Origin: Collinsella aerofaciens
GTDB taxonomy: Bacteria; Actinomycetota; Coriobacteriia; Coriobacteriales; Coriobacteriaceae
NCBI GenBank assembly: GCA_030826265.1
Contig: JAPJOH010000010.1
Span: 1,886-65,885, forward strand
Length of the DNA: 64,000 bases
Reading direction: 5' to 3'
This document shows positions 1 to 64,000 of the stretch, piece after piece (within the stretch, counting starts at the first letter, position 1; the number at the start of each line of letters is the position of its first letter). The notes under the pieces were generated by a model that made no database searches, was not told the DNA's origin, and saw only the letters and a program-made list of their open reading frames with translations. The position numbers and the translations under genes are program-made.

Positions 1-1
1 T

Positions 2-1387
2 TACCAGCAAATTCGAGATGATATCGTAGCTGGACGCATTGTGGCGGGGGAGCATTTGCCGTCTAAGCGCGCCTTTGCCAGTCATCTGGGAATCAGTGTT
101 ATTACCATCGAGAATGCATATAGCCAGTTACTCGCTGAGGGCTATATTTGCTCAATACCACGTCGTGGCTACTACGCTTGCGAGCTTCCGGATGCACCGG
201 TTTTGGCTTCGGCTGCGGAGGGCATCGACCGAGATGCCGTTTCTGTGGGTCCCAGCGCGCATGATGTCAACGGACAGGTCGAGCTATTCGATGCACTTTC
301 TCCTTCCGCTTTGGAGGCGGCGCGGCTTTGGCAAAGCGCACTACGGGCGACGCTGGCATCCGAAGATGAGCGCGAAATCTTTTCGCCCGCACCGGCGCAG
401 GGCACTGCTCGGCTGCGACGTGCAATTGCTCACCATCTGCACGGGACAAGGGGTATGAATGTCGACCCCAACAACATCGTTATCGGTGCGGGCGCCCAGC
501 TGCTCGATACCATGTTGGTTCAGTTGCTTGGCGCGGACAAGGTGTATGCGGTTGAGGACCCGGGCTATTTACGTCTGACGCGCATTTATCAGGCTATGGG
601 CTGCAAAGTTCGACATATCCCGTTGGATGATGAGGGGGTGGACTTGAGCGCTCTGCAGAAAACCGGGACCGATGTACTTCACCTGATGCCGTCTCACCAA
701 TATCCAACCGGCCTTGTGACGAGCATTGCGCGTCGCTATGCGCTTCTGAGCTGGGCCGCCGAGCGACCAGGTCGGTATCTCATCGAAGATGACTTTGATT
801 GTGAGTTTCGCCTTGCCGGGAAGCCGATTCCCGCGCTCGCGTCGATCGATGCCGCCCAGTCGGTTATCTACACTAATACGTTTTCGAAGAGCCTGTCTTC
901 GGCGTTGCGCCTAGCGTACATGGTGTTGCCCGACGAGCTGATGGAGCGGTTTAGGCGCGACCTTGGTTTCTACGCCTCGTCGGTGAGCTCTGTTGATCAG
1001 GTCGCTTTGGCGCGTTTGCTGGAATCGGGTGATTACGAGCGTCATGTGAACCGCGTGCGCGTTCGTGCCCGCGAGGCGCGTGATGGCCTAGTGGCGCTTG
1101 TACGGAAGGCATTTCCGGCAGGGGAAGTCTCGATCGAGCATGCAGACGCGGGCCTTTACTGTATCGTGGTTGCGGAGCGTAGAACGGGCGGAAGCACTTT
1201 TGCACGGGCCCTCACGCGCTCGAGTATCCCGTTTATCGATATCAGTGACTGTTATTGGTGTGCCGATGGCGCATCTGTCCCTGAAAACTCAAGTCAAATT
1301 CTTGTTCAGTATGATGATCTGAGTCCAAAAGTGCTTAATACCTTGGAATTGCAGCTAATGGGGGCGCTCTGCAATCTAAGTGAGTAG
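2..1387 (+). CDS. MocR/GntR-family regulator with PLP-dependent aminotransferase-like domain (5' end off-window)
   Basis: The frame is open from nt 2 (YQQIRDDIVAGRI...). A GntR wHTH (LPSKRAFASHLGISVITIENAY) is followed by an aminotransferase-like domain with the TNTFSKSL lysine motif. The last codons (NLSE*) lie inside MITE copy 1. Confidence 0.85.
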   Translation, partial: YQQIRDDIVAGRIVAGEHLPSKRAFASHLGISVITIENAYSQLLAEGYICSIPRRGYYACELPDAPVLASAAEGIDRDAVSVGPSAHDVNGQVELFDALSPSALEAARLWQSALRATLASEDEREIFSPAPAQGTARLRRAIAHHLHGTRGMNVDPNNIVIGAGAQLLDTMLVQLLGADKVYAVEDPGYLRLTRIYQAMGCKVRHIPLDDEGVDLSALQKTGTDVLHLMPSHQYPTGLVTSIARRYALLSWAAERPGRYLIEDDFDCEFRLAGKPIPALASIDAAQSVIYTNTFSKSLSSALRLAYMVLPDELMERFRRDLGFYASSVSSVDQVALARLLESGDYERHVNRVRVRAREARDGLVALVRKAFPAGEVSIEHADAGLYCIVVAERRTGGSTFARALTRSSIPFIDISDCYWCADGASVPENSSQILVQYDDLSPKVLNTLELQLMGALCNLSE

Positions 1388-1497
1388 ACTTTTAGCACTT
1401 TGGCGACCAGGCAGTTTTGTAACAAGCTATCTACCTGCGGTTTTGAAAAGCAGGATGACCGGCCTGCTCGGGATGTTCAAAAAAGTCTACTCACTTG
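1376..1497 (+). mobile_element. MITE-like element, copy 1 (~122 bp)
   Basis: Terminal inverted repeats CTAAGTGAGTAGACTTTT ... AAAAGTCTACTCACTT. The interior aligns with the copies at 2796 and 12818. No coding capacity. Confidence 0.65.
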
Positions 1498-1673
1498 CCG
1501 CGCAAAGCTTCTACATGAGAAAAAAATGGGGTTTTCAACAGGGTTTCGTCCAGCTCTCGGCAAGCTTTTGGCCAGTTGGGGAGGGCTGTTGAAAACTTGG
1601 CAGTCCGTTCGGCGCCATTTTTGCTGCGTTCGCGCCAATGCGTGACTGATTGGGTTGAAATTCGTGTTTTCCT

Positions 1674-2807
1674 GTGCCTATGAAGGATCTACTTTGTGAC
1701 ATATCAGCTTTTAGGTACTGGCGTTTGCCTCCTCAAGTCCGCGCTTTGTGTCCGCCGCTTCCACGACCGGAAGAAGACCGGCAGCGATATGATCTCGCCC
1801 GCAACCCGACGGCTGCGGTCGCGCTCGGTTTTCCGTTGTATACATTGGTTCGGACGAGAAACAAACGGACTTGTCCTGCCAGCATTAGGCAGCGGCTGTT
1901 TCTTGGTGAGCTCCCCAGGGAATCCGTGCTGGAAACGGAGCATGGGTTTTTGGTTACGTCTCCTCTACTGACGACATTCATCATGTCGCGGCATCTGACG
2001 GATCTTCAGCTTCTTTTGGTATTGGCGGAGATGTGTGGCTTGTTTGCGGTGTGTGCCCTGCCGGCGGCACTTGAGGCGGAGCTTTCGCGTGCAATTGATT
2101 CGGGCGCGATTTCGACAACGGTCGGTTGGGTGCGCTGCCCGTCCGAGGACGGCACCGCCTCAAATTTATGGCGTCGAGACGCTTTGGTTTTGGGCGGAGA
2201 CCTTGACCGTTTTTGTTCAGATGTTTGCGGGATGCGTTACGGCAATAGATTTATGGCGGTATCGCAACTCGTTCCATTGGGTGCCGCGTCGCCTTTTGAG
2301 GTCGAGGCGTATTTGCTACTTGCACTGCCGCGATCCCTGGGAGGCGAAGGTTTTTGCGGCATAGAGCTTAATGTTGAAGTGATGCTAAGCAAAAGTGCTC
2401 GAGTGATTGTGGGAAAGTCCCGTGTATATATCGACCTACTTCTTTCTTCACCGGACGGTAGGCGACAGGTGGCCATTGAATGTCAGGGAAAGGCCTCGCA
2501 CGGACGCGCAGGGGATGGCTTGCGTGACGCTGACCGTATGACGGCCCTTCAGGCCATGGGCTACGATGTGCTTCTCCTGACACACAGACAGATATCGGAT
2601 GAGGATAGATTCCGCGCGATCGTTAAGGCCGTATGCAGGATGCTCGATGCTGAATATCGTGATAAAAGCTCGGATGAGCAAAGGGCCGAGACATTACTCC
2701 GGTCTGAACTATTCGTTGACTGGACAAAATTGGGAGTAATCGACGGAAAGATGCCCGTTAGACACAAAATGGCTCGATCGTGGACGGCTGCGAATCTAAG
2801 TGAGTAG
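1674..2807 (+). CDS. Hypothetical protein with C-terminal DUF559/Vsr-like endonuclease-fold domain
   Basis: The C-terminus (VYIDLLL...VAIECQGKASHGRAGDGLRDADRMTALQAMGYDVLLLTHRQI) resembles the DUF559 restriction-endonuclease-like domain. The start is uncertain (GTG 1674 or ATG 1680, no clear RBS). The stop lies inside MITE copy 2. Confidence 0.6.
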   Translation: MPMKDLLCDISAFRYWRLPPQVRALCPPLPRPEEDRQRYDLARNPTAAVALGFPLYTLVRTRNKRTCPASIRQRLFLGELPRESVLETEHGFLVTSPLLTTFIMSRHLTDLQLLLVLAEMCGLFAVCALPAALEAELSRAIDSGAISTTVGWVRCPSEDGTASNLWRRDALVLGGDLDRFCSDVCGMRYGNRFMAVSQLVPLGAASPFEVEAYLLLALPRSLGGEGFCGIELNVEVMLSKSARVIVGKSRVYIDLLLSSPDGRRQVAIECQGKASHGRAGDGLRDADRMTALQAMGYDVLLLTHRQISDEDRFRAIVKAVCRMLDAEYRDKSSDEQRAETLLRSELFVDWTKLGVIDGKMPVRHKMARSWTAANLSE

Positions 2808-2918
2808 ACTTTTGGCACTTTGGCGACTAGGTCGTTTTGCAACAAGGCATTTACCTGCGGCTTTATAAAGCAATATGGGTGGTGTGCTCGGCAAGTTCCA
2901 AAAAGTCTACTCACTTAG
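2796..2918 (+). mobile_element. MITE-like element, copy 2 (123 bp)
   Basis: Same TIRs as copy 1 (CTAAGTGAGTAGACTTTT / AAAAGTCTACTCACTTAG), same orientation and a closely similar left half. Confidence 0.65.
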
Positions 2919-2983
2919 TTTTTGACGAGAAGCCGATGCCGAAGGCGGTCCTATTTCAGGGCGTTAACAAGTTCGTGAGGCAC

Positions 2984-3015
2984 GAAAAAGGCCCGAACCA
3001 ATACGGTCCGGGCCT
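2984..3015 (-). terminator. Intrinsic terminator downstream of rubrerythrin
   Basis: On the minus strand: AGGCCCGGACC-loop-GGTTCGGGCCT followed by TTTTTCG. Confidence 0.7.
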
Positions 3016-3049
3016 CATCGAGCTTGAGGTTATGTCTCAGGCGGTTGGC

Positions 3050-3610
3050 TTAGCCAAAGTAGCGCTTGAGCAGGCCGGCGAAAGCCTTGCCGTGGCGGGC
3101 CTCGTCGCGAGCCATCTCGTGCACGGTGTCGTGGATGGCATCGAGGCCGGCGGCCTTGGCACGCTTGGCAAGATCGGTCTTGCCGGCGGTGGCGCCGTTC
3201 TCGGCCTCAACGCGCATCTCGAGGTTCTTCTTGGTGGAGTCGGTCACGACCTCGCCCAGGAGCTCGGCGAACTTGGCGGCATGCTCGGCCTCCTCGTGGG
3301 CAGCCTTCTCCCAGTACAGGCCGATCTCGGGATAGCCCTCGCGATGAGCGACGCGAGCCATGGCCAGGTACATACCGACCTCAGAGCACTCGCCCTCAAA
3401 GTTGGCGCGCAGGTCGGCAACGATGTCCTCAGAGACACCCTCCATCTTGGCGACGCCCACGACGTGCTCGGCGGCCCACTCGAGCTGGCCCTCCTCCTGC
3501 TTCAGGAAACGAGAACCGGGAACGCCGCACTGGGGGCACTTAAAATCCTCGGGCAGCTGGTCGCCGTCGAACTCTTCCACATAACCGCAAACGGGGCAAA
3601 CAAACTTCAT
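3050..3610 (-). CDS. Reverse rubrerythrin (N-terminal rubredoxin-like domain plus ferritin-like diiron domain)
   Basis: [10 protein letters not shown]...CPQCG is a Cys4 rubredoxin motif. It is followed by EGECSE...EEAEHAAKF...DEARHGKAF diiron ExxH motifs. The internal ATG at 3610 has an AAAGGA RBS; the longer ORF to 3715 lacks one. Confidence 0.88.
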
Positions 3611-3866
3611 GATTCGATCCTTTCGATCGATGGCGATTGCGCGCTCGTCCGGTCCCGTAGGGGCCCTCTCCGGACGTGCGTCTTGACGAGTTCTATTATC
3701 CATAAATGCAACCAAATGTGAAGCCTATTAGGAATGATTTTTAATAAAACAATTTTGAGATATGAAGATGTTGATTGATTAACGATTGGCAGGCCGTCTT
3801 TGACCGCCGCTGAGTACAATCGGGCGAGCAAATGTTGACCTATCAACAAATGAAGGAGTTTCCTTT

Positions 3867-5087
3867 ATGCATCTAGCCCGTCGTGCCTGGTGCCGAACAT
3901 ATCAGACGGTTTTTCGCATTGCATTGCCGATCCTGCCCTATACCGAGCCGCGCATTTTAGAGCATGCCGAGGATGTGCCCGCGGTGCTTCAAAAGCGCTC
4001 GATCCAGAAGGTCCTTATCGTGACGGATCCCGGCATTGCCCGTCTGGGGCTCACGGCACCGCTCGAGACGGCGCTCGCATGCAGGGGGATTGGCGTTACG
4101 GTCTATGCCGAAACGCGTGCAAACCCCACGGTTTCAAACGTGGAAGAAGCGGCGTCCCTGTATCGAGAGAGCGCCTGCCAGGCCATTATCGGCTTTGGCG
4201 GTGGCTCGGCCATGGACTGTGCCAAGGGCGTGGGCGCACGCATTGCGCAGCCAAACAAGCCCATCAACAAGATGCGCGGCCTGCTGCGGATTCATCGTCG
4301 CCTGCCGCTGCTCATCGCCGTTCCCACTACCGCCGGTACGGGAAGCGAAGTCACGCTTGCGGCGGTAATTACCGATGACGGGACGCACTACAAATACCCC
4401 ATTAACGACTTTGTGCTCATCCCGCGTTTTGCAGTCCACGACCCCGAGTTTACGTGCGGCTTGCCCGCTTCCATTACGGGGCAGACGGGCATGGACGCCC
4501 TGACGCATGCCGTTGAGGCCTTTATCGGGCGAAGCACCACGCCCTATACGCGCAAGATGGCGCGACAGGCGGTGCAGCTTATCCACGACAATTTGCTCGA
4601 GGCCTATGAGCATGGTGACGACATGCGCGCTCGTCGCAATATGCTTTCGGCGGCGTATAAGGCGGGCGTTGCGTTTACCCGCTCCTATGTCGGATATGTG
4701 CATGCCATCGCGCACAGTCTGGGCGGCCGATACGGAATTCCGCACGGTTTGGCCAACGCGATCATCCTGCCGCACATGCTTCGCGCTTATGGTGACGCCG
4801 CCGCCCCCAAGCTTGCCGATCTTGCTCGCATGGCGGGCATTGCGCCGGCTACCGCGCAGGATAGTCTTGCGGCCGAGGCCTTTATCGATTGGGTCGACCG
4901 CATGAACGAGATCCTGGGAATCCCCAAATATGTCTCGGGCATTCGCCGCTCCGACATTCCCGAGATGGCGGCGCATGCCGATGCCGAGGCCAATCCGCTG
5001 TACCCCGTTCCGCTTTTGATGGACCGCTTGGAGCTCGAGCGTATGTACGAGGTCGTCGCGGGTGGTATGTTTGAGGACGAGAACTAG
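3867..5087 (+). CDS. Iron-containing (group III) alcohol dehydrogenase
   Basis: GGGSAMDCAKG and HAIAHSLGGRYGIPHGLANA motifs; GAAGGAG RBS. Confidence 0.9.
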   Translation: MHLARRAWCRTYQTVFRIALPILPYTEPRILEHAEDVPAVLQKRSIQKVLIVTDPGIARLGLTAPLETALACRGIGVTVYAETRANPTVSNVEEAASLYRESACQAIIGFGGGSAMDCAKGVGARIAQPNKPINKMRGLLRIHRRLPLLIAVPTTAGTGSEVTLAAVITDDGTHYKYPINDFVLIPRFAVHDPEFTCGLPASITGQTGMDALTHAVEAFIGRSTTPYTRKMARQAVQLIHDNLLEAYEHGDDMRARRNMLSAAYKAGVAFTRSYVGYVHAIAHSLGGRYGIPHGLANAIILPHMLRAYGDAAAPKLADLARMAGIAPATAQDSLAAEAFIDWVDRMNEILGIPKYVSGIRRSDIPEMAAHADAEANPLYPVPLLMDRLELERMYEVVAGGMFEDEN

Positions 5088-5096
5088 GAGGGTGCC

Positions 5097-6476
5097 ATGA
5101 ACACCGAGGAAATTGCGCGCATCGTCGGCGATCAGCGCACTTACTTTAAAACGCACGCTACGTTTGATGTTGATGCCCGACGTCGCGCGCTCGTGAGTTT
5201 ACGCGATGCGGTACGGGCGCACGAGGCCGATATTGCCCATGCACTCAAGACCGATTTGGGAAAGTCGCATGACGAGGCATATATGTGCGAGATCGGCACG
5301 TCGCTTTCCGAGATTCGTCATCAGATCGCTCACGTGGCTCGATGGAGTCGTCCGCGCCTGCGTCCGTGTGACCTTGCCAACGCCGTGAGCGCGTGCAAAA
5401 CGCAAGCCGTGCCCTATGGCGTCACGCTCATCATGGCTCCGTGGAACTACCCGTTTTTGCTAACACTCGAGCCGCTCGCCGGCGCCCTTGCCGCGGGCAA
5501 TACCGTGGTCATCAAGCCGAGTGCCTATGCTCCGGCATCGAGCGCGGTGCTCAAGCAAATCTGTGAAGAGGCATTTGATCCGCGCCTGGTGACGGTTGTC
5601 GAGGGCGGGCGCGCCGAGAACGAAGCGTTGCTCGATGAGTGCTGGGACAAGATCTTCTTTACCGGTAGCGTTCCGGTCGGCAAGCTCGTCATGGAGCGCG
5701 CGAGTAAAAACCTCACGCCCGTGACGCTTGAGCTGGGCGGCAAGAGCCCCTGCATCGTGGATGCGACGGCAAACTTGAAGGTCGCGGCACGGCGTATCGC
5801 CTTTGGCAAATGGCTCAACGTAGGGCAGACCTGCGTGGCGCCCGACTACCTGCTGGTCGATACGCGCGTGCACGACGAGCTGCTGGGCCTCATCAAGGAA
5901 GAGGTCCGCCGTATGTTTGGCGAGCATCCGCTCGATAACGAGGATTACGGGCATATCGTCAATGCTAAGCATTTTGCGCGCGTGCGCGGGCTGATCGATC
6001 CCGATAAGGTCGTGCTGGGAGGCACGGCGCGCGAGTCGTCGCTCAAGATTGAGCCGACGATCCTAGACGGCGTGACCCCCGATGACGCCGTGATGCAGGA
6101 GGAGATCTTCGGTCCCATCTTGCCGGTGCTGACGTTTGAGAGCCTAGACGAGGCCGAAGCGTTTATTACGGATCGTCCGACGCCGCTGGCCCTGTATATC
6201 TTTAGTCAGGATCGCGCAGTTCAGCAGCGCTTCGTGCGTTACGTGCCCTTTGGCGGTGGCTGTGTCAACGACACGATCATGCACTTGGCTACGAGCCATA
6301 TGGGCTTTGGCGGCATGGGCGCGAGCGGTATGGGGCAGTACCATGGACGCGAGAGCTTCGATACGTTTAGCCACAAGAAGAGTATCGTGAACAAGGCAAC
6401 TTGGCTGGACGTGCCGTTTCGGTATGCGCCCTACGCAAGCTGGAAGCACAAGTTCGTGCGCATGTTTGTGCATTAG
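5097..6476 (+). CDS. Aldehyde dehydrogenase family protein (ALDH3-like)
   Basis: ELGGKSP, catalytic GQTCVAPDY and EEIFGPILP motifs. Begins 9 nt downstream of the ADH stop. Confidence 0.9.
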   Translation: MNTEEIARIVGDQRTYFKTHATFDVDARRRALVSLRDAVRAHEADIAHALKTDLGKSHDEAYMCEIGTSLSEIRHQIAHVARWSRPRLRPCDLANAVSACKTQAVPYGVTLIMAPWNYPFLLTLEPLAGALAAGNTVVIKPSAYAPASSAVLKQICEEAFDPRLVTVVEGGRAENEALLDECWDKIFFTGSVPVGKLVMERASKNLTPVTLELGGKSPCIVDATANLKVAARRIAFGKWLNVGQTCVAPDYLLVDTRVHDELLGLIKEEVRRMFGEHPLDNEDYGHIVNAKHFARVRGLIDPDKVVLGGTARESSLKIEPTILDGVTPDDAVMQEEIFGPILPVLTFESLDEAEAFITDRPTPLALYIFSQDRAVQQRFVRYVPFGGGCVNDTIMHLATSHMGFGGMGASGMGQYHGRESFDTFSHKKSIVNKATWLDVPFRYAPYASWKHKFVRMFVH

Positions 6477-6484
6477 AAAAGGGC

Positions 6485-6518
6485 GCAGGTAATACGAACA
6501 AGTGTTCCTATTACCTGC
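6485..6518 (+). terminator. Stem-loop after the ADH/ALDH operon
   Basis: GCAGGTAATA-14 nt loop-TATTACCTGC followed by ATTTTG. Confidence 0.55.
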
Positions 6519-6581
6519 ATTTTGCGTTAGACTACTGTTATGGAGCACGGATGGGCCAACTCCCTTTAGAAGGGATTTGGT

Positions 6582-6665
6582 ATGAACGTAAGCGATGTTA
6601 TTTCGTTATTGGCGTTGTTGATTGCGGCTATCGAACTCGGTCTGTTTATCGGCCGAATGAAATAG
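6582..6665 (+). CDS. 27-aa hydrophobic peptide, Hol-Tox / type I toxin-like (candidate)
   Basis: MNVSDVISLLALLIAAIELGLFIGRMK has a polar N-terminus, a single hydrophobic helix and a basic C-terminus. GAAGGGA RBS 7 nt upstream. Too short for the ORF track. Confidence 0.35.
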   Translation: MNVSDVISLLALLIAAIELGLFIGRMK

Positions 6666-6901
6666 CCGCCCCCGCGTAAGCGAAGACGGCCACTTCTCAC
6701 GATGAAAACGTGTATCGGAGTTGGCAAGACCCGCGGCAACGGGTGCCATCCGTGTTCCTATCTTATCTGCAAGCGTTCTGTCGCGCAAGCGTTGAGGCAA
6801 ACGATTGAAGGACGCAGGCAGGATGTATTTGTGTCCGCACGGGACCGTAGACTTCTCAATAAGGTTACACACCGGTTTATCCGGCCGTTAGAGGAGCTGC
6901 T

Positions 6902-7228
6902 ATGTACGAGCCTTCGCGTGTTCTTCTGTCATTTCACATTGCAGGATTTCAGTATGCCGATGGCGCCTTGGTCTTGGGCGATCTTAAAGCGGGCGATAAA
7001 CTGACGCTGTGTGCCGAGCGCGATAATCCCCATGACCCTGAGGCGGTTGCGATTTATTACGGCAACACCAAGCTTGGCTATGTTCCGGGAAACGAGGTCG
7101 GCCCGCTGTCCTTGATGATGTATTACGGCCACGAGGACGTATTTGAGGCCCGCGTGCAACAGGTTGCTCCCGAGCGCAGCCCGTGGCATCAGGTGCACGT
7201 TGGCCTCTACGTGGTGGACGCTCGCTAA
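6902..7228 (+). CDS. Stand-alone HIRAN domain protein
   Basis: HIAGFQY...L..ERDNPHDPEAVAIYY...LGYVP is typical HIRAN; GAGGAG RBS. Confidence 0.8.
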   Translation: MYEPSRVLLSFHIAGFQYADGALVLGDLKAGDKLTLCAERDNPHDPEAVAIYYGNTKLGYVPGNEVGPLSLMMYYGHEDVFEARVQQVAPERSPWHQVHVGLYVVDAR

Positions 7229-7246
7229 TCGGCAAGGGAGGCGGCC

Positions 7247-7426
7247 ATGTTTGATGGCGATGATCTGTTCAATCTGACAGACGATCCGTTTGAGTGGGAT
7301 ATGCTACTCGATGACGATGAGTTGGAGCAGGATTGTAAGAAGCGCCAGGACAAGAGCGCCCAGGGTGACGCGTCGAAAAAGAAAGACAAGCGCCGTCGCG
7401 GACTGTTCGGCGGGCTCTTTGGATAA
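7247..7426 (+). CDS. 59-aa hypothetical protein (acidic N-terminal half, basic C-terminal half)
   Basis: MFDGDDLFNLTDDPFEWDMLLDDDELEQD...KKKDKRRRGLFGGLFG. GGGAGG RBS 5 nt upstream. Begins 18 nt after the HIRAN stop. Below the ORF-track cutoff. Confidence 0.5.
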   Translation: MFDGDDLFNLTDDPFEWDMLLDDDELEQDCKKRQDKSAQGDASKKKDKRRRGLFGGLFG

Positions 7427-7492
7427 CCGCCGCATCGATGCGTCTGTATACTTAGCACGAGTTGAACACGTTGCGAAATGAGGGCATAGACG

Positions 7493-8038
7493 ATGATGTG
7501 GTTTACCGCCGACCTGCACCTGGGTGATACGAATATCTTGCACGACATGGACCGGACGTTTGGCTCGGTCGAGGAGATGAACCGCAAGGTCATCGATGCC
7601 ATCAATGAGTGCGTGGCCGCGGATGACCGTCTCTACATCCTGGGAGACTTTACCTATCGTTTGCCCCTAGCGGATGCCGTGCACCTGCGCGAGCGTATCG
7701 AATGCAAGAATGTGACGCTCATCCGCGGTAACCATGACGGCGACTGGGAAGACCCGGACGCGCCGCAGATTTGGGAAGACGTGCGCGATTACTTGGAGAT
7801 TGCCCCCGGCTATGCCAAGGGTCACCGTCTGGTTATGAGCCACTACCCCATGCTCAGCTGGAATGGCAAGGCGCGTGGCGCCATCATGCTGCACGGGCAT
7901 ATCCACAGCAGGGGAGACCGCACCAACGCGCGCAACCGCGATCGCGAGCGCCCTATCTTTCGCTACGATGTCGGTCTCGATGCCAACAAGTTCAAGCCCG
8001 TAAGCCGGGATCAAATCCTGGGCTTCTTTGGACTGTAA
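7493..8038 (+). CDS. Small metallophosphoesterase (calcineurin-like)
   Basis: WFTADLHLGD, LGDF, GNHD and LHGHIHS metal-ligand motifs. Confidence 0.85.
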   Translation: MMWFTADLHLGDTNILHDMDRTFGSVEEMNRKVIDAINECVAADDRLYILGDFTYRLPLADAVHLRERIECKNVTLIRGNHDGDWEDPDAPQIWEDVRDYLEIAPGYAKGHRLVMSHYPMLSWNGKARGAIMLHGHIHSRGDRTNARNRDRERPIFRYDVGLDANKFKPVSRDQILGFFGL

Positions 8039-8177
8039 TGCTCGAACCACCACAAAGGGGACAGGCACCTTTCGTGGTGGTTCTGGCACCGTTGCCATTA
8101 TGGCGGCGGCGTCTTTTTTGTCCGCGCGGCGCGGTAGAGTGTAGGCGATTGAAATTTGCGTCCATCGAGGAGCTGCT

Positions 8178-9935
8178 ATGAACGAGATCAGGTGCCCGCA
8201 TTGCGGCGAAGTGTTTAAGGTCGATGCGTCCGGCTATGCGGATATCGTCAAACAGGTGCGCGATGCTGAGTTCTCGCGCGACCTGGATGAGCGTGTGAAG
8301 GCAGTCCAGCGCGAGGGCGAGCAGGCGCTGGAACTTGAGCGCTCGCGTTCGACGGCCGCCTTGCAAGAGGCAGAGTCTCAGCGCAACGCTCAGCTTGTCG
8401 AGCAGAAGAACGCTGCGGCCCAGCAGCTGGCGCAAGAAGTCGCCAAGCGCGATGCCGAGCTTGCCGAGCTGCGCGCCAAGCTTGAGGGCGCTGCCACGGA
8501 GCGCGAGAGTGCAAGCCAGCGCGCGGCGGTTGAGGCCCGTGCGGATGCGCAGAAGGAAAACGCAGAGCTCCAGCGTGAGATTGACAACCTGCGCGCGCAG
8601 CTGGGACGCAAGGATGACGAAGCCAAACTTGCCGAGGCGGCGGCGCGCAATGCTGCTCAAAACGATCTGTCCGCCCGCGACGCTCAGATTGCTGAGCTAC
8701 AGGCAAAGCTCTCCGCTGCGGACAAGGCCCAGGAGATGGCGCTTGCCGCTGCCGCGGCAGAGTCGCAGCGTGAGCTCGATGCCGCTCGCAGCGAGGCCGA
8801 GCGCGCGCTTGCTGACTATCGCGCGAAGGTACAAGAGAAGTTTTCCGCCGCAAAGGCTCAGTCCGAGCAAGAGGCCGAGGGCCTGCGTGCCCAGCTGCGC
8901 GAACAGGAGCTGACGGCCAAAATGAACCTATCGGAGGCGGTCGCCGCGGCGGAGCGTGAGCGTGATGAGGCGCGTGCCAAGCTGACGAGTGAGCTGGCGG
9001 TGCGCGATTCGCGTGAGGAACAGGCCAAGGCAGCCCACGAGCTTGAGCTCGCGCAGGCCCAGCGCGTGAGCGACGAGTTGATCCGCTACAAGGACGAAGA
9101 GATTGAGCGCCTTAAGGAAATGAAGATCCGCCTGTCCACCAAGATGGTGGGCGAGTCGCTCGAGCAGCACTGCGAGACCGAGTTTAACCGTCTGCGCATG
9201 ACGGCGTTTCCTAACGCGTACTTCGAGAAGGATAACGATGCGTCCGAGGGCACCAAAGGCGACTTTATCTTTCGCGAGTGCGACGCGAGCGGCAACGAGG
9301 TCATTTCGATTATGTTCGAGATGAAAAACGAGAACGACGAGACCGCGACCAAGCACAAGAACGAGGACTTCTTTAAGAAACTCGATCACGATCGTCGCCA
9401 GAAAGGCTGTGAGTACGCGGTGCTCTGCACGCTGCTCGAGCCCGAGAGCGAGCTCTATAACGCGGGTATCGTCGACGTGAGTTACCGCTACGAGAAGATG
9501 TACGTGATCCGTCCGCAGTTTTTCATTCCCATGATTACGCTTCTTCGCAACGCCGCCATGGGTTCGCTGCGCTATAAGCAGGAGCTGGCGGAATACAAAC
9601 AGCAGAATATCGACGTCACGAACTTCGAAGCCAAGATGGAGAAGTTCAAGAATGATTTCGGCCGCAACTACGAGATCGCGAGCCGCAAGTTCCAAACGGC
9701 GATCGATGAGATCGATAAGACGATTAGCCACCTGCAGAAAACCAAGGAGGCGTTGCTGTCCTCCGAGAACAATCTGCGCCTAGCCAACAAGAAGGCGGAC
9801 GATCTTACCATTCGCAAGCTCACGTGGGGCAACAAGACCATGAAGGCCGCGTTTGACGAGGCGCGCGGGGCTGCGACAGAGACAAACGATGAGCCAGCCG
9901 AGGCGGATTCGTATGAGGTCGAGGGTGCCGAGTAA
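8178..9935 (+). CDS. DUF2130-type protein (N-terminal zinc ribbon, long coiled coil, C-terminal PD-(D/E)xK-like domain)
   Basis: The N-terminus is [13 protein letters not shown]. About 300 aa follow that are A/E/Q/R-rich coiled coil. The C-terminal GDFIFRE...IMFEMKN is nuclease-like (RmuC-like organisation). Confidence 0.7.
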
Positions 9936-9954
9936 GGCATAGCGTATAGCGCAA

Positions 9955-9992
9955 AAGCGGGGCCGCTGGCTATATTGCCAGCGGCCCCGCTT
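9955..9992. terminator. Bidirectional terminator between convergent genes
   Basis: AAGCGGGGCCGCTGGC-TATATT-GCCAGCGGCCCCGCTT, a perfect 16-bp stem. Confidence 0.8.
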
Positions 9993-10014
9993 CGTTTCGT
10001 TCCAGTATGTTCGG

Positions 10015-12696
10015 CTAGTCCTCGAGCAGGTCCTCGATAAAGCCGACGCGGTAGTTTTTGAAGATGACCTCGCCGCCGTCTTGCGTGGCGTCCAGATCGA
10101 CATCGCCCATGATGCCAAAATCGTGGTCGCCATCCTCGTCGGCAAAGATCTGGTGCACGTGCCATACGTGCGCGGTCTTCTCCTCGGACTCGTCAATGGA
10201 AAACATCGCGGCGCTGCGGGCATCTCCGTCGGTGAGGATTTCCTCGTGCTGCTCGTGGTAAGCGTCGAGTGCTTTTTGCCAGCGGATCTCGCTCATGCCC
10301 CAGTCGTCGTCGAGCTCGCCCAGGTCGCGAACGTGCTCGCGGGCGGCAAGGGTCACGCGGCGGAAGAGCGCGTTGCGCACCAATAGCGTGCAGCCGCGAC
10401 GGTCCGCCACGACCTCGTCGATGCCCTGCGGCGGCGCAGCATCGAGGGCTGCCGGGTTGCCGGCGTTCTCCCACTCATCCACCAGGCTCGAGTCCACCGA
10501 GCGCACCACAAAGCCCAGCCACGAGATAATGTCGCGCAGGCGCTCGTCGCGCTTCTCGATGGGCACGGTGCGGTCGAGTGAACGGTAGGCCTCTGCCAGG
10601 TAACGCAGCAAAATGCCCTCGGAGCGGGCGATGCCGAGCTTTTGGATATAGCCCTTAAAGTCGCTCGCGCTCTCCAGCATGTCGCGCAGGACGCTCTTGG
10701 GCGAGAGCTGGTAGTCGTTGGCCCAAGGTACTTCTTGGCAGTACTTGTCGAAGGCGGCATCGAGCAAGTCCTCGAGCGGCTTTTCGTAGGTGACATCCTG
10801 GATGCGCTCCAGGCGTTCCTCATATTCGACGCCGTCAGCCTTCATTTCGGCCATCGCGCGGTCGCGCGCGGCGCGCTCCTGCGCGCGCAATACCTGCTTG
10901 GGGTCCTCGAGCGTTGCCTCGACCATCGAGATCAGATCCATGGTATAGGTCTCACTCTCGGGGTCGAGCAGCTCCAGTGCGGCAAGCAAAAACGGCGAGA
11001 GCGGCTGGTCGAGCGCAAAGTCCTCGGGCAGATCGACCGTCAGTGCATAGTCGATGTCTGGCGCGGCGTCAGTCGGGGCGTCGGGCGCGGGCGGCACCTC
11101 GGTGCGAACGACGACGCCGGAATCGATGAGCGTGGCGAAGATTTCGTCGGCGCGAACCTCGAGCTTGGCCTTTTCCTCGGGGGTCTGCAAGCTCGTCTCG
11201 ATGAGGTCGTGTACGCGGGCTCGGGCATCGCCGCCCTGCTCGACCACGCTAATCACCATGGAGTGCGTGATGCGAAGGCGCGGCTTGAGCGTCTCGGGCT
11301 GCGTCTCGATCAGGCGCTCAAAGGTCTGCTTGTTCCAGGTGACAAAGCCCTCGGGGGCCTTCTTCTTTTTAATCTTGCGGAGCTTCTTGGGGTCGTCGCC
11401 CGCCTTGGCCATGAGTTTGGCGTTCTCGATCTCGTGCTCCGGGGCCTCGGCGATGACCATGCCCTCGGTATCGAAGCCCGAGCGGCCGGCGCGACCGGCA
11501 ATCTGATGGAACTCGCGGGCGCGCAGGCGACGCATCTTGTAGCCGTCGAACTTGGTGAGCGCGGTGAGTACCACGGTGTGGATGGGTACGTTGATGCCGA
11601 CGCCGAGCGTATCGGTGCCGCAGATGACGGGCAGCAGGCCCTGCTGCGCCAGGCGCTCCACCAGCAGGCGATAGCGCGGCAACATGCCGGCATGGTGCAC
11701 GCCGACGCCGCATCCAAGCAGGCGTTTGAGAATCTTACCAAAGGCCGTGGAGAAGCTCGTCCCCTTTGCCGCTTCTTTGATGGCCTCGCGCTGCTCCTTG
11801 CTGGCGATGCCAAAATTGGCGAGCGACTGTGCCGTTGCAAGGGCGGCATCCTGGCTAAAGTGCACGATATAGAGCGGGGCCTCGCCGCGGCGCATGGCGA
11901 GCTCGACCGTGCCCTCGAGGGAGGTCGTCACGTAGTCGTAGCTCAGCGGCACGGGGCGCGGGGCATCGACGACCAAGTCGCAGGTAGCACCGGTGTGTTC
12001 CTCGAGTGAGGCGGCGATGGCAGTGACATCGCCGAGCGTGGCGCTCATGAGCATGAATTGCGTGTGGGGCAGGGTGAGCAGCGGCACCTGCCAAGCCCAA
12101 CCGCGGTCGGGGTCGGCAAAGTAGTGGAACTCGTCCATGGCCACGCAGCCCACGTCGGCATCTTCGCTCTCGCGCAGTGCGTCGTTGGCAAGGATCTCTG
12201 CCGTGCAGCAGATGACGGGTGCCTTGGTGTTGATATGCGTGTCGCCGGTAATCATGCCTACGTTATCGCGGCCGAGCACCTGCACAAGGTCGAAAAACTT
12301 CTCGCTGACCAGAGCCTTGATGGGAGCCGTGTAGTAGCAGCGCTTGCCCTGCGCCATGCCCATAAAGAGCATGCCCAGCGCGACGAGCGATTTACCCGAT
12401 CCGGTCGGTGTGCCTAAAATGACGTGATCGCCGGCAGCCAGGTCCATGAGGGCCTCTTCTTGGTGATCCCACAGTTCAATGCCGCGATCGCTCGTCCATT
12501 CAAAGAAGCGTTCGAAGGCTTGATCGGGCGTGAGCCACGGTTCGGGCTCGCTGCCGTCCTCGGGCTCCCACCAGGTGGGGGAGAGCGCGCCGAGCGAGCC
12601 AAACTCGGCTTCGGTTCCCGTGCCGCCCGAGAATGAGCTGGCGGCGCCGGCGCCGGAGACGGTGCTGGCGGCGGTATCTGTCGTGGTCTGTGCCAT
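10015..12696 (-). CDS. Ski2-like DEAD/DEAH-box helicase (DUF3516-type, actinobacterial)
   Basis: GTPTGSGKS and VAMDEFHY (DExH) motifs, HHAGMLP, QIAGRAGRSG, and a long C-terminal domain. The start is set at MAQTTT (12696); the longer ORF runs into the MITE. Confidence 0.85.
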   Translation of the reverse strand: MAQTTTDTAASTVSGAGAASSFSGGTGTEAEFGSLGALSPTWWEPEDGSEPEPWLTPDQAFERFFEWTSDRGIELWDHQEEALMDLAAGDHVILGTPTGSGKSLVALGMLFMGMAQGKRCYYTAPIKALVSEKFFDLVQVLGRDNVGMITGDTHINTKAPVICCTAEILANDALRESEDADVGCVAMDEFHYFADPDRGWAWQVPLLTLPHTQFMLMSATLGDVTAIAASLEEHTGATCDLVVDAPRPVPLSYDYVTTSLEGTVELAMRRGEAPLYIVHFSQDAALATAQSLANFGIASKEQREAIKEAAKGTSFSTAFGKILKRLLGCGVGVHHAGMLPRYRLLVERLAQQGLLPVICGTDTLGVGINVPIHTVVLTALTKFDGYKMRRLRAREFHQIAGRAGRSGFDTEGMVIAEAPEHEIENAKLMAKAGDDPKKLRKIKKKKAPEGFVTWNKQTFERLIETQPETLKPRLRITHSMVISVVEQGGDARARVHDLIETSLQTPEEKAKLEVRADEIFATLIDSGVVVRTEVPPAPDAPTDAAPDIDYALTVDLPEDFALDQPLSPFLLAALELLDPESETYTMDLISMVEATLEDPKQVLRAQERAARDRAMAEMKADGVEYEERLERIQDVTYEKPLEDLLDAAFDKYCQEVPWANDYQLSPKSVLRDMLESASDFKGYIQKLGIARSEGILLRYLAEAYRSLDRTVPIEKRDERLRDIISWLGFVVRSVDSSLVDEWENAGNPAALDAAPPQGIDEVVADRRGCTLLVRNALFRRVTLAAREHVRDLGELDDDWGMSEIRWQKALDAYHEQHEEILTDGDARSAAMFSIDESEEKTAHVWHVHQIFADEDGDHDFGIMGDVDLDATQDGGEVIFKNYRVGFIEDLLED

Positions 12697-12817
12697 GTGG
12701 TTGCTTTCTCTCGCGATTGTCCGCCAACTATTATGGCGTAGCGGCGCATCGATGCGTTTGCAGGCAAGAAAATGCAGGAAATGGGCGTTCTGCCCGGCCG
12801 TTTGGTGCAGTTGCCAG

Positions 12818-12940
12818 CTAAGTGAGTAGACTTTTTGCGATGTCGCGAGCACATGGATTTTGCACAAGGGTTCTATCTGCGGTTTTAGTTTTCGTTATGC
12901 GGGTTGTGCTTGGCTATTGCAAAAAAGTCTACTCACTTAG
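12818..12940 (+). mobile_element. MITE-like element, copy 3 (123 bp)
   Basis: Same TIRs (CTAAGTGAGTAGACTTTTT / AAAAAAGTCTACTCACTTAG). The interior is more diverged. It lies 122 bp upstream of the helicase start. Confidence 0.6.
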
Positions 12941-13005
12941 GTTTGAGGGTTGTTTGCTGGCGCCTATTCGCGCTTATTTGCTGACGCCGCGACCATCAGA
13001 AGCCC

Positions 13006-13845
13006 CTAGGACTCTTGCGGCAGGCGCTTCTTGCCCTTGCGGGCACGGTTTCTGAAGTTCTCGACGGCCTCTTCCATGCCGAGAGGCACGTAGGTGAGCT
13101 CATCGAGGTTTTCGGGCAGGTAGCAGGCAAGGCTTTGCTCCTGCGCGCGGCCCGCCGCGAGCTGCTCTTCGATGGGTTCCGCGCCGGGCGTAGCGCAAAT
13201 GCCATAGACGGCGGCGCCCATCTCGCGCGTGCGGCATTCATATTCGGTCTCGGGATGCTCGGGATGGTCGCGGCGGACGTTGTCGCTTACCCAAAGCGTG
13301 TCGTAGCCGGCCGCGGTAAACTGTCCTAGGGCGTAGTCGCGCAATGGCTTGCTGTCGGTGCGCAGCGTGACGGTGGCGCCGGCTGCAAAGAGCGGGCGGT
13401 AGAGCATCAGATGGTCGACATGGACGAGTCGTTTTTTGGCGTACTTGGCCTTGGGCTGCGGCGTGGGAAAGTTAATGGTGATGACATCGAGCTCGCCTGC
13501 GGCAAACAGCTGCGGCAGCGATGCGGCGCCTCGGGGCAGGACGAGTGCGTTGGTCAGTTCCTGCTCGCAGATTTTCTGTGCGGCATAGGCGATGCAGATG
13601 GGTTCCTGGTCCATACCGATAAAGAGGGTGTTTGGCTCGTGGACCGCGCGCTCTACAAGGTACGTTCCCTTGCCACAGCCAAGATCCAGGTGAAGGTGTT
13701 CAAAGGGCTTGCTGCCTGCGGGCGCACAGGCCTTGCGCCAATCTCCGGCATAAGCCTCGGGGTTTGTCTCAATCGCATCGGCGTAGCGTTCCAGGCGCTC
13801 CTCGAGCACAAAGTTCTTAGGCGTGCGAACGTGGATGGCTCCCAT
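13006..13845 (-). CDS. trmB: tRNA (guanine-N7)-methyltransferase with C-terminal extension
   Basis: HLDLGCGKG, ITINFPTPQPK and RLV...L motifs typical of TrmB. Confidence 0.8.
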   Translation of the reverse strand: MGAIHVRTPKNFVLEERLERYADAIETNPEAYAGDWRKACAPAGSKPFEHLHLDLGCGKGTYLVERAVHEPNTLFIGMDQEPICIAYAAQKICEQELTNALVLPRGAASLPQLFAAGELDVITINFPTPQPKAKYAKKRLVHVDHLMLYRPLFAAGATVTLRTDSKPLRDYALGQFTAAGYDTLWVSDNVRRDHPEHPETEYECRTREMGAAVYGICATPGAEPIEEQLAAGRAQEQSLACYLPENLDELTYVPLGMEEAVENFRNRARKGKKRLPQES

Positions 13846-13963
13846 GAGGCTCCTTGGTCATAAGTATGGAACGCATAGCTGCACGTTCCGTCAATGGATT
13901 GAAAAAGGGCGGGCATAGTTTGCCCGGAAGATGCGGTGCGGCTCGGCGGCGAGTCGTCGATGC

Positions 13964-14884
13964 CTACAGGCGCTTGAGAATCACATAGCGGTTGAGCTCG
14001 CCGCTGCGACCGTCGGCATGGAAGCGCTCAAGCTCGCGCACGGGAACCTCGCCGCTCTTGTAGAACGTACGGACGCCGCGCACCAGGTCGGTGATCTGCT
14101 GATCGTCAAAGTGATGGCAATAGCGGTAGGCGTGGCGGTCGTTTTGCCAGCCAATGAGGTGGTCGCCGGCTTCAAACTGGGCGGAATCGTAACCCTCAAA
14201 CGGCGGGGTGAGCTCGGCGCGGGCTTCGGCGCGAACGGCTTTGCGCGCCATGCGCTCGTCATTCATAAACTCCCAAAAGCTGATGGCGATGATGCCGCCC
14301 GGGCGCGTTTGCCGCACCAGGGCGTCGAGCACGCGTACGCGGTACTCGCACGACGGCACGTGGTGCATAAAGCCAAAGCAGACCGAGATATCGGCGAGCG
14401 GGGCGTCGAAAAGCACGTCGGGTGTTTCGGCGGGGTTGAGCTTCATGAGGGCGTCGAGCACGTCGAGTTCCTGGAAGTGCAGGTTGGGAATGCGCAGCGC
14501 GTGGCCATGTGCATCGATGGCCAGGTCTTGACACGAGTCGACGCCATAGAACTCAAACGGGCAGCTGGCATCTGCCGAGGGGTTTGCGCCGTCGACGCCC
14601 TTGGCGGCAAGTGCGCCGCCGGCGGCAAAGTTTTCGAATCGCATATTGCCGCAGGCGAGATCGAAGACGCGGACGGGATGCTCGATCGTGGCGACGTCGA
14701 GCTGTTCGAGCGCGATGTCCATGGTGCGCACCCAGCCGGGCCACGGGGCCTGGCGCGTATCGGAAAAGGAGGCGGAGTGCTCGCGATAGAACGTGTTGTT
14801 GAGCTGGATGAGCGATGAGGCGAAATCGCGGTTCACGGCGCGGAACTCCCTCCGTTGGCGGTGCGGAATAAACAGTATGACCAT
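13964..14884 (-). CDS. Class I SAM-dependent methyltransferase
   Basis: VFDLACGNMRF (motif I) and RPGGIIAISFW (post-II). The start is uncertain (14884 chosen; the ORF is open to 14971). Confidence 0.65.
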   Translation of the reverse strand: MVILFIPHRQRREFRAVNRDFASSLIQLNNTFYREHSASFSDTRQAPWPGWVRTMDIALEQLDVATIEHPVRVFDLACGNMRFENFAAGGALAAKGVDGANPSADASCPFEFYGVDSCQDLAIDAHGHALRIPNLHFQELDVLDALMKLNPAETPDVLFDAPLADISVCFGFMHHVPSCEYRVRVLDALVRQTRPGGIIAISFWEFMNDERMARKAVRAEARAELTPPFEGYDSAQFEAGDHLIGWQNDRHAYRYCHHFDDQQITDLVRGVRTFYKSGEVPVRELERFHADGRSGELNRYVILKRL

Positions 14885-15103
14885 ACTACCGTTAACGTCG
14901 CAACGGGGACAACCGAGCTGCGGCTCATTGCTTTGTTTGGACACATTTCCGCAGCTCATATGTGCCCGCAACCGCCAGTTGTCAAAAATCTCACTAGAAT
15001 AGGTGGCATGCTTTTGGCGGTGGCGGATAGATTTTTAACTGTGCAAGGCGCCTTAAGAACAAAAACGGTCCGGCGGCACGGCTGGCATCACATAGGAGGA
15101 ACC

Positions 15104-15826
15104 ATGAATGTAGAAACTGCGCAGCGGCTCGCCGACCTTCGCCGCAGCAAGGGCTTTAGCCAAGAAGGGCTGGCGCGAAAGCTGGGGCTGTCGCGCCAGG
15201 CGGTTAGTAAATGGGAGCGTGCGGAGAGCTCGCCCGATACCGAGAACCTGATCTCGCTCGCCAAGCTCTATGGTGTGAGTCTGGACGAGCTGCTCAATCC
15301 GAGCGATGAGATTGAGGACGATATCGAGTTTGAGAACGAGGACCGCGCTCGTCAGCGCGAGGCCGAGGCGGCAGAGCGCGCCCGCACCCATGAGGCGGCG
15401 GCGCGCGCCACCGAGGCGGCAACGCAGGCAAGTGACGCGGCAGCCAAGGCGGCGCAGGCGGCAAGCTGGAGTGCGCAGGCTGCCAATGCGGCGACGGCTC
15501 AGGTGACGGGTACCGGTGCGGCTGGTCCGACTCCGGTGAAGGGTCCGTTCCAGTCATTCCCGTATTGGGCCGTGTGCTGGCTGCTGTTCTTTTTACTGAT
15601 GTTCCTGTTTGGTGCCGGCCCCTTTGCTGCGCTGATCTTCTTCACGATTCCCATCTATCACTGGGTGGCGCGTGCACTCGATGGCGATTGGGCGCGCGGG
15701 GATATTCAGGTTGGTCCGGCACCGGTGGCGGTCAGGGCCCAGGGGAAGGATACTTCTGCGGAACCTGATGCTGACGTGGCTACCGCGGCCACCGCTGAGC
15801 CATGTGCCAAAGAAGGTGACGAATGA
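15104..15826 (+). CDS. XRE-family HTH regulator with Ala-rich linker and C-terminal transmembrane segments
   Basis: FSQEGLARKLGLSRQAVSKWERAESSPD HTH; AGGAGG RBS at MNVETAQ; hydrophobic WAVCWLLFFLLMFLFGAGPFAALIFFTIPI. Confidence 0.85.
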   Translation: MNVETAQRLADLRRSKGFSQEGLARKLGLSRQAVSKWERAESSPDTENLISLAKLYGVSLDELLNPSDEIEDDIEFENEDRARQREAEAAERARTHEAAARATEAATQASDAAAKAAQAASWSAQAANAATAQVTGTGAAGPTPVKGPFQSFPYWAVCWLLFFLLMFLFGAGPFAALIFFTIPIYHWVARALDGDWARGDIQVGPAPVAVRAQGKDTSAEPDADVATAATAEPCAKEGDE

Positions 15827-16725
15827 TGAAGCTTTCGCATGAATCCAAGCTGCGCCTGGGCGTCGGCATCGGAGCGTTTGTACTGATTATCGGGCTTGTT
15901 TTTGGCGTTTCGCGGACTTTGATTCATTTTGATGGCCCGTGGGATCTCGACGATGTTATACCCGGCTTGTCCGGTATGGACGATGTGGTTGATGACGACG
16001 ATTTTATGAACGATGGCGGTAACTATTCCGCTCGGCCTCAGCAGCTTTCGTGTACGACCTTTGATGCCGATGAGTTTCGCTACCTCGATTTCGATATCGA
16101 TGCGGCTACGGTGGACGTCAAGGTTATTGATGGTAACAAGGCTCGCGTTATCGAGCGGGGACGCGTTGCCAATGGTATGGATGCCTCCAAGGCCGCGACG
16201 CAGAACATCGCATCCGTCGAGGACTCGACGCTCAAGGTTTCCCAGTTTGGAAGTGATGACGGTAAGGCAATCGATCGCTCAGTTACGGTCGAGCTGCCGC
16301 GCCGTGTTGCCGAACATCTGAAGGGAGTCAACGCGCACGTGGGCTCGGGTGATCTGCAGATTGCCGGTGTCACCTGTGATGGTTTCGACCTTTTCCTGGG
16401 TGCGGGAGATGTAGAGTTTGCGGGCAGCGTGACTGATGCGCTCAGTGCTGAGGTCGGTTCGGGCGATGTGACGTTCGAGCTCTACCAGGCCCCCGTGAAG
16501 TCGATGGACGTGAGTGTGGGCTCGGGCGATGTGGAGATGATGGTTCCGAACTCGACGGGCTTTAAGGCGAGCCTTACCCTGGGCAGCGGCGACTTCGAGA
16601 GCGATTTCCTTCCGCTTGGCTACGACGGCGAGACCATTTTGAATCTTGAATTCGATAACGGCGATAAGTCTGCTACGTATCGTTTTGAGGTCGGTTCGGG
16701 CGACATGTCATTTGATTCAGAGTGA
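15823..16725 (+). CDS. DUF4097-like beta-strand repeat protein (N-terminal TM)
   Basis: Repeated GSGD(V/L/F) strands. ATGA start/stop overlap with the XRE gene. Confidence 0.7.
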   Translation: MMKLSHESKLRLGVGIGAFVLIIGLVFGVSRTLIHFDGPWDLDDVIPGLSGMDDVVDDDDFMNDGGNYSARPQQLSCTTFDADEFRYLDFDIDAATVDVKVIDGNKARVIERGRVANGMDASKAATQNIASVEDSTLKVSQFGSDDGKAIDRSVTVELPRRVAEHLKGVNAHVGSGDLQIAGVTCDGFDLFLGAGDVEFAGSVTDALSAEVGSGDVTFELYQAPVKSMDVSVGSGDVEMMVPNSTGFKASLTLGSGDFESDFLPLGYDGETILNLEFDNGDKSATYRFEVGSGDMSFDSE

Positions 16726-16773
16726 CGGGCGGTTATCGAAGACTTATATACCATAGCTGCGCTGTTTGATGAA

Positions 16774-16812
16774 GGCGCCGAAGCCGAGATCGGCTCCGGC
16801 GCCTTTGCCTTT
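16774..16812 (+). terminator. Intrinsic terminator after the DUF4097 gene
   Basis: GGCGCCGAAGCCGA-GA-TCGGCTCCGGCGCC followed by TTTGCCTTT. Confidence 0.7.
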
Positions 16813-16817
16813 ACAAT
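16812..16817 (+). promoter_or_regulatory. Possible -10 box (TACAAT) giving a leaderless Elp3 mRNA
   Basis: TACAAT ends 6 nt before the ATG at 16824. There is no properly spaced SD and no convincing -35. Confidence 0.25.
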
Positions 16818-16823
16818 GGGGGC

Positions 16824-18731
16824 ATGGAACAGATTATCTTGAACATACTCGAGGCTCTGCGTCGCGGCGAGACCGTGGATGACAAAGCGCTCGTCAAACT
16901 GATACATGCCGAGGCGCGCCGTGAGGGTGCTGACAAACGCGATTTGGCCAAGCGCCGTCTGCTGCCGTTCTACCAGCGGGTAAAACGTGAGGAGCCGGCT
17001 CGTTGGGCTGGGTGGAATGTCGATGCCGAGCTGGAACGTCGACTGTTGCAGGTGCTGCGTATGAAGCCTCGTCGCACGGCCTCGGGCGTGGCGACCATTA
17101 CCGTCATCACCAAGCCCTGGCCGTGCTCGGGCGATTGCCTGTTTTGCCCCAACGATCTGCGCATGCCTAAAAGCTATCTGCATGCCGAGCCGGCGTGTGC
17201 CCGTGCGGAGCAAAATTGCTTTGATCCGTATTTGCAGGTGAGTGCTCGTTTGACCGCGCTTTCGCAAATGGGGCATGCAACCGACAAGATCGAGCTTATC
17301 GTTCTTGGCGGTACTTGGAGCGACTATCCGGAAGGCTATCAGGCATGGTTTATGTCGGAGCTCTTCCGGGCGCTCAATGATGATGCGGTGGCGAGCGTGG
17401 CGGCAAACCCCATGTTGGCGCGTCCGGGCATCAGCCGTGCCGAGGCAGAGCGCCTGCTCGATGACGCGCCCGCCGATGCGCTGCCGCCGGTGGTGGCGGA
17501 GCGCCGCGAGCGCTATCGGGCCGCCGGCATTGCGACAGACGAGGTCGAGCTTGCTGCCGGCGTTGCCGACGAGCAGGGGCGTGTGGATGCTGCCGTGGGC
17601 GGCTATAACCGTGCGGTGCGTCGTCTGTACGGTCCCGGTACGCCGTGGGGCGAGGTCACTGAGTGGCAGACGGCAACGATGGAGGAGCTCGAGCGTCAGC
17701 AGCGCATCAACGAGACGGCGAAGCATCGCGTGGTGGGGCTCGTTATCGAGACGCGCCCCGATGCCGTAACGCCGCAGGCCCTCACGCTCATCCGCCGCCT
17801 GGGCTGCACCAAGATTCAGATGGGTATCCAGAGTCTCGACCAGCACCTGCTCGATATCAACGAGCGTCGCATTTCGGTGGCTCAGATCGAGCGGGCGTTT
17901 TCGCTTGCACGATTGTTTGGCTTTAAGATCCATGCGCATTTTATGCTTAACCTGCTGGGCGCCACGCCCGGGGGGGACAAGCGCGACTACGAGCGCTTTA
18001 TGACCGAAGGGGCCTTTATGCCCGACGAGGTCAAGGTCTACCCGTGTGCGCTCATCGAGGGCTCGCGTCTGGTGGGCTGCTACGAGCTCGGCGAGTGGCG
18101 CCCCTATACCGAGGAGGAGCTGCTCGACGTGCTGGCCGATGACATCGTGGTGACGCCGGCGTTCTGCCGTATCAGTCGCATGATCCGCGACTTTAGTTCC
18201 GACGACATTATGGTGGGCAACAAGAAACCCAACCTGCGTCAGCTCGTTGAGAACCGCCTGGCTGCTCGGGGTGACGGTGCGACGGTGCGCGAGATTCGCT
18301 ATCGCGAGATCAGTACGGCGGGTGCCGACTTGGATGAGCTTTCTCTTGATGAGGAGGTGGCGTACGAGACGCCGGTGACGCACGAGCGCTTTTTGCAGTG
18401 GGTGACGCCGCAGGGCAAGATCGCGGGCTTTTTGCGGTTGTCGCTGCCCGACCATTCGTTTGTTGCCGCGCATGCGGACGAGTTGCCGACGTCGCCGGAC
18501 GAGGCGATGATTCGCGAGGTACACGTGTATGGCATGGCGGCACGCGTGGGCGACCAGGGCCAGGCGGCGCAGCATCACGGGTTGGGGCGTTTACTCGTAG
18601 AGCGTGCGTCCGAGATTGCCCGGGATGCCGGCTATGCGCGCGTCAACGTGATCAGCGCGATTGGTACGCGCGAGTACTATCGCCATTTGGGTTTTTACGA
18701 TCATGGACTCTATCTGCAAAAGGAGCTCTAG
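16824..18731 (+). CDS. elp3: Elp3-like radical SAM / GNAT acetyltransferase (tRNA U34 cm5 modification family)
   Basis: CSGDCLFCP radical-SAM cluster motif and a central TIM-barrel-like region. C-terminal GNAT (HHGLGRLLVERASEIARDAGYARVNVISAIGTREYYRHLGF). Confidence 0.85.
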   Translation: MEQIILNILEALRRGETVDDKALVKLIHAEARREGADKRDLAKRRLLPFYQRVKREEPARWAGWNVDAELERRLLQVLRMKPRRTASGVATITVITKPWPCSGDCLFCPNDLRMPKSYLHAEPACARAEQNCFDPYLQVSARLTALSQMGHATDKIELIVLGGTWSDYPEGYQAWFMSELFRALNDDAVASVAANPMLARPGISRAEAERLLDDAPADALPPVVAERRERYRAAGIATDEVELAAGVADEQGRVDAAVGGYNRAVRRLYGPGTPWGEVTEWQTATMEELERQQRINETAKHRVVGLVIETRPDAVTPQALTLIRRLGCTKIQMGIQSLDQHLLDINERRISVAQIERAFSLARLFGFKIHAHFMLNLLGATPGGDKRDYERFMTEGAFMPDEVKVYPCALIEGSRLVGCYELGEWRPYTEEELLDVLADDIVVTPAFCRISRMIRDFSSDDIMVGNKKPNLRQLVENRLAARGDGATVREIRYREISTAGADLDELSLDEEVAYETPVTHERFLQWVTPQGKIAGFLRLSLPDHSFVAAHADELPTSPDEAMIREVHVYGMAARVGDQGQAAQHHGLGRLLVERASEIARDAGYARVNVISAIGTREYYRHLGFYDHGLYLQKEL

Positions 18732-19610
18732 ATGAACAAGCCGAGTGTTTCTGCCGGCGTCGTTGCCGGCGTTGCTCTGGGAGCCGCGGCGCTTGGTGCG
18801 GCCGCTGTCGCTGTTCGTGCTGCCTGTCTGCAAGTTGCGCGAACCCGCAATGGGTTGGCGCGTGTGAAACGCGTGCACGACGAGAGCGGTGACGAAGTCC
18901 GCGTATTGGTGCAAGGCGGCGTCTACCAAAGCGCGAGTTACGTTGGCGAGCGCTGGGCGGAGCCCGTCTTTGCGTACTATCGCGCGTTTGACGACGTGTT
19001 TGAGGCCGAGGATGCGATGCGCGACGCTTATGGTCACGGTATCAACCGTATGCTGATGCTGGGCGGCGGCGGGTTTGCCTATCCCAAGTTCGCGTTGATG
19101 TCGCACGAGGGCTTGCGCGTGGACGTCATCGAGTATGACGGAGAGATTACGCGCCTGGCGCGCCGTTGGTTCTATCTGGACGAGCTGGAGCGCACGGTGG
19201 GCGACCGCTTGCGGGTGATTACTGCTGAGGCTCGCTCGTATCTGGGTGTGACGAGTGTGGGCCATCGTCGCTACGACGTGGTCGTGAGCGATTGCTTTGG
19301 CGGCGCCGAACCCGTACGCGAGCTGGCGACGGTTGAAGCGTTGCGTTTGGTGCGGGGCAGCCTAAATTTCGGTGGCGTCTACGTTGCCAATATCGTGAGC
19401 GCAAGCGAGGGGAGCGATGTGACGTTCCTGCGCGACTGTGCCGCCACGGCACTCGAGGTATTCGCCCACGCCTGGGTGGTCCCATGTGGCGATGCGAAGT
19501 TCGGCGGCGAGGAAAACTACCTGCTCATCGCCAGCGACGGCAACTACGCCTTTGCCGAAGCCGTGCCCTTCGACACCGACTTTCTCGGCACCGTCCTTCA
19601 CGACAAGTAA
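18732..19610 (+). CDS. Membrane-anchored spermidine-synthase-fold SAM-dependent transferase
   Basis: N-terminal hydrophobic segment, then LMLGGGGFAYPK (GxGxG) and VVVSDCFGG. The ATG immediately follows the Elp3 TAG. Confidence 0.65.
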   Translation: MNKPSVSAGVVAGVALGAAALGAAAVAVRAACLQVARTRNGLARVKRVHDESGDEVRVLVQGGVYQSASYVGERWAEPVFAYYRAFDDVFEAEDAMRDAYGHGINRMLMLGGGGFAYPKFALMSHEGLRVDVIEYDGEITRLARRWFYLDELERTVGDRLRVITAEARSYLGVTSVGHRRYDVVVSDCFGGAEPVRELATVEALRLVRGSLNFGGVYVANIVSASEGSDVTFLRDCAATALEVFAHAWVVPCGDAKFGGEENYLLIASDGNYAFAEAVPFDTDFLGTVLHDK

Positions 19611-19636
19611 GTCTCCCCGTCTCAAAAAGACTGGTC

Positions 19637-22096
19637 TTAGGCGTGGTCGCGCCAGCCGAGAACGCGCTGCTTCATGCCCTCGATGTCGAGCACGCCTTCG
19701 GCGAAGCCCTTGCGCACGAGCTCTTCGGGAACAAACTCGTCGTAGCGATCAAAATAAGGCACCTCGCCGGGATAGACGAGCTCGATGGGATCGAAGTCCT
19801 TTTCGGCCTCGGCTGCGAGTACCTCAAAGAACGTCTCCTCGTCGGCCTTCATCTTAAACTGCATAAAGTACGGGCGTGACGGGTCGAGTCCGCGAAGGCC
19901 CAGCTCCGCGGCGCATTTAATCTTGAGCATGCGCTCGAGCGCCAAAAAGGCGTAGCTGCCCAGCCAGGGGAAGAGCACCCAGGTGTCGCCGCCCAGGTTA
20001 ATGAGCGGCTTGGCCCCCGCGCCCGAAATCTCGGCCGTATGGCGAGCCTGCGCCAAGCGGGCCCGTGCGTTACCCATAAGGTACGGATATGCCGCGTGCT
20101 CGTTAAGCGCCTTGCGCATGCGCTCGAGCACATGCGTATTGATGTCACCGGGGCAGTCGCCAAAGTAGGCCGGCACACGGCCCTTGACCTGCGTGGCAAA
20201 GACGGTGTGGCGCTTCCAGTCCACTTCCTCGACAATCCAGCAGTGTCCGGCGATGGCGATGCGCTCACCGGGCGGAGGGGGATTGACGATCGTGCCCAAC
20301 TCGGCCGACTCGCTGCGAACGGTGAACTCCTCGTTTTCCTGGAACACGGCGTAGAACTTAAAGTTGTTAATGATGCGCTCTCCCGCGAGACCCACGATGA
20401 GTCCGCCGCCCTCGGTGACCTGGATATGGTCGATCTTAATGAGGTGACGAAGCAATACGCGATAGTCATCGGCCGAGATGCGATGGAAATAGCTGAGCGT
20501 GAGCACGCGCTGGGCAAGTTCGGCCGGCGTGAGCTCGCCGGTGCTGGCAAGCGTCGACATAGTCTGGTGATAGAGCAGGCTGTAGGGGAGTCGATCGAGC
20601 TCGGGCGGCTCGACCCACTTTTCCTCGCGATAGAGTTGTACGAGCGCGATACCCTGCAGGAGCTTCCATGGAATGGTTTCGGGCATCATCGTGCGCGGTT
20701 CGGGCTCTTCCTCGCGCATGACAAACCACATCTCGGGCGGAAGGTCGCGGCGTCCCGTGCGGCCCATTCGCTGCAAAAAGGAGCTGACGGTAAACGGCGC
20801 ATCGATCTGGAACGCGCGCTCCAGGCGGCCGATATCGATACCGAGCTCCAGCGTAGAGGTGGTGACGGTTGTCTGCGCCTGCTCCTCGTCGCGCATGAGC
20901 TCCTCGGCCGTCTCGCGCAGCGATGCCGAAAGGTTGCCGTGATGGATTAGAAAGCGGTCGGGCTCGTGTCGACTTTCGCAGTAGCTGCGCAGCATGGAAC
21001 ACACGGCCTCTGCCTCCTCACGCGAGTTGGCAAAGACCAGGCACTTGCGGCCGCGCGTATGCTCAAAGATATAGCCCATACCGGGGTCGGCGTTGTCGGG
21101 CGCCGTGTCGGTGGGGTTGAGAAGCGCCTGCTCGGTCGCTCGTGGGATGTCGACTTCGCCCTCGGGGGCCGAGGAAGTGCGACGGTCTTTGGGAGCGGCC
21201 TTGCCCCGTGCCCGCTCACGACGTTGACGGCGTTCCTCCTGTGTAAGCTGTCCGCTGTGGCGCACGTCTTGGGCGCCAGCCGGCAGCGCCGCGGGCGCCG
21301 CCGGCTCAATACGCTCGCAAGCAAGCATCTCGGCTTCTTGTGGACCCGTGCTCTCGAATCCCCGCTGCTGTGCCTGGGGACCCGAGTTGTAGAAGTGCTC
21401 CATGGAGATGCGCCACACGCGGCGCGGTTCCTCAAAGCGGGGGATGATGCAATCGCGTCCTGTTCCCTGTGAGAGAAAGGCGCCCGTGCGCTCGGGGTCG
21501 CCGATGGTGGCAGAAAGGCCGATGCGGCGGGGCTGCACGCCCGCCATGCGCGAGAGGCGCTCGATAAGGCAGAGCGTCTGACCGCCGCGGTCGCCGCGCA
21601 TGAGCGAATGAACCTCGTCGATAACCACATAGCGCAGATCGCAGAACATACGAGGGATTGCCATGTGCTTATGGATCAGGAGCGCCTCGAGCGACTCGGG
21701 CGTAATCTGCAAGATACCGCTCGGTTTTTTGATGAGCTTAGCCTTGTGCGACTGCGAAACATCGCCATGCCAGTGCCAGACGGGGATATCGGCCTCTTCG
21801 CACAGGTCGTTGAGGCGGACGAACTGATCATTGATGAGCGCTTTGAGGGGGCCGATGTAGAGGGCGCCCACGCTCGCGGGCGGGTTCTCCCAAAACTCGG
21901 TCAGGATGGGAAAGAAGGCTGCCTCGGTTTTGCCGGAAGCCGTGGATGCCGTTAGGAGCACATTGTCTTGTGTGTTAAAGATGGCATCTGCCGCCGCAAC
22001 CTGAATGGAGCGCAGGCTCTCCCAATCGTGGGAGTAGATGAAGTCTTGGATAAACGGAGCATATCGGTCAAAGGCGTTCACGGGGCCTCCTTTCAA
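19637..22096 (-). CDS. sngC: Lhr-like SF2 DEAD/DEAH helicase (Shango SngC-like candidate)
   Basis: ASTASGKTEAAF (motif I), VVIDEVHSL (DEVH) and QRMGRTGRR (motif VI). A low-complexity insert sits between the RecA lobes. The true start may be GTG 22081, preceded by AAGGAGG. Confidence 0.8.
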   Translation of the reverse strand: MKGGPVNAFDRYAPFIQDFIYSHDWESLRSIQVAAADAIFNTQDNVLLTASTASGKTEAAFFPILTEFWENPPASVGALYIGPLKALINDQFVRLNDLCEEADIPVWHWHGDVSQSHKAKLIKKPSGILQITPESLEALLIHKHMAIPRMFCDLRYVVIDEVHSLMRGDRGGQTLCLIERLSRMAGVQPRRIGLSATIGDPERTGAFLSQGTGRDCIIPRFEEPRRVWRISMEHFYNSGPQAQQRGFESTGPQEAEMLACERIEPAAPAALPAGAQDVRHSGQLTQEERRQRRERARGKAAPKDRRTSSAPEGEVDIPRATEQALLNPTDTAPDNADPGMGYIFEHTRGRKCLVFANSREEAEAVCSMLRSYCESRHEPDRFLIHHGNLSASLRETAEELMRDEEQAQTTVTTSTLELGIDIGRLERAFQIDAPFTVSSFLQRMGRTGRRDLPPEMWFVMREEEPEPRTMMPETIPWKLLQGIALVQLYREEKWVEPPELDRLPYSLLYHQTMSTLASTGELTPAELAQRVLTLSYFHRISADDYRVLLRHLIKIDHIQVTEGGGLIVGLAGERIINNFKFYAVFQENEEFTVRSESAELGTIVNPPPPGERIAIAGHCWIVEEVDWKRHTVFATQVKGRVPAYFGDCPGDINTHVLERMRKALNEHAAYPYLMGNARARLAQARHTAEISGAGAKPLINLGGDTWVLFPWLGSYAFLALERMLKIKCAAELGLRGLDPSRPYFMQFKMKADEETFFEVLAAEAEKDFDPIELVYPGEVPYFDRYDEFVPEELVRKGFAEGVLDIEGMKQRVLGWRDHA

Positions 22097-22198
22097 AAGC
22101 TAATCTCTCAACGCGGTGGGCGGTGGTTTGCTGCATTGCTGCTTCAACGTTTGCCCAGATAAAACCTGCCAAAATAAACCTGTCCCTTTTTTGGCAGG

Positions 22199-23503
22199 TT
22201 AGATGGTGAATTCGGCGAAATTACGGTCGCCGCCTGCGGTGTCGGTGTCGCCTGTTGCGGCTGCCGGCGCCAGCGCGTCGCCGCCGACGCTTTGCAGCAA
22301 CTCGGCCACATTTGCATCGGGGTTCTGACACAGGATATCGAGCAGCTCGATAAAGTCACGAATGACCTCACGGGGCGTCAGGTGCGTATCGGCTCCCACG
22401 CGGCCAAACTCAATCTTGAGGAAGTCCACCAAGTCGTTCTCGGTAAGCGTGGGCGTCCAGCCAAAGTAGCCGGCATGGATCTGCATGAGTTTTTCGATCA
22501 GCACCAGCAACTCCTCGTAGGTGAGTGGCTGCAGGCGGATGATGGGCGCGAGCATGTCCTTAAGATCCTCGCGTGCAAAGCGGCCTTGAGCGAGTCGGCT
22601 GCGCAGGGCCTCGTAGGAGAACACGCCACGGCGGCGGTCTTCGATGGAGGTTGGCGTGCCGCCCATGATCATGCCCAGGTACTGCGCCTTGCCCTGGAGC
22701 GTGTCGTTGTACATGGTCAGGATCTTCTCGTAGTTGTATTGGCGTGTGATGGCGTTGGGAATCTTATACAGATTCACGAGCTCGTCGATGAGCACCAGCA
22801 TGCCCTTGTAGCCGCTGCAGACCAAAAAGCGCGCAATGAGCTTAACGTAGTCGTACCAGTCGTCATCGCTGATGATGGTCGAGGAGCCCAGCTCGGCGCG
22901 AGCCTCGCTCTTGGTGCGGTATTCGCCGCGGATCCATTTGGTCACGCGGCTCATAGCTTCTTCGTCGTCCTCGGATACGGCCGCGCGGTAGCGGCGGAGC
23001 ATGCGGGTGAAGTCGAAGCCGTGGACCATTTCCTCGAGCGGGGCCAGTTGGGCATTGACGGCCGACTCGTCGACGTCGGCACACGAGGCGACCCAGCGAT
23101 CCAGAATAAGGTTGAGCGCACCGCCCTCAGGGCGCGTCTTGGTCGATATGTTGCGGATGAGCTCACGGTAGGTGGCAAGGCCCTGTCCCTGGCCGCCCTG
23201 CAGACGGCGCTCAGGGGATAGGTCGGCATCGGCCACGACGAATCCCTCGCCCATGGCGTGCGTGCGGATCGTCTGGAGCAAAAAGCTCTTGCCGGCGCCG
23301 TAGCGACCGACTAGGAAACGGAAGCTTGCGCCGCCATCGGCGATGAGGCTCAGGTCGGTGAGCAGAGCGCGAATCTCGACCTCTCGCCCCACGGTGATAT
23401 AGGGAAGGCCGATGCGCGGGACAACGCCGCCCTTGAGCGAGTTGAGAATGACGGCGGCGACGCGCTTGGGCACGCGGGGTGCTGCGGATGCGGTATCACT
23501 CAT
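22199..23503 (-). CDS. sngB: DUF2791 / BrxD-like P-loop ATPase (Shango SngB-like candidate)
   Basis: GRYGAGKS Walker A and MLVLIDELV Walker B. N-terminal LNSLKGGVVPRIGL...ITVGRE is typical of the BREX-type ATP-binding domain. The start overlaps the upstream stop by 8 nt (ATGAGTGA). Confidence 0.8.
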   Translation of the reverse strand: MSDTASAAPRVPKRVAAVILNSLKGGVVPRIGLPYITVGREVEIRALLTDLSLIADGGASFRFLVGRYGAGKSFLLQTIRTHAMGEGFVVADADLSPERRLQGGQGQGLATYRELIRNISTKTRPEGGALNLILDRWVASCADVDESAVNAQLAPLEEMVHGFDFTRMLRRYRAAVSEDDEEAMSRVTKWIRGEYRTKSEARAELGSSTIISDDDWYDYVKLIARFLVCSGYKGMLVLIDELVNLYKIPNAITRQYNYEKILTMYNDTLQGKAQYLGMIMGGTPTSIEDRRRGVFSYEALRSRLAQGRFAREDLKDMLAPIIRLQPLTYEELLVLIEKLMQIHAGYFGWTPTLTENDLVDFLKIEFGRVGADTHLTPREVIRDFIELLDILCQNPDANVAELLQSVGGDALAPAAATGDTDTAGGDRNFAEFTI

Positions 23504-25241
23504 GGTCTAAGTATCCTCTCACGTCTGCTTCGTAGTCCTCGATAATGCGCGGTCCTGCCGCGCCAAATTCAATTACGGTGTCACCCACCAGGTCAAAGAG
23601 CGCTTCGTTGATGCTGTCGACGAGCATGTCTTCACTCTTGCCCGACTTTGCCACCGCCGATGCCGTCTGCGCTGCGTTTTGCTCGAGTAGTGCTCGAAGA
23701 TAGGCGTTTGCTGCAGGATTGAGTGCGGACGCAGTGTCGGCGGGCGTGGGCGCTGGTGCGAGGAGCGGGGCTACGACGCCAAACTGCTCGGTGGAGATGG
23801 TCGGCTCGCTAGCCTCGTCCTGCTGCATGGTCGTCGCGACTGGCTCGGCGATCGTGTCGGCCACGGGCTCGGCTTCCCGTCGCTCGGCAACTGCCGCCTC
23901 GGCATCCGCAAGCGTGCCGTCCTCGCGCTCTTCGTCGATTAAAAGTGCTTCGCGCGTTTGCGCAGCGGCGCTCCGAATGTGCCCCAGCTGAGTCAGGTCG
24001 ATATCGATCTTGACGGGCTGGTGTGCGGCGTCCCACGAAAGCCATGCCACAATCTCGTCATCGATAATCTTGGCCAGATATTTGGGGACCTTTTCTTCCT
24101 TAAGGGGATGGGCGGGGTCCAGCGCCAGGCGCAGGCGTTGGTCGCAGGCGCGCATCATTTCACCGAGCTTGCTGCTCTTTTGCCTACTACCATGGATACG
24201 CATACATTCCCAAAAGCCGTTTTGGCAACGGTAGATATGGATGGGATCCAGGCGGTATTCGCAGTTCTCGTGGCGCTCGGGCGCAAAGAATACGGCCGAG
24301 GCAAACATGGTGTAGGGCATGGCCGTCTCCTCCCCAAACAAGCTCGCTACGATGCCGGTCTTTCGATGCGTGTCGTAGTAGCGCGCCATGCGGACATACG
24401 CGGCGCATGCCACGTGGCGCAGATCGCGGTGGTGGCTGCGGTCGAGCCGCGAGTTACTTAGGTTGTACGTGGAGAGGGCGTTGATGGCGGCCATGAGTCG
24501 CTCCTCGCGCACCTCATCGGGCGGAAGGGGGAGCGTGGGCTCGGAGGTTTTGCGACGTTTGGGGGTCTGGTCGGACGGTGCCGGTGCCGGTACAAGGTCT
24601 CGTGCCGCGCGCCGCAGCTCGATAAGGGCGTTATCGAACATGACGGTTTTAGAGTCGCGGAGCAGCTTGGGGTCGAGCCCATGGAATACGGCGTAATCCT
24701 GCAACCACACGCGTGCAAACCGATCAATGCCGGGCTCGAAGGCGCGATAGACATCCCAAAAGGCCTTGATCTTGTTAAAACCGTCGAGCGGGTCATCTAC
24801 GCCAATGCCGCAAATCAGCTCATAGAGATACAGAAAGGCAAAGGACGTAGACGTTTCCTCGACGGTTCCGCGGCGCACTTGGGCACGCCAGGTAAAGTAG
24901 CCGCGCAGCTGCCGGTCGCTCATGGCGTTGTAGGTGGGAAAGTACGACTTAAAGGTGCCGTTGTAGGGACAGTCGTCCTCAAAGTCGGCCATCAGCAGGC
25001 CCTGGCGGTAAAAAAGCTCGGCTTCCGAAAGCCAGCGGCCCGCACCGCCCTTGGGGTCATCCTGCCAGCGCGATATCTCGCGCATTTTGCGGTACTGGTC
25101 GGGGAGGAAATTCTGCATCTGTCGACCGGTTTTGAGAATCGGCTCGTCTGCGTAGATTTCGTTTGAGAAACGGGCGGACTGATGGGTCCGGGCCTCGGCC
25201 ATAATGCGCTCGATGAGCATTTTGATGTCCTGGTCGGCCAC
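23496..25241 (-). CDS. sngA: TerB-N / TerB-C domain protein (Shango SngA-like candidate)
   Basis: TerB_N-like YNAMSDRQLRGYFTWRAQVRRG...FAFLYLYELI. TerB_C-like C-terminus (DIDLTQLGHIRSAAAQTREALL ... DSINEALFDLVGDTVIEF...IIEDYEADV). GTG start with a GGAGAGGAG RBS. Confidence 0.8.
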   Translation of the reverse strand: MADQDIKMLIERIMAEARTHQSARFSNEIYADEPILKTGRQMQNFLPDQYRKMREISRWQDDPKGGAGRWLSEAELFYRQGLLMADFEDDCPYNGTFKSYFPTYNAMSDRQLRGYFTWRAQVRRGTVEETSTSFAFLYLYELICGIGVDDPLDGFNKIKAFWDVYRAFEPGIDRFARVWLQDYAVFHGLDPKLLRDSKTVMFDNALIELRRAARDLVPAPAPSDQTPKRRKTSEPTLPLPPDEVREERLMAAINALSTYNLSNSRLDRSHHRDLRHVACAAYVRMARYYDTHRKTGIVASLFGEETAMPYTMFASAVFFAPERHENCEYRLDPIHIYRCQNGFWECMRIHGSRQKSSKLGEMMRACDQRLRLALDPAHPLKEEKVPKYLAKIIDDEIVAWLSWDAAHQPVKIDIDLTQLGHIRSAAAQTREALLIDEEREDGTLADAEAAVAERREAEPVADTIAEPVATTMQQDEASEPTISTEQFGVVAPLLAPAPTPADTASALNPAANAYLRALLEQNAAQTASAVAKSGKSEDMLVDSINEALFDLVGDTVIEFGAAGPRIIEDYEADVRGYLDHE

Positions 25242-25278
25242 CGCTTCTCCTCTCCTAACGCAGCTTCGGTGACCTCAT

Positions 25279-25308
25279 ATCATAGCACAGCATCAAACAG
25301 GTGTTCGA
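25279..25308 (-). promoter_or_regulatory. Candidate promoter of the TerB/ATPase/helicase operon
   Basis: Minus strand: TCGAAC-N18-TATGAT, with the last three spacer bases TGC forming an extended -10 (TGn), about 35 nt upstream of the GTG start. Confidence 0.3.
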
Positions 25309-25329
25309 GATACTGCTGCGTAGATAGAT

Positions 25330-26046
25330 TTAGAACAGGAGGGCGTAGATGACGGCGATGACGACGGAGGGGAGCATATTGGCCGTGCGGAAGGTCTGAG
25401 GACGGATGAGGTTGACGCCGACGCAGAAGATGAGCATGGAGCCTACGAGCGAAAGGCTGTCGAGGGCTGCCGTAGTCATGATGGGGGAGAGCGCGCCGGC
25501 AAACAACGTGATCGTCCCCTGGAACACGGCGACGGGCAGGGCGGAGAAAATGCAGCCGCGGCCAAGCGACGCCGTCATGGTGCAGACGATGATGCAGTCC
25601 AATGCGCCTTTCAGGGCAAGCGTTGACCAGTCACCGAGCAGACCGTCCTGGATCGATCCCACAATGGCCATGGCGCCGATACACACGGTGAGTGAAGTCG
25701 AGACAAAAGCGTTGGTGAACTCGTTATCGCCCTCGCTGCCGGTTTTGCGCTTGAGCCATTCGCCAAGGTTCTCGATGGCGGCTTCCAAGTTGACGGCCTC
25801 GCCGATGAGCGAACCGAGCGCAAATGAGACGATGAGCATGGTGGTACCGGTGGTCGCTAGCGCCTTTCCATCGATGATGAGCATCTTTTGCATGGTGCCG
25901 CCCAGGCCGATAAACAGGACGCACAGCCCCGATGCTTTCATGAGCGTGTCTTGGATACGCGGTGTAATGAAGCGGCCGCCCGCTAATCCTAAAAGACCGC
26001 CCGCAACTAAAAGCACAACGTTGATGATTGTTCCCAAGCCCGGCAT
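25330..26046 (-). CDS. DUF554 family membrane protein
   Basis: MPGLGTIINVVLLVAGGLLG... is polytopic and hydrophobic. AGGAGGG RBS before the internal ATG at 26046. Confidence 0.75.
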   Translation of the reverse strand: MPGLGTIINVVLLVAGGLLGLAGGRFITPRIQDTLMKASGLCVLFIGLGGTMQKMLIIDGKALATTGTTMLIVSFALGSLIGEAVNLEAAIENLGEWLKRKTGSEGDNEFTNAFVSTSLTVCIGAMAIVGSIQDGLLGDWSTLALKGALDCIIVCTMTASLGRGCIFSALPVAVFQGTITLFAGALSPIMTTAALDSLSLVGSMLIFCVGVNLIRPQTFRTANMLPSVVIAVIYALLF

Positions 26047-26164
26047 GAGCCCTCCTGTATTGATGCCAACGTGGCAATCGTAGCAGAACGAAATGCGAGG
26101 TACATCGCGACTCATCTAATACGTTATATAAGTGGTATTAGGAATGATGCGCGGCATTTAAGCC

Positions 26165-27595
26165 TCAGGTGGTTGTCGGGACATAGGGATAGTATTCAAA
26201 GCGCAGTGTCATAAGCCGCTGTGGGGATTCAATAGCCGCGGCGATGATATTGGCATCGCGGGCACGATCAAACCCTTCGAGTTCGATCTGATACGAGACG
26301 TCTTGCATAATGTCCAGACGTCGCCAGGCCAGGAGTGTGTCGCCATCGAATTCCAAGGTCTTGCCTCCGTCTGGAGCAACGGCGTATAGACGCAGCTTGG
26401 CGGTGGTTGCAGGGTCGACAACTGTGACCTTTTTAATTTCGTTTCGAGTATTCTTGGCGCCCAACAAGGTGAGCAGTGTTGGGGCCACGACCTCGCCCGA
26501 TGGCAAAAAGACGACTTCGATGGATTCAGGAAATGCGATGATAGCCGACTTGCGGACGGGCTGATTGGCGGCGGCAACTTCGATGTTCGCAGCGTCGATG
26601 ACCTCTGTGTGGTCGAGCGCGGCAAGCACGCAGCAGTTACCTTCATCGATCTCTTGAGGATCAGCAAGCCCCAGACTGTCCGCGAGCTCGGGATCGTTTG
26701 GATCGGCAGCGGGCTCATTCGGCGCTTCGAGAGAAGCTGGGACGCTGTTTGTCGGCGACGGCGTGTCGCCCGCACCTGCTTCTTTGTCCGCGCTCTCTTC
26801 TTGTATGGTTGCGTTGATGGGTTCGTCGTTTGGGGGGAGCGTCTTGGCGTCAAACGCGGAGGGGAGAATTCCGATGGCTCCGGATCCGTTCCACTCCATT
26901 TCGAGAAGCGCCGGGTCGGCAAGAATGCGTTGCCTGCTTTGCGCGTGGGCATCGATTTCAATAGGGCCTGCCTCTATCCCTCGTGTAAGGCTGAGTGATC
27001 CGGCTGGCTTCTCGAAATGAGCGTCTGTGTCTTTGGTGCTGACGGCGTAGAACAGCAGGGACGCTTCTCCCGCCGCGATAACATCGGTACCGGCTTTGGT
27101 CAGCCGCAACGATGCCGTGAATGAGAGGGTGGGCTGCGCATCGTCTGCATTCGCGGCGGCGCAGCCCAGACATATACCGCCTCCTTTCTCAAAAAACGTA
27201 CCGTCGAAGGCGACCTTCGCTCCGTTCGCCGAGTCATCGACCGAAGCGATGTCGATGCGCAGCTCTAAATTGCATGGATCGCCATCCGCATCGAGCACAA
27301 CCGAGCGCCACGTGCAGACGGCGCACCCCGCCTGGGAGCCGTTTGCCTTGTTCGAACGCTTGATATCCACGACTATCGAGCCGTCCGTATTACGACGAAG
27401 GCATCCCGAGGTTGAGATCACGGCCTGTGCGATCGAAAAACGCTCGCACGCAATGGCGCTCGACGGATTTGGTGCGGAACTTAGGGCTACTGGTAAGGAG
27501 TCTGCCATGACGGGAGTCGCCCAAGCGGCGACAGGCGTTCCGGTTGCGAGCGCGCCGCAGAGTGCGACGACGGGCAAAAGGTTCTTCGATGCCAT
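26165..27595 (-). CDS. Secreted Cys-containing protein of unknown function (476 aa)
   Basis: Signal peptide MASKNLLPVVALCGALATGTPVAAWATPVMA. AAGGAG RBS. Acidic P/E/D-rich central linker. No recognisable domain. Confidence 0.7.
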   Translation of the reverse strand: MASKNLLPVVALCGALATGTPVAAWATPVMADSLPVALSSAPNPSSAIACERFSIAQAVISTSGCLRRNTDGSIVVDIKRSNKANGSQAGCAVCTWRSVVLDADGDPCNLELRIDIASVDDSANGAKVAFDGTFFEKGGGICLGCAAANADDAQPTLSFTASLRLTKAGTDVIAAGEASLLFYAVSTKDTDAHFEKPAGSLSLTRGIEAGPIEIDAHAQSRQRILADPALLEMEWNGSGAIGILPSAFDAKTLPPNDEPINATIQEESADKEAGAGDTPSPTNSVPASLEAPNEPAADPNDPELADSLGLADPQEIDEGNCCVLAALDHTEVIDAANIEVAAANQPVRKSAIIAFPESIEVVFLPSGEVVAPTLLTLLGAKNTRNEIKKVTVVDPATTAKLRLYAVAPDGGKTLEFDGDTLLAWRRLDIMQDVSYQIELEGFDRARDANIIAAAIESPQRLMTLRFEYYPYVPTTT

Positions 27596-27608
27596 GGGGT
27601 CTCCTTAG

Positions 27609-27926
27609 CTAATTTAGTGCGGCCTGTCCGTGTTTTTGTTTCTGGCTGCGTTTGATGTGCAGACCGAGGCCGGCGGTTCCCGCGCCTGCTGCTGTGGCGC
27701 CTGCTGCCAAGAGCCATCGTCTGTCGCCTGTCTGCGCCAACGGTTCCTCGCGGTCGCCGCGGTCGAGCTCCGAGAGGTCGACCGTCACTTGCGTGGCGGC
27801 CTGCGCCTGTTCTTGCTGGGCAAAGGCCATGGCTGGCCCAAACGCTAGGATGCTGACGGCGGCGGCCAGGGCGACGGCCTTATGCCGTGTGCGCACCGGG
27901 CTCGACCGTCCAGGTGATCGTCGCAA
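27609..27926 (-). CDS. Small secreted protein with LAQTG cell-wall sorting signal
   Basis: Signal peptide (...AFGPAMAFA|QQ) and a ~35-aa mature part. Then LAQTG plus a hydrophobic stretch plus a KRSQKQKH tail. The start is uncertain (TTG 27926 or GTG 27897) and overlaps the upstream gene. Confidence 0.6.
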   Translation of the reverse strand: MRRSPGRSSPVRTRHKAVALAAAVSILAFGPAMAFAQQEQAQAATQVTVDLSELDRGDREEPLAQTGDRRWLLAAGATAAGAGTAGLGLHIKRSQKQKHGQAALN

Positions 27927-28479
27927 CCTGATCGCCTTCGCCGGTTACGCGGAAGATGTCGCGCGTGACGCGGGCGACGTTTCCGCTTGTCTTGAGCTTG
28001 ATTTTGTCCGTGCCGCCGGCAATGCCCTGGTAGCCCATGTCGAAGGCTGCATTCTTGGAAAGATCGAGGCCCGTCCCTTGCGCGGCGGCGCTGGCGTTCT
28101 GGAGCGCGCCGTCGGGGCCGACCTTAAAGTCGATGGAGTTCTGCGCGGTTCCGGCCTTGGCGTCGGCGGCAATGGTCCAGGTGTTCATGGCGTCGATCTT
28201 CATGTTGGTGACATGGATGCCGTAGGCCGAATGATTGTCGATGGTGGTCGCGTCTTCTGAGGGGCCCTGAAGCGTGCCGTCGGCCTTGGCGACGAAGGGA
28301 ATAACCGTCGGAACTTTGAACTCAACGTTGTCGATCTCGGTTCTGACCATTACCTTCGTGGTTCCAACGCGCCCGGCTGCCATAGCTGGCGTCGGGGCGG
28401 CGCCCATTGCGAGCGCGAGCGCGAGCCCTGTGCCCACGACGAGCGCTCTGACTCCGTTCATGTTCCTGGTGATGTCCAT
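27880..28479 (-). CDS. Secreted 199-aa protein, WxL-like
   Basis: Signal peptide ...ALAMGAAPTPAMA|AG. Two W-x-[IV] motifs (NTWTIAAD; the C-terminal ATITWTVEPG resembles the TWxLxxxP end of WxL domains). AAAGGAA RBS. Confidence 0.6.
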   Translation of the reverse strand: MDITRNMNGVRALVVGTGLALALAMGAAPTPAMAAGRVGTTKVMVRTEIDNVEFKVPTVIPFVAKADGTLQGPSEDATTIDNHSAYGIHVTNMKIDAMNTWTIAADAKAGTAQNSIDFKVGPDGALQNASAAAQGTGLDLSKNAAFDMGYQGIAGGTDKIKLKTSGNVARVTRDIFRVTGEGDQVATITWTVEPGAHTA

Positions 28480-28569
28480 GGTCGTTCCTTTCTATTCGCC
28501 GCGGGCCGTCCCCGCGATGATTGGACGAATGCTGGTGAATTGCGTGCGGTGCCGCGTCGGCCGGAAAAG

Positions 28570-29079
28570 CTAGTTCTCGGCTTGCTCAACCCGCACCTTG
28601 ACACGTGTCGGATTGCCGTGGCTGTCGAGGGTCTTGGCATCGAGTGCCTGGATCTCGATGTACGCCTCGCCTTCTTTGATGTCGCCGGCGGGGCACGTTT
28701 CGATTGTCTTGCCGGTCTCGACCACACCGGATTCGTACATGGTCTCGTCGTTTTGGATGACGCGGAATCGCTGGGGAAATTTATTGTCTTGGACGTTTTG
28801 CACGTTGACGCGCAGCTTGCCGTCCTCCTGCAGCTGAGCGACCGGTGCGACCGAAATCGTCATCATGTTGTCGCGGACGATGGCGTCGAGCTCATCTTGG
28901 ATTTCCTGACGCGTTTTGCCCTCGGCCGTCGTAACCGAAGCGCCCGCCTCGGGTACGGGCTGCGACTGCCAAGCGTATAGTCCTACGGCGACAAGGGCAC
29001 AGACGATGGCCAAACAGGCAAGGATGAGCTTCTTGCGACGACCCAGGCCTGCAAAGTGGGGTGGCTTCTTCGCGCTCAT
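28570..29079 (-). CDS. N-terminally membrane-anchored protein (169 aa), unknown function
   Basis: MSAKKPPHFAGLGRRKK plus the TM helix LILACLAIVCALVAVGLYAW, then a soluble beta-rich domain. The start overlaps the stop of the 98-aa gene (ATGA). Confidence 0.6.
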   Translation of the reverse strand: MSAKKPPHFAGLGRRKKLILACLAIVCALVAVGLYAWQSQPVPEAGASVTTAEGKTRQEIQDELDAIVRDNMMTISVAPVAQLQEDGKLRVNVQNVQDNKFPQRFRVIQNDETMYESGVVETGKTIETCPAGDIKEGEAYIEIQALDAKTLDSHGNPTRVKVRVEQAEN

Positions 29080-29372
29080 GCGGCATCCTTGGCGGTATAG
29101 ATGCGCGCAAAGGTGGACGGGTTCGCTCCAAAGAGCATGTGAAGCATCAGGCGGCGTGAGTAGACAAGCTCGTCGAAGTCGGGAGGGAGCTCGATGTCGT
29201 GGATATGCGCGATGCGGTGGGCGAGCGCCGAGAACGACTCGGGGTCGCAGATCACATCGGTGGTAACGTGGTAGACCGTCGTATCGGGGAATGCCTCTTC
29301 GTCGAAAGGCAGGAGATGGGGATCGTCGTCGACTTCGATGGCGATGCCGTACTGGGGCCAGTAATATGCCAT
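29076..29372 (-). CDS. 98-aa hypothetical protein (possible degenerate DUF559-like fragment)
   Basis: GGGAGG RBS 6 nt upstream. YWPQYGIAIEVDDDP...VYHVTTDVICDPESF loosely resembles the core strands of the DUF559 domain seen at 1674-2807. Confidence 0.5.
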   Translation of the reverse strand: MAYYWPQYGIAIEVDDDPHLLPFDEEAFPDTTVYHVTTDVICDPESFSALAHRIAHIHDIELPPDFDELVYSRRLMLHMLFGANPSTFARIYTAKDAA

Positions 29373-29718
29373 GGGAACCTCCCTGCTTCTGGGGCCAAAA
29401 CTTCTGTCGGTTTTGGCTGTCGATGCCGACGGTATCAGCCACTACTTGACCAATTGCTGACCAAATGCTTGACGGATTGGTGTCTCCGCAGGTAAAAGGC
29501 GGCAAAAAATACTCCAACTTTTTTCAAGCGACAATCGCGCGGTCGGCGACGGCGGGGCCATATGTGTCAAAAGCATCGTCTGCCGAGGAAATCAAGCCGC
29601 TCGCCGAATTGCACGAACGTAAAAATCGCCAATTATGGAGACGGTCTCGAACACGTCGACGAAACGATGCGGTAACATCTCCCTGCAAACACTGTAGTTA
29701 GCTAAAGGGGGAGTTCGC

Positions 29719-31320
29719 GTGTCTGCAACCATCAAACCCTTCACCGACGAGTTCGAAGAGTATGGTCGCGATGAGTCTCGCGCATCGGGCGAGGCCTCGA
29801 GCATCTCGTTTCCGACAACGGAAGACGAGGTCCGTGCCATTTTGGAAAAGCTCCATGCCGAGCGTGTCCCGGTAACGGTTCAGGGCGCCCGAACCGGCCT
29901 TGCCGCCGGTGCCGTGCCCCACGGCGGGCATATCCTCAATACTTCCCGTATGAATCGCTACTTGGGCCTTCGCCGCGATGAACAAGGCCAATTTCTGCTG
30001 CGCGTGGAGCCGGGCGTTGTGCTCTCGGAGCTGCGCAAGCAGCTGAGCAAGAAGGTGCTGCCGACTGCTGGTTGGGACCAGGCATCGCTTGAGGCCTACG
30101 AGGAGTTCCAAGAGGCCCCCGAGCAGTTCTTTCCCACCGATCCCACCGAGGCATCTGCCTGTCTGGGCGGCATGGCGGCATGTAACGCCTCTGGTGCCCG
30201 CAGCTACGCCTACGGTCCCATGCGCCCACATATCACGGGACTCCACGTCGCGCTGGCTGATGGCGATTTGCTTGAGCTTCAGCGCGGCGAGGCTTTTGCC
30301 CAGGGCCGCCACCTGTCGCTCGTGACGGCAGTGGGCCGTACGCTCGAGCTCGATCTTCCCGGCTATACCATGCCCAAGACAAAAAATGCCTCAGGCTATT
30401 TCGTTGCGGACGAAATGGACGCCATCGACCTCTTTATCGGTGCTTGCGGCACGCTCGGCGTTATCACCGAGCTCGAGATTGCCCTGCAGGCGGCGCCTGC
30501 GGTCGTTTGGGGTGTGAGCTGCTTTTTCAATAGCGAAGACAAGGCCGTGTCCTTTACCGATTCCATGCGTCCCGTCCTGTCCCATGCGGCTGCCATCGAG
30601 TACTTCGACGCTGGCGCCCTGGATATTCTACGTCGCCAGCGCGAGCAGTCGACGGCGTTTGCCTCGCTGCCGGCGCTCGACAAAGAGGCCAAGGTCTGTG
30701 TCTACGTGGAGCTCGACTGCGATGACGAGGCCCAGGCGACCGAGGAACTATACCACCTGGGATGGGTGCTCGAGTTTGCGGGTGGCCGCGACGATGCGAC
30801 ATGGGTCGCGCGCACCGAGGTTGATCGCGAGTGCCAGCGGTTCTTCCGCCATGCGGTCCCCGAGAGCGTCAACATGCTTATCGACGAGCGTCGCCGCACG
30901 GATCCCACCATCACCAAACTGGGTTCGGACATGTCGGTGCCCAATGCACGCCTTGCCGATGTCGTGGCCCTCTATCGCCGCACACTGGCCGAAAGCGGGC
31001 TTGAATCTGCTGCCTGGGGGCACATCGGTAACAACCATCTGCATGTGAACATCCTGCCGCGCGATGCGCAGGACTACCGTCGCGGTGGCGAGCTGTTTGC
31101 CCAGTGGGCTGCGGAGGTAACGGCTATGGGCGGTGCCGTTTCTGCCGAGCACGGCGTCGGCAAGATCAAGGCGGGCTTCTTAGAGACGATGTACGGTCAC
31201 GAGGCCATGGTCGAGTCGGCGCGGCTCAAGCTCCAGCTCGATCCCGACGGGCAGCTGGGTCGCGGCAACCTGTTTTCGGAGAAGCTCTTGGATGAGCTCG
31301 TCCAGAAAGGGGGCGCGTGA
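29719..31320 (+). CDS. FAD-binding oxidoreductase, GlcD/LctD-like (putative D-lactate/2-hydroxyacid dehydrogenase)
   Basis: FAD_binding_4-like VPVTVQGARTGLAAGAVP and C-terminal GGAVSAEHGVGKIK. GTG start with an AAAGGGGGAG RBS. Confidence 0.8.
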   Translation: MSATIKPFTDEFEEYGRDESRASGEASSISFPTTEDEVRAILEKLHAERVPVTVQGARTGLAAGAVPHGGHILNTSRMNRYLGLRRDEQGQFLLRVEPGVVLSELRKQLSKKVLPTAGWDQASLEAYEEFQEAPEQFFPTDPTEASACLGGMAACNASGARSYAYGPMRPHITGLHVALADGDLLELQRGEAFAQGRHLSLVTAVGRTLELDLPGYTMPKTKNASGYFVADEMDAIDLFIGACGTLGVITELEIALQAAPAVVWGVSCFFNSEDKAVSFTDSMRPVLSHAAAIEYFDAGALDILRRQREQSTAFASLPALDKEAKVCVYVELDCDDEAQATEELYHLGWVLEFAGGRDDATWVARTEVDRECQRFFRHAVPESVNMLIDERRRTDPTITKLGSDMSVPNARLADVVALYRRTLAESGLESAAWGHIGNNHLHVNILPRDAQDYRRGGELFAQWAAEVTAMGGAVSAEHGVGKIKAGFLETMYGHEAMVESARLKLQLDPDGQLGRGNLFSEKLLDELVQKGGA

Positions 31321-31322
31321 AG

Positions 31323-32138
31323 ATGAGCGATTTCCATATGGTGGTGTGCGTCAAGGCCGTGCCGGGCAGCACCGAGGTCAAGATGGACCCCAAGACCAAT
31401 ACCATCGTGCGCGATGGCAAGCAGGCGGTCATTAATCCCTTTGATGCGAGCGCTTTGGAATGCGCGCTGGCGCTGAAGGACGACTTTATCGGCTTTGGCA
31501 TGGATGTGCGCGTGACGGTGGTGTCGATGGGCATCCCCGCGACCGAGTCGCTGCTGCGCGACTGCATCGCCCGAGGCGCCGACGACGCGCTGCTGCTGAC
31601 CGATCGCGCCTTTGCAGGTGCCGATACCCTGGCGACCACCTATGCTCTCAAATGCGGCATCGAGGCGCTCGACGAGGACTTCGACCTGCTCATCTGCGGC
31701 AAGATGGCGGTGGATGGCGATACGGCCCAGATTGGTCCCGAGCTTGCCGGTGCCTTTGAGATTCCCTGCGTGACCGACGTGAGTTGCGTGCAGAGCGCGG
31801 GCTTTACGACCTGTGGCTCGCTGGCGCTCATTCACGGATGCGATGCCGGCGAGGAGACGGTGTATCTTGAGATGCCGTGCGCGATGACGACTGCCAAGGA
31901 GATTGGCCAGTTGCGTATGCCGAGTATTGCCGGTATTCGCGCGGCGGAGGAGGCGGACGTGCGCGTGGTCAGTGCCGCCGACGTGAACGCCGACCCCGCG
32001 CGTTGCGGTCTTGCCGGGTCGCCGACACAGGTCGTGCGCTCGTTTGTGCCCGACCGTGACCAAACGTGCGAGGCCGTTGAGGGAACGGCGTCCGAGCAGG
32101 CGGTAAAACTTGCCAAGATTATCGAGGGGATGGCATAG
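31323..32138 (+). CDS. etfB: Electron transfer flavoprotein beta subunit
   Basis: VVCVKAVPGSTEVKMDPKTNTIVRDG...INPFDASALECAL. Abuts the oxidase stop. Confidence 0.9.
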   Translation: MSDFHMVVCVKAVPGSTEVKMDPKTNTIVRDGKQAVINPFDASALECALALKDDFIGFGMDVRVTVVSMGIPATESLLRDCIARGADDALLLTDRAFAGADTLATTYALKCGIEALDEDFDLLICGKMAVDGDTAQIGPELAGAFEIPCVTDVSCVQSAGFTTCGSLALIHGCDAGEETVYLEMPCAMTTAKEIGQLRMPSIAGIRAAEEADVRVVSAADVNADPARCGLAGSPTQVVRSFVPDRDQTCEAVEGTASEQAVKLAKIIEGMA

Positions 32139-33344
32139 ATGAGCGGACTGATTATCGATAGCGAAGCCTGTATCGGCTGCGGTCGCTGCGTTCGTGCCTG
32201 TGCCTCGGGCGGCATCGTAGTGGAAGGCGAGCGACCCAACCGATGCGCCCATGTAACCGACGGCTGCATCCTATGCGGTGGGTGTGTCGACGCCTGCCCT
32301 GTCAACGCTATCTCGATCGAGCGTGACGAGGCTGCTGGTGCGGTGGACCTTGATGCATATCGAGACATTTGGGTATTCGCGCAGACCGACGAGCACGATA
32401 CGGTGAATCCCGTTGCCTATGAGCTCATGGGCAAGGGCCGCGAGCTTGCCGATGCTCGTGGCTGCCGTCTGGTGGCGCTGGTCGGTATGGGCCCCGAGGG
32501 TTCTCTCGGTGACCTGGAGCATCTGGTTTGCGCGGGCGCCGACGAAGTCCTGGCCTGTCGCGACGAGCGCCTGCGCCAAAACGATGCGGAGGTCTACGCC
32601 CACTTGATCTGCGATTTGGTAGCCGAACGCAAACCCGAGGCCATCCTATACGGCGCGACCGCTTTTGGCCGCGAACTGGCACCCGGCGTTGCCGTGCGTT
32701 TGCAGACGGGCCTTACGGCTGACTGCACCGTACTTTCGATGGATGCAGAGACGGGACTGCTGCAACAGACGCGTCCGGCGTTTGGCGGCAACTTGATGGC
32801 CACCATTATCTGCCCCAATCATCGTCCCCAGATGGCAACGGTGCGTCCCGGCATCTTTGGAGCGCCCGAGTTTGATTACGGCCGCTCTGGCACGATTACC
32901 CAGGTATCGCTGGCGGATGATGTTAAGGCCCGCGTCAAGATCTCGATTCCAGCCGAGGAGTGGGGGCAGCAGGCATCAATTGCCGATGCCGAGCGCCTGG
33001 TCGTGGTGGGCCGCGGCATTGGCTCCAAGAAGAATCTGCCTCTGATGCGAAAGCTCGCCGATGCGCTGGGTGCCGAGCTTGGTTGCACGCGTCCCGTCGT
33101 GGAGGCGGGTTGGCTGGAGTACCGCCACCAGATTGGCCAGACCGGCGTGTCGGTTTCGCCTAAGCTCCTCGTGAGCATCGGCGTTTCGGGTGCTATCCAG
33201 CACCTAGCCGGCATCGGCGGCGCGGAGTGCATCATCGCCGTCAACGAGGACCCGGATGCTCCCATCTTTGGCGCTGCGCAGTACAAAGTTGTCGGCGACG
33301 CCGTCGAAGTCGTCGAGGAGCTCCTGGCCCAGCTCGAGCGCTAG
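32139..33344 (+). CDS. etfA: Electron transfer flavoprotein alpha subunit with N-terminal 2x[4Fe-4S] ferredoxin domain
   Basis: CIGCGRCVRAC and CILCGGCVDACP cluster motifs, then an EtfA core (VVVGRGIGSK..., GVSGAIQHLAG). Confidence 0.9.
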   Translation: MSGLIIDSEACIGCGRCVRACASGGIVVEGERPNRCAHVTDGCILCGGCVDACPVNAISIERDEAAGAVDLDAYRDIWVFAQTDEHDTVNPVAYELMGKGRELADARGCRLVALVGMGPEGSLGDLEHLVCAGADEVLACRDERLRQNDAEVYAHLICDLVAERKPEAILYGATAFGRELAPGVAVRLQTGLTADCTVLSMDAETGLLQQTRPAFGGNLMATIICPNHRPQMATVRPGIFGAPEFDYGRSGTITQVSLADDVKARVKISIPAEEWGQQASIADAERLVVVGRGIGSKKNLPLMRKLADALGAELGCTRPVVEAGWLEYRHQIGQTGVSVSPKLLVSIGVSGAIQHLAGIGGAECIIAVNEDPDAPIFGAAQYKVVGDAVEVVEELLAQLER

Positions 33345-34153
33345 GCGCGCGCCAGCCAGTCGCGCATCTCGTCCTTTAAGCGCTCCCAGGTCGCTTGCGT
33401 GGCGGGATCGGTAAAGGGCCGCACGATACCAAAGGGCGCGTCGAGCAGGCGGTAGATATCGCCCTGCTTGCGCGCCAGCGCGCGGCTTGCGGGATAGACG
33501 AGCTCAAACATAAAGCAGATGAGCCCCACCAAGTAGTCGGCCGGCTCATCGCGTTCGTCGCGTGCGACGCAGCGGTGTTCGTCAAAGGCGGCAAGCGTCG
33601 GTACCGAGAAGTGGCTGGTAAGAAATGTATCCTCATCAACCTTGAGGATGGTGTCGACGGTGCTGTCGGCGATGGTGCGCATAATGTCGATCTTGTCGCC
33701 ATCGCGCACGATATCGCAGAAGTTCCGCGTGCGGGTGTCGAGTTCCGTGGGTAGGCGAAAATCGCTGTGGTGGGCGATGCTTGCACGGATGAGCTCGTCT
33801 TCTGCCGGATCGTCGATAAAGTCGCGGATACTTGTTGTCGCGGGCGCGTCTGCAGGGTTTTTGCCAAAGAGAACCTCGACGCCCAACTCCGCATGGCTCA
33901 TACTCTCGGCATCCTTAAACGTGTCCCAGCGTCGCAACTGTTCAAAGCGACCCATATCGTGTAGCAGGCCGCAAAGCCACGCTAGGTCAATGTCCTGCGG
34001 TGACCAGTCCTGTTCGCGCGCCACGGCATCGCATACCTCGGCAACGTGGTACGTATGCTCGATTTTGAGCGCGATGCGTGGGTTGGTGGCGTCGTAGGCA
34101 TCGGTGTAGCTTTTGAAGGCCGCGCGCGCCCGGTCTCGATCGATAGCTGTCAT
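33341..34153 (-). CDS. HD-domain phosphohydrolase
   Basis: HTYHV...LLHDMGRF motif. Its stop codon overlaps the etfA stop (CTAG). Confidence 0.75.
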   Translation of the reverse strand: MTAIDRDRARAAFKSYTDAYDATNPRIALKIEHTYHVAEVCDAVAREQDWSPQDIDLAWLCGLLHDMGRFEQLRRWDTFKDAESMSHAELGVEVLFGKNPADAPATTSIRDFIDDPAEDELIRASIAHHSDFRLPTELDTRTRNFCDIVRDGDKIDIMRTIADSTVDTILKVDEDTFLTSHFSVPTLAAFDEHRCVARDERDEPADYLVGLICFMFELVYPASRALARKQGDIYRLLDAPFGIVRPFTDPATQATWERLKDEMRDWLARA

Positions 34154-34278
34154 AATGACTTCCTAAAAGTTGTGTCTTTCGATCCGGTGGCAATTGTAGG
34201 TGAACTCGGTTGCTGCCGGATGATGATTCTGCCGTATCGCTACATGCGGCTTGGAGACCTTGTCAGGATGAGAAGCGT

Positions 34279-34632
34279 ATGGTGCTCAAAATCGTTAGAA
34301 CCGTCTGGTTAGTGATTCTTACCTATGTTGCAATAGGCGCGCCGTGCGGAATGATCATGGGGCAGACGGGAATGGAGCCCTGGATGGTCTTTGCCCTGAG
34401 CAGCACGTTTGTGACGGGCAGCGGCCAGTTTATGATCTGCAATCTTTGGCTGGCGGGCGTACCTGCAGCATCGATCGTCGCAAGCGTCGCTGCTATCTCC
34501 TCCCGTTTCGCGCTCTATATAGGGGTGGCGTCGCGGCGCCGAATCTCGTTCCATCCCAACTTGTCGAATTATTCACCGAGCTGGTCTATTTCTTTTGGTA
34601 CCATGGTCAAACTTTACTGTAGCAAAGCATGA
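34279..34632 (+). pseudogene. Truncated azlC-like (branched-chain amino acid exporter) 5' fragment
   Basis: GMEPWMVFALSSTFVTGSGQFMICNLWLAG...SSRFALY matches the N-terminal ~90 aa of the AzlC family. The sequence then becomes unrelated and AT-richer and stops; full-length proteins are about twice as long. Confidence 0.4.
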
Positions 34633-34671
34633 CGTGGGCTTTTGTACCCCGTCAGCGGAAATGGGGGTTTC

Positions 34672-35694
34672 ATGGCACAGGAAGTAACCGCCAACGAGCA
34701 AAAGAAATTCAGGGTCCCGCGCATCCCGGGCGACATCATGATTTACCCGATGATCGTCGGTCTTTTGCTCAACACCTTCTGCCCGCAGGTCTTTGAGATC
34801 GGCGGCTTCTTTACGGCTGCCTGCCGCGGTGGCTCCAATACCATCGTCGCCGCGATCCTGCTCTTCGTGGGCGCCGGCATCAGCTTCAAGTCCACGCCGG
34901 GCGCCATCAAGACTGACATTGTCGTACTGATTCCCAAGCTGGTCGTCGCAGCGGCTCTCGGCCTGGGCGTGACATATTTCTTTAACGACAACTTCCTGGG
35001 TCTGAGCTCCGTGTCTATCATCGGCGGCATCACGTTTTGCAACATGGCGCTCTATACGGGCATCATGGGCGAGTTCGGCGATGAGTCCGAGCAGGGCGCT
35101 GTCGGTATCCTGTTCTTTACGGCCGGCCCCGCCGTCACGATGATCATCCTTGGTGTTTCGGGTCTCGCCAACATCCCCGTCGGCACCATCATCGGATCCA
35201 TCCTGCCGCTTGTTATCGGCATGGTCCTGGGCAACTTGTTCCCGTTTATCAAGAACCTGCTGGTTCCCGGCGCCAATCCCGCGATCGCTGTAATTGGTTT
35301 TCAGCTCGGTGCGTCCATGAGCCTTTCGAGCTTCATCGCCGGTGGCATTTCAGGCATCCTGCTGGGCCTCATCACGCTGTTTGTCGTCGGTCCCATCACC
35401 TTTGCGTTCGAGCGCCTGTGCGGTGGTAACGGCAAGGCCGCCGTGACTTGTTCCACCATCGCCGGCACGGCTATGACCACGCCGGTTGCTCTCGCCGAGG
35501 TCGCGCCGCGCTATGCCGAGCTTGCGCCCACCGCGTATGCGCAGATCGCCACTGCCGTCATCATCACGGCAATCATGGCCCCGATTCTGACTGGCTGGGT
35601 CGATAAGAAGTTCTGCCACGGCAAAGAGGATCTGTCGGTCGAAGGTGTCGAGGCTATTGAGGAGGCCGTCGCGACCGACATCGACGGCGAGTAA
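34672..35694 (+). CDS. kdgT: 2-keto-3-deoxygluconate permease family transporter
   Basis: RVPRIPGDIMIYPMIVGLLLNTFCP... is a KdgT-like polytopic protein. GGGGG RBS before ATG 34672. Confidence 0.75.
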   Translation: MAQEVTANEQKKFRVPRIPGDIMIYPMIVGLLLNTFCPQVFEIGGFFTAACRGGSNTIVAAILLFVGAGISFKSTPGAIKTDIVVLIPKLVVAAALGLGVTYFFNDNFLGLSSVSIIGGITFCNMALYTGIMGEFGDESEQGAVGILFFTAGPAVTMIILGVSGLANIPVGTIIGSILPLVIGMVLGNLFPFIKNLLVPGANPAIAVIGFQLGASMSLSSFIAGGISGILLGLITLFVVGPITFAFERLCGGNGKAAVTCSTIAGTAMTTPVALAEVAPRYAELAPTAYAQIATAVIITAIMAPILTGWVDKKFCHGKEDLSVEGVEAIEEAVATDIDGE

Positions 35695-35743
35695 TCGTCG
35701 ACGCGAGTCAATCAAGCCGGCGTGTGCAATTCGCGCCGTATGG

Positions 35744-35783
35744 GCGCCCGAACGGTGGCTGTTCTGCAGTGACGTTCGGGCGC
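35744..35783 (+). terminator. Stem-loop after kdgT
   Basis: GCGCCCGAACG-18 nt-CGTTCGGGCGC; weak T tract. Confidence 0.4.
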
Positions 35784-35884
35784 TCTGCTATGATTCCCTT
35801 TACCCCTGCGGAGAAAGGGGTGTTTGGCGCCTGGGCGCGACTCGGTCGATTCTGGCCACTTGGATATTGAAGGGAGGGCGTCTA

Positions 35885-37028
35885 GTGATTAAGGCACTCA
35901 AGATCGAGATATTCCTGCTGTGCATGATTATTCTTATCGGGCTTGCCATACGAAGTCGTCGCTCCCTGTTCTCGAGCACCCAGCAGCTTTTGTTTAGCAT
36001 GCTGGGCTACACGTCTGCTGCCTACATTTTCTTCGATATGATCTGGACGCTCTCGGACGGCGTAAGCACTCCTGTAGGCATCACGGCCAACTGGATTTCC
36101 AACGCGGTCTCGTTTTCGCTGTTCGCCATCGCGTGCCTCATTTGGTTTTTCTATTCCGAGACGATGCAGGGCTCACGGCTCCTGACCACGCCCTACAGGG
36201 TGGTACTTTTAACGTTGCCAACAGCATTGGTGGTCGTGCTGGCATTTACCAGCTACTGGACGCACGCTATGTTCTATATCGATGCACAGGGCGTATATCG
36301 TCGCGGAGCGCTTTATATGATTCAGCCTATCGTTAGCTACTGCTACGTCATATATACGTCCTTGCATGCCTTTATTCAGGCTCAAAAAGTCGAAAGCCTG
36401 CAAAAGAAGGCCATTTATCGCACCCTCGCCTTTTTTGCGGTTCCCGCTCTGGTGGGCGGTACCTTCCAGGTTTTGTTTTCGGTACCGGGCCTTTGCGTCG
36501 GTATAACGCTGAGCATCCTGCTGCTCTATATCGTCTATCAGGAGCAACTGATCTCTACTGACCCGTTGACTGGCCTCAACAATCGCAACCGTTTTGAGAC
36601 CTATATGCTGTCGCTCTTCTCAAATGTGGATCAGGCCGAAGATGTGTATCTGCTCATGATGGACGCCGACGGCTTTAAGCAGATTAACGATCAGTATGGA
36701 CATGTGGAGGGCGACCATGCGCTTCAGGTTGTTTCCACAGTACTCAAGGACGTCTGTTCGCCGTCCGGCGGCTTTATTGCGCGCTATGGCGGTGATGAGT
36801 TCGTCGTACTGCAGAAGGGGGGTGACGGAGCACGACATTATCCGCCTGTGTTCGGCGATCAATAACGAGCTCTCGCGCGCCGAGACACCCTACTCGCTTC
36901 GAATGTCTATCGGCTACGCGCGCTACGGCGATGGGATCAACACGTGGCAAGAGCTTCTGCGCGCTGCCGATGCGGAGCTCTACCGCGTCAAGGCCGAGAA
37001 AAAGAAAGCCGGCGTCCAGATACGCTAG
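35885..37028 (+). pseudogene. Membrane-bound GGDEF diguanylate cyclase, frameshifted in a G6 run
   Basis: GTG start with a GAAGGGAGGG RBS and about 6-7 TM helices. GGDEF domain: LTGLNNRNRFE...GHVEGDHAL...RYGGDEFVVLQKG. The reading frame changes at 36817-36822; the rest of the domain (VTEHDIIRLCSAINNEL...MSIGYARY...ADAELYRVKAEKK) is in the +1 frame to 37028. Confidence 0.75.
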
Positions 37029-37034
37029 AAAAAA

Positions 37035-37070
37035 GCGCACGACCGTTGCGATGGTCGTGCGCCCTTTTTG
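37035..37070. terminator. Terminator between convergent GGDEF and EamA genes
   Basis: GCGCACGACC-8 nt-GGTCGTGCGC followed by CCTTTTTG and preceded by AAAAA. Confidence 0.75.
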
Positions 37071-37216
37071 CGTTGGCGGGGGCCACTGGCCATAACGCCC
37101 AGGCGCGGTGCGGCAAGACGGGCGACTGCCGTCGCGACTCGGTACGAAATCAACGAGAACCAGTGTGCTCCATTGAGCTAAAGTGTGCGAACGTCCTCTC
37201 TAAAAAGGTGAGCTCG

Positions 37217-38152
37217 CTAGGCTTTTTTGGGTTTGTTGACGATGATGATGCCGCCGCAGACCAACAGCAGGGCAACGATGACGGTAACGGGGCTCGTGCC
37301 AGCGCCCTCACCGAGCAGCAGTGCGCTCAGCAGCACGCCAAAGACGGGGTTCATAAACCCAAAGACCGAGACGCGGCTGACGGGGTTGACGGCAAGCAGG
37401 CGCGACCACAGCGAGTAGGCGACGGCGGAAATGAGTGCCATATAAATGATGAGCGCGATGGCGGGGGCAATCGCCGTGGGGGAGAGCGCGCCACCCATCA
37501 ACAAACCGATGGCGGTGAGGACCAGGCCGCCGACCAAGAACTGCCACCCGGCAAGCAAGACGCCGTCGTGCTCGCGCGAGAAGATACCGATCAGGCAGGT
37601 CGAAAGGGCACCCGCGACGGTGGAGGCCAGGATAAAGCCCTCGCCGTCGAGCGCAAAGCCAAAGGTGCCGTCCGCGCCCGAAAGGTTGACGAGCGCGACA
37701 CCGGCAAAGCCCAGTGCGCAACCGAGTACCTTGGCCGCGTTGAGCTTTTCGGTGCGAAACGCCAGGGCGGCAAAGAGGATGGCTAGGAAGTTGGCGCTGG
37801 CCTCGATGATGGAGCTCGACATGGCACTGGCACGGGAGAGACCAAGGTAGAAAAAGAAGTACTGGCCGATGGTCTGGAAGAACGACAAGATAAAGATGGG
37901 CTTGATATCGCGTACCTGTGGGACGAGCGGGCGGCGCTGGGCCACGCTCATGCCAACAATGACCAGCATGCCGGCAAGGGTGAAGCGCAGACCCGCGAAG
38001 AGCAGCTGCGAGGCGCTGTCGTGCGCGGGAATGCCAAAGAGGCCGTAGCCGATCTTGATGCAGGGGAAGGCGGAGCCCCAGAGCGCGCAGCAAACGAGAC
38101 AGCCCAGGATGAGTCCGGGTAGGGTGGCGAGATACGGCTTGCGGCTTTCCAT
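37217..38152 (-). CDS. DMT superfamily (EamA-like) transporter
   Basis: Ten-TM-like hydrophobic profile with duplicated EamA halves. GGAAGGA RBS before ATG 38152. Confidence 0.8.
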   Translation of the reverse strand: MESRKPYLATLPGLILGCLVCCALWGSAFPCIKIGYGLFGIPAHDSASQLLFAGLRFTLAGMLVIVGMSVAQRRPLVPQVRDIKPIFILSFFQTIGQYFFFYLGLSRASAMSSSIIEASANFLAILFAALAFRTEKLNAAKVLGCALGFAGVALVNLSGADGTFGFALDGEGFILASTVAGALSTCLIGIFSREHDGVLLAGWQFLVGGLVLTAIGLLMGGALSPTAIAPAIALIIYMALISAVAYSLWSRLLAVNPVSRVSVFGFMNPVFGVLLSALLLGEGAGTSPVTVIVALLLVCGGIIIVNKPKKA

Positions 38153-38175
38153 GATGTCCTTCCTACATGCGCGAA

Positions 38176-38214
38176 GCAAAAAAGAACCCGCCACCGGGCG
38201 TGCCGGTGGCGGGT
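38176..38214 (-). terminator. Intrinsic terminator of purL
   Basis: Minus strand: ACCCGCCACCGG-loop-CCGGTGGCGGGT followed by TCTTTTTTGC. Confidence 0.8.
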
Positions 38215-38251
38215 GTTGTTACCCGAGGGGATTGTACCCGATGGGAACGGT

Positions 38252-41200
38252 TTAGGCGAAGTAGGCTACGCCGCTCTCAAAGATCGGCATGAACTTATCG
38301 CCGGGGACATGCTCGGGCACGTTGCGGTACAGGTTGTCGCCGCGACGTTCGGCATGGCCCATCTTGCCCAGGACGCGGCCGTCGGGGCTCGTGATGCCCT
38401 CGATGGCGAGTGCGGAGCCGTTGGGGTTGACGGGAAGGTCCATGCTGGGCTTGCCGTCCTCGCCCACGTACTGCGTGGCGACCTGGCCGTTGGCGATAAG
38501 CTGGGCGAGTACCTCGTCGTTGGCGACAAAGCGGCCCTCGCCGTGGCTGATGGCGACGGTGTAGGGGTCGTCGAGGCTGCACTGCGACAGCCACGGGGAC
38601 AGGTTGGACGAGATACGGGTGCGCACCAGGCGGCTCTGATGGCGACCGATGGTGTTGAACGTCAGCGTGGGCGCGTCGGGCGTGGCGTCGACGATGTCGC
38701 CGTAGGGCACCAGGCCGAGCTTGACCAGGGCCTGGAAGCCGTTGCAGATGCCCAGCATCAGGCCGTCTCGGGCCTTGAGCAGGTCGCGGACTGCCTCGGT
38801 GACCTCGGGAGCGCGGAAGAACGCCGTGATGAACTTGGCGGAGCCGTCGGGCTCGTCACCGCCCGAGAAGCCGCCGGGGATCATGACGATCTGGCTTGCA
38901 CGGATGCGGCGGGCAAGCTCGTGGGTGCTCTCGGCGACGGCCTCGGGCGTGAGATTGTTGATCACGAAGGTGTCGGCCTCGGCACCGGCGGCACGGAAAG
39001 CGCGGGCGCTGTCGTACTCGCAGTTGTTGCCGGGGAACACGGGGATGATCACGCGCGGACGGGCGATCTTGGCGCCGCCGTACACGTGAATGTCCTTGGC
39101 GCGGAAGTCGATGGTCTCGACCTCGGGGGTCTCGCCGGCGCTGCGGTAGGCGAAGACGTCCTCGATGCCGCTCTCCCAGGCCTCCTGGAGCTCGGCGAGC
39201 TCGATGACCTCGGAGCCGGTGTCGATGACATAGCCCTCGACGGTGGTACCCAGGGGCTCGACGACAACGCCGTCGGCGACCTCGGGCAGCTCGGCATCCT
39301 CGGCGAGCTCGACGATAAAGCTGCCATAGAGCGGGGTGAAGAGGCTCTCCACGTCCACATCCTCGGCAAGCTCGATGCCGATCTGGTTGCCGACGCACAT
39401 CTTAAAGAGGCTCTCGGCGCCACAGCCGTAGCCGGGCGTGGAGACGGCCAGGGCGTCGCCGGTAGCAGTGAGCGCCTCGACGGCGTCAAACGCGGCGAGC
39501 AGCTGCTGGGCGTCGGGGCGGTAGTCCTCGCCGTAGGTAGCGGGGGCGATGCGGACGACGCGGTGCGTCAGGCCCTTGAACTCAGGGGAGACGGCGCGCG
39601 CCGCGCGGCCCACGGCAACAGCGAAGCTGATCAGAGTCGGCGGAACGTTGAGCTCGCCGGCCTCGTCCTCAAACGAGCCGCTCATGGAGTCCTTGCCGCC
39701 GATGGCGCCGGCACCCAGGTCGACTTGGGCCATGAGGGCGCCCAGGACGGCTGCTGTGGGCTTGCCCCAGCGCTCGGCCTCGGTGCGCAGACGCTCGAAG
39801 TACTCCTGGAAGGAGAGATAGGCGCGTTTGTGCTCAAAGCCGGCAGCCACAAGTTTGGCGATGGACTCGACCACGGACAGATAGGCGCCCGCAAACTGGT
39901 CGGCCTCCATCAGATCGGGGTTGAAGCCCCATGCCATGGCGCTTGCCGTGGTGGTCTCGCCGTCCACGGGGAACTTGGCGACCATGGCCGAGCTCGGGGT
40001 GAGCTGCGTCTTGCCGCCAAAAGGCATAAGCACGGTTGCGGCACCGATGGTGGAGTCGAAGCGCTCGGAAAGGCCCTTGTTGGAGGCAACGTTGAGGTCG
40101 GTGACAAGCGAGGTCATGCGCTCGGCAAGCGTGGTGCCGGCCCAGCTGGGCTGCCACACGCTGCGGGCGCACACGTGGGCGACCTGGTGCTTGGGCGCGC
40201 CGTTGGAGTTGAGGAACTCGCGGGATAGGTCGACGATGGCGACACCGTTCCAGGCCATGCGCATGCGCGGCTCGGCGGTAACCTCGGCGATAACGGTCGC
40301 CTCCAGGTTTTCCTCGGCGGCGTAGCCCATGAACTCCTCGACGTCACCGTCGGCGACGGCGCAGGCCATGCGCTCCTGGGACTCGGAAATGGCGAGCTCG
40401 GTGCCGTCCAGGCCGTCGTACTTCTTGGTCACGGTGTCCAGGTCGACATACAGGCCGTCGGCAAGCTCGCCCACGGCGACCGAGACGCCGCCGGCGCCAA
40501 AGTCGTTGCAACGCTTGATCAGGCGGCAGGCGTCGCCGCGGCGGAAGAGGCGCTGCAGCTTGCGCTCGACCGGGGCGTTGCCCTTCTGGACCTCGGCACC
40601 CGAGGTCTCGATGGACTCGGTGTTCTGGGTCTTGGAGGAGCCGGTGGCACCGCCGATGCCGTCACGGCCGGTGCGGCCGCCCAGCAGGATGATCTTGTCG
40701 GTGGGGGCGGGGCACTCGCGGCGCACGTGGTTTGCCGGGGTAGCGCCCACGACGGCGCCGACCTCCATGCGCTTGGCCACGTAGCCGGGGTGATAGAGCT
40801 CGTTGACCTGACCGGTGGCAAGGCCGATCTGGTTACCGTAGCTGGAGTAGCCGGCGGCGGCAGTGGTCACGAGCTTTCGCTGCGGCAGCTTGCCCTCGAG
40901 CGTCTCGGAAACCGGGACGGTGGGGTCGCCGGCACCGGTGACGCGCATGGCCTGATACACATAGCTGCGGCCCGAGAGCGGGTCACGGATAGCGCCGCCC
41001 ACGCAGGTGGCGGCACCGCCGAAGGGCTCGATCTCGGTCGGGTGGTTATGGGTCTCGTTCTTAAACAGGAACAGCCAGTCCTGGTCCTCGCCGTCGACAT
41101 CGACCTTCACCTTGACGGTGCAGGCGTTGATTTCCTCGGACTCGTCGACATCGGTCATGACGCCGGTCTTCTTAAGGTACTTGGCGCCGATGGTGCCCAT

Positions 41201-41998
41201 GTCCATGAGGCAGACGGGCTTGGCGTCGCGGCCGAGTTCGTGGCGCATCTCCATGTAGCGGTCGAAGGCCTGCTGCACCACGGCGTCGTCGATCGTCACG
41301 TCGTCCAGGACGGTGCCGAAGGTGGTGTGGCGGCAGTGGTCGGACCAGTAGGTGTCGATCACGCGGATCTCGGTGATGGTGGGGTCGCGGTCCTCATCGC
41401 GGAAGTACTGCTGACAGAAGGCGATGTCCGCCTCGTCCATGGCAAGACCGCGCTCGGAGATAAAGGCGGCAAGGCCGGCCTCGTCGAGCTCGCGGAAGCC
41501 GTCGAGCACTTCGACGGGCTGGGGCTCGGGAGTCTCGATGTGCAGCGTCTCGGGCAGGTCGAGCGAGGCGATGCGCGCCTCGACGGGGTTTACCACGTAG
41601 TGCTTGATGGCCTCGATGGCGGCTTCGTCCAGAGCGCCCGAGATCATATAGACCTTGGCGGAGCGCACGGCGGGGCGCTCGCCCTGGCTGATGAGCTGCA
41701 CGCACTCGCTGGCGGAGTCGGCGCGCTGGTCAAACTGGCCAGGCAGGAATTCGACGGCAAAGACGGCGCCATCGCTTGCGGGGAGCTCGTCGTAGGTCAC
41801 ATCGACCTGGGGCTCGCTAAAGACGGTCGGCACGCAGGAGCGGAAAAGCTCCTCGTCGATGCCCTCGACGTCGTAGCGGTTGATGATCCTCAGGGCCTCG
41901 ATGCCCTTGATGCCGAGAATCTCGGTCAGCTCGCCCTTGAGCTGCTGAGCCTCGACGTCGAACCCGGGTTTCTTCTCCACGTAGATACGAGAGACCAT
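38252..41998 (-). CDS. purL: Phosphoribosylformylglycinamidine synthase, single-chain large form
   Basis: N-terminal PurS-like region, AIR-synthase-like repeats (GGRTGRDGIGGATGSS) and a C-terminal GATase (GICNGFQAL...HGEGRF). GGAAGG RBS before MVSRIYVEKK. Confidence 0.95.
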   Translation of the reverse strand: MVSRIYVEKKPGFDVEAQQLKGELTEILGIKGIEALRIINRYDVEGIDEELFRSCVPTVFSEPQVDVTYDELPASDGAVFAVEFLPGQFDQRADSASECVQLISQGERPAVRSAKVYMISGALDEAAIEAIKHYVVNPVEARIASLDLPETLHIETPEPQPVEVLDGFRELDEAGLAAFISERGLAMDEADIAFCQQYFRDEDRDPTITEIRVIDTYWSDHCRHTTFGTVLDDVTIDDAVVQQAFDRYMEMRHELGRDAKPVCLMDMGTIGAKYLKKTGVMTDVDESEEINACTVKVKVDVDGEDQDWLFLFKNETHNHPTEIEPFGGAATCVGGAIRDPLSGRSYVYQAMRVTGAGDPTVPVSETLEGKLPQRKLVTTAAAGYSSYGNQIGLATGQVNELYHPGYVAKRMEVGAVVGATPANHVRRECPAPTDKIILLGGRTGRDGIGGATGSSKTQNTESIETSGAEVQKGNAPVERKLQRLFRRGDACRLIKRCNDFGAGGVSVAVGELADGLYVDLDTVTKKYDGLDGTELAISESQERMACAVADGDVEEFMGYAAEENLEATVIAEVTAEPRMRMAWNGVAIVDLSREFLNSNGAPKHQVAHVCARSVWQPSWAGTTLAERMTSLVTDLNVASNKGLSERFDSTIGAATVLMPFGGKTQLTPSSAMVAKFPVDGETTTASAMAWGFNPDLMEADQFAGAYLSVVESIAKLVAAGFEHKRAYLSFQEYFERLRTEAERWGKPTAAVLGALMAQVDLGAGAIGGKDSMSGSFEDEAGELNVPPTLISFAVAVGRAARAVSPEFKGLTHRVVRIAPATYGEDYRPDAQQLLAAFDAVEALTATGDALAVSTPGYGCGAESLFKMCVGNQIGIELAEDVDVESLFTPLYGSFIVELAEDAELPEVADGVVVEPLGTTVEGYVIDTGSEVIELAELQEAWESGIEDVFAYRSAGETPEVETIDFRAKDIHVYGGAKIARPRVIIPVFPGNNCEYDSARAFRAAGAEADTFVINNLTPEAVAESTHELARRIRASQIVMIPGGFSGGDEPDGSAKFITAFFRAPEVTEAVRDLLKARDGLMLGICNGFQALVKLGLVPYGDIVDATPDAPTLTFNTIGRHQSRLVRTRISSNLSPWLSQCSLDDPYTVAISHGEGRFVANDEVLAQLIANGQVATQYVGEDGKPSMDLPVNPNGSALAIEGITSPDGRVLGKMGHAERRGDNLYRNVPEHVPGDKFMPIFESGVAYFA

Positions 41999-42182
41999 TG
42001 GTTCCTGCCTTCCTGATCGGTTGGGCGTACGGTACGGTATGCGGCAGCGGTCGGTTTGCGGGGTCTGCCCTGCGGTCGCCTTGAGCCACATGTTTGTAAA
42101 CCTCACTATGATACGACAGCTCGCGGCGCGTTGAGGACGGCGAGGGTGCTACAGTGAAGCGCAAACAAGAGAAAGGCATCAC

Positions 42183-43745
42183 ATGGCATTCGTTTCACTC
42201 GCCATCATCGCGCTCGTGGCCTTTGCAAGCCCCTTCATCGCCTCGGCGATTCCCGGAAAACCCATTCCCGAAACGGTCTTTTTGCTCGTGTTCGGCGCGG
42301 TGCTGGGACCCCATATGCTCGACATTATCCATGTAGATGCCGAGGTCTCGCTTGTGTCCGAGCTCGGTCTGGCCTTTTTGTTCCTGCTCGCCGGCTTTGA
42401 GATCGACCCCAAGAGCATCACGGGCGTCGAGGGGCGCTACGGCTTGGCGACGTGGGTCGTCACGTTTGGTATCGCCTGGCTTGCCGTGCGCTTTACCCCG
42501 TGGTTCTCGGTCAGTCATTTCGACGGTATCGCCGTGACGCTTGCCCTCACTTCTACGGCGCTCGGCACGCTCGTGCCCATCATGCGCGAGCGCTCGCTCA
42601 CCGGCACGCGTGTGGGCGACTCGATTCTCGCGTATGGCACTTGGGGCGAGCTCGGTCCCGTGCTCGCCATGTCGGTGCTGCTGTCTGCTCGCACTGGCAT
42701 CCAAACGCTCGTAATCCTTGGCTTGTTTGCGGTGGTTTGCGTGTTGCTGGCCGTGGTCCCAAGCCGCTCCAAGCGCGTCGGCAGCCGCTTCTTTGCGTTT
42801 GTCGAGGAGCGCGCCGATACCACGTCGCAGACCTTCGTGCGCCTGACGGTGCTCATCCTGGTCACGCTCGTGGCATTCTCGGCCGTCTTTGATCTCGACA
42901 TCGTGTTGGGTTCTTTTGCCGCCGGCTTTGTCCTGCGCTATATCATCCCCGAGGGCAACCATACGCTCGAGACTAAGCTCGACGGCCTGGCCTACGGCTT
43001 TTTGATTCCGGTGTTCTTCACCGTGTCGGGCGCAAAGATCGACCTGACGGCCGTGGCGTCGCGCCCGGGCTTGCTCGCGGGCTTTATCGTGGCGTTGCTG
43101 ATTATTCGCGCCGTGCCCATCCTCATCTCTATGGGCATTTGTCCTGCGACGCGCGATGTGTCGGCGTATGGCCGCATTACCGTGGCCCTGTACTGCACCA
43201 CGGCTCTGCCGATCATCGTTGCCGTGACGAGCGTTGCCGTCAACGCGGGCGCGCTGTCGCAAGATATTGCGTCGGTCATGGTCGCTGCCGGTGCCATCAC
43301 GGTGTTCTTGATGCCGCTGCTCGCGCAGCTCTTCTATCGCGTGGTCGATGCCGCGCCGGTCGCCGCCGTGGCAGAGGTTGCCGAGCATCCTTCCGACGCG
43401 CTCGATATTCTGCGCGCCCATCACGATTTGGCGAGCCTGCTCGCGCGCGAGCATGAGCTGCTGACCTCGCATGGTCACGGTCGCGTATTCGAGGGCCTGC
43501 CTACGCTCGATACGATTGCCGAGCGTCTTTCCGCCGAGGCGGCGAGCGGCCACATCGATGCCCGCATCGTGGACGCGGCGCATCTTCTTGCCGATAAGAC
43601 CTATGGAGACGAGGTTGACCCGTCCGAGCTGACTCCGCGTGAGCGCCGCCGCCTGGAGCGCGCCAAGCTCGCCGTGCACGAATACCGCCGCCGCATGCTG
43701 GAGCTCTACGCGCGCGAAGAAGCCGAAGACGACGACGGTAAGTAG
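42183..43745 (+). CDS. Cation:proton antiporter (CPA2-like) with C-terminal soluble extension
   Basis: Na+/H+ exchanger-like polytopic N-terminal ~380 aa and a charged C-terminal tail. Confidence 0.8.
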   Translation: MAFVSLAIIALVAFASPFIASAIPGKPIPETVFLLVFGAVLGPHMLDIIHVDAEVSLVSELGLAFLFLLAGFEIDPKSITGVEGRYGLATWVVTFGIAWLAVRFTPWFSVSHFDGIAVTLALTSTALGTLVPIMRERSLTGTRVGDSILAYGTWGELGPVLAMSVLLSARTGIQTLVILGLFAVVCVLLAVVPSRSKRVGSRFFAFVEERADTTSQTFVRLTVLILVTLVAFSAVFDLDIVLGSFAAGFVLRYIIPEGNHTLETKLDGLAYGFLIPVFFTVSGAKIDLTAVASRPGLLAGFIVALLIIRAVPILISMGICPATRDVSAYGRITVALYCTTALPIIVAVTSVAVNAGALSQDIASVMVAAGAITVFLMPLLAQLFYRVVDAAPVAAVAEVAEHPSDALDILRAHHDLASLLAREHELLTSHGHGRVFEGLPTLDTIAERLSAEAASGHIDARIVDAAHLLADKTYGDEVDPSELTPRERRRLERAKLAVHEYRRRMLELYAREEAEDDDGK

Positions 43746-43778
43746 TACGTAATGCGGGTAAACGGGTACCGACCAAAT

Positions 43779-43826
43779 AAAAGACGGCGCGCGGCCGGCG
43801 GTTGATGCAGGCAGCGCGCCTTTTGC
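43779..43826. terminator. Bidirectional terminator between the antiporter and SDR genes
   Basis: AAAAGAC-GGCGCGC ... GCGCGCC-TTTTG. Confidence 0.5.
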
Positions 43827-43866
43827 GTTGGGCCTCGTTGAGGTTCGAAGTCGTGGCTTGCGACCT

Positions 43867-44616
43867 TTAGGAGCGGGCGGCTCCGTCGACGGGGAGGATG
43901 GCGCCCGTGACATAGGAGGACATGTCGCTTGCCAAGAAGACAAAGGCGTTGGCGACATCCTCGGGCTCGCCCATGCGACCCAGCGGAATGGTGGCGATGA
44001 TGGGCTTGATGACCTCTTCGGGCAGGTTGGCGACCATATCGGTCTTGGTTACGCCTGGGGCGACGGCGTTGACGCGAATACCCATGGGGGCGAGCTCGCG
44101 CGAGAGCGACTGGACCATGCCATTGACGGCAAACTTGGACGTGGGGTAACCGACGCCGGAGGGCTGGCCGTACTTGGCGACCATCGAGCTTGTGGTAGTG
44201 ATGGTGCCGCCGTGGCCGGCCTCGGTCATGATCTTGGCGGCAGCCTGGTGGCCATTAAAGACAGCGACGACGTTAAGGTCCATGACCTTTGCGAACTCCT
44301 CGGCCGTGTAGTCCAAAAGGGGCGAGCGCTGGGAGATGCCGGCGTTGTTGACGACCGTATCGAGACCGCCCATATCGGCTGCAGCCTGGGTAAAGGCCTC
44401 GGTCACGGCCTCGAGCGAGGTGAGATCGCAGGAACGGCCCCAGACCTTGGCGTCGGGATAGACAGCTGTCAGCTTCTCAACGGCTGCATCGGCAGTCTCC
44501 TGGCGCGAGCCAAAGACGGTGACGGCGGCACCCTCCTCGATAAAACGGCAGGCGATGGCATAGCCGATACCGCGCGTGCCTCCGGTGACGATTGCTTTCT
44601 TGCCCTCGAGCAACAT
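43867..44616 (-). CDS. SDR family oxidoreductase (FabG-like)
   Basis: TGGTRGIG, NAG and YPTSK motifs. GGAGG RBS before MLLEGKK. Confidence 0.88.
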   Translation of the reverse strand: MLLEGKKAIVTGGTRGIGYAIACRFIEEGAAVTVFGSRQETADAAVEKLTAVYPDAKVWGRSCDLTSLEAVTEAFTQAAADMGGLDTVVNNAGISQRSPLLDYTAEEFAKVMDLNVVAVFNGHQAAAKIMTEAGHGGTITTTSSMVAKYGQPSGVGYPTSKFAVNGMVQSLSRELAPMGIRVNAVAPGVTKTDMVANLPEEVIKPIIATIPLGRMGEPEDVANAFVFLASDMSSYVTGAILPVDGAARS

Positions 44617-44763
44617 GGTGCCTCCATTCTTCGGGGGTGGACGTACGCAGCACAGCGTAGCGGTAGCCGGAATCGGCCGCGTTTGCATATCGGTGAACGG
44701 TAGCCCGCGTTACCGATGAGCGGCTCGCGCAAATGTGCTCTGCCGTTGTGCTTAGGGCAGGAG

Positions 44764-44799
44764 ACAAAAGGGCTCCCGTCCCACATCGGACGGGAGCCC
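44764..44799 (-). terminator. Intrinsic terminator of hom
   Basis: Minus strand: GGGCTCCCGTCC-loop-GGACGGGAGCCC followed by TTTTG. Confidence 0.8.
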
Positions 44800-44830
44800 T
44801 CAAAGCGCGTATTGCTAGGCGATTGATGGA

Positions 44831-46174
44831 CTAGTTGGCCATGACGCCTTCGGTCCAGGCCTCGACGTCCTCGATGCGCAGGACGTTGGCGACCTCGGCC
44901 ACGCAGTCGACGCTGGTAAGCTCGGCGGCGGCAGCCTGGACGTCCTTCTCGAGCGCGCGGTGCGTCAGGAAGATGACCGAGCAGGTATCGCTGGCGCCCG
45001 ACTTGCCGTCCTCGACCTGGTTGATGAGCGAGATCGAGATGTTGTGCTTGGCAAAGATGTCGACCGTCTCGGACAGGGCGCCCACGCGGTCGGCGACCTT
45101 CAGGCGCACATAGTACTTGGTCTGGAGCTCGTCCATGGGCTTAAAGGCGAGGTTGTGACCATAGGGCTCAATCTCGGGCAGCGGAGCCACGCCGCGGCTG
45201 ATCTGCTCGGAGAGCGACAGGATGTCGCCCACGACGGCACTCGCGGTGGGGAAGGAGCCTGCGCCGGCACCGTAGAACATGGTCTCGCCCACGGCGTCGC
45301 CTACCACGTAGACAGCGTTCATGGCGCCGTTGACCTTGGCGAGCATGTGGTCGGCGGGGATCAGCGTGGGATGCACGCGGACGTCGACGCCGGCGTCGGT
45401 GTTGCGGGCGATGCCGAGCAGCTTAATGGTGTAGCCGAGCTCGCGGGCCTGGGCGATGTCCTCGGCGCCGATGGTGCGGATACCCTGCTGGTACACATCG
45501 TCGGTGGTCACGCGGGTGCCAAAGCCGATGGAGGCGAGGATTGCCGTCTTGCTGGCGGCGTCGAAGCCGTCAACGTCGGCGGACGGGTCGGCTTCGGCAT
45601 AGCCCTTAGCCTGTGCGTCGGCGAGCACGTCGGCGTAATCGGCGCCCTCGGCGTCCATGCGTGACAGGATGTAGTTGGTGGTGCCGTTGAGGATGCCGGC
45701 GATGGTCAGGATCTTGTTGCCCACCAGGTCGTGCTCGAGCGTGCTCACGATGGGGATGCCACCGCCGCAGCTGGCCTCGCACTTAATCTGCACGCCGCAC
45801 GCGCGCGCCTTCTCGGCGAGCGTCTCGACATGGCGGCCCAGCAGAGCCTTGTTGGCAGAGACGACGTGCTTGCCGTTCTCGAAAGCGGTGGTGAAGATCT
45901 CGGTCGCGGGGTGCTCGCCGCCGATGAGCTCGACGACGATATCGACGGCGGGGTCCGTGACGACGTCATGCCAGTCGCTCGTAAAGGCCTCGCGCTCAAT
46001 GCCTGCCGCCTCGGCCTGCTCCCAGGCAAGCGCACAGGCGCGGGTCAGCTTAAGGTCGATGCCGTAGGCGGCCAGGTACTCATCGTGGTGGCTCTTGATT
46101 AGACGGGCCACGCCGCCGCCGACGGTTCCCAGACCGATGAGGCCGACGTTCACGGTGCGCAGGGGTTCGCTCAT
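44831..46174 (-). CDS. hom: Homoserine dehydrogenase with C-terminal ACT domain
   Basis: VGLIGLGTVGGGV NAD site, GILNGTTNYIL and a C-terminal ACT-like region. Confidence 0.92.
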   Translation of the reverse strand: MSEPLRTVNVGLIGLGTVGGGVARLIKSHHDEYLAAYGIDLKLTRACALAWEQAEAAGIEREAFTSDWHDVVTDPAVDIVVELIGGEHPATEIFTTAFENGKHVVSANKALLGRHVETLAEKARACGVQIKCEASCGGGIPIVSTLEHDLVGNKILTIAGILNGTTNYILSRMDAEGADYADVLADAQAKGYAEADPSADVDGFDAASKTAILASIGFGTRVTTDDVYQQGIRTIGAEDIAQARELGYTIKLLGIARNTDAGVDVRVHPTLIPADHMLAKVNGAMNAVYVVGDAVGETMFYGAGAGSFPTASAVVGDILSLSEQISRGVAPLPEIEPYGHNLAFKPMDELQTKYYVRLKVADRVGALSETVDIFAKHNISISLINQVEDGKSGASDTCSVIFLTHRALEKDVQAAAAELTSVDCVAEVANVLRIEDVEAWTEGVMAN

Positions 46175-46382
46175 AGATAGCTCCTTTGTGCATCTTATAG
46201 ATGGATTAACCGATTACAGGTTGAGTGCATTCTAGCGTGAACCGAGGGCGTGTGCTTGGCAGGTAGCGGGAGTCGCACAAAACGGCACTACCGAAACGCT
46301 GCGGAAACATTGGAAACACGCTCGCCACAAACGAACTTCCGTAACAAACTGTCAACGTTTGCACCATAAGGTTTGCCCTATG

Positions 46383-46486
46383 CGACTGGGGCATGCAGGC
46401 GCTCGTCGGCGTGGGATGACGAGGGCCAGGTCGAAAAGCCCGCTACGGCTTATGTGATCCAGGACGGCAAGTACATCGCCGCCTAA
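46383..46486 (+). pseudogene. Relic of a livJ-like substrate-binding protein gene (internal deletion)
   Basis: 46383-46410 matches 47083-47110 of the intact gene with 1 mismatch (DWGMQALVG). 46412-46486 encodes WDDEGQVEKPATAYVIQDGKYIAA*, against TWNDKGQVQKEPTAYVITDGKYVQA* at the end of the intact gene. The two pieces are out of frame. Confidence 0.7.
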
Positions 46487-46755
46487 GTGCATATAACGAG
46501 ACCGGTGGGGCCGTTTTATGCAGGGCAAGGACGCTTGTAACAGAACAGAAACATTACTTTCACATAATAAAGTGGCTAAACTGCATAAACCAACAGAAAT
46601 ACGCATGATTTTGGATAAATGGACAAAACAAAAGAAAAGTTGAAATAATCGCCACTTTTCTCAACTAAAGCGTCTACTATTTTGCGAACGCCGAACACGG
46701 CGAAGGATGGCCTGTCGGGTTACCGAAACCCGACGAGATTTGAGAGGAGAGCCGC

Positions 46756-47943
46756 ATGTCGAGCCTCACCGGTAAGTCATTGAACCCTGTTATGAATCGC
46801 AGGAGCGTTATCGCGAGCGCAGCAGGTCTGGGGGCGATGTCCATTCTAGCTGGTTGCTCCTCCAACGGCGGCGACAGCGGTTCCGCTTCGGGCGACGCTT
46901 CGTTTAAGATCGGCACCATCGGCCCGCTGACCGGCGCCAACGCGTCCTACGGCAAATCCGTTACCCAGGGTGTCGAGCTCGGCTGCAAGGATTTCTCGAC
47001 CAAGGAGCTGCCGCTTGCCAGCAAGGCCGAGGACGACCAGGCCGACGGCGAGAAGGCCGTCAACGCTTTGAATACCCTGCTCGACTGGGGCATGCAGGCC
47101 CTCGTCGGCCCGACCACCACGGGTGCGTCGGTTGCCGTTGCCGCAGAGTGCGGTAACGACCCCAAGACGTTCATGATCACCCCGTCCGCGTCCTCCGAGG
47201 ACGTCACCGACGGCAAGGATTGCGTCTTCCAGGTTTGCTTTACCGACCCCAACCAGGGTGTCAACGCTGCCAAGTTCCTGGCGCAGAAGTATGCGGACGA
47301 GAAGTTCGTGCTGTTCTATAACTCCGGCGACGCTTATTCTGCGGGTGTCGCAGATTCCTTTAAGGCCCAGGCCGCTGAGTCCAAGCTCGAGATTGTCGAC
47401 GAGGAGACCTTTAAGGACGACTCCGCCACGAGCTTTACCAACCAGCTGACCAAGGCCAAGCAGGCCGGCGCCACCATGATCTTTGCGCCGATCTACTACA
47501 CGCCGGCGTCCGTCCTGCTCAAGAACGCCAAGGACATGGGCTACGACGTCAAGATGATGGGCTGCGACGGCATGGACGGCATCCTGGGCGTTGAGGGCTT
47601 CGATACCTCTCTTGCCGAGGGTCTGCTGCTCATGACCCCGTTCTCCGCCGACGACGAGAAGAACGCCGACTTCGTCAACGCTTACAAGGATAAGTACGGC
47701 GATACTCCCGACCAGTTTGCCGCCGACGCCTACGACGGCGTGCACGCGGTGGCCGAGGCCGTCAAGGAGGCCGGTCTTGGTGTCGACGCCGATCCGACCG
47801 AGGTCGCCGAGAAACTGTCGAAGGCTATGCTCAAGATTACCGTTGACGGTCTGACCGGCAAGCTCACCTGGAACGATAAGGGTCAGGTCCAGAAGGAGCC
47901 CACGGCGTACGTCATCACCGACGGCAAGTACGTACAGGCCTAA
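46756..47943 (+). CDS. ABC transporter substrate-binding lipoprotein (branched-chain amino acid / LivJ-like)
   Basis: Lipobox SILAGC|SS. Type I periplasmic binding fold (IGTIGPLTG...). Followed by livHMGF-like genes. Confidence 0.88.
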   Translation: MSSLTGKSLNPVMNRRSVIASAAGLGAMSILAGCSSNGGDSGSASGDASFKIGTIGPLTGANASYGKSVTQGVELGCKDFSTKELPLASKAEDDQADGEKAVNALNTLLDWGMQALVGPTTTGASVAVAAECGNDPKTFMITPSASSEDVTDGKDCVFQVCFTDPNQGVNAAKFLAQKYADEKFVLFYNSGDAYSAGVADSFKAQAAESKLEIVDEETFKDDSATSFTNQLTKAKQAGATMIFAPIYYTPASVLLKNAKDMGYDVKMMGCDGMDGILGVEGFDTSLAEGLLLMTPFSADDEKNADFVNAYKDKYGDTPDQFAADAYDGVHAVAEAVKEAGLGVDADPTEVAEKLSKAMLKITVDGLTGKLTWNDKGQVQKEPTAYVITDGKYVQA

Positions 47944-48082
47944 TAGGCCGCCTTACATAGAGCGGTTTTGATCCCAAGCAGGGGAGGTTTTGGCCTTCCC
48001 TGCTTGCTTGGTATCTAGGGACGATGTAACGTCCCTGTTTCATACATCAACTGGAAACCTATTCGAAAGGGGGATGTGGAAC

Positions 48083-48964
48083 ATGACGGTCTTTATCCAA
48101 TACCTGGTCAACGGCCTGTCCATGGGCAGCGTCTACGCCATCATCGCGTTGGGCTACACCATGGTCTACGGTATCGCCAAGATGCTGAACTTCGCTCACG
48201 GCGATGTCATCATGGTCGGTGCCTATGTCTCGTTCTGCGCCACGTCGTATCTCGGCCTCCCGGGCTGGGCATCTGTAGTTCTCTCTTGTGTGGTCTGTAC
48301 CGTTCTCGGTGTTCTCATCGAGGGTCTGGCCTATAAGCCGCTGCGCCAAGCAGGCCCGCTGGCCGTTCTGATCACGGCTATCGGCGTGTCTTACTTCCTG
48401 CAGAACGCCGCGCAGCTTCTGTGGGGCGCCACGCCCAAGAACTTCACTTCGCTCGTCACCTTCCAGGTGCCGGAGTTCTTGGCCAAGTTCAACGTAAGCG
48501 CCGTCTCGCTCGTCACCATCGTCGCCTGCCTGGTTATCATGGCCGGCCTGATGTTCTTTACAGGTAAGACCAAGATGGGCAAAGCCATGCGCGCCGTGTC
48601 CGAGGACAAGGCCGCCGCTCAGCTCATGGGCATCAACGTCAACCGCACCATCTCGATGACGTTTGCCATCGGCTCTGCCCTTGCCGCCATCGCCGGCGTG
48701 CTCCTGTGCTCCTACTCGCCGGTGCTGCAGCCCACGACGGGTGCCATGCCTGGCATCAAGGCCTTCGACGCCGCCGTCTTCGGTGGCATCGGCTCCATCC
48801 CCGGCGCCTTTGTCGGTGGCATTCTCATCGGTATCATCGAGGCGATGGCGCAGGCCTACATTTCCACGAGCCTTGCCAACTCCATCGTCTTTGGTGTTCT
48901 GATCATCGTCCTGCTCGTCAAGCCTGCCGGCCTCTTGGGCAAGTACGTCCCCGAGAAGGTGTAG
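48083..48964 (+). CDS. livH: Branched-chain amino acid ABC permease
   Basis: QYLVNGLSMGSVYAIIALGYTMVYG is typical LivH. GAAAGGGGG RBS. Confidence 0.88.
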   Translation: MTVFIQYLVNGLSMGSVYAIIALGYTMVYGIAKMLNFAHGDVIMVGAYVSFCATSYLGLPGWASVVLSCVVCTVLGVLIEGLAYKPLRQAGPLAVLITAIGVSYFLQNAAQLLWGATPKNFTSLVTFQVPEFLAKFNVSAVSLVTIVACLVIMAGLMFFTGKTKMGKAMRAVSEDKAAAQLMGINVNRTISMTFAIGSALAAIAGVLLCSYSPVLQPTTGAMPGIKAFDAAVFGGIGSIPGAFVGGILIGIIEAMAQAYISTSLANSIVFGVLIIVLLVKPAGLLGKYVPEKV

Positions 48965-50053
48965 GTGAGCGTTATGAAGTTCCTTAAAGACAAGCAGACG
49001 CGTCACGATTTTGTCACGTACGCTATGTGCATCTTGGCCTTCGCCATCGTGTTCATTATGCAGTCCAACCATATGATCCCGCGCATGATCGCCGGTCAGC
49101 TGGTTCCCATCACGGCCTACATCGTCATGGCCATCTCCCTTAACCTCGTCGTCGGCATCGCGGGCGACCTGTCGTTGGGCCACGCGGGCTTTATGAGCGT
49201 CGGCGCCTACACGGGCATCGTCACCGCGGTCGCCCTCGAGAGCGCCGTTCCCTCCGACCCGATGCGTCTTGTCATCAGCATTGTGGTCGGCGCCATCGCT
49301 GCCGCCATCTTGGGCTTCTTGATCGGCATCCCGGTCCTTCGCCTGAGCGGCGATTACCTGGCTATCGTGACGCTGGCCTTTGGCGAGATCATCAAAGAGA
49401 TCGTCACTTGCCTTATCGTGGGTGTCGACTCGCGCGGCCTGCACGTGATCTTTAACATCACGGGCAACTCTACGATCGACGACCTGCACCTGCTCGAGGA
49501 CGGCACCGCCATCATCAAGGGCGCCCAGGGCGCCTCGGGCGTGTCGACGTACTCGACCTTCCTCGCCGGTGCCATCCTGGTCATGGTCGCACTCGTGATC
49601 GTGCTCAACCTGGTTCGCAGCCGTACCGGCCGTGCCATTATGGCCGTGCGCGATAATAAGATTGCAGCCGAGTCCGTAGGCATCTCCGTCACCGAGTACC
49701 GCATGATCGCCTTCGTGGTTTCCGCTGCCCTCGCCGGTGCTGCCGGAGCCCTGTTCGGCGGTAACTTCTCGCAGCTCTCCGCCACCAAGTTCGACTTCAA
49801 CACGTCGATTCTCATCCTGGTGTTCGTGGTTCTGGGCGGCCTGGGCAACATGCGCGGTTCCGTCATCGCGGCGGCGTTGCTCACGGTGCTTCCCGAGCTG
49901 CTCCGTCAGTTCTCGGACTACCGCATGCTCATCTACGCCATCGTGCTGATCCTGGTCATGATCTTTACCAACAACCCGCAGCTCAAGGCGTTCTTCGGTC
50001 GCGTCAAGGACCGCTTTGCTTCCAAGAAGGAGGTGGCAGCCGATGCCCAGTAA
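48965..50053 (+). CDS. livM: Branched-chain amino acid ABC permease
   Basis: LNLVVGIAGDLSLGHAGFMSVGAY is LivM-like. Start is GTG 48965 or ATG 48974. Confidence 0.85.
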   Translation: MSVMKFLKDKQTRHDFVTYAMCILAFAIVFIMQSNHMIPRMIAGQLVPITAYIVMAISLNLVVGIAGDLSLGHAGFMSVGAYTGIVTAVALESAVPSDPMRLVISIVVGAIAAAILGFLIGIPVLRLSGDYLAIVTLAFGEIIKEIVTCLIVGVDSRGLHVIFNITGNSTIDDLHLLEDGTAIIKGAQGASGVSTYSTFLAGAILVMVALVIVLNLVRSRTGRAIMAVRDNKIAAESVGISVTEYRMIAFVVSAALAGAAGALFGGNFSQLSATKFDFNTSILILVFVVLGGLGNMRGSVIAAALLTVLPELLRQFSDYRMLIYAIVLILVMIFTNNPQLKAFFGRVKDRFASKKEVAADAQ

Positions 50054-50903
50054 GTTTGAGTTCAACAAGGGCAAGATGGTCCCGTATCCTTCTGGCGCCA
50101 TCGTTCCCGACCGCGACCTGGGTCAGCGCCCAGCGCTCGAGTGCATCCACCTGGGCATTGAATTCGGCGGACTTAAGGCGGTCGACGACTTTAGCCTGAC
50201 CATCGGTAAGACCGAGATCGCCGGTCTCATCGGCCCCAACGGCGCCGGTAAGACCACGGTTTTCAACCTGCTCACCAAGGTGTACCAGCCCACGCACGGC
50301 ACCATCCTGCTCGACGGTGAGGACACCTCGGGCAAGTCGGTCTACCAGGTCAACCGCATGGGTATTGCCCGTACTTTCCAGAACATTCGCCTGTTCAACA
50401 CCATGACGGTGGAGGATAACGTTAAGGTCGGCCTGCACAACCAGGAGCGCTACTCCGGCTTTGAGGGCGTGCTGCGCCTGCCGACGTATTGGAAGCACGA
50501 GAAGGCCGCCCACGAGCGCGCCATGGAACTGCTGTCCATCTTTGATATGGAGCATCTGGCAAACGAGCAGGCCGGCTCGCTGCCTTACGGCGCTCAGCGT
50601 CGTCTGGAGATCGTCCGCGCGCTTGCCACCAACCCCAAGCTACTGCTGCTCGACGAGCCTGCCGCCGGCATGAACCCGTCCGAGACCGCGGAGCTCATGG
50701 AGAACATCGTCAAGATTCGCGACACCTTTGGCATTGCCATCATGCTTATCGAGCATGATATGTCGCTCGTTATGAACATCTGCGAGGGCATCTGCGTGCT
50801 TAACTTTGGTAAGGTCATCGCCAAGGGCACGGCCGAGGAAATCCAGAACAACGACGCCGTTATCGAGGCATATCTGGGCAAGCAGGATAAGGGGGAGAAC
50901 TAA
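50043..50903 (+). CDS. livG: ABC transporter ATP-binding protein
   Basis: GPNGAGKTT, LPYGAQRRLEI and LLLDEPAAG. Overlaps livM by 11 nt. Confidence 0.9.
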   Translation: MPSKFEFNKGKMVPYPSGAIVPDRDLGQRPALECIHLGIEFGGLKAVDDFSLTIGKTEIAGLIGPNGAGKTTVFNLLTKVYQPTHGTILLDGEDTSGKSVYQVNRMGIARTFQNIRLFNTMTVEDNVKVGLHNQERYSGFEGVLRLPTYWKHEKAAHERAMELLSIFDMEHLANEQAGSLPYGAQRRLEIVRALATNPKLLLLDEPAAGMNPSETAELMENIVKIRDTFGIAIMLIEHDMSLVMNICEGICVLNFGKVIAKGTAEEIQNNDAVIEAYLGKQDKGEN

Positions 50904-51617
50904 ATGGCAGAGCCGATGCTTTCCGTCTACAACATCAACGTCTGGTACGGCGCCATCCACGCCATCAAGGACATCTCCTTTAACGTCAACGAGGGCGAGA
51001 TCGTTGCTCTGATCGGTGCGAACGGTGCTGGTAAGTCCACAACGCTCAAGACCGTCTCGGGCCTGCTGCGCTCCAAGACCGGCTCCATCAAGTTTATGGG
51101 CGAGGACATTACCCATACGCCCGCCGATAAGCTGGTTGGTAAGGGCCTGGCTCAGGTCCCCGAGGGCCGTCGCGCCTTTTTGCAGATGACGGTCGAGGAG
51201 AACCTGGAGATGGGCGCCTATACACAGCCCAAGTCCACGGTCGCTCCGGGCCTTGAGCGTGTCTACGAGCAGTTCCCGCGCCTTAAGGAGCGCCGTCGCC
51301 AGGTCGCCGGCACCCTTTCGGGCGGCGAGCAGCAGATGCTCGTTATGGGCCGCGCTCTTATGAGCAACCCCAAGCTGCTCATGCTCGACGAGCCTTCCAT
51401 GGGCCTGGCGCCGATTCTGATTGAGCAGATCTTCCAGATTGTCGAGGACCTGCACAAGGCCGGCACCACGGTGCTCCTGGTCGAGCAGAACGCGCAGATG
51501 GCGCTCTCGATTGCTACGCGCGGCTACGTGCTCGAGACCGGCAAGATCACCATGACCGGCACGGGTCAAGAGCTCCTGCACGACGATAACGTCCGCAAGG
51601 CTTACCTCGGAGGCTAG
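50904..51617 (+). CDS. livF: ABC transporter ATP-binding protein
   Basis: GANGAGKST, LSGGEQQML and LMLDEPSMGL. Confidence 0.9.
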   Translation: MAEPMLSVYNINVWYGAIHAIKDISFNVNEGEIVALIGANGAGKSTTLKTVSGLLRSKTGSIKFMGEDITHTPADKLVGKGLAQVPEGRRAFLQMTVEENLEMGAYTQPKSTVAPGLERVYEQFPRLKERRRQVAGTLSGGEQQMLVMGRALMSNPKLLMLDEPSMGLAPILIEQIFQIVEDLHKAGTTVLLVEQNAQMALSIATRGYVLETGKITMTGTGQELLHDDNVRKAYLGG

Positions 51618-51631
51618 CCAATCCAACAAAA

Positions 51632-51666
51632 GGGGCGCTGACTATCCCGGTCAGCGCCCCTTTTTT
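51632..51666 (+). terminator. Intrinsic terminator of the liv operon
   Basis: GGGGCGCTGAC-7 nt-GTCAGCGCCCC followed by TTTTTT. Confidence 0.9.
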
Positions 51667-51667
51667 A

Positions 51668-51758
51668 AGTTGCGGTGAAATAGGGACTAATTGGGGGTTC
51701 CAGACGCCAAAACAGTCCCTATTCCACCGCAACTTCATTGGGGCGTGCGACGATGACC
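51668..51758. repeat. Palindromic ~90-bp repeat element, copy A
   Basis: Arms AGTTGCGGTGAAATAGGGACT ... AGTCCCTATTCCACCGCAACT (21 nt, 1 mismatch) plus a conserved tail TCATTGGGGCGTGCGACGATGACC. Aligns with copy B. Confidence 0.75.
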
Positions 51759-51785
51759 TTCCCAAATTAGCACCCCTGCACCAAG

Positions 51786-51825
51786 CCAAGGCGCCGTTCC
51801 GGAATGTGTCGGAACGGCGCCTTGG
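51786..51825 (-). terminator. Strong stem-loop downstream of the 529-aa gene
   Basis: CCAAGGCGCCGTTCCG-8 nt-CGGAACGGCGCCTTGG, a perfect 16-bp stem with no U tract. Confidence 0.5.
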
Positions 51826-51853
51826 TGGTTGGGGTCTATTAGGTTTTTGTTCG

Positions 51854-53443
51854 CTAGTCTACCTTTTGTCCGCATGTGGGGCAGAACTGGGCTTCGGGCA
51901 CGAGCGGGGTTCCGCAGTGACGGCAGAAGCGGGCGGGCTCGGCCGGAGTTGCCGGCATCGCCGGTGCCGCGGGCACTGCGGCGTTCTGCTGGGCGCGCTT
52001 CTGGCGACGACGCTGCTTACGCTGAAGCTTGGGCGCTGAGGCAGCCACTCCGTTCGCTGCCTTCGCGTGCTTCTTGCGGATGCAAAGAACGACAATCACA
52101 CCGCCGACGATAAGGACAATAGCGACACCGCCGCCAATAACAAACGGCAGGTGAGTCTGGACAAAGTGCAGCACATCCTCGGGCACCGAATGGGGGATAT
52201 TGGACTTATAGATGTTCACGTGGACCGTCGCAGGGTCGTTTTCATCGTTATAGGTTTCCAAAATCCTACGATCACCGTCCATGAACCAAAGATCGGACCA
52301 ATGAGAGCCAAACTCGCTCTTTGCTCCGGTTTTTGCATCAGCTAGGCATGCCGAGTCTTTGTCACCATCTGTGCTTACTCCGAGCAGGGCCTTACCGTCA
52401 TGTGAGATGTCTTTGAGGTATCCACCGCCGAAGGGGAAGGCGGTCGAGCTAATAATCTCTTCCTTTCCCAAATCATAGACGCCAACGTTTGCATCATTAT
52501 CGTTTAGGTCGTAATAACCTTCAGCCTCTTCAAATAGCTCGTTTGACCCTCTTTTTATATAGATTGGGTAGAACTTGACTGATTCCGAGTAGAAATTATT
52601 AGGAGCATGCTCATCGTCATTGAGAAGAACGCTCATGTTTCCGTCGCGGTCAGCTTTTATTAGTGCAATGTCGCTCTGAAGATAAATGTCGTCCGAGTTA
52701 GAACTGAGGGTAATGTTGTAGATATTCGAAGACCTATTATCCTTTTTTACGTTGACGGTCTTTAATTCTGTTGACCCTGTATCACAGTTGAAAACCCTAA
52801 GTGCAACGACGCCGTCCTCGGTATTGTCCTGTAAGGCATATAGGCGGCTCATGTCTTTTGAGTAACTGTAGTACCACCAAGAGTCATCTTTATCTGGCTG
52901 GTATGTCTGGACCAGTTTGTCGGATTCAAGATCATAGATTTCGACCAATTTAGGATCGTCTTCATCGTCATAGTGCTCCACAGCAGCCCTATTGCCATCA
53001 TCGGAGACGGTTACATCGGTGTAGGCATATTTGGCCGAAGTGATGGGATGGACTGTTTGGGTCTGGTTGTCTGGTGAGAATACGAATAAATTATTACCGT
53101 CTTCCCAGTAGAGCTGATCGCTATCGGTGAGATATGCGTAATCAAGGCATTCATCTGATATATCGATGGGGCTCATGCTGCCATCATCGAAATTGATAAG
53201 GGATATTGTCTTTCGGTTGAAATCGTCATCGCAGTCGTACAGATAGCCGAACTTTGTATGGCCGTTCGTGCGGATATCCGAGTATTCACTACTTACCTTA
53301 AAGTTATACGACTTCTCAAGCTCAGGCGTCGGTACGCTACCGCCGGCTAATGCTGCTGGAGGGGCTGCGAGCGGAGACAGGGCTGCGATCAGGCCGATGG
53401 CGACTGCTGCGATCCTTCCGCTCTTTTGGATGCTCTTAAACAT
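51854..53443 (-). CDS. Type I membrane protein: signal peptide, repeat-rich (propeller-like) ectodomain, TM helix, basic linker, C-terminal zinc ribbon
   Basis: Signal peptide ...LAAPPAALA; D/N/Y-rich repetitive ectodomain; TM LPFVIGGGVAIVLIVGGVIVVLCI. Then RKKHAK...QRKQRRRQKR and CRHCGTPLVPEAQFCPTCG. GGAAAGGA RBS. The coding sequence is markedly AT-richer than its neighbours. Confidence 0.75.
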   Translation of the reverse strand: MFKSIQKSGRIAAVAIGLIAALSPLAAPPAALAGGSVPTPELEKSYNFKVSSEYSDIRTNGHTKFGYLYDCDDDFNRKTISLINFDDGSMSPIDISDECLDYAYLTDSDQLYWEDGNNLFVFSPDNQTQTVHPITSAKYAYTDVTVSDDGNRAAVEHYDDEDDPKLVEIYDLESDKLVQTYQPDKDDSWWYYSYSKDMSRLYALQDNTEDGVVALRVFNCDTGSTELKTVNVKKDNRSSNIYNITLSSNSDDIYLQSDIALIKADRDGNMSVLLNDDEHAPNNFYSESVKFYPIYIKRGSNELFEEAEGYYDLNDNDANVGVYDLGKEEIISSTAFPFGGGYLKDISHDGKALLGVSTDGDKDSACLADAKTGAKSEFGSHWSDLWFMDGDRRILETYNDENDPATVHVNIYKSNIPHSVPEDVLHFVQTHLPFVIGGGVAIVLIVGGVIVVLCIRKKHAKAANGVAASAPKLQRKQRRRQKRAQQNAAVPAAPAMPATPAEPARFCRHCGTPLVPEAQFCPTCGQKVD

Positions 53444-53586
53444 GGCAATCCTTTCCTCTAAATACGAATGCGATACTGCCATGGTTGCCTAAGATTCGCG
53501 AATCATGTTGCGCAACATTCGGCATCGGCAACATTTTTCGGCCAGCCGTAATGATTCGTTTTCCTCCGTCCCCGAGGGATCATTTG

Positions 53587-53677
53587 AGTTGCGGTGAAAT
53601 AGGGACTGAATACGGGCTCCAGAGGCCAAAACAGTCTCTATTCCACCACAACTTCATGGGGATGTGTGACAATGCCC
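53587..53677. repeat. Palindromic ~90-bp repeat element, copy B
   Basis: Arms AGTTGCGGTGAAATAGGGACT ... AGTCTCTATTCCACCACAACT plus the tail TCATGGGGATGTGTGACAATGCCC. Same orientation as copy A. Confidence 0.75.
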
Positions 53678-53712
53678 GTCGGAAAACATCTGCTGTCTTT
53701 GGGGGCCTATCT

Positions 53713-54390
53713 ATGCTGTACGAGTTTTGTGCCGAGAACTTTGAGCGAGTGCCGGCGGCCATCGAGGCCGGTGCGGGGCGCATTGAGCTGTGTGACAACC
53801 TCGCCGTCGGTGGCACCACGCCTTCCGCCGGCGTTATTAGCGCTACAGTCAGCTACGCTCACGAGCATGACGCGCGAGTGATGTGCATGATTCGCCCGCG
53901 TGGTGGCGACTTTCATTACAACCAGGACGAGCTGCGCATGATGGAGATGGACCTGGGCCTTGCTGTGAGCGCCGGCGTTGACGGCCTGGTCTTTGGCTGC
54001 TGCAAGCCCTGTGCCGGCGGCTGGGCGCTCGACGAGCTCACCCTCGGCGCTCTCGTTATGGCTACGGGCTGCGCGACCGAGGAGTGTAAGCGCGAGTCCC
54101 TTGACATCACCTTCCACATGGCATTTGACCAGCTCTCGCCCGAAGCTCAGCTCGATGCGATTGATACACTTGTCGACTGCGGCGTCACGCGCATTCTTAC
54201 GCACGGTGGTGCTGCCGGTACGCCGATCGAGGACAACTTCGAAAACCTGGCTCGTTTAATCGAGTATGCGGGCGATCGTTTGACCATCCTTCCCGGCGGC
54301 GGCATCACTACGGCAAATCGCGACGCGGTCGCGGCGGCGCTAGGCGTCTCCGAGCTCCATGGCACCAAGATCGTGCCGCTGGAGGTATAA
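53713..54390 (+). CDS. cutC: CutC family copper homeostasis protein
   Basis: MLYEFCAENFERVPAAIEAGAGRIELCDNLAVGGTTPS and MIRPRGGDF are typical of CutC. Confidence 0.85.
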   Translation: MLYEFCAENFERVPAAIEAGAGRIELCDNLAVGGTTPSAGVISATVSYAHEHDARVMCMIRPRGGDFHYNQDELRMMEMDLGLAVSAGVDGLVFGCCKPCAGGWALDELTLGALVMATGCATEECKRESLDITFHMAFDQLSPEAQLDAIDTLVDCGVTRILTHGGAAGTPIEDNFENLARLIEYAGDRLTILPGGGITTANRDAVAAALGVSELHGTKIVPLEV

Positions 54391-54393
54391 CCC

Positions 54394-55191
54394 GTGGCGC
54401 TGGTATTTGACGTTCAGCAGGCGAGCGGTAAGCCCGACGACAACCGTCGCCCTGGCACCGCGTGCCCCTTTTGCGACACGGAGGGGCTCGCCAACATCAT
54501 CCGGCGCGACGGTGACTGCATCTGGCTCGAGAATAAGTTCAAGACCTTGCGGGCCACCCGTCAGACCGTATTGATCGAGTCGGCCAATCACGACGCCGAC
54601 TTGGTGACCTATGCGCCAGACGAGCTGCATCATGTGATGCGGTTTGCCCTGGGCTGTTGGCAGCAGATGATCGATTCACAGCAGTATCAAAGCGTACTCA
54701 TGTACAAGAACAAAGGCCCGCTTTCGGGCGGCAGCCTCGTCCATCCGCATATGCAGATTGTGGGCCTGGAGCGGGAGGACGGTTATGCAGCACTGGCCCC
54801 CGCCAACTTCGAAGGCATCAATGTTTGGCGACACGGGAGGGTTGCGGTCAACATTTCAACCGAACCGATCATGGGATTCTTTGAGGTCAACGTCTCGGCT
54901 CCACAGGGAATCGCCGCCAGCGACGACGCCCGCGACCAAGCCGAAGCGGACCTGTTTGCCGATGCGATTCAGGTGGCCCTGCGCTATATCCTGCACGAGC
55001 ATCACGGCGGTCGCGCGGAGTCGTACAACTTGTTCTTCTACCACATGGACGGCCGGACCATTGCCAAGGCGCTGCCACGTTGGGTGGTATCGCCCTACTT
55101 TGTGGGCTATCGCCTGGCCCAGGTCAATGCCGAGACAACGCTCGATATCGATGCTGAGCGCCTGCGCGCGCATCTGGAAACGCTCGTGTAG
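54394..55191 (+). CDS. DUF4931 / GalT-like HIT-superfamily nucleotidyltransferase
   Basis: CPFCD zinc-like motif and GGSLVHPHMQIVG (HxHxQ). GTG start with a GGAGGT RBS, 3 nt after the cutC stop. Confidence 0.7.
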   Translation: MALVFDVQQASGKPDDNRRPGTACPFCDTEGLANIIRRDGDCIWLENKFKTLRATRQTVLIESANHDADLVTYAPDELHHVMRFALGCWQQMIDSQQYQSVLMYKNKGPLSGGSLVHPHMQIVGLEREDGYAALAPANFEGINVWRHGRVAVNISTEPIMGFFEVNVSAPQGIAASDDARDQAEADLFADAIQVALRYILHEHHGGRAESYNLFFYHMDGRTIAKALPRWVVSPYFVGYRLAQVNAETTLDIDAERLRAHLETLV

Positions 55192-55221
55192 AAAGGCGAG
55201 CGCCTGCGAAAAGTGTGCTGC

Positions 55222-56220
55222 CTAGCGTGCCATCGCGTCGCGGCCGGCCTTGACCCGCTTGCGCTGTTTGGCGCGCTCCTCGCCGGTCAGACGCTCAAAG
55301 AGATGCCCGATAATCGAGGCCAGCACCTGCTGAAACAGCGTTCCGCACATGACGGGAAACACGACTTCGCCCGGAAAGTACTGCGTGGCGATGACGGCGC
55401 CCGAAGAGATGTTACGCATGCCGCAGGTAAAGCACATGGTAGTCGTCTCGCCATACGGCAGATGCAGCGCATGGGCGACCAGAAAACCGACGACAAAGCC
55501 GCTGATGGCGAAGATCAAAATAAAGAGGGCGACTTCCAGGCGCACCGTGTTCATGTGCAGCACGTAGTCGCTCATAGCGGTGGAGTTGGACGCGATGACG
55601 CCCATCATCATGAACTTGCAGGCGGGCGAAAGCGCGGGGGAGAGTTTCTCATGACCCCATCCGCGCGTGAGTTCGTTAATGACGATACCGAGCACGGCGG
55701 GTATGGCGATCATGAAGGCCATGTCTTGCATCATGCTCGGCACATCGATCGAGACAGTGGCGCCCAGCAGGAGCTTGAGCGTAAGAGGAATCGTCACAGG
55801 TGAGATGACCGAGGACGTCAGGATGATGGTGAGCGCGAGCGGGCCGTTGCCGCCGAACATGCTAATCCACATAAAGGCAGTGACCGCCACGGGTACGCTG
55901 TACTCGAGCACGATGCCGCAGACAAGGTTGGGGTTGGAACCAAAGAACAGCGAGCCCATGGCATAGGCTGCTATGGGAATGAGCACCGCCGAGACGAGCA
56001 GCGCCAAAATCAGGTGCAGCGGACGGCGGAACACCTCGGTTACCTGGTGGAAGGAGTTGCTGAGCGCACCCTGAAACGTCATAAAGGCAAACAGGGCGGG
56101 AACGATAGGCTTGAGTACGCCAATCTGCTGGGGAAAGAGCACGCCGAGCGCCACGCAAATCGGAACGATGACCTGCATATGTCCCGCGAGAAACTTGCCC
56201 AGTCCAACCCATTGCTTCAT
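55222..56220 (-). CDS. Bile acid:sodium symporter (BASS) family transporter
   Basis: Polytopic. ...ALFAFMTFQGAL... and the overall length fit the BASS/SBF-like family. Confidence 0.7.
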   Translation of the reverse strand: MKQWVGLGKFLAGHMQVIVPICVALGVLFPQQIGVLKPIVPALFAFMTFQGALSNSFHQVTEVFRRPLHLILALLVSAVLIPIAAYAMGSLFFGSNPNLVCGIVLEYSVPVAVTAFMWISMFGGNGPLALTIILTSSVISPVTIPLTLKLLLGATVSIDVPSMMQDMAFMIAIPAVLGIVINELTRGWGHEKLSPALSPACKFMMMGVIASNSTAMSDYVLHMNTVRLEVALFILIFAISGFVVGFLVAHALHLPYGETTTMCFTCGMRNISSGAVIATQYFPGEVVFPVMCGTLFQQVLASIIGHLFERLTGEERAKQRKRVKAGRDAMAR

Positions 56221-56496
56221 ATACTCTTGTGACTCCCTTTGCTCGTGAATCCGTTTTGAATGGATATGCTAGACGCTCGCATGCGTCCGTGCGTCAGAAA
56301 CGCTCGAATATTTCGAGGCTATTACCGGCATCGTTTACCGAAACCGCGGCGTGCTGCGGCGATTTGCGTCCGCGCTGCACGGTATAATAAATCCGTTCAA
56401 CAGATCTGCCTGCCGAAGCGGGCATACACAGAGGACTCATCGCTATGAACCGTGAGAGGTATCGCGGCGACCTGCCCCTATCGGGGGTGGGCGCCT

Positions 56497-59400
56497 ATGT
56501 CATCGCTTAAGACGACGCATCGCTGGGCGGTCGCTCAGCAAAACCCCGAGCTCGAAAAGGAGCTTTCGGCTGGCCTGGGCATACCCGGGCTGGTGGCGCG
56601 CATTATGGTTGCGCACGGCATTACATCCATCGAGGAAGGCCAGCTGTTTTTGACGCCTTCGCTCGATCGCGACTGGGCCGACCCACTCATTATCCCGGGC
56701 ATGTCGGTCGTTGCCGACCGCGTCGAGCGTGCTATTCGCAACCACGAGCACATTGCAGTCTTTGGCGATTTTGACGTTGACGGTATTACGTCGACCTGCC
56801 TGTTGACCGAGGCGCTGCGCACATTTGGCGCCGATGTCACGCCGTTTATTCCGCATCGCTTTGATGAGGGCTACGGTCTTTCGCGCGCGGCACTCGACCG
56901 CGTTAACGAGCTCGCTCGCCCCCAGCTGATCGTGACCGTCGATAACGGCATTGCCGCCAAGGAAGAGGTTTCCTATCTGGAGAGCCTGGGGATCGATTTG
57001 GTGGTCACGGACCATCACGAGCCCTCCGACCAGGTGCCGCAGGGTGTGCCCCTGACCGACCCCAAGCTCGAAGACGAGGGCCCCTCGCGTGAGCTTGCCG
57101 GTGCTGGTGTGGCGCTCAAGCTGGTGCAAGTCCTGGGTGAGCGCCTGGGCAAGCCGTCGTATTGGCGTTTGCTAATCGAGGTCGCGGCGCTGGGCACCGT
57201 GTCCGACATGATGCCGCTCACGCCCGAGAACCGCGCGCTGGTTGCCGAGGGCATCCAGCAGATGCGCGTAACCTCTCGCCCCGGCTATATCGCGCTTGCC
57301 GCGCTCGCCAAGGCGGACCTTTCGAGCATTACGGCGGATGGCCTGTCATTCTCGCTCATTCCCCGCTTAAACGCTGCCGGTCGCATGGCCGATCCCAAGC
57401 TCGCGCTCGACCTGCTGCTTGCCCGCAATCCCATCGAAGCAAGCGCGCTGGCGGCTGAGCTCGAGGAAATCAACCGCCAGCGCCGTGAGATCGAGGCGGA
57501 GCTCACGCGCGATGCCATGGCAAAGGTCGAGGAGACCTATGACGGCGGACGCGCGATCGTCGTGGGCGGCGAAGGCTGGCACGAGGGCGTCAAGGGCATC
57601 GTGGCAAGCCGTCTGACCAACCGCTACCACGTGCCGGCACTGCTGTTCTCGATCGAGGATGGTATCGCGCGCGGCTCTGGTCGCTCGGTGGGCAAAGTTA
57701 ACCTGTTTGACGCTATCGAGCGCTGTTCCGACCTGATGATTCGTCGCGGCGGACATGCCGGCGCGGTGGGTGTGACCATCGAGGCGTCCAAGCTCGATGA
57801 GTTCCGCCGTCGCCTTTCCGCCGTGTTGTCCGAGCTTCCCGCCGAGGACTTTGAGGACACCGACGAGGTTGCCGCCACGGTCGACCTTTCCGAGCTGAAT
57901 ATCGAGACTATAGAGCAGATTTCCCGCCTTGAGCCGTTTGGCCAGGGTAATAAGGTGCCGCTGCTGGCCGCCGAGGGCGTGACGATGTGTGATCGCGCCG
58001 TGGTGGGTAAGACCGGCGAGCATATGCGCTTCGTGGCGACGGATGGCGCCGCGAGTGTGCCGGCCATCATGTTTCGTGTACCGCAGATCGACAGGCTTAT
58101 CAATTGCGACAGCGCCGTCGACTTGGTGTTCGAGGCCGTTGCCGAGCATTGGCAGGGTCGTGTGAAGCCCAAGCTCATGGTCAAGGATGTTCTGGTCCGC
58201 GATAGCACGCTGCCCAGCGTCGACGATCCGGCATGCGAGCTTCGTCGTGGCGTGCAGCCGGCGGATTCCGGCCTGCGCTTGGAGTCGCGCAAGCGCGAGA
58301 CGCTCGCCCAGCTTTCCTATACCGAGCTCACGCGCTCGCTTATCCATAGCTTTATCGGATCGAACCAGCCGCACCGCGCGCAGGTTGAGGCGCTCGACGC
58401 CTTGGCCGATCACCAGAGTGTCTTGGCGGTTATGGGAACGGGCCGCGGCAAGTCGCTCATCTTCCATGTGCATGCCGCGCGTGAGGCGGTGCTTCGCGGA
58501 CGTGCGAGCATCTTTGTCTATCCGCTGCGTGCGCTTGTTGCCGACCAGGCCTATCACCTCTCGTCGACGATGGCATCGCTTGGCATTGGCGTTGGCGTGC
58601 TTACCGGCGAGACCGTGGAGGCCGCGCGCGATGACGTGTTCGCCGGCCTAGCTTCGGGCCGCACCGGTATCGTGCTCACGACGCCCGAGTTCCTATCTAT
58701 CCACCGTGACCGCTTCGCGCGTTCGGGCCGCATCGGCTTTGTCGTTATCGATGAGGCGCATCATGCCGGTCTTGCCAAGGGCGGCGACCGCAGCGCCTAT
58801 CTCGACATGCCCGATATCCTCAAAGCCCTGGGCGACCCGGTCGTTATGGCTGCGACGGCCACCGCGACGGCTCCGGTTGTGGCCGAGCTTGCCCGCATGT
58901 TGCCGATCACTCGCACGGTGGTCGACGAGACGGTGCGCGAGAACCTGCGGCTCGAGGACGACCGCGATCTTGCAAGTCGCGAGAACCGTTTGGTGTCGAT
59001 TGTGGCGACGGGGGAAAAGACCGTCATCTACGTCAATTCGCGCGACCAGTCCGTGGCGCTCGCCAAGACGTTGCGCAAGCGTGTGCCCGATTGCGCAACC
59101 CATATCGCGTTCTATAACGCGGGGCTTGTGCGTTCCGATCGCCGTCGCGTGGAGGAAGCATTCCGAGACGGCAGCCTCAGCTGCATCGTCTCGACCTCTG
59201 CCTTTGGCGAGGGCGTCAACCTGCCCGATATCCGCCATGTCGTGCTCTATCACATGCCGTTTGGCGGCATTGAGTTTAACCAGATGAGCGGCCGTGCCGG
59301 TCGCGATGGCCAGCCCGCCGTGATCCACCTGCTCTATTCGTCGCGCGATGCCCGCATTAACGAGCGCCTGCTCGACTGCTACGCACCCGAGCGCGACGAG

Positions 59401-59784
59401 CTCGTCACACTCTATCGCGCGCTGCAGACCATGTGGCGCTCCAACCGCGGCAAGACCGGGGATGATTCATTCTGCGCAAGCGATATCGACATCGCGCAGA
59501 TGTGCCTTGCCATCGATGCCCGCACGCCGGTCGACGAGCGCTCGGTGGAAAGCGGCCTAGGAATCTTCGAAGAGCTTGGTTTCTGTCGCGTTTCGGGGTT
59601 TGACGACACCCGTCGCATCGCGATGGCCGAAAACCCCGGCCGCGTGCAATTGAGCAGGTCAATTCGCTATTTGGAGGGCTTGCGCTCGCGCATGGAGTTT
59701 TCGGCTTTCCGGAGCTGGGCGCTCGATTCGTGCGCTTCTGATATGCTAGCCAAAGTTAACCGCCCGATCGTACCGCGGGCCTAG
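56497..59784 (+). CDS. recJ: RecJ (DHH/DHHA1 ssDNA exonuclease) fused to a RecQ-like SF2 helicase
   Basis: N-terminal half: FGDFDVDGITS, VTVDNG, VVTDHH and GGHAGAVG. C-terminal half: MGTGRGKS, VVIDEAHH, MAATATAT and QMSGRAGRDGQPA. One continuous 1095-codon frame. Confidence 0.88.
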   Translation: MSSLKTTHRWAVAQQNPELEKELSAGLGIPGLVARIMVAHGITSIEEGQLFLTPSLDRDWADPLIIPGMSVVADRVERAIRNHEHIAVFGDFDVDGITSTCLLTEALRTFGADVTPFIPHRFDEGYGLSRAALDRVNELARPQLIVTVDNGIAAKEEVSYLESLGIDLVVTDHHEPSDQVPQGVPLTDPKLEDEGPSRELAGAGVALKLVQVLGERLGKPSYWRLLIEVAALGTVSDMMPLTPENRALVAEGIQQMRVTSRPGYIALAALAKADLSSITADGLSFSLIPRLNAAGRMADPKLALDLLLARNPIEASALAAELEEINRQRREIEAELTRDAMAKVEETYDGGRAIVVGGEGWHEGVKGIVASRLTNRYHVPALLFSIEDGIARGSGRSVGKVNLFDAIERCSDLMIRRGGHAGAVGVTIEASKLDEFRRRLSAVLSELPAEDFEDTDEVAATVDLSELNIETIEQISRLEPFGQGNKVPLLAAEGVTMCDRAVVGKTGEHMRFVATDGAASVPAIMFRVPQIDRLINCDSAVDLVFEAVAEHWQGRVKPKLMVKDVLVRDSTLPSVDDPACELRRGVQPADSGLRLESRKRETLAQLSYTELTRSLIHSFIGSNQPHRAQVEALDALADHQSVLAVMGTGRGKSLIFHVHAAREAVLRGRASIFVYPLRALVADQAYHLSSTMASLGIGVGVLTGETVEAARDDVFAGLASGRTGIVLTTPEFLSIHRDRFARSGRIGFVVIDEAHHAGLAKGGDRSAYLDMPDILKALGDPVVMAATATATAPVVAELARMLPITRTVVDETVRENLRLEDDRDLASRENRLVSIVATGEKTVIYVNSRDQSVALAKTLRKRVPDCATHIAFYNAGLVRSDRRRVEEAFRDGSLSCIVSTSAFGEGVNLPDIRHVVLYHMPFGGIEFNQMSGRAGRDGQPAVIHLLYSSRDARINERLLDCYAPERDELVTLYRALQTMWRSNRGKTGDDSFCASDIDIAQMCLAIDARTPVDERSVESGLGIFEELGFCRVSGFDDTRRIAMAENPGRVQLSRSIRYLEGLRSRMEFSAFRSWALDSCASDMLAKVNRPIVPRA

Positions 59785-59799
59785 GGGAAGGGGACCTCG

Positions 59800-62160
59800 A
59801 TGGATGCCGCAGCCCGTACCGCCCATGATTCCACCCTCCAGCCGTTTTCGGAGATGGAGCACTATAAGCATGCCGATGAGCTGCCGCCCGAGATTATGGC
59901 GGACAGCTACGACAAGCTGGAGCGTCTGTGCCTCAAATATATGAATGAGGACGACTTTTCTAAGGTTGAGCAGGCCTACTGCTTTGCTGCCGAGAAGCAT
60001 TGCAACCAAAAGCGGCGCTCGGGTGAGATGTACATCAACCATCCCGTCGAGGTGGCCATCATTCTGGCCGATCTTAAGATGGACTGTGACGTGGTATGCG
60101 CCGCGCTGCTGCACGATACCGTCGAGGATACCGAGACTTCGCTTGCCGATGTTTCCGGCCTGTTTGGCGATACGGTGGCCGAGCTCGTCGATGGCGTGAC
60201 CAAGCTCACCAACATCGAAGTCGACAGCATGGACGAGAAACAGGCCCTCACGCTGCGCAAGATGTTCCTCGCCATGTCCAAGGACATCCGCGTCATCATC
60301 GTTAAGCTTGCCGACCGTCTGCACAACATGCGCACCCTTGCAGCCCTGCGTGAGGACCGTCGCCTGTTTAAGGCTCGCGAGACCATGGACGTGTATGCGC
60401 CTCTGGCCGACCGTCTGGGCATGAGCTCCATTAAATGGGAGCTCGAGGACCTGTCCTTCTTCTACCTTGAGCCCGACGCCTACCAGCGCATCGCGCGCAT
60501 GGTGGCTGAGTCGCGCGAGGTTCGCGAGCGCTATCTGGCCGAGACCATCAAGACGCTCACCGACGAGCTCAACCGCATTGGCCTGGAGGGCTTCCAGATC
60601 AACGGCCGCTCCAAGCACTATTGGTCCATCTACCAAAAGATGAAGCGCAAGGGCAAGGAATTCTCCGAGATCTACGATTTGGTGGCGCTGCGCGTTATTA
60701 CCCATTCGGTGCGCGATTGCTACTCCACGCTCGGCGCAGTGCATACGCTGTGGCACCCCATGCCCGGTCGCTTTAAAGACTATATCGCCATGCCCAAGGT
60801 CAATAACTACCAGTCGCTCCATACGACGGTTATCGGCCCCACGGCCCGCCCGCTCGAGATTCAGATTCGAACCTATGAGATGCATGAGCAGGCCGAGTAC
60901 GGCATTGCCGCCCACTGGCTATATAAGAAGTCGGGCGGATCGTCTGCTTCCAAGACCAATGACGCTCAACGTTTGGACGACCAGATCAACTGGCTCAAGC
61001 ATTCGCTCGATTGGGCTGCGTCTGATGAGATCACCGACGCCAAGGAATACCTGCATTCGCTGAAGGTCGACCTCTTCGATCAGGAGATCTTCGTCTTTAC
61101 GCCCAAGGGCGAGGTCATGGCGCTTCGTGCCGGCTCCACGCCGCTCGACTTTGCCTATGCCGTTCACACCGAGGTGGGAAACCACTGCGTCGGCGCTAAG
61201 ATCAACGGTGCTGTGGCCCCGCTCACGCACGAGATCAAGACGGGCGACCGCGTTGAAATCCTGACTAACAAGAGTTCCAAACCGTCGCGTGATTGGCTCA
61301 AGATCGTCAAGACGCCTTCGGCCAAGTCCAAGATCCGTCGCTACTTTGCCGCCGCGACTAAGGACGACGACGCTGCCGCCGGCCGCGATATGCTGGCCAA
61401 GGACCTGCGCAAGCGCGGGTATGGCATCTCCACGCCGCGCTCCACGCGTGCGCTCAACGCCGTGGCGGAGCAGTTTAACTTCAAGCAGCTCGAGGACCTG
61501 TTTGCTGCCGTCGGCGCCGGCAAGGTTGCCCCGCGCGCTGTGGGTAATAAGGTCGAGCAAATCTTGGACCCCAAGCCCGAGGAACAGCTCACCAAGGCCG
61601 AGGCTATCGCCGAGGTCGTGAAACAGCCGGCCCGCGGCTCCAACCGCAAGCCGCAAAAGCGTGGCAAGAGCGCAAGTAACGGCATTATCGTTAAGGGCGA
61701 GAGCAACAGTGGCCTGCTGGTCCGTCTGGCTCATTGCTGCAACCCCGTGACGGGCGACGATATCGTCGGCTTCATCACGCGTGGCCGAGGTGTCTCAGTG
61801 CATCGCGCCAACTGCCCCAACGTCAAGGGCCTCATGGAGCACCCAGAGCGCATGATTGACGTAGAGTGGGATGGTGCTGCCGACACTCTCTTCCAGGTCG
61901 AGATCGTGGTCGAGTGCCTGGACCGCATGGGCCTGCTCAAGGACGTCACCATTGCCATTGGCGATGCAGGCGGCAATATCCTTTCTGCCGCCACCTCGAC
62001 CAACCGCGAGGGTATTGCGACTCTGCGCTTTATGGTCGAGATTTCGGATGCGAGCGGCCTGGATCCGCTGCTGGCTTCCATCAGCAGTGTCGATTCGGTC
62101 TACGACGCTCGCCGTCTTATGCCCGGCGAAGGCGGAGCTCAGCTCAAGCGCCGTGTGTAG
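59800..62160 (+). CDS. rel: Bifunctional (p)ppGpp synthetase/hydrolase
   Basis: HD domain (INHPVEVA...LLHDTVEDT). Synthetase (RFKDYIAMPKVNNYQSLHTTV). TGS (VFTPKGEVMALRAGSTPLDFAY) and a C-terminal ACT. Confidence 0.95.
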   Translation: MDAAARTAHDSTLQPFSEMEHYKHADELPPEIMADSYDKLERLCLKYMNEDDFSKVEQAYCFAAEKHCNQKRRSGEMYINHPVEVAIILADLKMDCDVVCAALLHDTVEDTETSLADVSGLFGDTVAELVDGVTKLTNIEVDSMDEKQALTLRKMFLAMSKDIRVIIVKLADRLHNMRTLAALREDRRLFKARETMDVYAPLADRLGMSSIKWELEDLSFFYLEPDAYQRIARMVAESREVRERYLAETIKTLTDELNRIGLEGFQINGRSKHYWSIYQKMKRKGKEFSEIYDLVALRVITHSVRDCYSTLGAVHTLWHPMPGRFKDYIAMPKVNNYQSLHTTVIGPTARPLEIQIRTYEMHEQAEYGIAAHWLYKKSGGSSASKTNDAQRLDDQINWLKHSLDWAASDEITDAKEYLHSLKVDLFDQEIFVFTPKGEVMALRAGSTPLDFAYAVHTEVGNHCVGAKINGAVAPLTHEIKTGDRVEILTNKSSKPSRDWLKIVKTPSAKSKIRRYFAAATKDDDAAAGRDMLAKDLRKRGYGISTPRSTRALNAVAEQFNFKQLEDLFAAVGAGKVAPRAVGNKVEQILDPKPEEQLTKAEAIAEVVKQPARGSNRKPQKRGKSASNGIIVKGESNSGLLVRLAHCCNPVTGDDIVGFITRGRGVSVHRANCPNVKGLMEHPERMIDVEWDGAADTLFQVEIVVECLDRMGLLKDVTIAIGDAGGNILSAATSTNREGIATLRFMVEISDASGLDPLLASISSVDSVYDARRLMPGEGGAQLKRRV

Positions 62161-62194
62161 GTGCGAGAGCCTCTCAGCATCATAGATATTGGTT

Positions 62195-62232
62195 ACGTTC
62201 GAGGCATCGTTTGGTGCCTCGAACGTATTTTA
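62195..62232 (+). terminator. Intrinsic terminator of rel
   Basis: ACGTTCGAGGCA-8 nt-TGCCTCGAACGT followed by ATTTTA. Confidence 0.7.
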
Positions 62233-62242
62233 GAAGGAGGGC

Positions 62243-62932
62243 ATGCGCATGGACGATATGACTTTGGACCTGACACCCCGAGGTGCGGCTTCGATTGAGG
62301 CGCTCGTCAACGGCCCGATTCAGACCAACAGTTACGCCGTGATTTCGAATGACGAGTGCTTAATCGTCGATCCGGCGTGGGAGGGCGAGCGTCTTGTGGA
62401 GCATATCCGCACCGCGCATCCCGAAGTTCGCGTACTCGGCTCTGTCTGCACGCACGGTCATGCCGACCATGTTGGCGGGGTCGCCGGGGTTCGAGCTGTC
62501 GTTGGCGACAGCGCACTATATGAGTTGTGCGCTAAGGACGTGACGGTGCCTCGCGCAAATATCGAGGAGCAGCGCGCCATGTGGGGTATTGAGGCGCCCG
62601 ATCCGGGCGAGCCGACGCGGCTGCTTGCCGAGGGCGATACGATTGAATTGGGCGATATCTGCCTGCAGGTGATCGAGACGCCGGGGCATACGCCGGGCGG
62701 CATCGTCCTGTTCGCCGCGACCGAGCAGGGGAACATCGCCTTTGTGGGCGACACGCTTTTCCCGGGCAGCCACGGTCGTACCGATCTTTCCGGCGGTGAC
62801 GAGGCGGCGATTATGCGCTCGCTCTCCAAACTTGCCAAGACGCTTCCGCCCGATACCGTTTGCTTGACGGGCCATGGCGATTCGACCACGATGGCGCGCG
62901 AACTTATGCAGAATCCGTTTATGCAGATGTAG
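62243..62932 (+). CDS. MBL-fold metallo-hydrolase (glyoxalase II-like)
   Basis: CTHGHADHVGG, TPGHTPG and a later GH...D. The start may be ATG 62249 (AGGAGG upstream). Confidence 0.85.
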   Translation: MRMDDMTLDLTPRGAASIEALVNGPIQTNSYAVISNDECLIVDPAWEGERLVEHIRTAHPEVRVLGSVCTHGHADHVGGVAGVRAVVGDSALYELCAKDVTVPRANIEEQRAMWGIEAPDPGEPTRLLAEGDTIELGDICLQVIETPGHTPGGIVLFAATEQGNIAFVGDTLFPGSHGRTDLSGGDEAAIMRSLSKLAKTLPPDTVCLTGHGDSTTMARELMQNPFMQM

Positions 62933-63126
62933 GCTCGAAGCCGTCTTTCGAATCACGAAGACCGCTCAATCGTCAAGCTATTTTCCCCAGTGGGTCGATT
63001 CTGTGGGGCAAACGGTCAAAATTTGTCCAATCGGATGGTATTCGTGAACAAACGAACGTTTATGCTCGGGTATGTCGTGGTAAAATCTCAGGCGTTATCG
63101 GAGCAACCTTACAGGAGGTTTCTTTT

Positions 63127-63993
63127 ATGCTCGTCAACGCAGCAGACATGCTCAAGAAGGCCGAGGCCGGCAAGTACGCTCTCGGTGCCTTCAACACCAA
63201 CAACCTCGAGTGGACCCTGGCTATTCTCCAGGCCGCCGAGGAGGCCAAGTCTCCGCTGATCCTTCAGTGCACCGCTGGTGCCGCTAAGTGGATGGGCGGT
63301 TTCAAGGTCTGCGCCGACATGGTCAAGGCTGCCGTCGAGGCCACGGGCGTTACCGTCCCCGTCGCCCTTCACCTCGATCACGGTTCTTACGAGGACTGCT
63401 TCAAGTGCATCGAGGCCGGCTTCACGTCCATCATGTATGACGGCTCTCACGAGGAGACCTTCCAGCTTAACCTCGACCGCACCAAGGAACTCGTTGAGCT
63501 TGCCCACTCCAAGGGCATGTCCATCGAGGCCGAGGTCGGCGGCATCGGCGGCACCGAGGACGGCGTGACCTCCAACGGCGAGCTCGCTGACCCCGCTGAG
63601 TGCAAGCAGATTGCTGACCTGGGCGTCGACTTCCTCGCCTGCGGTATCGGCAACATCCACGGCGTGTATCCCGCCGACTGGGCTGGCCTTTCCTTCGAGC
63701 GTCTGGGCGAGATCAAGGCTCAGACCGGCGACCTGCCCCTCGTTCTGCACGGTGGTACCGGCATCCCCGAGGATCAGATCAAGAAGGCCATCTCCCTGGG
63801 TATCTCCAAGATCAACGTTAACACCGATCTGCAGCTCGTCTTCGCCAAGGGCGTTCGCGAGTATATCGAGGCTGGCAAGGATCAGCAGGGCAAGGGCTTT
63901 GACCCCCGCAAGCTCCTCAAGCCTGGTCGCGACAACATCGTTGCCCGCACCAAGGAGCTCATGGAGGAGTTTGGCTCCGTCAACAAGGCGTAA
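63127..63993 (+). CDS. fba: Class II fructose-1,6-bisphosphate aldolase
   Basis: GAFNTNNLEW, LHLDHG, GNIHG and LVLHGGTG. AGGAGG RBS. Confidence 0.92.
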   Translation: MLVNAADMLKKAEAGKYALGAFNTNNLEWTLAILQAAEEAKSPLILQCTAGAAKWMGGFKVCADMVKAAVEATGVTVPVALHLDHGSYEDCFKCIEAGFTSIMYDGSHEETFQLNLDRTKELVELAHSKGMSIEAEVGGIGGTEDGVTSNGELADPAECKQIADLGVDFLACGIGNIHGVYPADWAGLSFERLGEIKAQTGDLPLVLHGGTGIPEDQIKKAISLGISKINVNTDLQLVFAKGVREYIEAGKDQQGKGFDPRKLLKPGRDNIVARTKELMEEFGSVNKA

Positions 63994-64000
63994 GTAGCGG

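Follow-up and report, generated by a model that had tools for sequence, protein, structure and literature searches.

An intact Shango-type operon at a conserved chromosomal site in Collinsella aerofaciens

The three adjacent genes sngA, sngB and sngC, found on the minus strand of a 64,000-nt stretch of Collinsella aerofaciens DNA (the window), almost certainly constitute a complete and intact Shango (SngA/SngB/SngC) system. This assignment follows from the PADLOC Shango models, which were top for all three proteins over nearly their full length, together with the expected Pfam domains, intact Walker A, Walker B and helicase motifs, and a gene order and sngA/sngB overlap that are kept across phyla. 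Comparison of orthologous loci showed that the three genes stay together as a conserved unit in copies from Actinomycetota, Bacillota and Pseudomonadota. The locus is a standard Shango, one for which DefenseFinder or PADLOC would return a call. The system type is already known and is chromosomal here in a high-GC Gram-positive, in agreement with a sequence-only reading of the same DNA that had proposed a Shango-type triad in such a host.

The ORF list of the window places the genes in the order sngA-sngB-sngC (Table 1). The sequence-only reading had described three co-directional minus-strand genes of which the first two overlap by 8 nt, and this description holds. All three of its ORFs exist, and only the start of the third gene needs revision. 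The mechanical ORF of sngC (19637-22096, 819 aa) begins with TTG, but a GTG at 22081 is the likelier start since it has an AAGGAGG Shine-Dalgarno sequence upstream and is used in the gene calls of every metagenome copy. The position of the sngB start codon within the end of sngA implies translational coupling. Other copies retain the 8-nt overlap, and those from C. tanakaei-like genomes and from Clostridium have one of 4 nt. The promoter of sngA presumably lies in the spacer upstream of this gene, where a scan for a sigma-70 consensus promoter gave none.

Table 1. Features of the sng locus, in positions of the window.
Feature	Position	Strand	Description
sngA upstream spacer	25242..25329	-	88 nt, from the DUF554 gene to sngA; Shine-Dalgarno AGGAGAGGAG
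sngA	23496..25241	-	581-aa TerB_N/TerB_C protein, GTG start
sngA/sngB overlap	23496..23503	-	8 nt, ATGAGTGA; sngB start codon inside the end of sngA
sngB	22199..23503	-	434-aa BrxC_BrxD-family (DUF2791, ORC/Cdc6-like AAA+) ATPase
sngB-sngC spacer		-	117 nt, contains the hairpin
Terminator-like or attenuator-like hairpin	22165..22198	-	directly 3' of the sngB stop codon: CCTGCCAAAA...TTTTGGCAGG, then TTTTATCT
sngC	19637..22081	-	814-aa Lhr/BrxHI-like SF2 DEVH helicase, GTG start (likelier start)

The hairpin forms the 5' stem of the sngB-sngC spacer, which as a whole folds at -31.6 kcal/mol. The first 45 nt of the spacer, which hold the hairpin part, fold at -11 to -14 kcal/mol in the majority of the 72 Collinsella copies, and the fold is kept by sequence conservation, without compensatory changes. 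The hairpin is absent from the output of the consensus terminator scan because its loop is longer than 8 nt. We infer that it could serve as a terminator or attenuator.

The profile matches lie well outside what chance would give and agree with the domain assignments that had been made from the letters and translations, and every peptide or motif quoted at that stage was found in the proteins. The second gene had been read as a DUF2791/BrxD-like ATPase. SngB matches the Pfam family BrxC_BrxD with an E-value of 5.2e-149 over profile positions 1-412 of 414 and the PADLOC SngB model with 2.1e-169. It carries Walker A as GRYGAGKS at residue 66 (K72) and Walker B as LVLIDE at residue 236 (D240/E241), and its gene has a dN/dS of 0.031.

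The third gene, taken as an Lhr/BrxHI-like DEVH helicase, gives matches to Pfam DEAD (1.7e-26) and Helicase_C (6.6e-18), and the PADLOC SngC model scores 7.5e-276 over profile positions 4-715 of 720. The protein retains intact helicase motifs (I, II, III and VI): the TASGKT motif is present, with G50, K51 and T52 invariant across the SngC alignment, and DEVH is found at residue 155, SAT at 190 and QRMGRTGR at 437. The dN/dS of sngC is also 0.031. The best matches in the PDB are Lhr (5v9x, 5e-25, or 2.8e-41 with a profile) and MrfA/YprA (6znp), and the C-terminal part of about 350 aa has neither an assigned domain nor a sequence match in the PDB. SngC is not a bona fide Lhr: it scores 84 bits with NCBIfam PRK09751 (cut-off 1496) and 194 bits with the ligase-associated DEXH model TIGR04121 (cut-off 850), only its RecA domains align to 5v9x and 7lhl, and the WH_Lhr signal after RecA2 is faint (E = 0.1). 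Between the two RecA domains, at about aa 235-335, there is a low-complexity, lineage-specific insert of about 95 aa. This stretch is variable in the Collinsella comparison, and its residues 240-323 stay unaligned with the Clostridium copy.

For SngA, read as a TerB_N/TerB_C protein, the two Pfam domains were recovered with E-values of 5.6e-32 and 1.4e-16, and the PADLOC SngA model was matched with 3.3e-77 over profile positions 53-525 of 528. The peptides LRGYFTWR and INEALFD occur at residues 112 and 544. The AlphaFold2 model (pLDDT 71.9) consists of three folded blocks, at about residues 50-215, 243-436 and 505-581, which are linked by disordered, hypervariable linkers, and sequence variation is clustered at aa 441-540. 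With a dN/dS of 0.143, sngA is the fastest-evolving of the three genes. A Foldseek search with the model gave no significant structural match; the sole recurring theme was a region of about 70 residues that resembles LysR/ModE winged-helix DNA-binding domains, which is a weak resemblance (E about 1, probability 0.7-0.9). Transmembrane segments were predicted in none of the three proteins, and SngA appears to be soluble.

The full operon is present at the same site in 66 of the 80 species-level Collinsella genomes. An empty site was found in none of the 80, and in the remaining 14 contig ends cut the locus. The sng genes are thus universally present as core genome within what the contigs cover, a distribution that the sequence-only reading had itself set down as counting against a defence system. 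None of the 66-72 Collinsella copies has an interrupted ORF, and the motifs occur in each of them. The dS of the sng genes (0.26-0.29) is close to that of the adjacent Elp3 gene (0.27), their GC3 (0.72-0.79) is like that of the housekeeping flanks, and their GC content also equals that of the neighbours. The flanks encode Elp3, a spermidine-synthase-like protein, TrmB and an ETF/FAD-oxidase operon. Synteny reaches distant Collinsella and an Enorma-like contig, and in these copies SngB is conserved at 68-88% and SngC at 77-88%, versus 49-83% for Elp3, the FAD oxidase and the ETF. In C. tanakaei-like genomes three genes split the operon, and all sng parts are still kept. We consider it probable that this complete and intact Shango was inherited vertically and has been fixed at a housekeeping site since before the split of Collinsella and Enorma.

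The suggestion that the locus lies beside a second accessory operon in an island-like context finds no support. PADLOC found nothing beyond a generic HTH or helicase domain in the flanking proteins, the 64,000 nt contain no tRNA, and no integrase or transposase is among the precomputed Pfam matches of the called genes within 10 kb. With the native composition and the lack of empty sites, membership of a defence island or accessory mobile element is rejected. The core status in Collinsella thus removes the argument from an accessory island, and the homology to Shango stands. A core, syntenic and compositionally native locus is atypical for defence, and a housekeeping role fits such a locus equally well.

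In such a role, the SngABC proteins of Coriobacteriaceae would have been domesticated and would mainly serve maintenance of their own genome, for example in crosslink or gap repair or in the resolution of R-loops or stalled forks, as with Lhr and MrfA, and an anti-phage effect would be secondary. The site occupancy, the Elp3-like dS, the low dN/dS of about 0.03, the native GC3, the conservation of SngB and SngC as strong as or stronger than that of the flanks, the retention of all parts in the split C. tanakaei-like operon and the lack of defence genes among the flanking proteins are all consistent with it. Among solved structures, the helicases closest to SngC are Lhr and MrfA, which work in DNA repair, and a 2025 preprint (HRGM2) places Shango among the rare core-genome defence calls, as an exception in gut Actinobacteriota. 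However, core status alone is compatible with immunity; the same preprint describes most defence systems as accessory and leaves restriction-modification and Cas out of this description. The Shango family has moreover been validated as anti-phage in two hosts: in PAO1, the PA14 system of P. aeruginosa gave protection from phages of several families (PMC10250203), and a further validation came from E. coli (10.1101/2022.05.11.491447). The trio occurs on conjugative plasmids beside IS elements in Klebsiella, Salmonella, E. coli and Clostridium, which is typical of mobile defence cargo, and it is not universal in bacteria, unlike core repair functions. SngA evolves faster than its partners and has hypervariable linkers, as would suit a conflict-facing sensor. 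We regard a primarily housekeeping function as unlikely, at perhaps a minor share of the probability.

Much less can be said for a remnant of type 2 BREX (Pgl), that is, a BrxD-BrxHI pair left after loss of PglX, PglZ, PglW and BrxC. In type 2 BREX the genes for BrxD and BrxHI are tightly linked to each other (PMC12839542), and the Collinsella proteins give significant secondary matches, SngB to BrxD (1.1e-38) and SngC to BrxHI (1.7e-122). The relation to type 2 BREX that the sequence-only reading had drawn is therefore real, but it is more distant than the one to Shango, whose models score far higher (562 versus 131 bits for SngB and 915 versus 408 bits for SngC). With the NCBIfam BrxD model SngB reaches 132.7 bits, below the cut-off of 350. 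No PglX, PglZ, PglW or BrxC was found in the Pfam lists for the genes within 10 kb, or by PADLOC in the flanking ORFs and the largest ones of the window. The gene for the TerB_N/TerB_C protein is translationally coupled to that of the ATPase, as in Shango, and the arrangement is stable across genera; BREX membership is effectively refuted. The domain names TerB_N and TerB_C, and the first description of TerB proteins from tellurite-resistance cassettes, bring to mind a Ter-type protein that responds to tellurite or metal stress together with accessory enzymes and has nothing to do with nucleic-acid conflict. This reading is hardly credible given that the TerB domain proper (PF05099) was undetected in SngA even at E<=10, that no terZ-, terA-, terC-, terD- or terE-type domain is listed in the precomputed Pfam matches of called genes within 10 kb, and that SngA is partnered by an ATPase of the ORC/Cdc6-like kind and by a DNA helicase.

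The Shango assignment, together with homology to the validated Pseudomonas and E. coli systems, suggests a defence role, and the uninterrupted ORFs, the presence of the motifs and the low dN/dS point to functional maintenance of the locus. On these sequence grounds, the Collinsella system seems rather likely to still protect against phage or mobile DNA. No mechanism of Shango is established in the literature searched. A possible but quite tentative scheme, drawn by analogy, is that SngB loads or activates SngC while SngA is a sensor or scaffold. It derives from BrxD, a standalone ORC-Cdc6 AAA+ ATPase that has been proposed to load or activate BrxHI (PMC12839542), SngB and SngC being the closest relatives of that pair. 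SngB, as an ORC/Cdc6-type AAA+ protein, could form oligomers and, at the cost of ATP, load SngC onto DNA or activate it there. SngC would then act as a 3'-5' DExH helicase on invading or replicating foreign DNA, with ssDNA gaps, R-loops or replication intermediates as conceivable targets. SngA, whose translation is coupled with that of SngB and whose sequence changes fastest, may be the sensor or specificity scaffold, a task for which it would use the TerB_N domain, the central domain and the small, possibly winged-helix domain at its C-terminus. A nuclease or toxin domain or other recognisable effector was not found in the three proteins, which suggests that interference occurs through the helicase action itself or through handover to host nucleases, rather than through membrane disruption. 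The helicase action could consist of displacement of replication proteins or unwinding of intermediates. Membrane surveillance via TerB, a published speculation on Shango, finds no sequence support in these proteins.

Compared with the Shango systems of PA14 and E. coli (Johnson et al. 2023, PMC10250203; Millman et al. 2022), the Collinsella locus has the same three components in the same order, in a host that belongs to the Actinomycetota (Coriobacteriia) instead of Pseudomonas or E. coli. Its site is fixed and syntenic and belongs to the core genome; in PA14, by contrast, the operon sits in cDHS1, a variable hotspot (PMC10250203). The sngB-sngC junction, with its long spacer and hairpin, differs from the 11-nt gap in Clostridium and the 4-nt overlap of the E. 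coli plasmid copy, and the low-complexity insert of SngC sets the Collinsella lineage apart from known Shango. SngA is very divergent from known copies, with 25% identity to the Clostridium protein and no tblastn match to the E. coli plasmid copy at 1e-8. The BrxD-BrxHI pair of type 2 BREX is homologous to SngB-SngC but more distant than Shango, and the Collinsella locus differs from type 2 BREX in having a TerB_N/TerB_C partner and in lacking the PglX methyltransferase, PglZ, PglW and BrxC. BrxHI is of the Ski2-like class, with a wHTH, a beta-barrel and an Lhr-like C-terminal domain (PMC12839542), and SngC, BrxHI, DruE and DpdJ share one immune helicase clade (PMC12278908). No solved structures are closer to the SngC helicase core than those of the DNA-repair helicases Lhr and MrfA/YprA (PDB 5v9x, 7lhl, 6znp), which have the DExH motifs as well; the likeness is confined to the RecA domains. 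Bunzi BnzA and Dionysus DinB have been tied to Shango in the literature as 'TerB-like' defence proteins. These are membrane-associated or paired with pore-forming effectors, whereas SngA has neither a transmembrane segment nor PF05099 and is accompanied by partners that act on DNA.

Profile matches and conserved motifs make it very probable that SngA, SngB and SngC constitute a Shango system. SngA matches Pfam TerB_N (5.6e-32) and TerB_C (1.4e-16), SngB matches the whole BrxC_BrxD model (DUF2791; 5.2e-149) and SngC contains DEAD and Helicase_C domains; the matches anticipated in the sequence-only reading are all significant. Shango models are the top PADLOC matches of all three proteins, covering nearly the full profile in each case (SngA 3.3e-77, SngB 2.1e-169, SngC 7.5e-276), and the second matches are clearly weaker (BrxD 1.1e-38 for SngB, BrxHI 1.7e-122 for SngC). 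The Walker A (GRYGAGKS, with K72) and Walker B (LVLIDE) motifs of SngB are intact, as are helicase motifs I (SGKT), II (DEVH), III (SAT) and VI (QRMGRTGR) of SngC. With Shango models on top and the motifs intact, every feature that defines Shango at the sequence level is present, and the earlier assignment to this family of TerB-domain protein, ATPase and helicase is correct.

None of the three proteins reached an NCBIfam equivalog. SngB scores 132.7 against the NCBIfam BrxD model, the cut-off of which is 350, and Lhr-type models stay far under threshold on SngC. A remnant of type 2 BREX was rejected on the basis of this BrxD score and because the Shango models outscore BrxD and BrxHI. A Ter metal-stress system was rejected since the TerB domain proper (PF05099) was not found in SngA even at E≤10. 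Nuclease, toxin and membrane domains were not detected in SngA, SngB or SngC, nor was a hydrophobic segment fit for a transmembrane helix.

The positions of the genes and of other features of the window are collected in the table. The three co-directional ORFs are present, sngA and sngB with the boundaries that had been proposed, and every peptide signature quoted for them was located. The sngA/sngB overlap reads ATGAGTGA, exactly as claimed, which implies that sngB would be translationally coupled to sngA. The 88-nt spacer upstream of sngA holds the Shine-Dalgarno sequence AGGAGAGGAG. The internal GTG is most likely the start of sngC, because it is preceded by AAGGAGG and every gene call on the metagenome copies starts there. 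The spacer between sngB and sngC is 117 nt long, and directly 3' of the sngB stop codon a 10-bp inverted repeat (CCTGCCAAAA/TTTTGGCAGG) is followed by TTTTATCT. This hairpin is kept at the sequence level in most Collinsella copies, without compensatory changes; it was not among the reports of a terminator scan, and a promoter scan of the sng locus found none. The hairpin may attenuate read-through into sngC, which would fit an sngC able to function apart from sngAB in C. tanakaei-like genomes.

Features of the window and their positions
Feature	Position	Strand	Description
sngA	23496-25241	-	581-aa ORF
sngB	22199-23503	-	434-aa ORF
sngC	19637-22096 as ORF; likelier GTG start at 22081	-	819 aa as ORF, 814 aa from the GTG; from ORF list and gene calls
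Hairpin after sngB	22165-22198		Inverted repeat in the sngB-sngC spacer
Variable five-gene cluster	26165-29517	-	Upstream of the DUF554 gene; co-directional; ~98, 169, 199 and 93 aa plus 476 aa
XRE-type HTH gene, then DUF4097 ('toastrack') gene	14855-16725	+	Overlapping ORFs
RecJ-RecQ ORF	56452-59784	+	1110 aa
Site of ~2-kb insertion or gap in other loci	19611-19636		Between sngC and the spermidine-synthase-like gene

To assess conservation of the operon, single genomes representing the GTDB species were scanned with the Elp3-like radical-SAM protein of the flank, and the best 80 of at least 592 relatives were compared. The named genomes are Collinsella or Coriobacteriaceae, the C. aerofaciens type strain included. 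Full-length sngA, sngB and sngC are found at the same position in 66 of these 80 species-level Collinsella loci; the remaining 14 are cut by contig ends, with the operon start visible in nine, and an empty site was not found among the 80. All sng copies in these loci are uninterrupted ORFs. A patchy, accessory presence does not hold for these relatives.

SngC and SngB match the window at median identities of 98.0% and 98.2%, and SngA at 90.8%; Elp3 reaches 97.0% and a nearby DUF4097 protein 76%. An intact SngB ATPase and SngC DExH helicase are maintained under strong purifying selection (Nei-Gojobori dN/dS 0.031 for both genes, 0.143 for sngA and 0.053 for Elp3). The pair is more strongly constrained than the genes for tRNA modification and electron transfer beside it. 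The dS values of the sng genes (0.26-0.29) equal that of Elp3 (0.27), and the operon therefore diverged together with its flanks. SngA varies mostly within a disordered linker rich in A, P and E (aa 441-540), and SngC mostly within the low-complexity stretch inserted between its RecA domains. Homologue searches returned mostly near-identical Collinsella sequences and few more distant Coriobacteriaceae relatives.

The genes around the operon are of housekeeping type: Elp3 (TIGR01211, above cut-off), a spermidine-synthase-like protein, a TrmB-type methyltransferase, an ETF/FAD-oxidase operon and a DUF554 membrane protein. PADLOC searches of the flanking proteins and the largest window ORFs gave nothing beyond generic HTH or helicase domains, the window contains no tRNA, and GC and GC3 of the sng genes (0.72-0.79) are those of the flanks. 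In view of these results and of the missing empty sites, the island-like context proposed for the operon is wrong, and defence-island cargo was rejected as an explanation. Within the assembly collection, 605 blocks are indexed as containing exactly this SngB protein. All ten of the places listed are in ENA metagenome assemblies and have the same neighbours; those whose record names state a source come from human gut.

The second accessory operon, which had been offered as island-like context, turns out to be a variable five-gene cluster that contains no recognisable defence module. It gave no PADLOC match and no significant Pfam match (one sub-threshold DUF4148, E 0.005). The 476-aa protein has a signal-peptide-like N-terminus, and its gene has a lower GC3 (0.63) and 57-100% identity among Collinsella. 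The cluster, which possibly encodes a secreted or surface protein, is missing from a distant lineage (L093/L094); at the corresponding location an Enorma-like contig carries a SpaA-type pilin gene of 1519 aa.

Other variable or unusual genes were seen in the window and at the compared loci. The DUF4097 protein is far more variable than its neighbours among Collinsella (68-100% identity, dN/dS 0.26), and tblastn matched neither it nor the XRE gene in L093 and L103, two more distant loci that keep the synteny. The 1110-aa ORF is an apparent fusion of a complete RecJ exonuclease (single-strand exonuclease TIGR00644, 473.8 bits against a cut-off of 396.9, residues 47-580) and a RecQ-family helicase domain (residues ~630-995); its PADLOC matches (DpdF, PsyrT) are confined to the generic helicase domain. 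Next to sngC, the ~2-kb insertion holds an MFS_1 transporter gene in three compared loci (L005, L006, L009) and appears as a gap of the same size in two others (L031, L086). The best match of the window's spermidine-synthase-like protein is the 'fused MFS/spermidine synthase' family. In one metagenome copy (L001 7443-8159) the DUF554 gene beside sngA is split into two ORFs (95 aa and 113 aa), perhaps by a frameshift or through misassembly.

More distant Collinsella species were sampled for presence or absence of Shango through six further contexts. In one of them (L103) identities are 67% for SngA, 88% for SngB and 88% for SngC, with 83% for Elp3 and 78% for the FAD oxidase. A still more distant lineage (L093/L094) has 52%, 82% and 83% for the Sng proteins in the same order and 79%, 74% and 72% for flanking genes. 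The contig of which SngA clusters with Enorma massiliensis proteins has 52%, 68% and 77%, with Elp3 at 64%, the FAD oxidase at 65% and DUF554 at 61%. The arrangement FAD-oxidase/ETF, sngABC, Elp3 is kept in all three of these lineages. In the distant comparisons the folded domains of SngA, taken alone (51-83% identity), still change more quickly than SngB and SngC. The operon is broken up with every part retained in C. tanakaei-like genomes (L098/L099 10001-20045), whose SngA groups with one from C. tanakaei: sngAB adjoins rplJ/rplL-rpoB, and sngC, 4.5 kb off behind three unrelated genes (Fe-hydrogenase, 353-aa and ABC transporter), retains the spermidine-synthase-like gene after it. Because synteny and all parts are kept in distant lineages, Shango was already in place when Collinsella and Enorma diverged, and its inheritance since then has been vertical.

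Some of these contexts show further genes near the operon. In another lineage (L096 10001-17149) purL directly follows sngAB, with no sngC within the contig. A gene for a 442-470-aa SLFN_AlbA_2 (Schlafen/AlbA-like) protein lies between rpoB and rplL near sngAB at ~1.9-4.9 kb in L098-L100, and on the Enorma-like contig (L102 18191-19068) a small gene and a PIN_3-domain gene, a toxin-antitoxin-like pair, lie between sngC and Elp3.

Outside the Coriobacteriaceae the sngABC trio is mobile. Relatives of SngB occur on 687 plasmids, mostly conjugative ones of Klebsiella and Salmonella (~42% identity), with 60% identity on a Clostridium estertheticum plasmid. Two inspected plasmid records, from C. estertheticum and E. 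coli, have the order TerB_N, ATPase, helicase with adjoining IS elements. At E≤1e-30 the family of SngA contains 808 clusters formed at 50% identity. An SngB homologue was not found in the phage genome collection.

The AlphaFold2 model of SngA, based on an alignment of 31 Coriobacteriaceae sequences, is of moderate confidence (pLDDT 71.9) and predicts three folded blocks (~50-215, 243-436 and 505-581) with disordered linkers between them. Foldseek against the PDB gave nothing significant for this model (best E 0.9). The sole recurrent alignment pairs ~70 residues with the winged-helix DNA-binding domains of LysR/ModE (probability 0.7-0.9, E about 1); it agrees with the helix-helix-helix-hairpin-helix pattern of residues 509-579 and is a hint at a winged-helix theme. 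A PDB sequence search found no relative of SngA or SngB. The nearest PDB relatives of the SngC helicase core are Lhr and MrfA/YprA; its C-terminal 350 residues match only WH_Lhr in Pfam (E 0.1), and its single-sequence AlphaFold2 model (pLDDT 36.9) is unusable.

According to later papers citing it, the TerB-N/TerB-C linkage was reportedly described by Anantharaman, Iyer and Aravind in 2012. The system named Shango, by definition a TerB-like protein with an ATPase and a helicase, protects P. aeruginosa PAO1 (PMC10250203), and E. coli provided a further validation (10.1101/2022.05.11.491447). By homology, an anti-phage or defence role in this host appears reasonably likely. In the literature searched no paper on the mechanism of Shango was found; a September 2025 preprint describes the working of TerB-containing defence proteins as still unclear, and reviews carry a 'membrane surveillance' idea for TerB as speculation. 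SngC belongs to an immune-associated SF2 clade with BrxHI, DruE and DpdJ (PMC12278908). A 2026 analysis places BrxD, as a standalone protein, among the ORC-Cdc6 AAA+ ATPases; BrxD forms a tight pair with BrxHI and may be its loader or activator, and BrxHI is described as having wHTH, beta-barrel and Lhr-like C-terminal domains (PMC12839542).

Homology to this pair would have SngB oligomerise and load or activate SngC on DNA, while SngA could be the sensing or targeting component in view of its position, coupling and faster evolution. The contrast between a near-frozen SngB/SngC pair and a faster SngA points to SngA as the specificity component. Because an effector domain was not found in the three proteins, interference would proceed by helicase action on replication intermediates or by hand-off to host nucleases. 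Such a loader-helicase mechanism with SngA sensing or targeting is proposed tentatively.

The core, syntenic and highly constrained state of the module fits a housekeeping role in genome maintenance as well as it fits defence, and we regard such a role in the Coriobacteriaceae, the main rival reading, as unlikely. The genus-spanning core fixation and the strong constraint on SngB and SngC might indicate an endogenous nucleic-acid structure as the primary substrate. It is conceivable, though rather improbable, that the Coriobacteriaceae Shango is a genome-integrity or repair machine with anti-phage activity as a by-product, or else a rare fixed innate immunity with SngA as its evolving specificity determinant.

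A fixed Shango would be expected to affect every phage that infects this clade, and also any attempt at genetic manipulation. The intact, constrained copy, universal in Collinsella with no empty site among the best 80 of at least 592 relatives, offers a natural system for telling whether the target is phage DNA, the host's own DNA or both, with a clear evolutionary contrast between the SngB/SngC pair and SngA. The locus contributes little as a discovery. Standard tools recognise the system, and its identification and core status have both been recorded before, in published Shango work and in the HRGM2 gut-genome preprint, which applied DefenseFinder to 155,211 genomes and noted the core status of Shango in gut Actinobacteriota earlier; the present analysis adds locus-level detail. 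The system is of a known kind that has been catalogued in the Actinomycetota, and the point of interest is its unusually deep vertical conservation.
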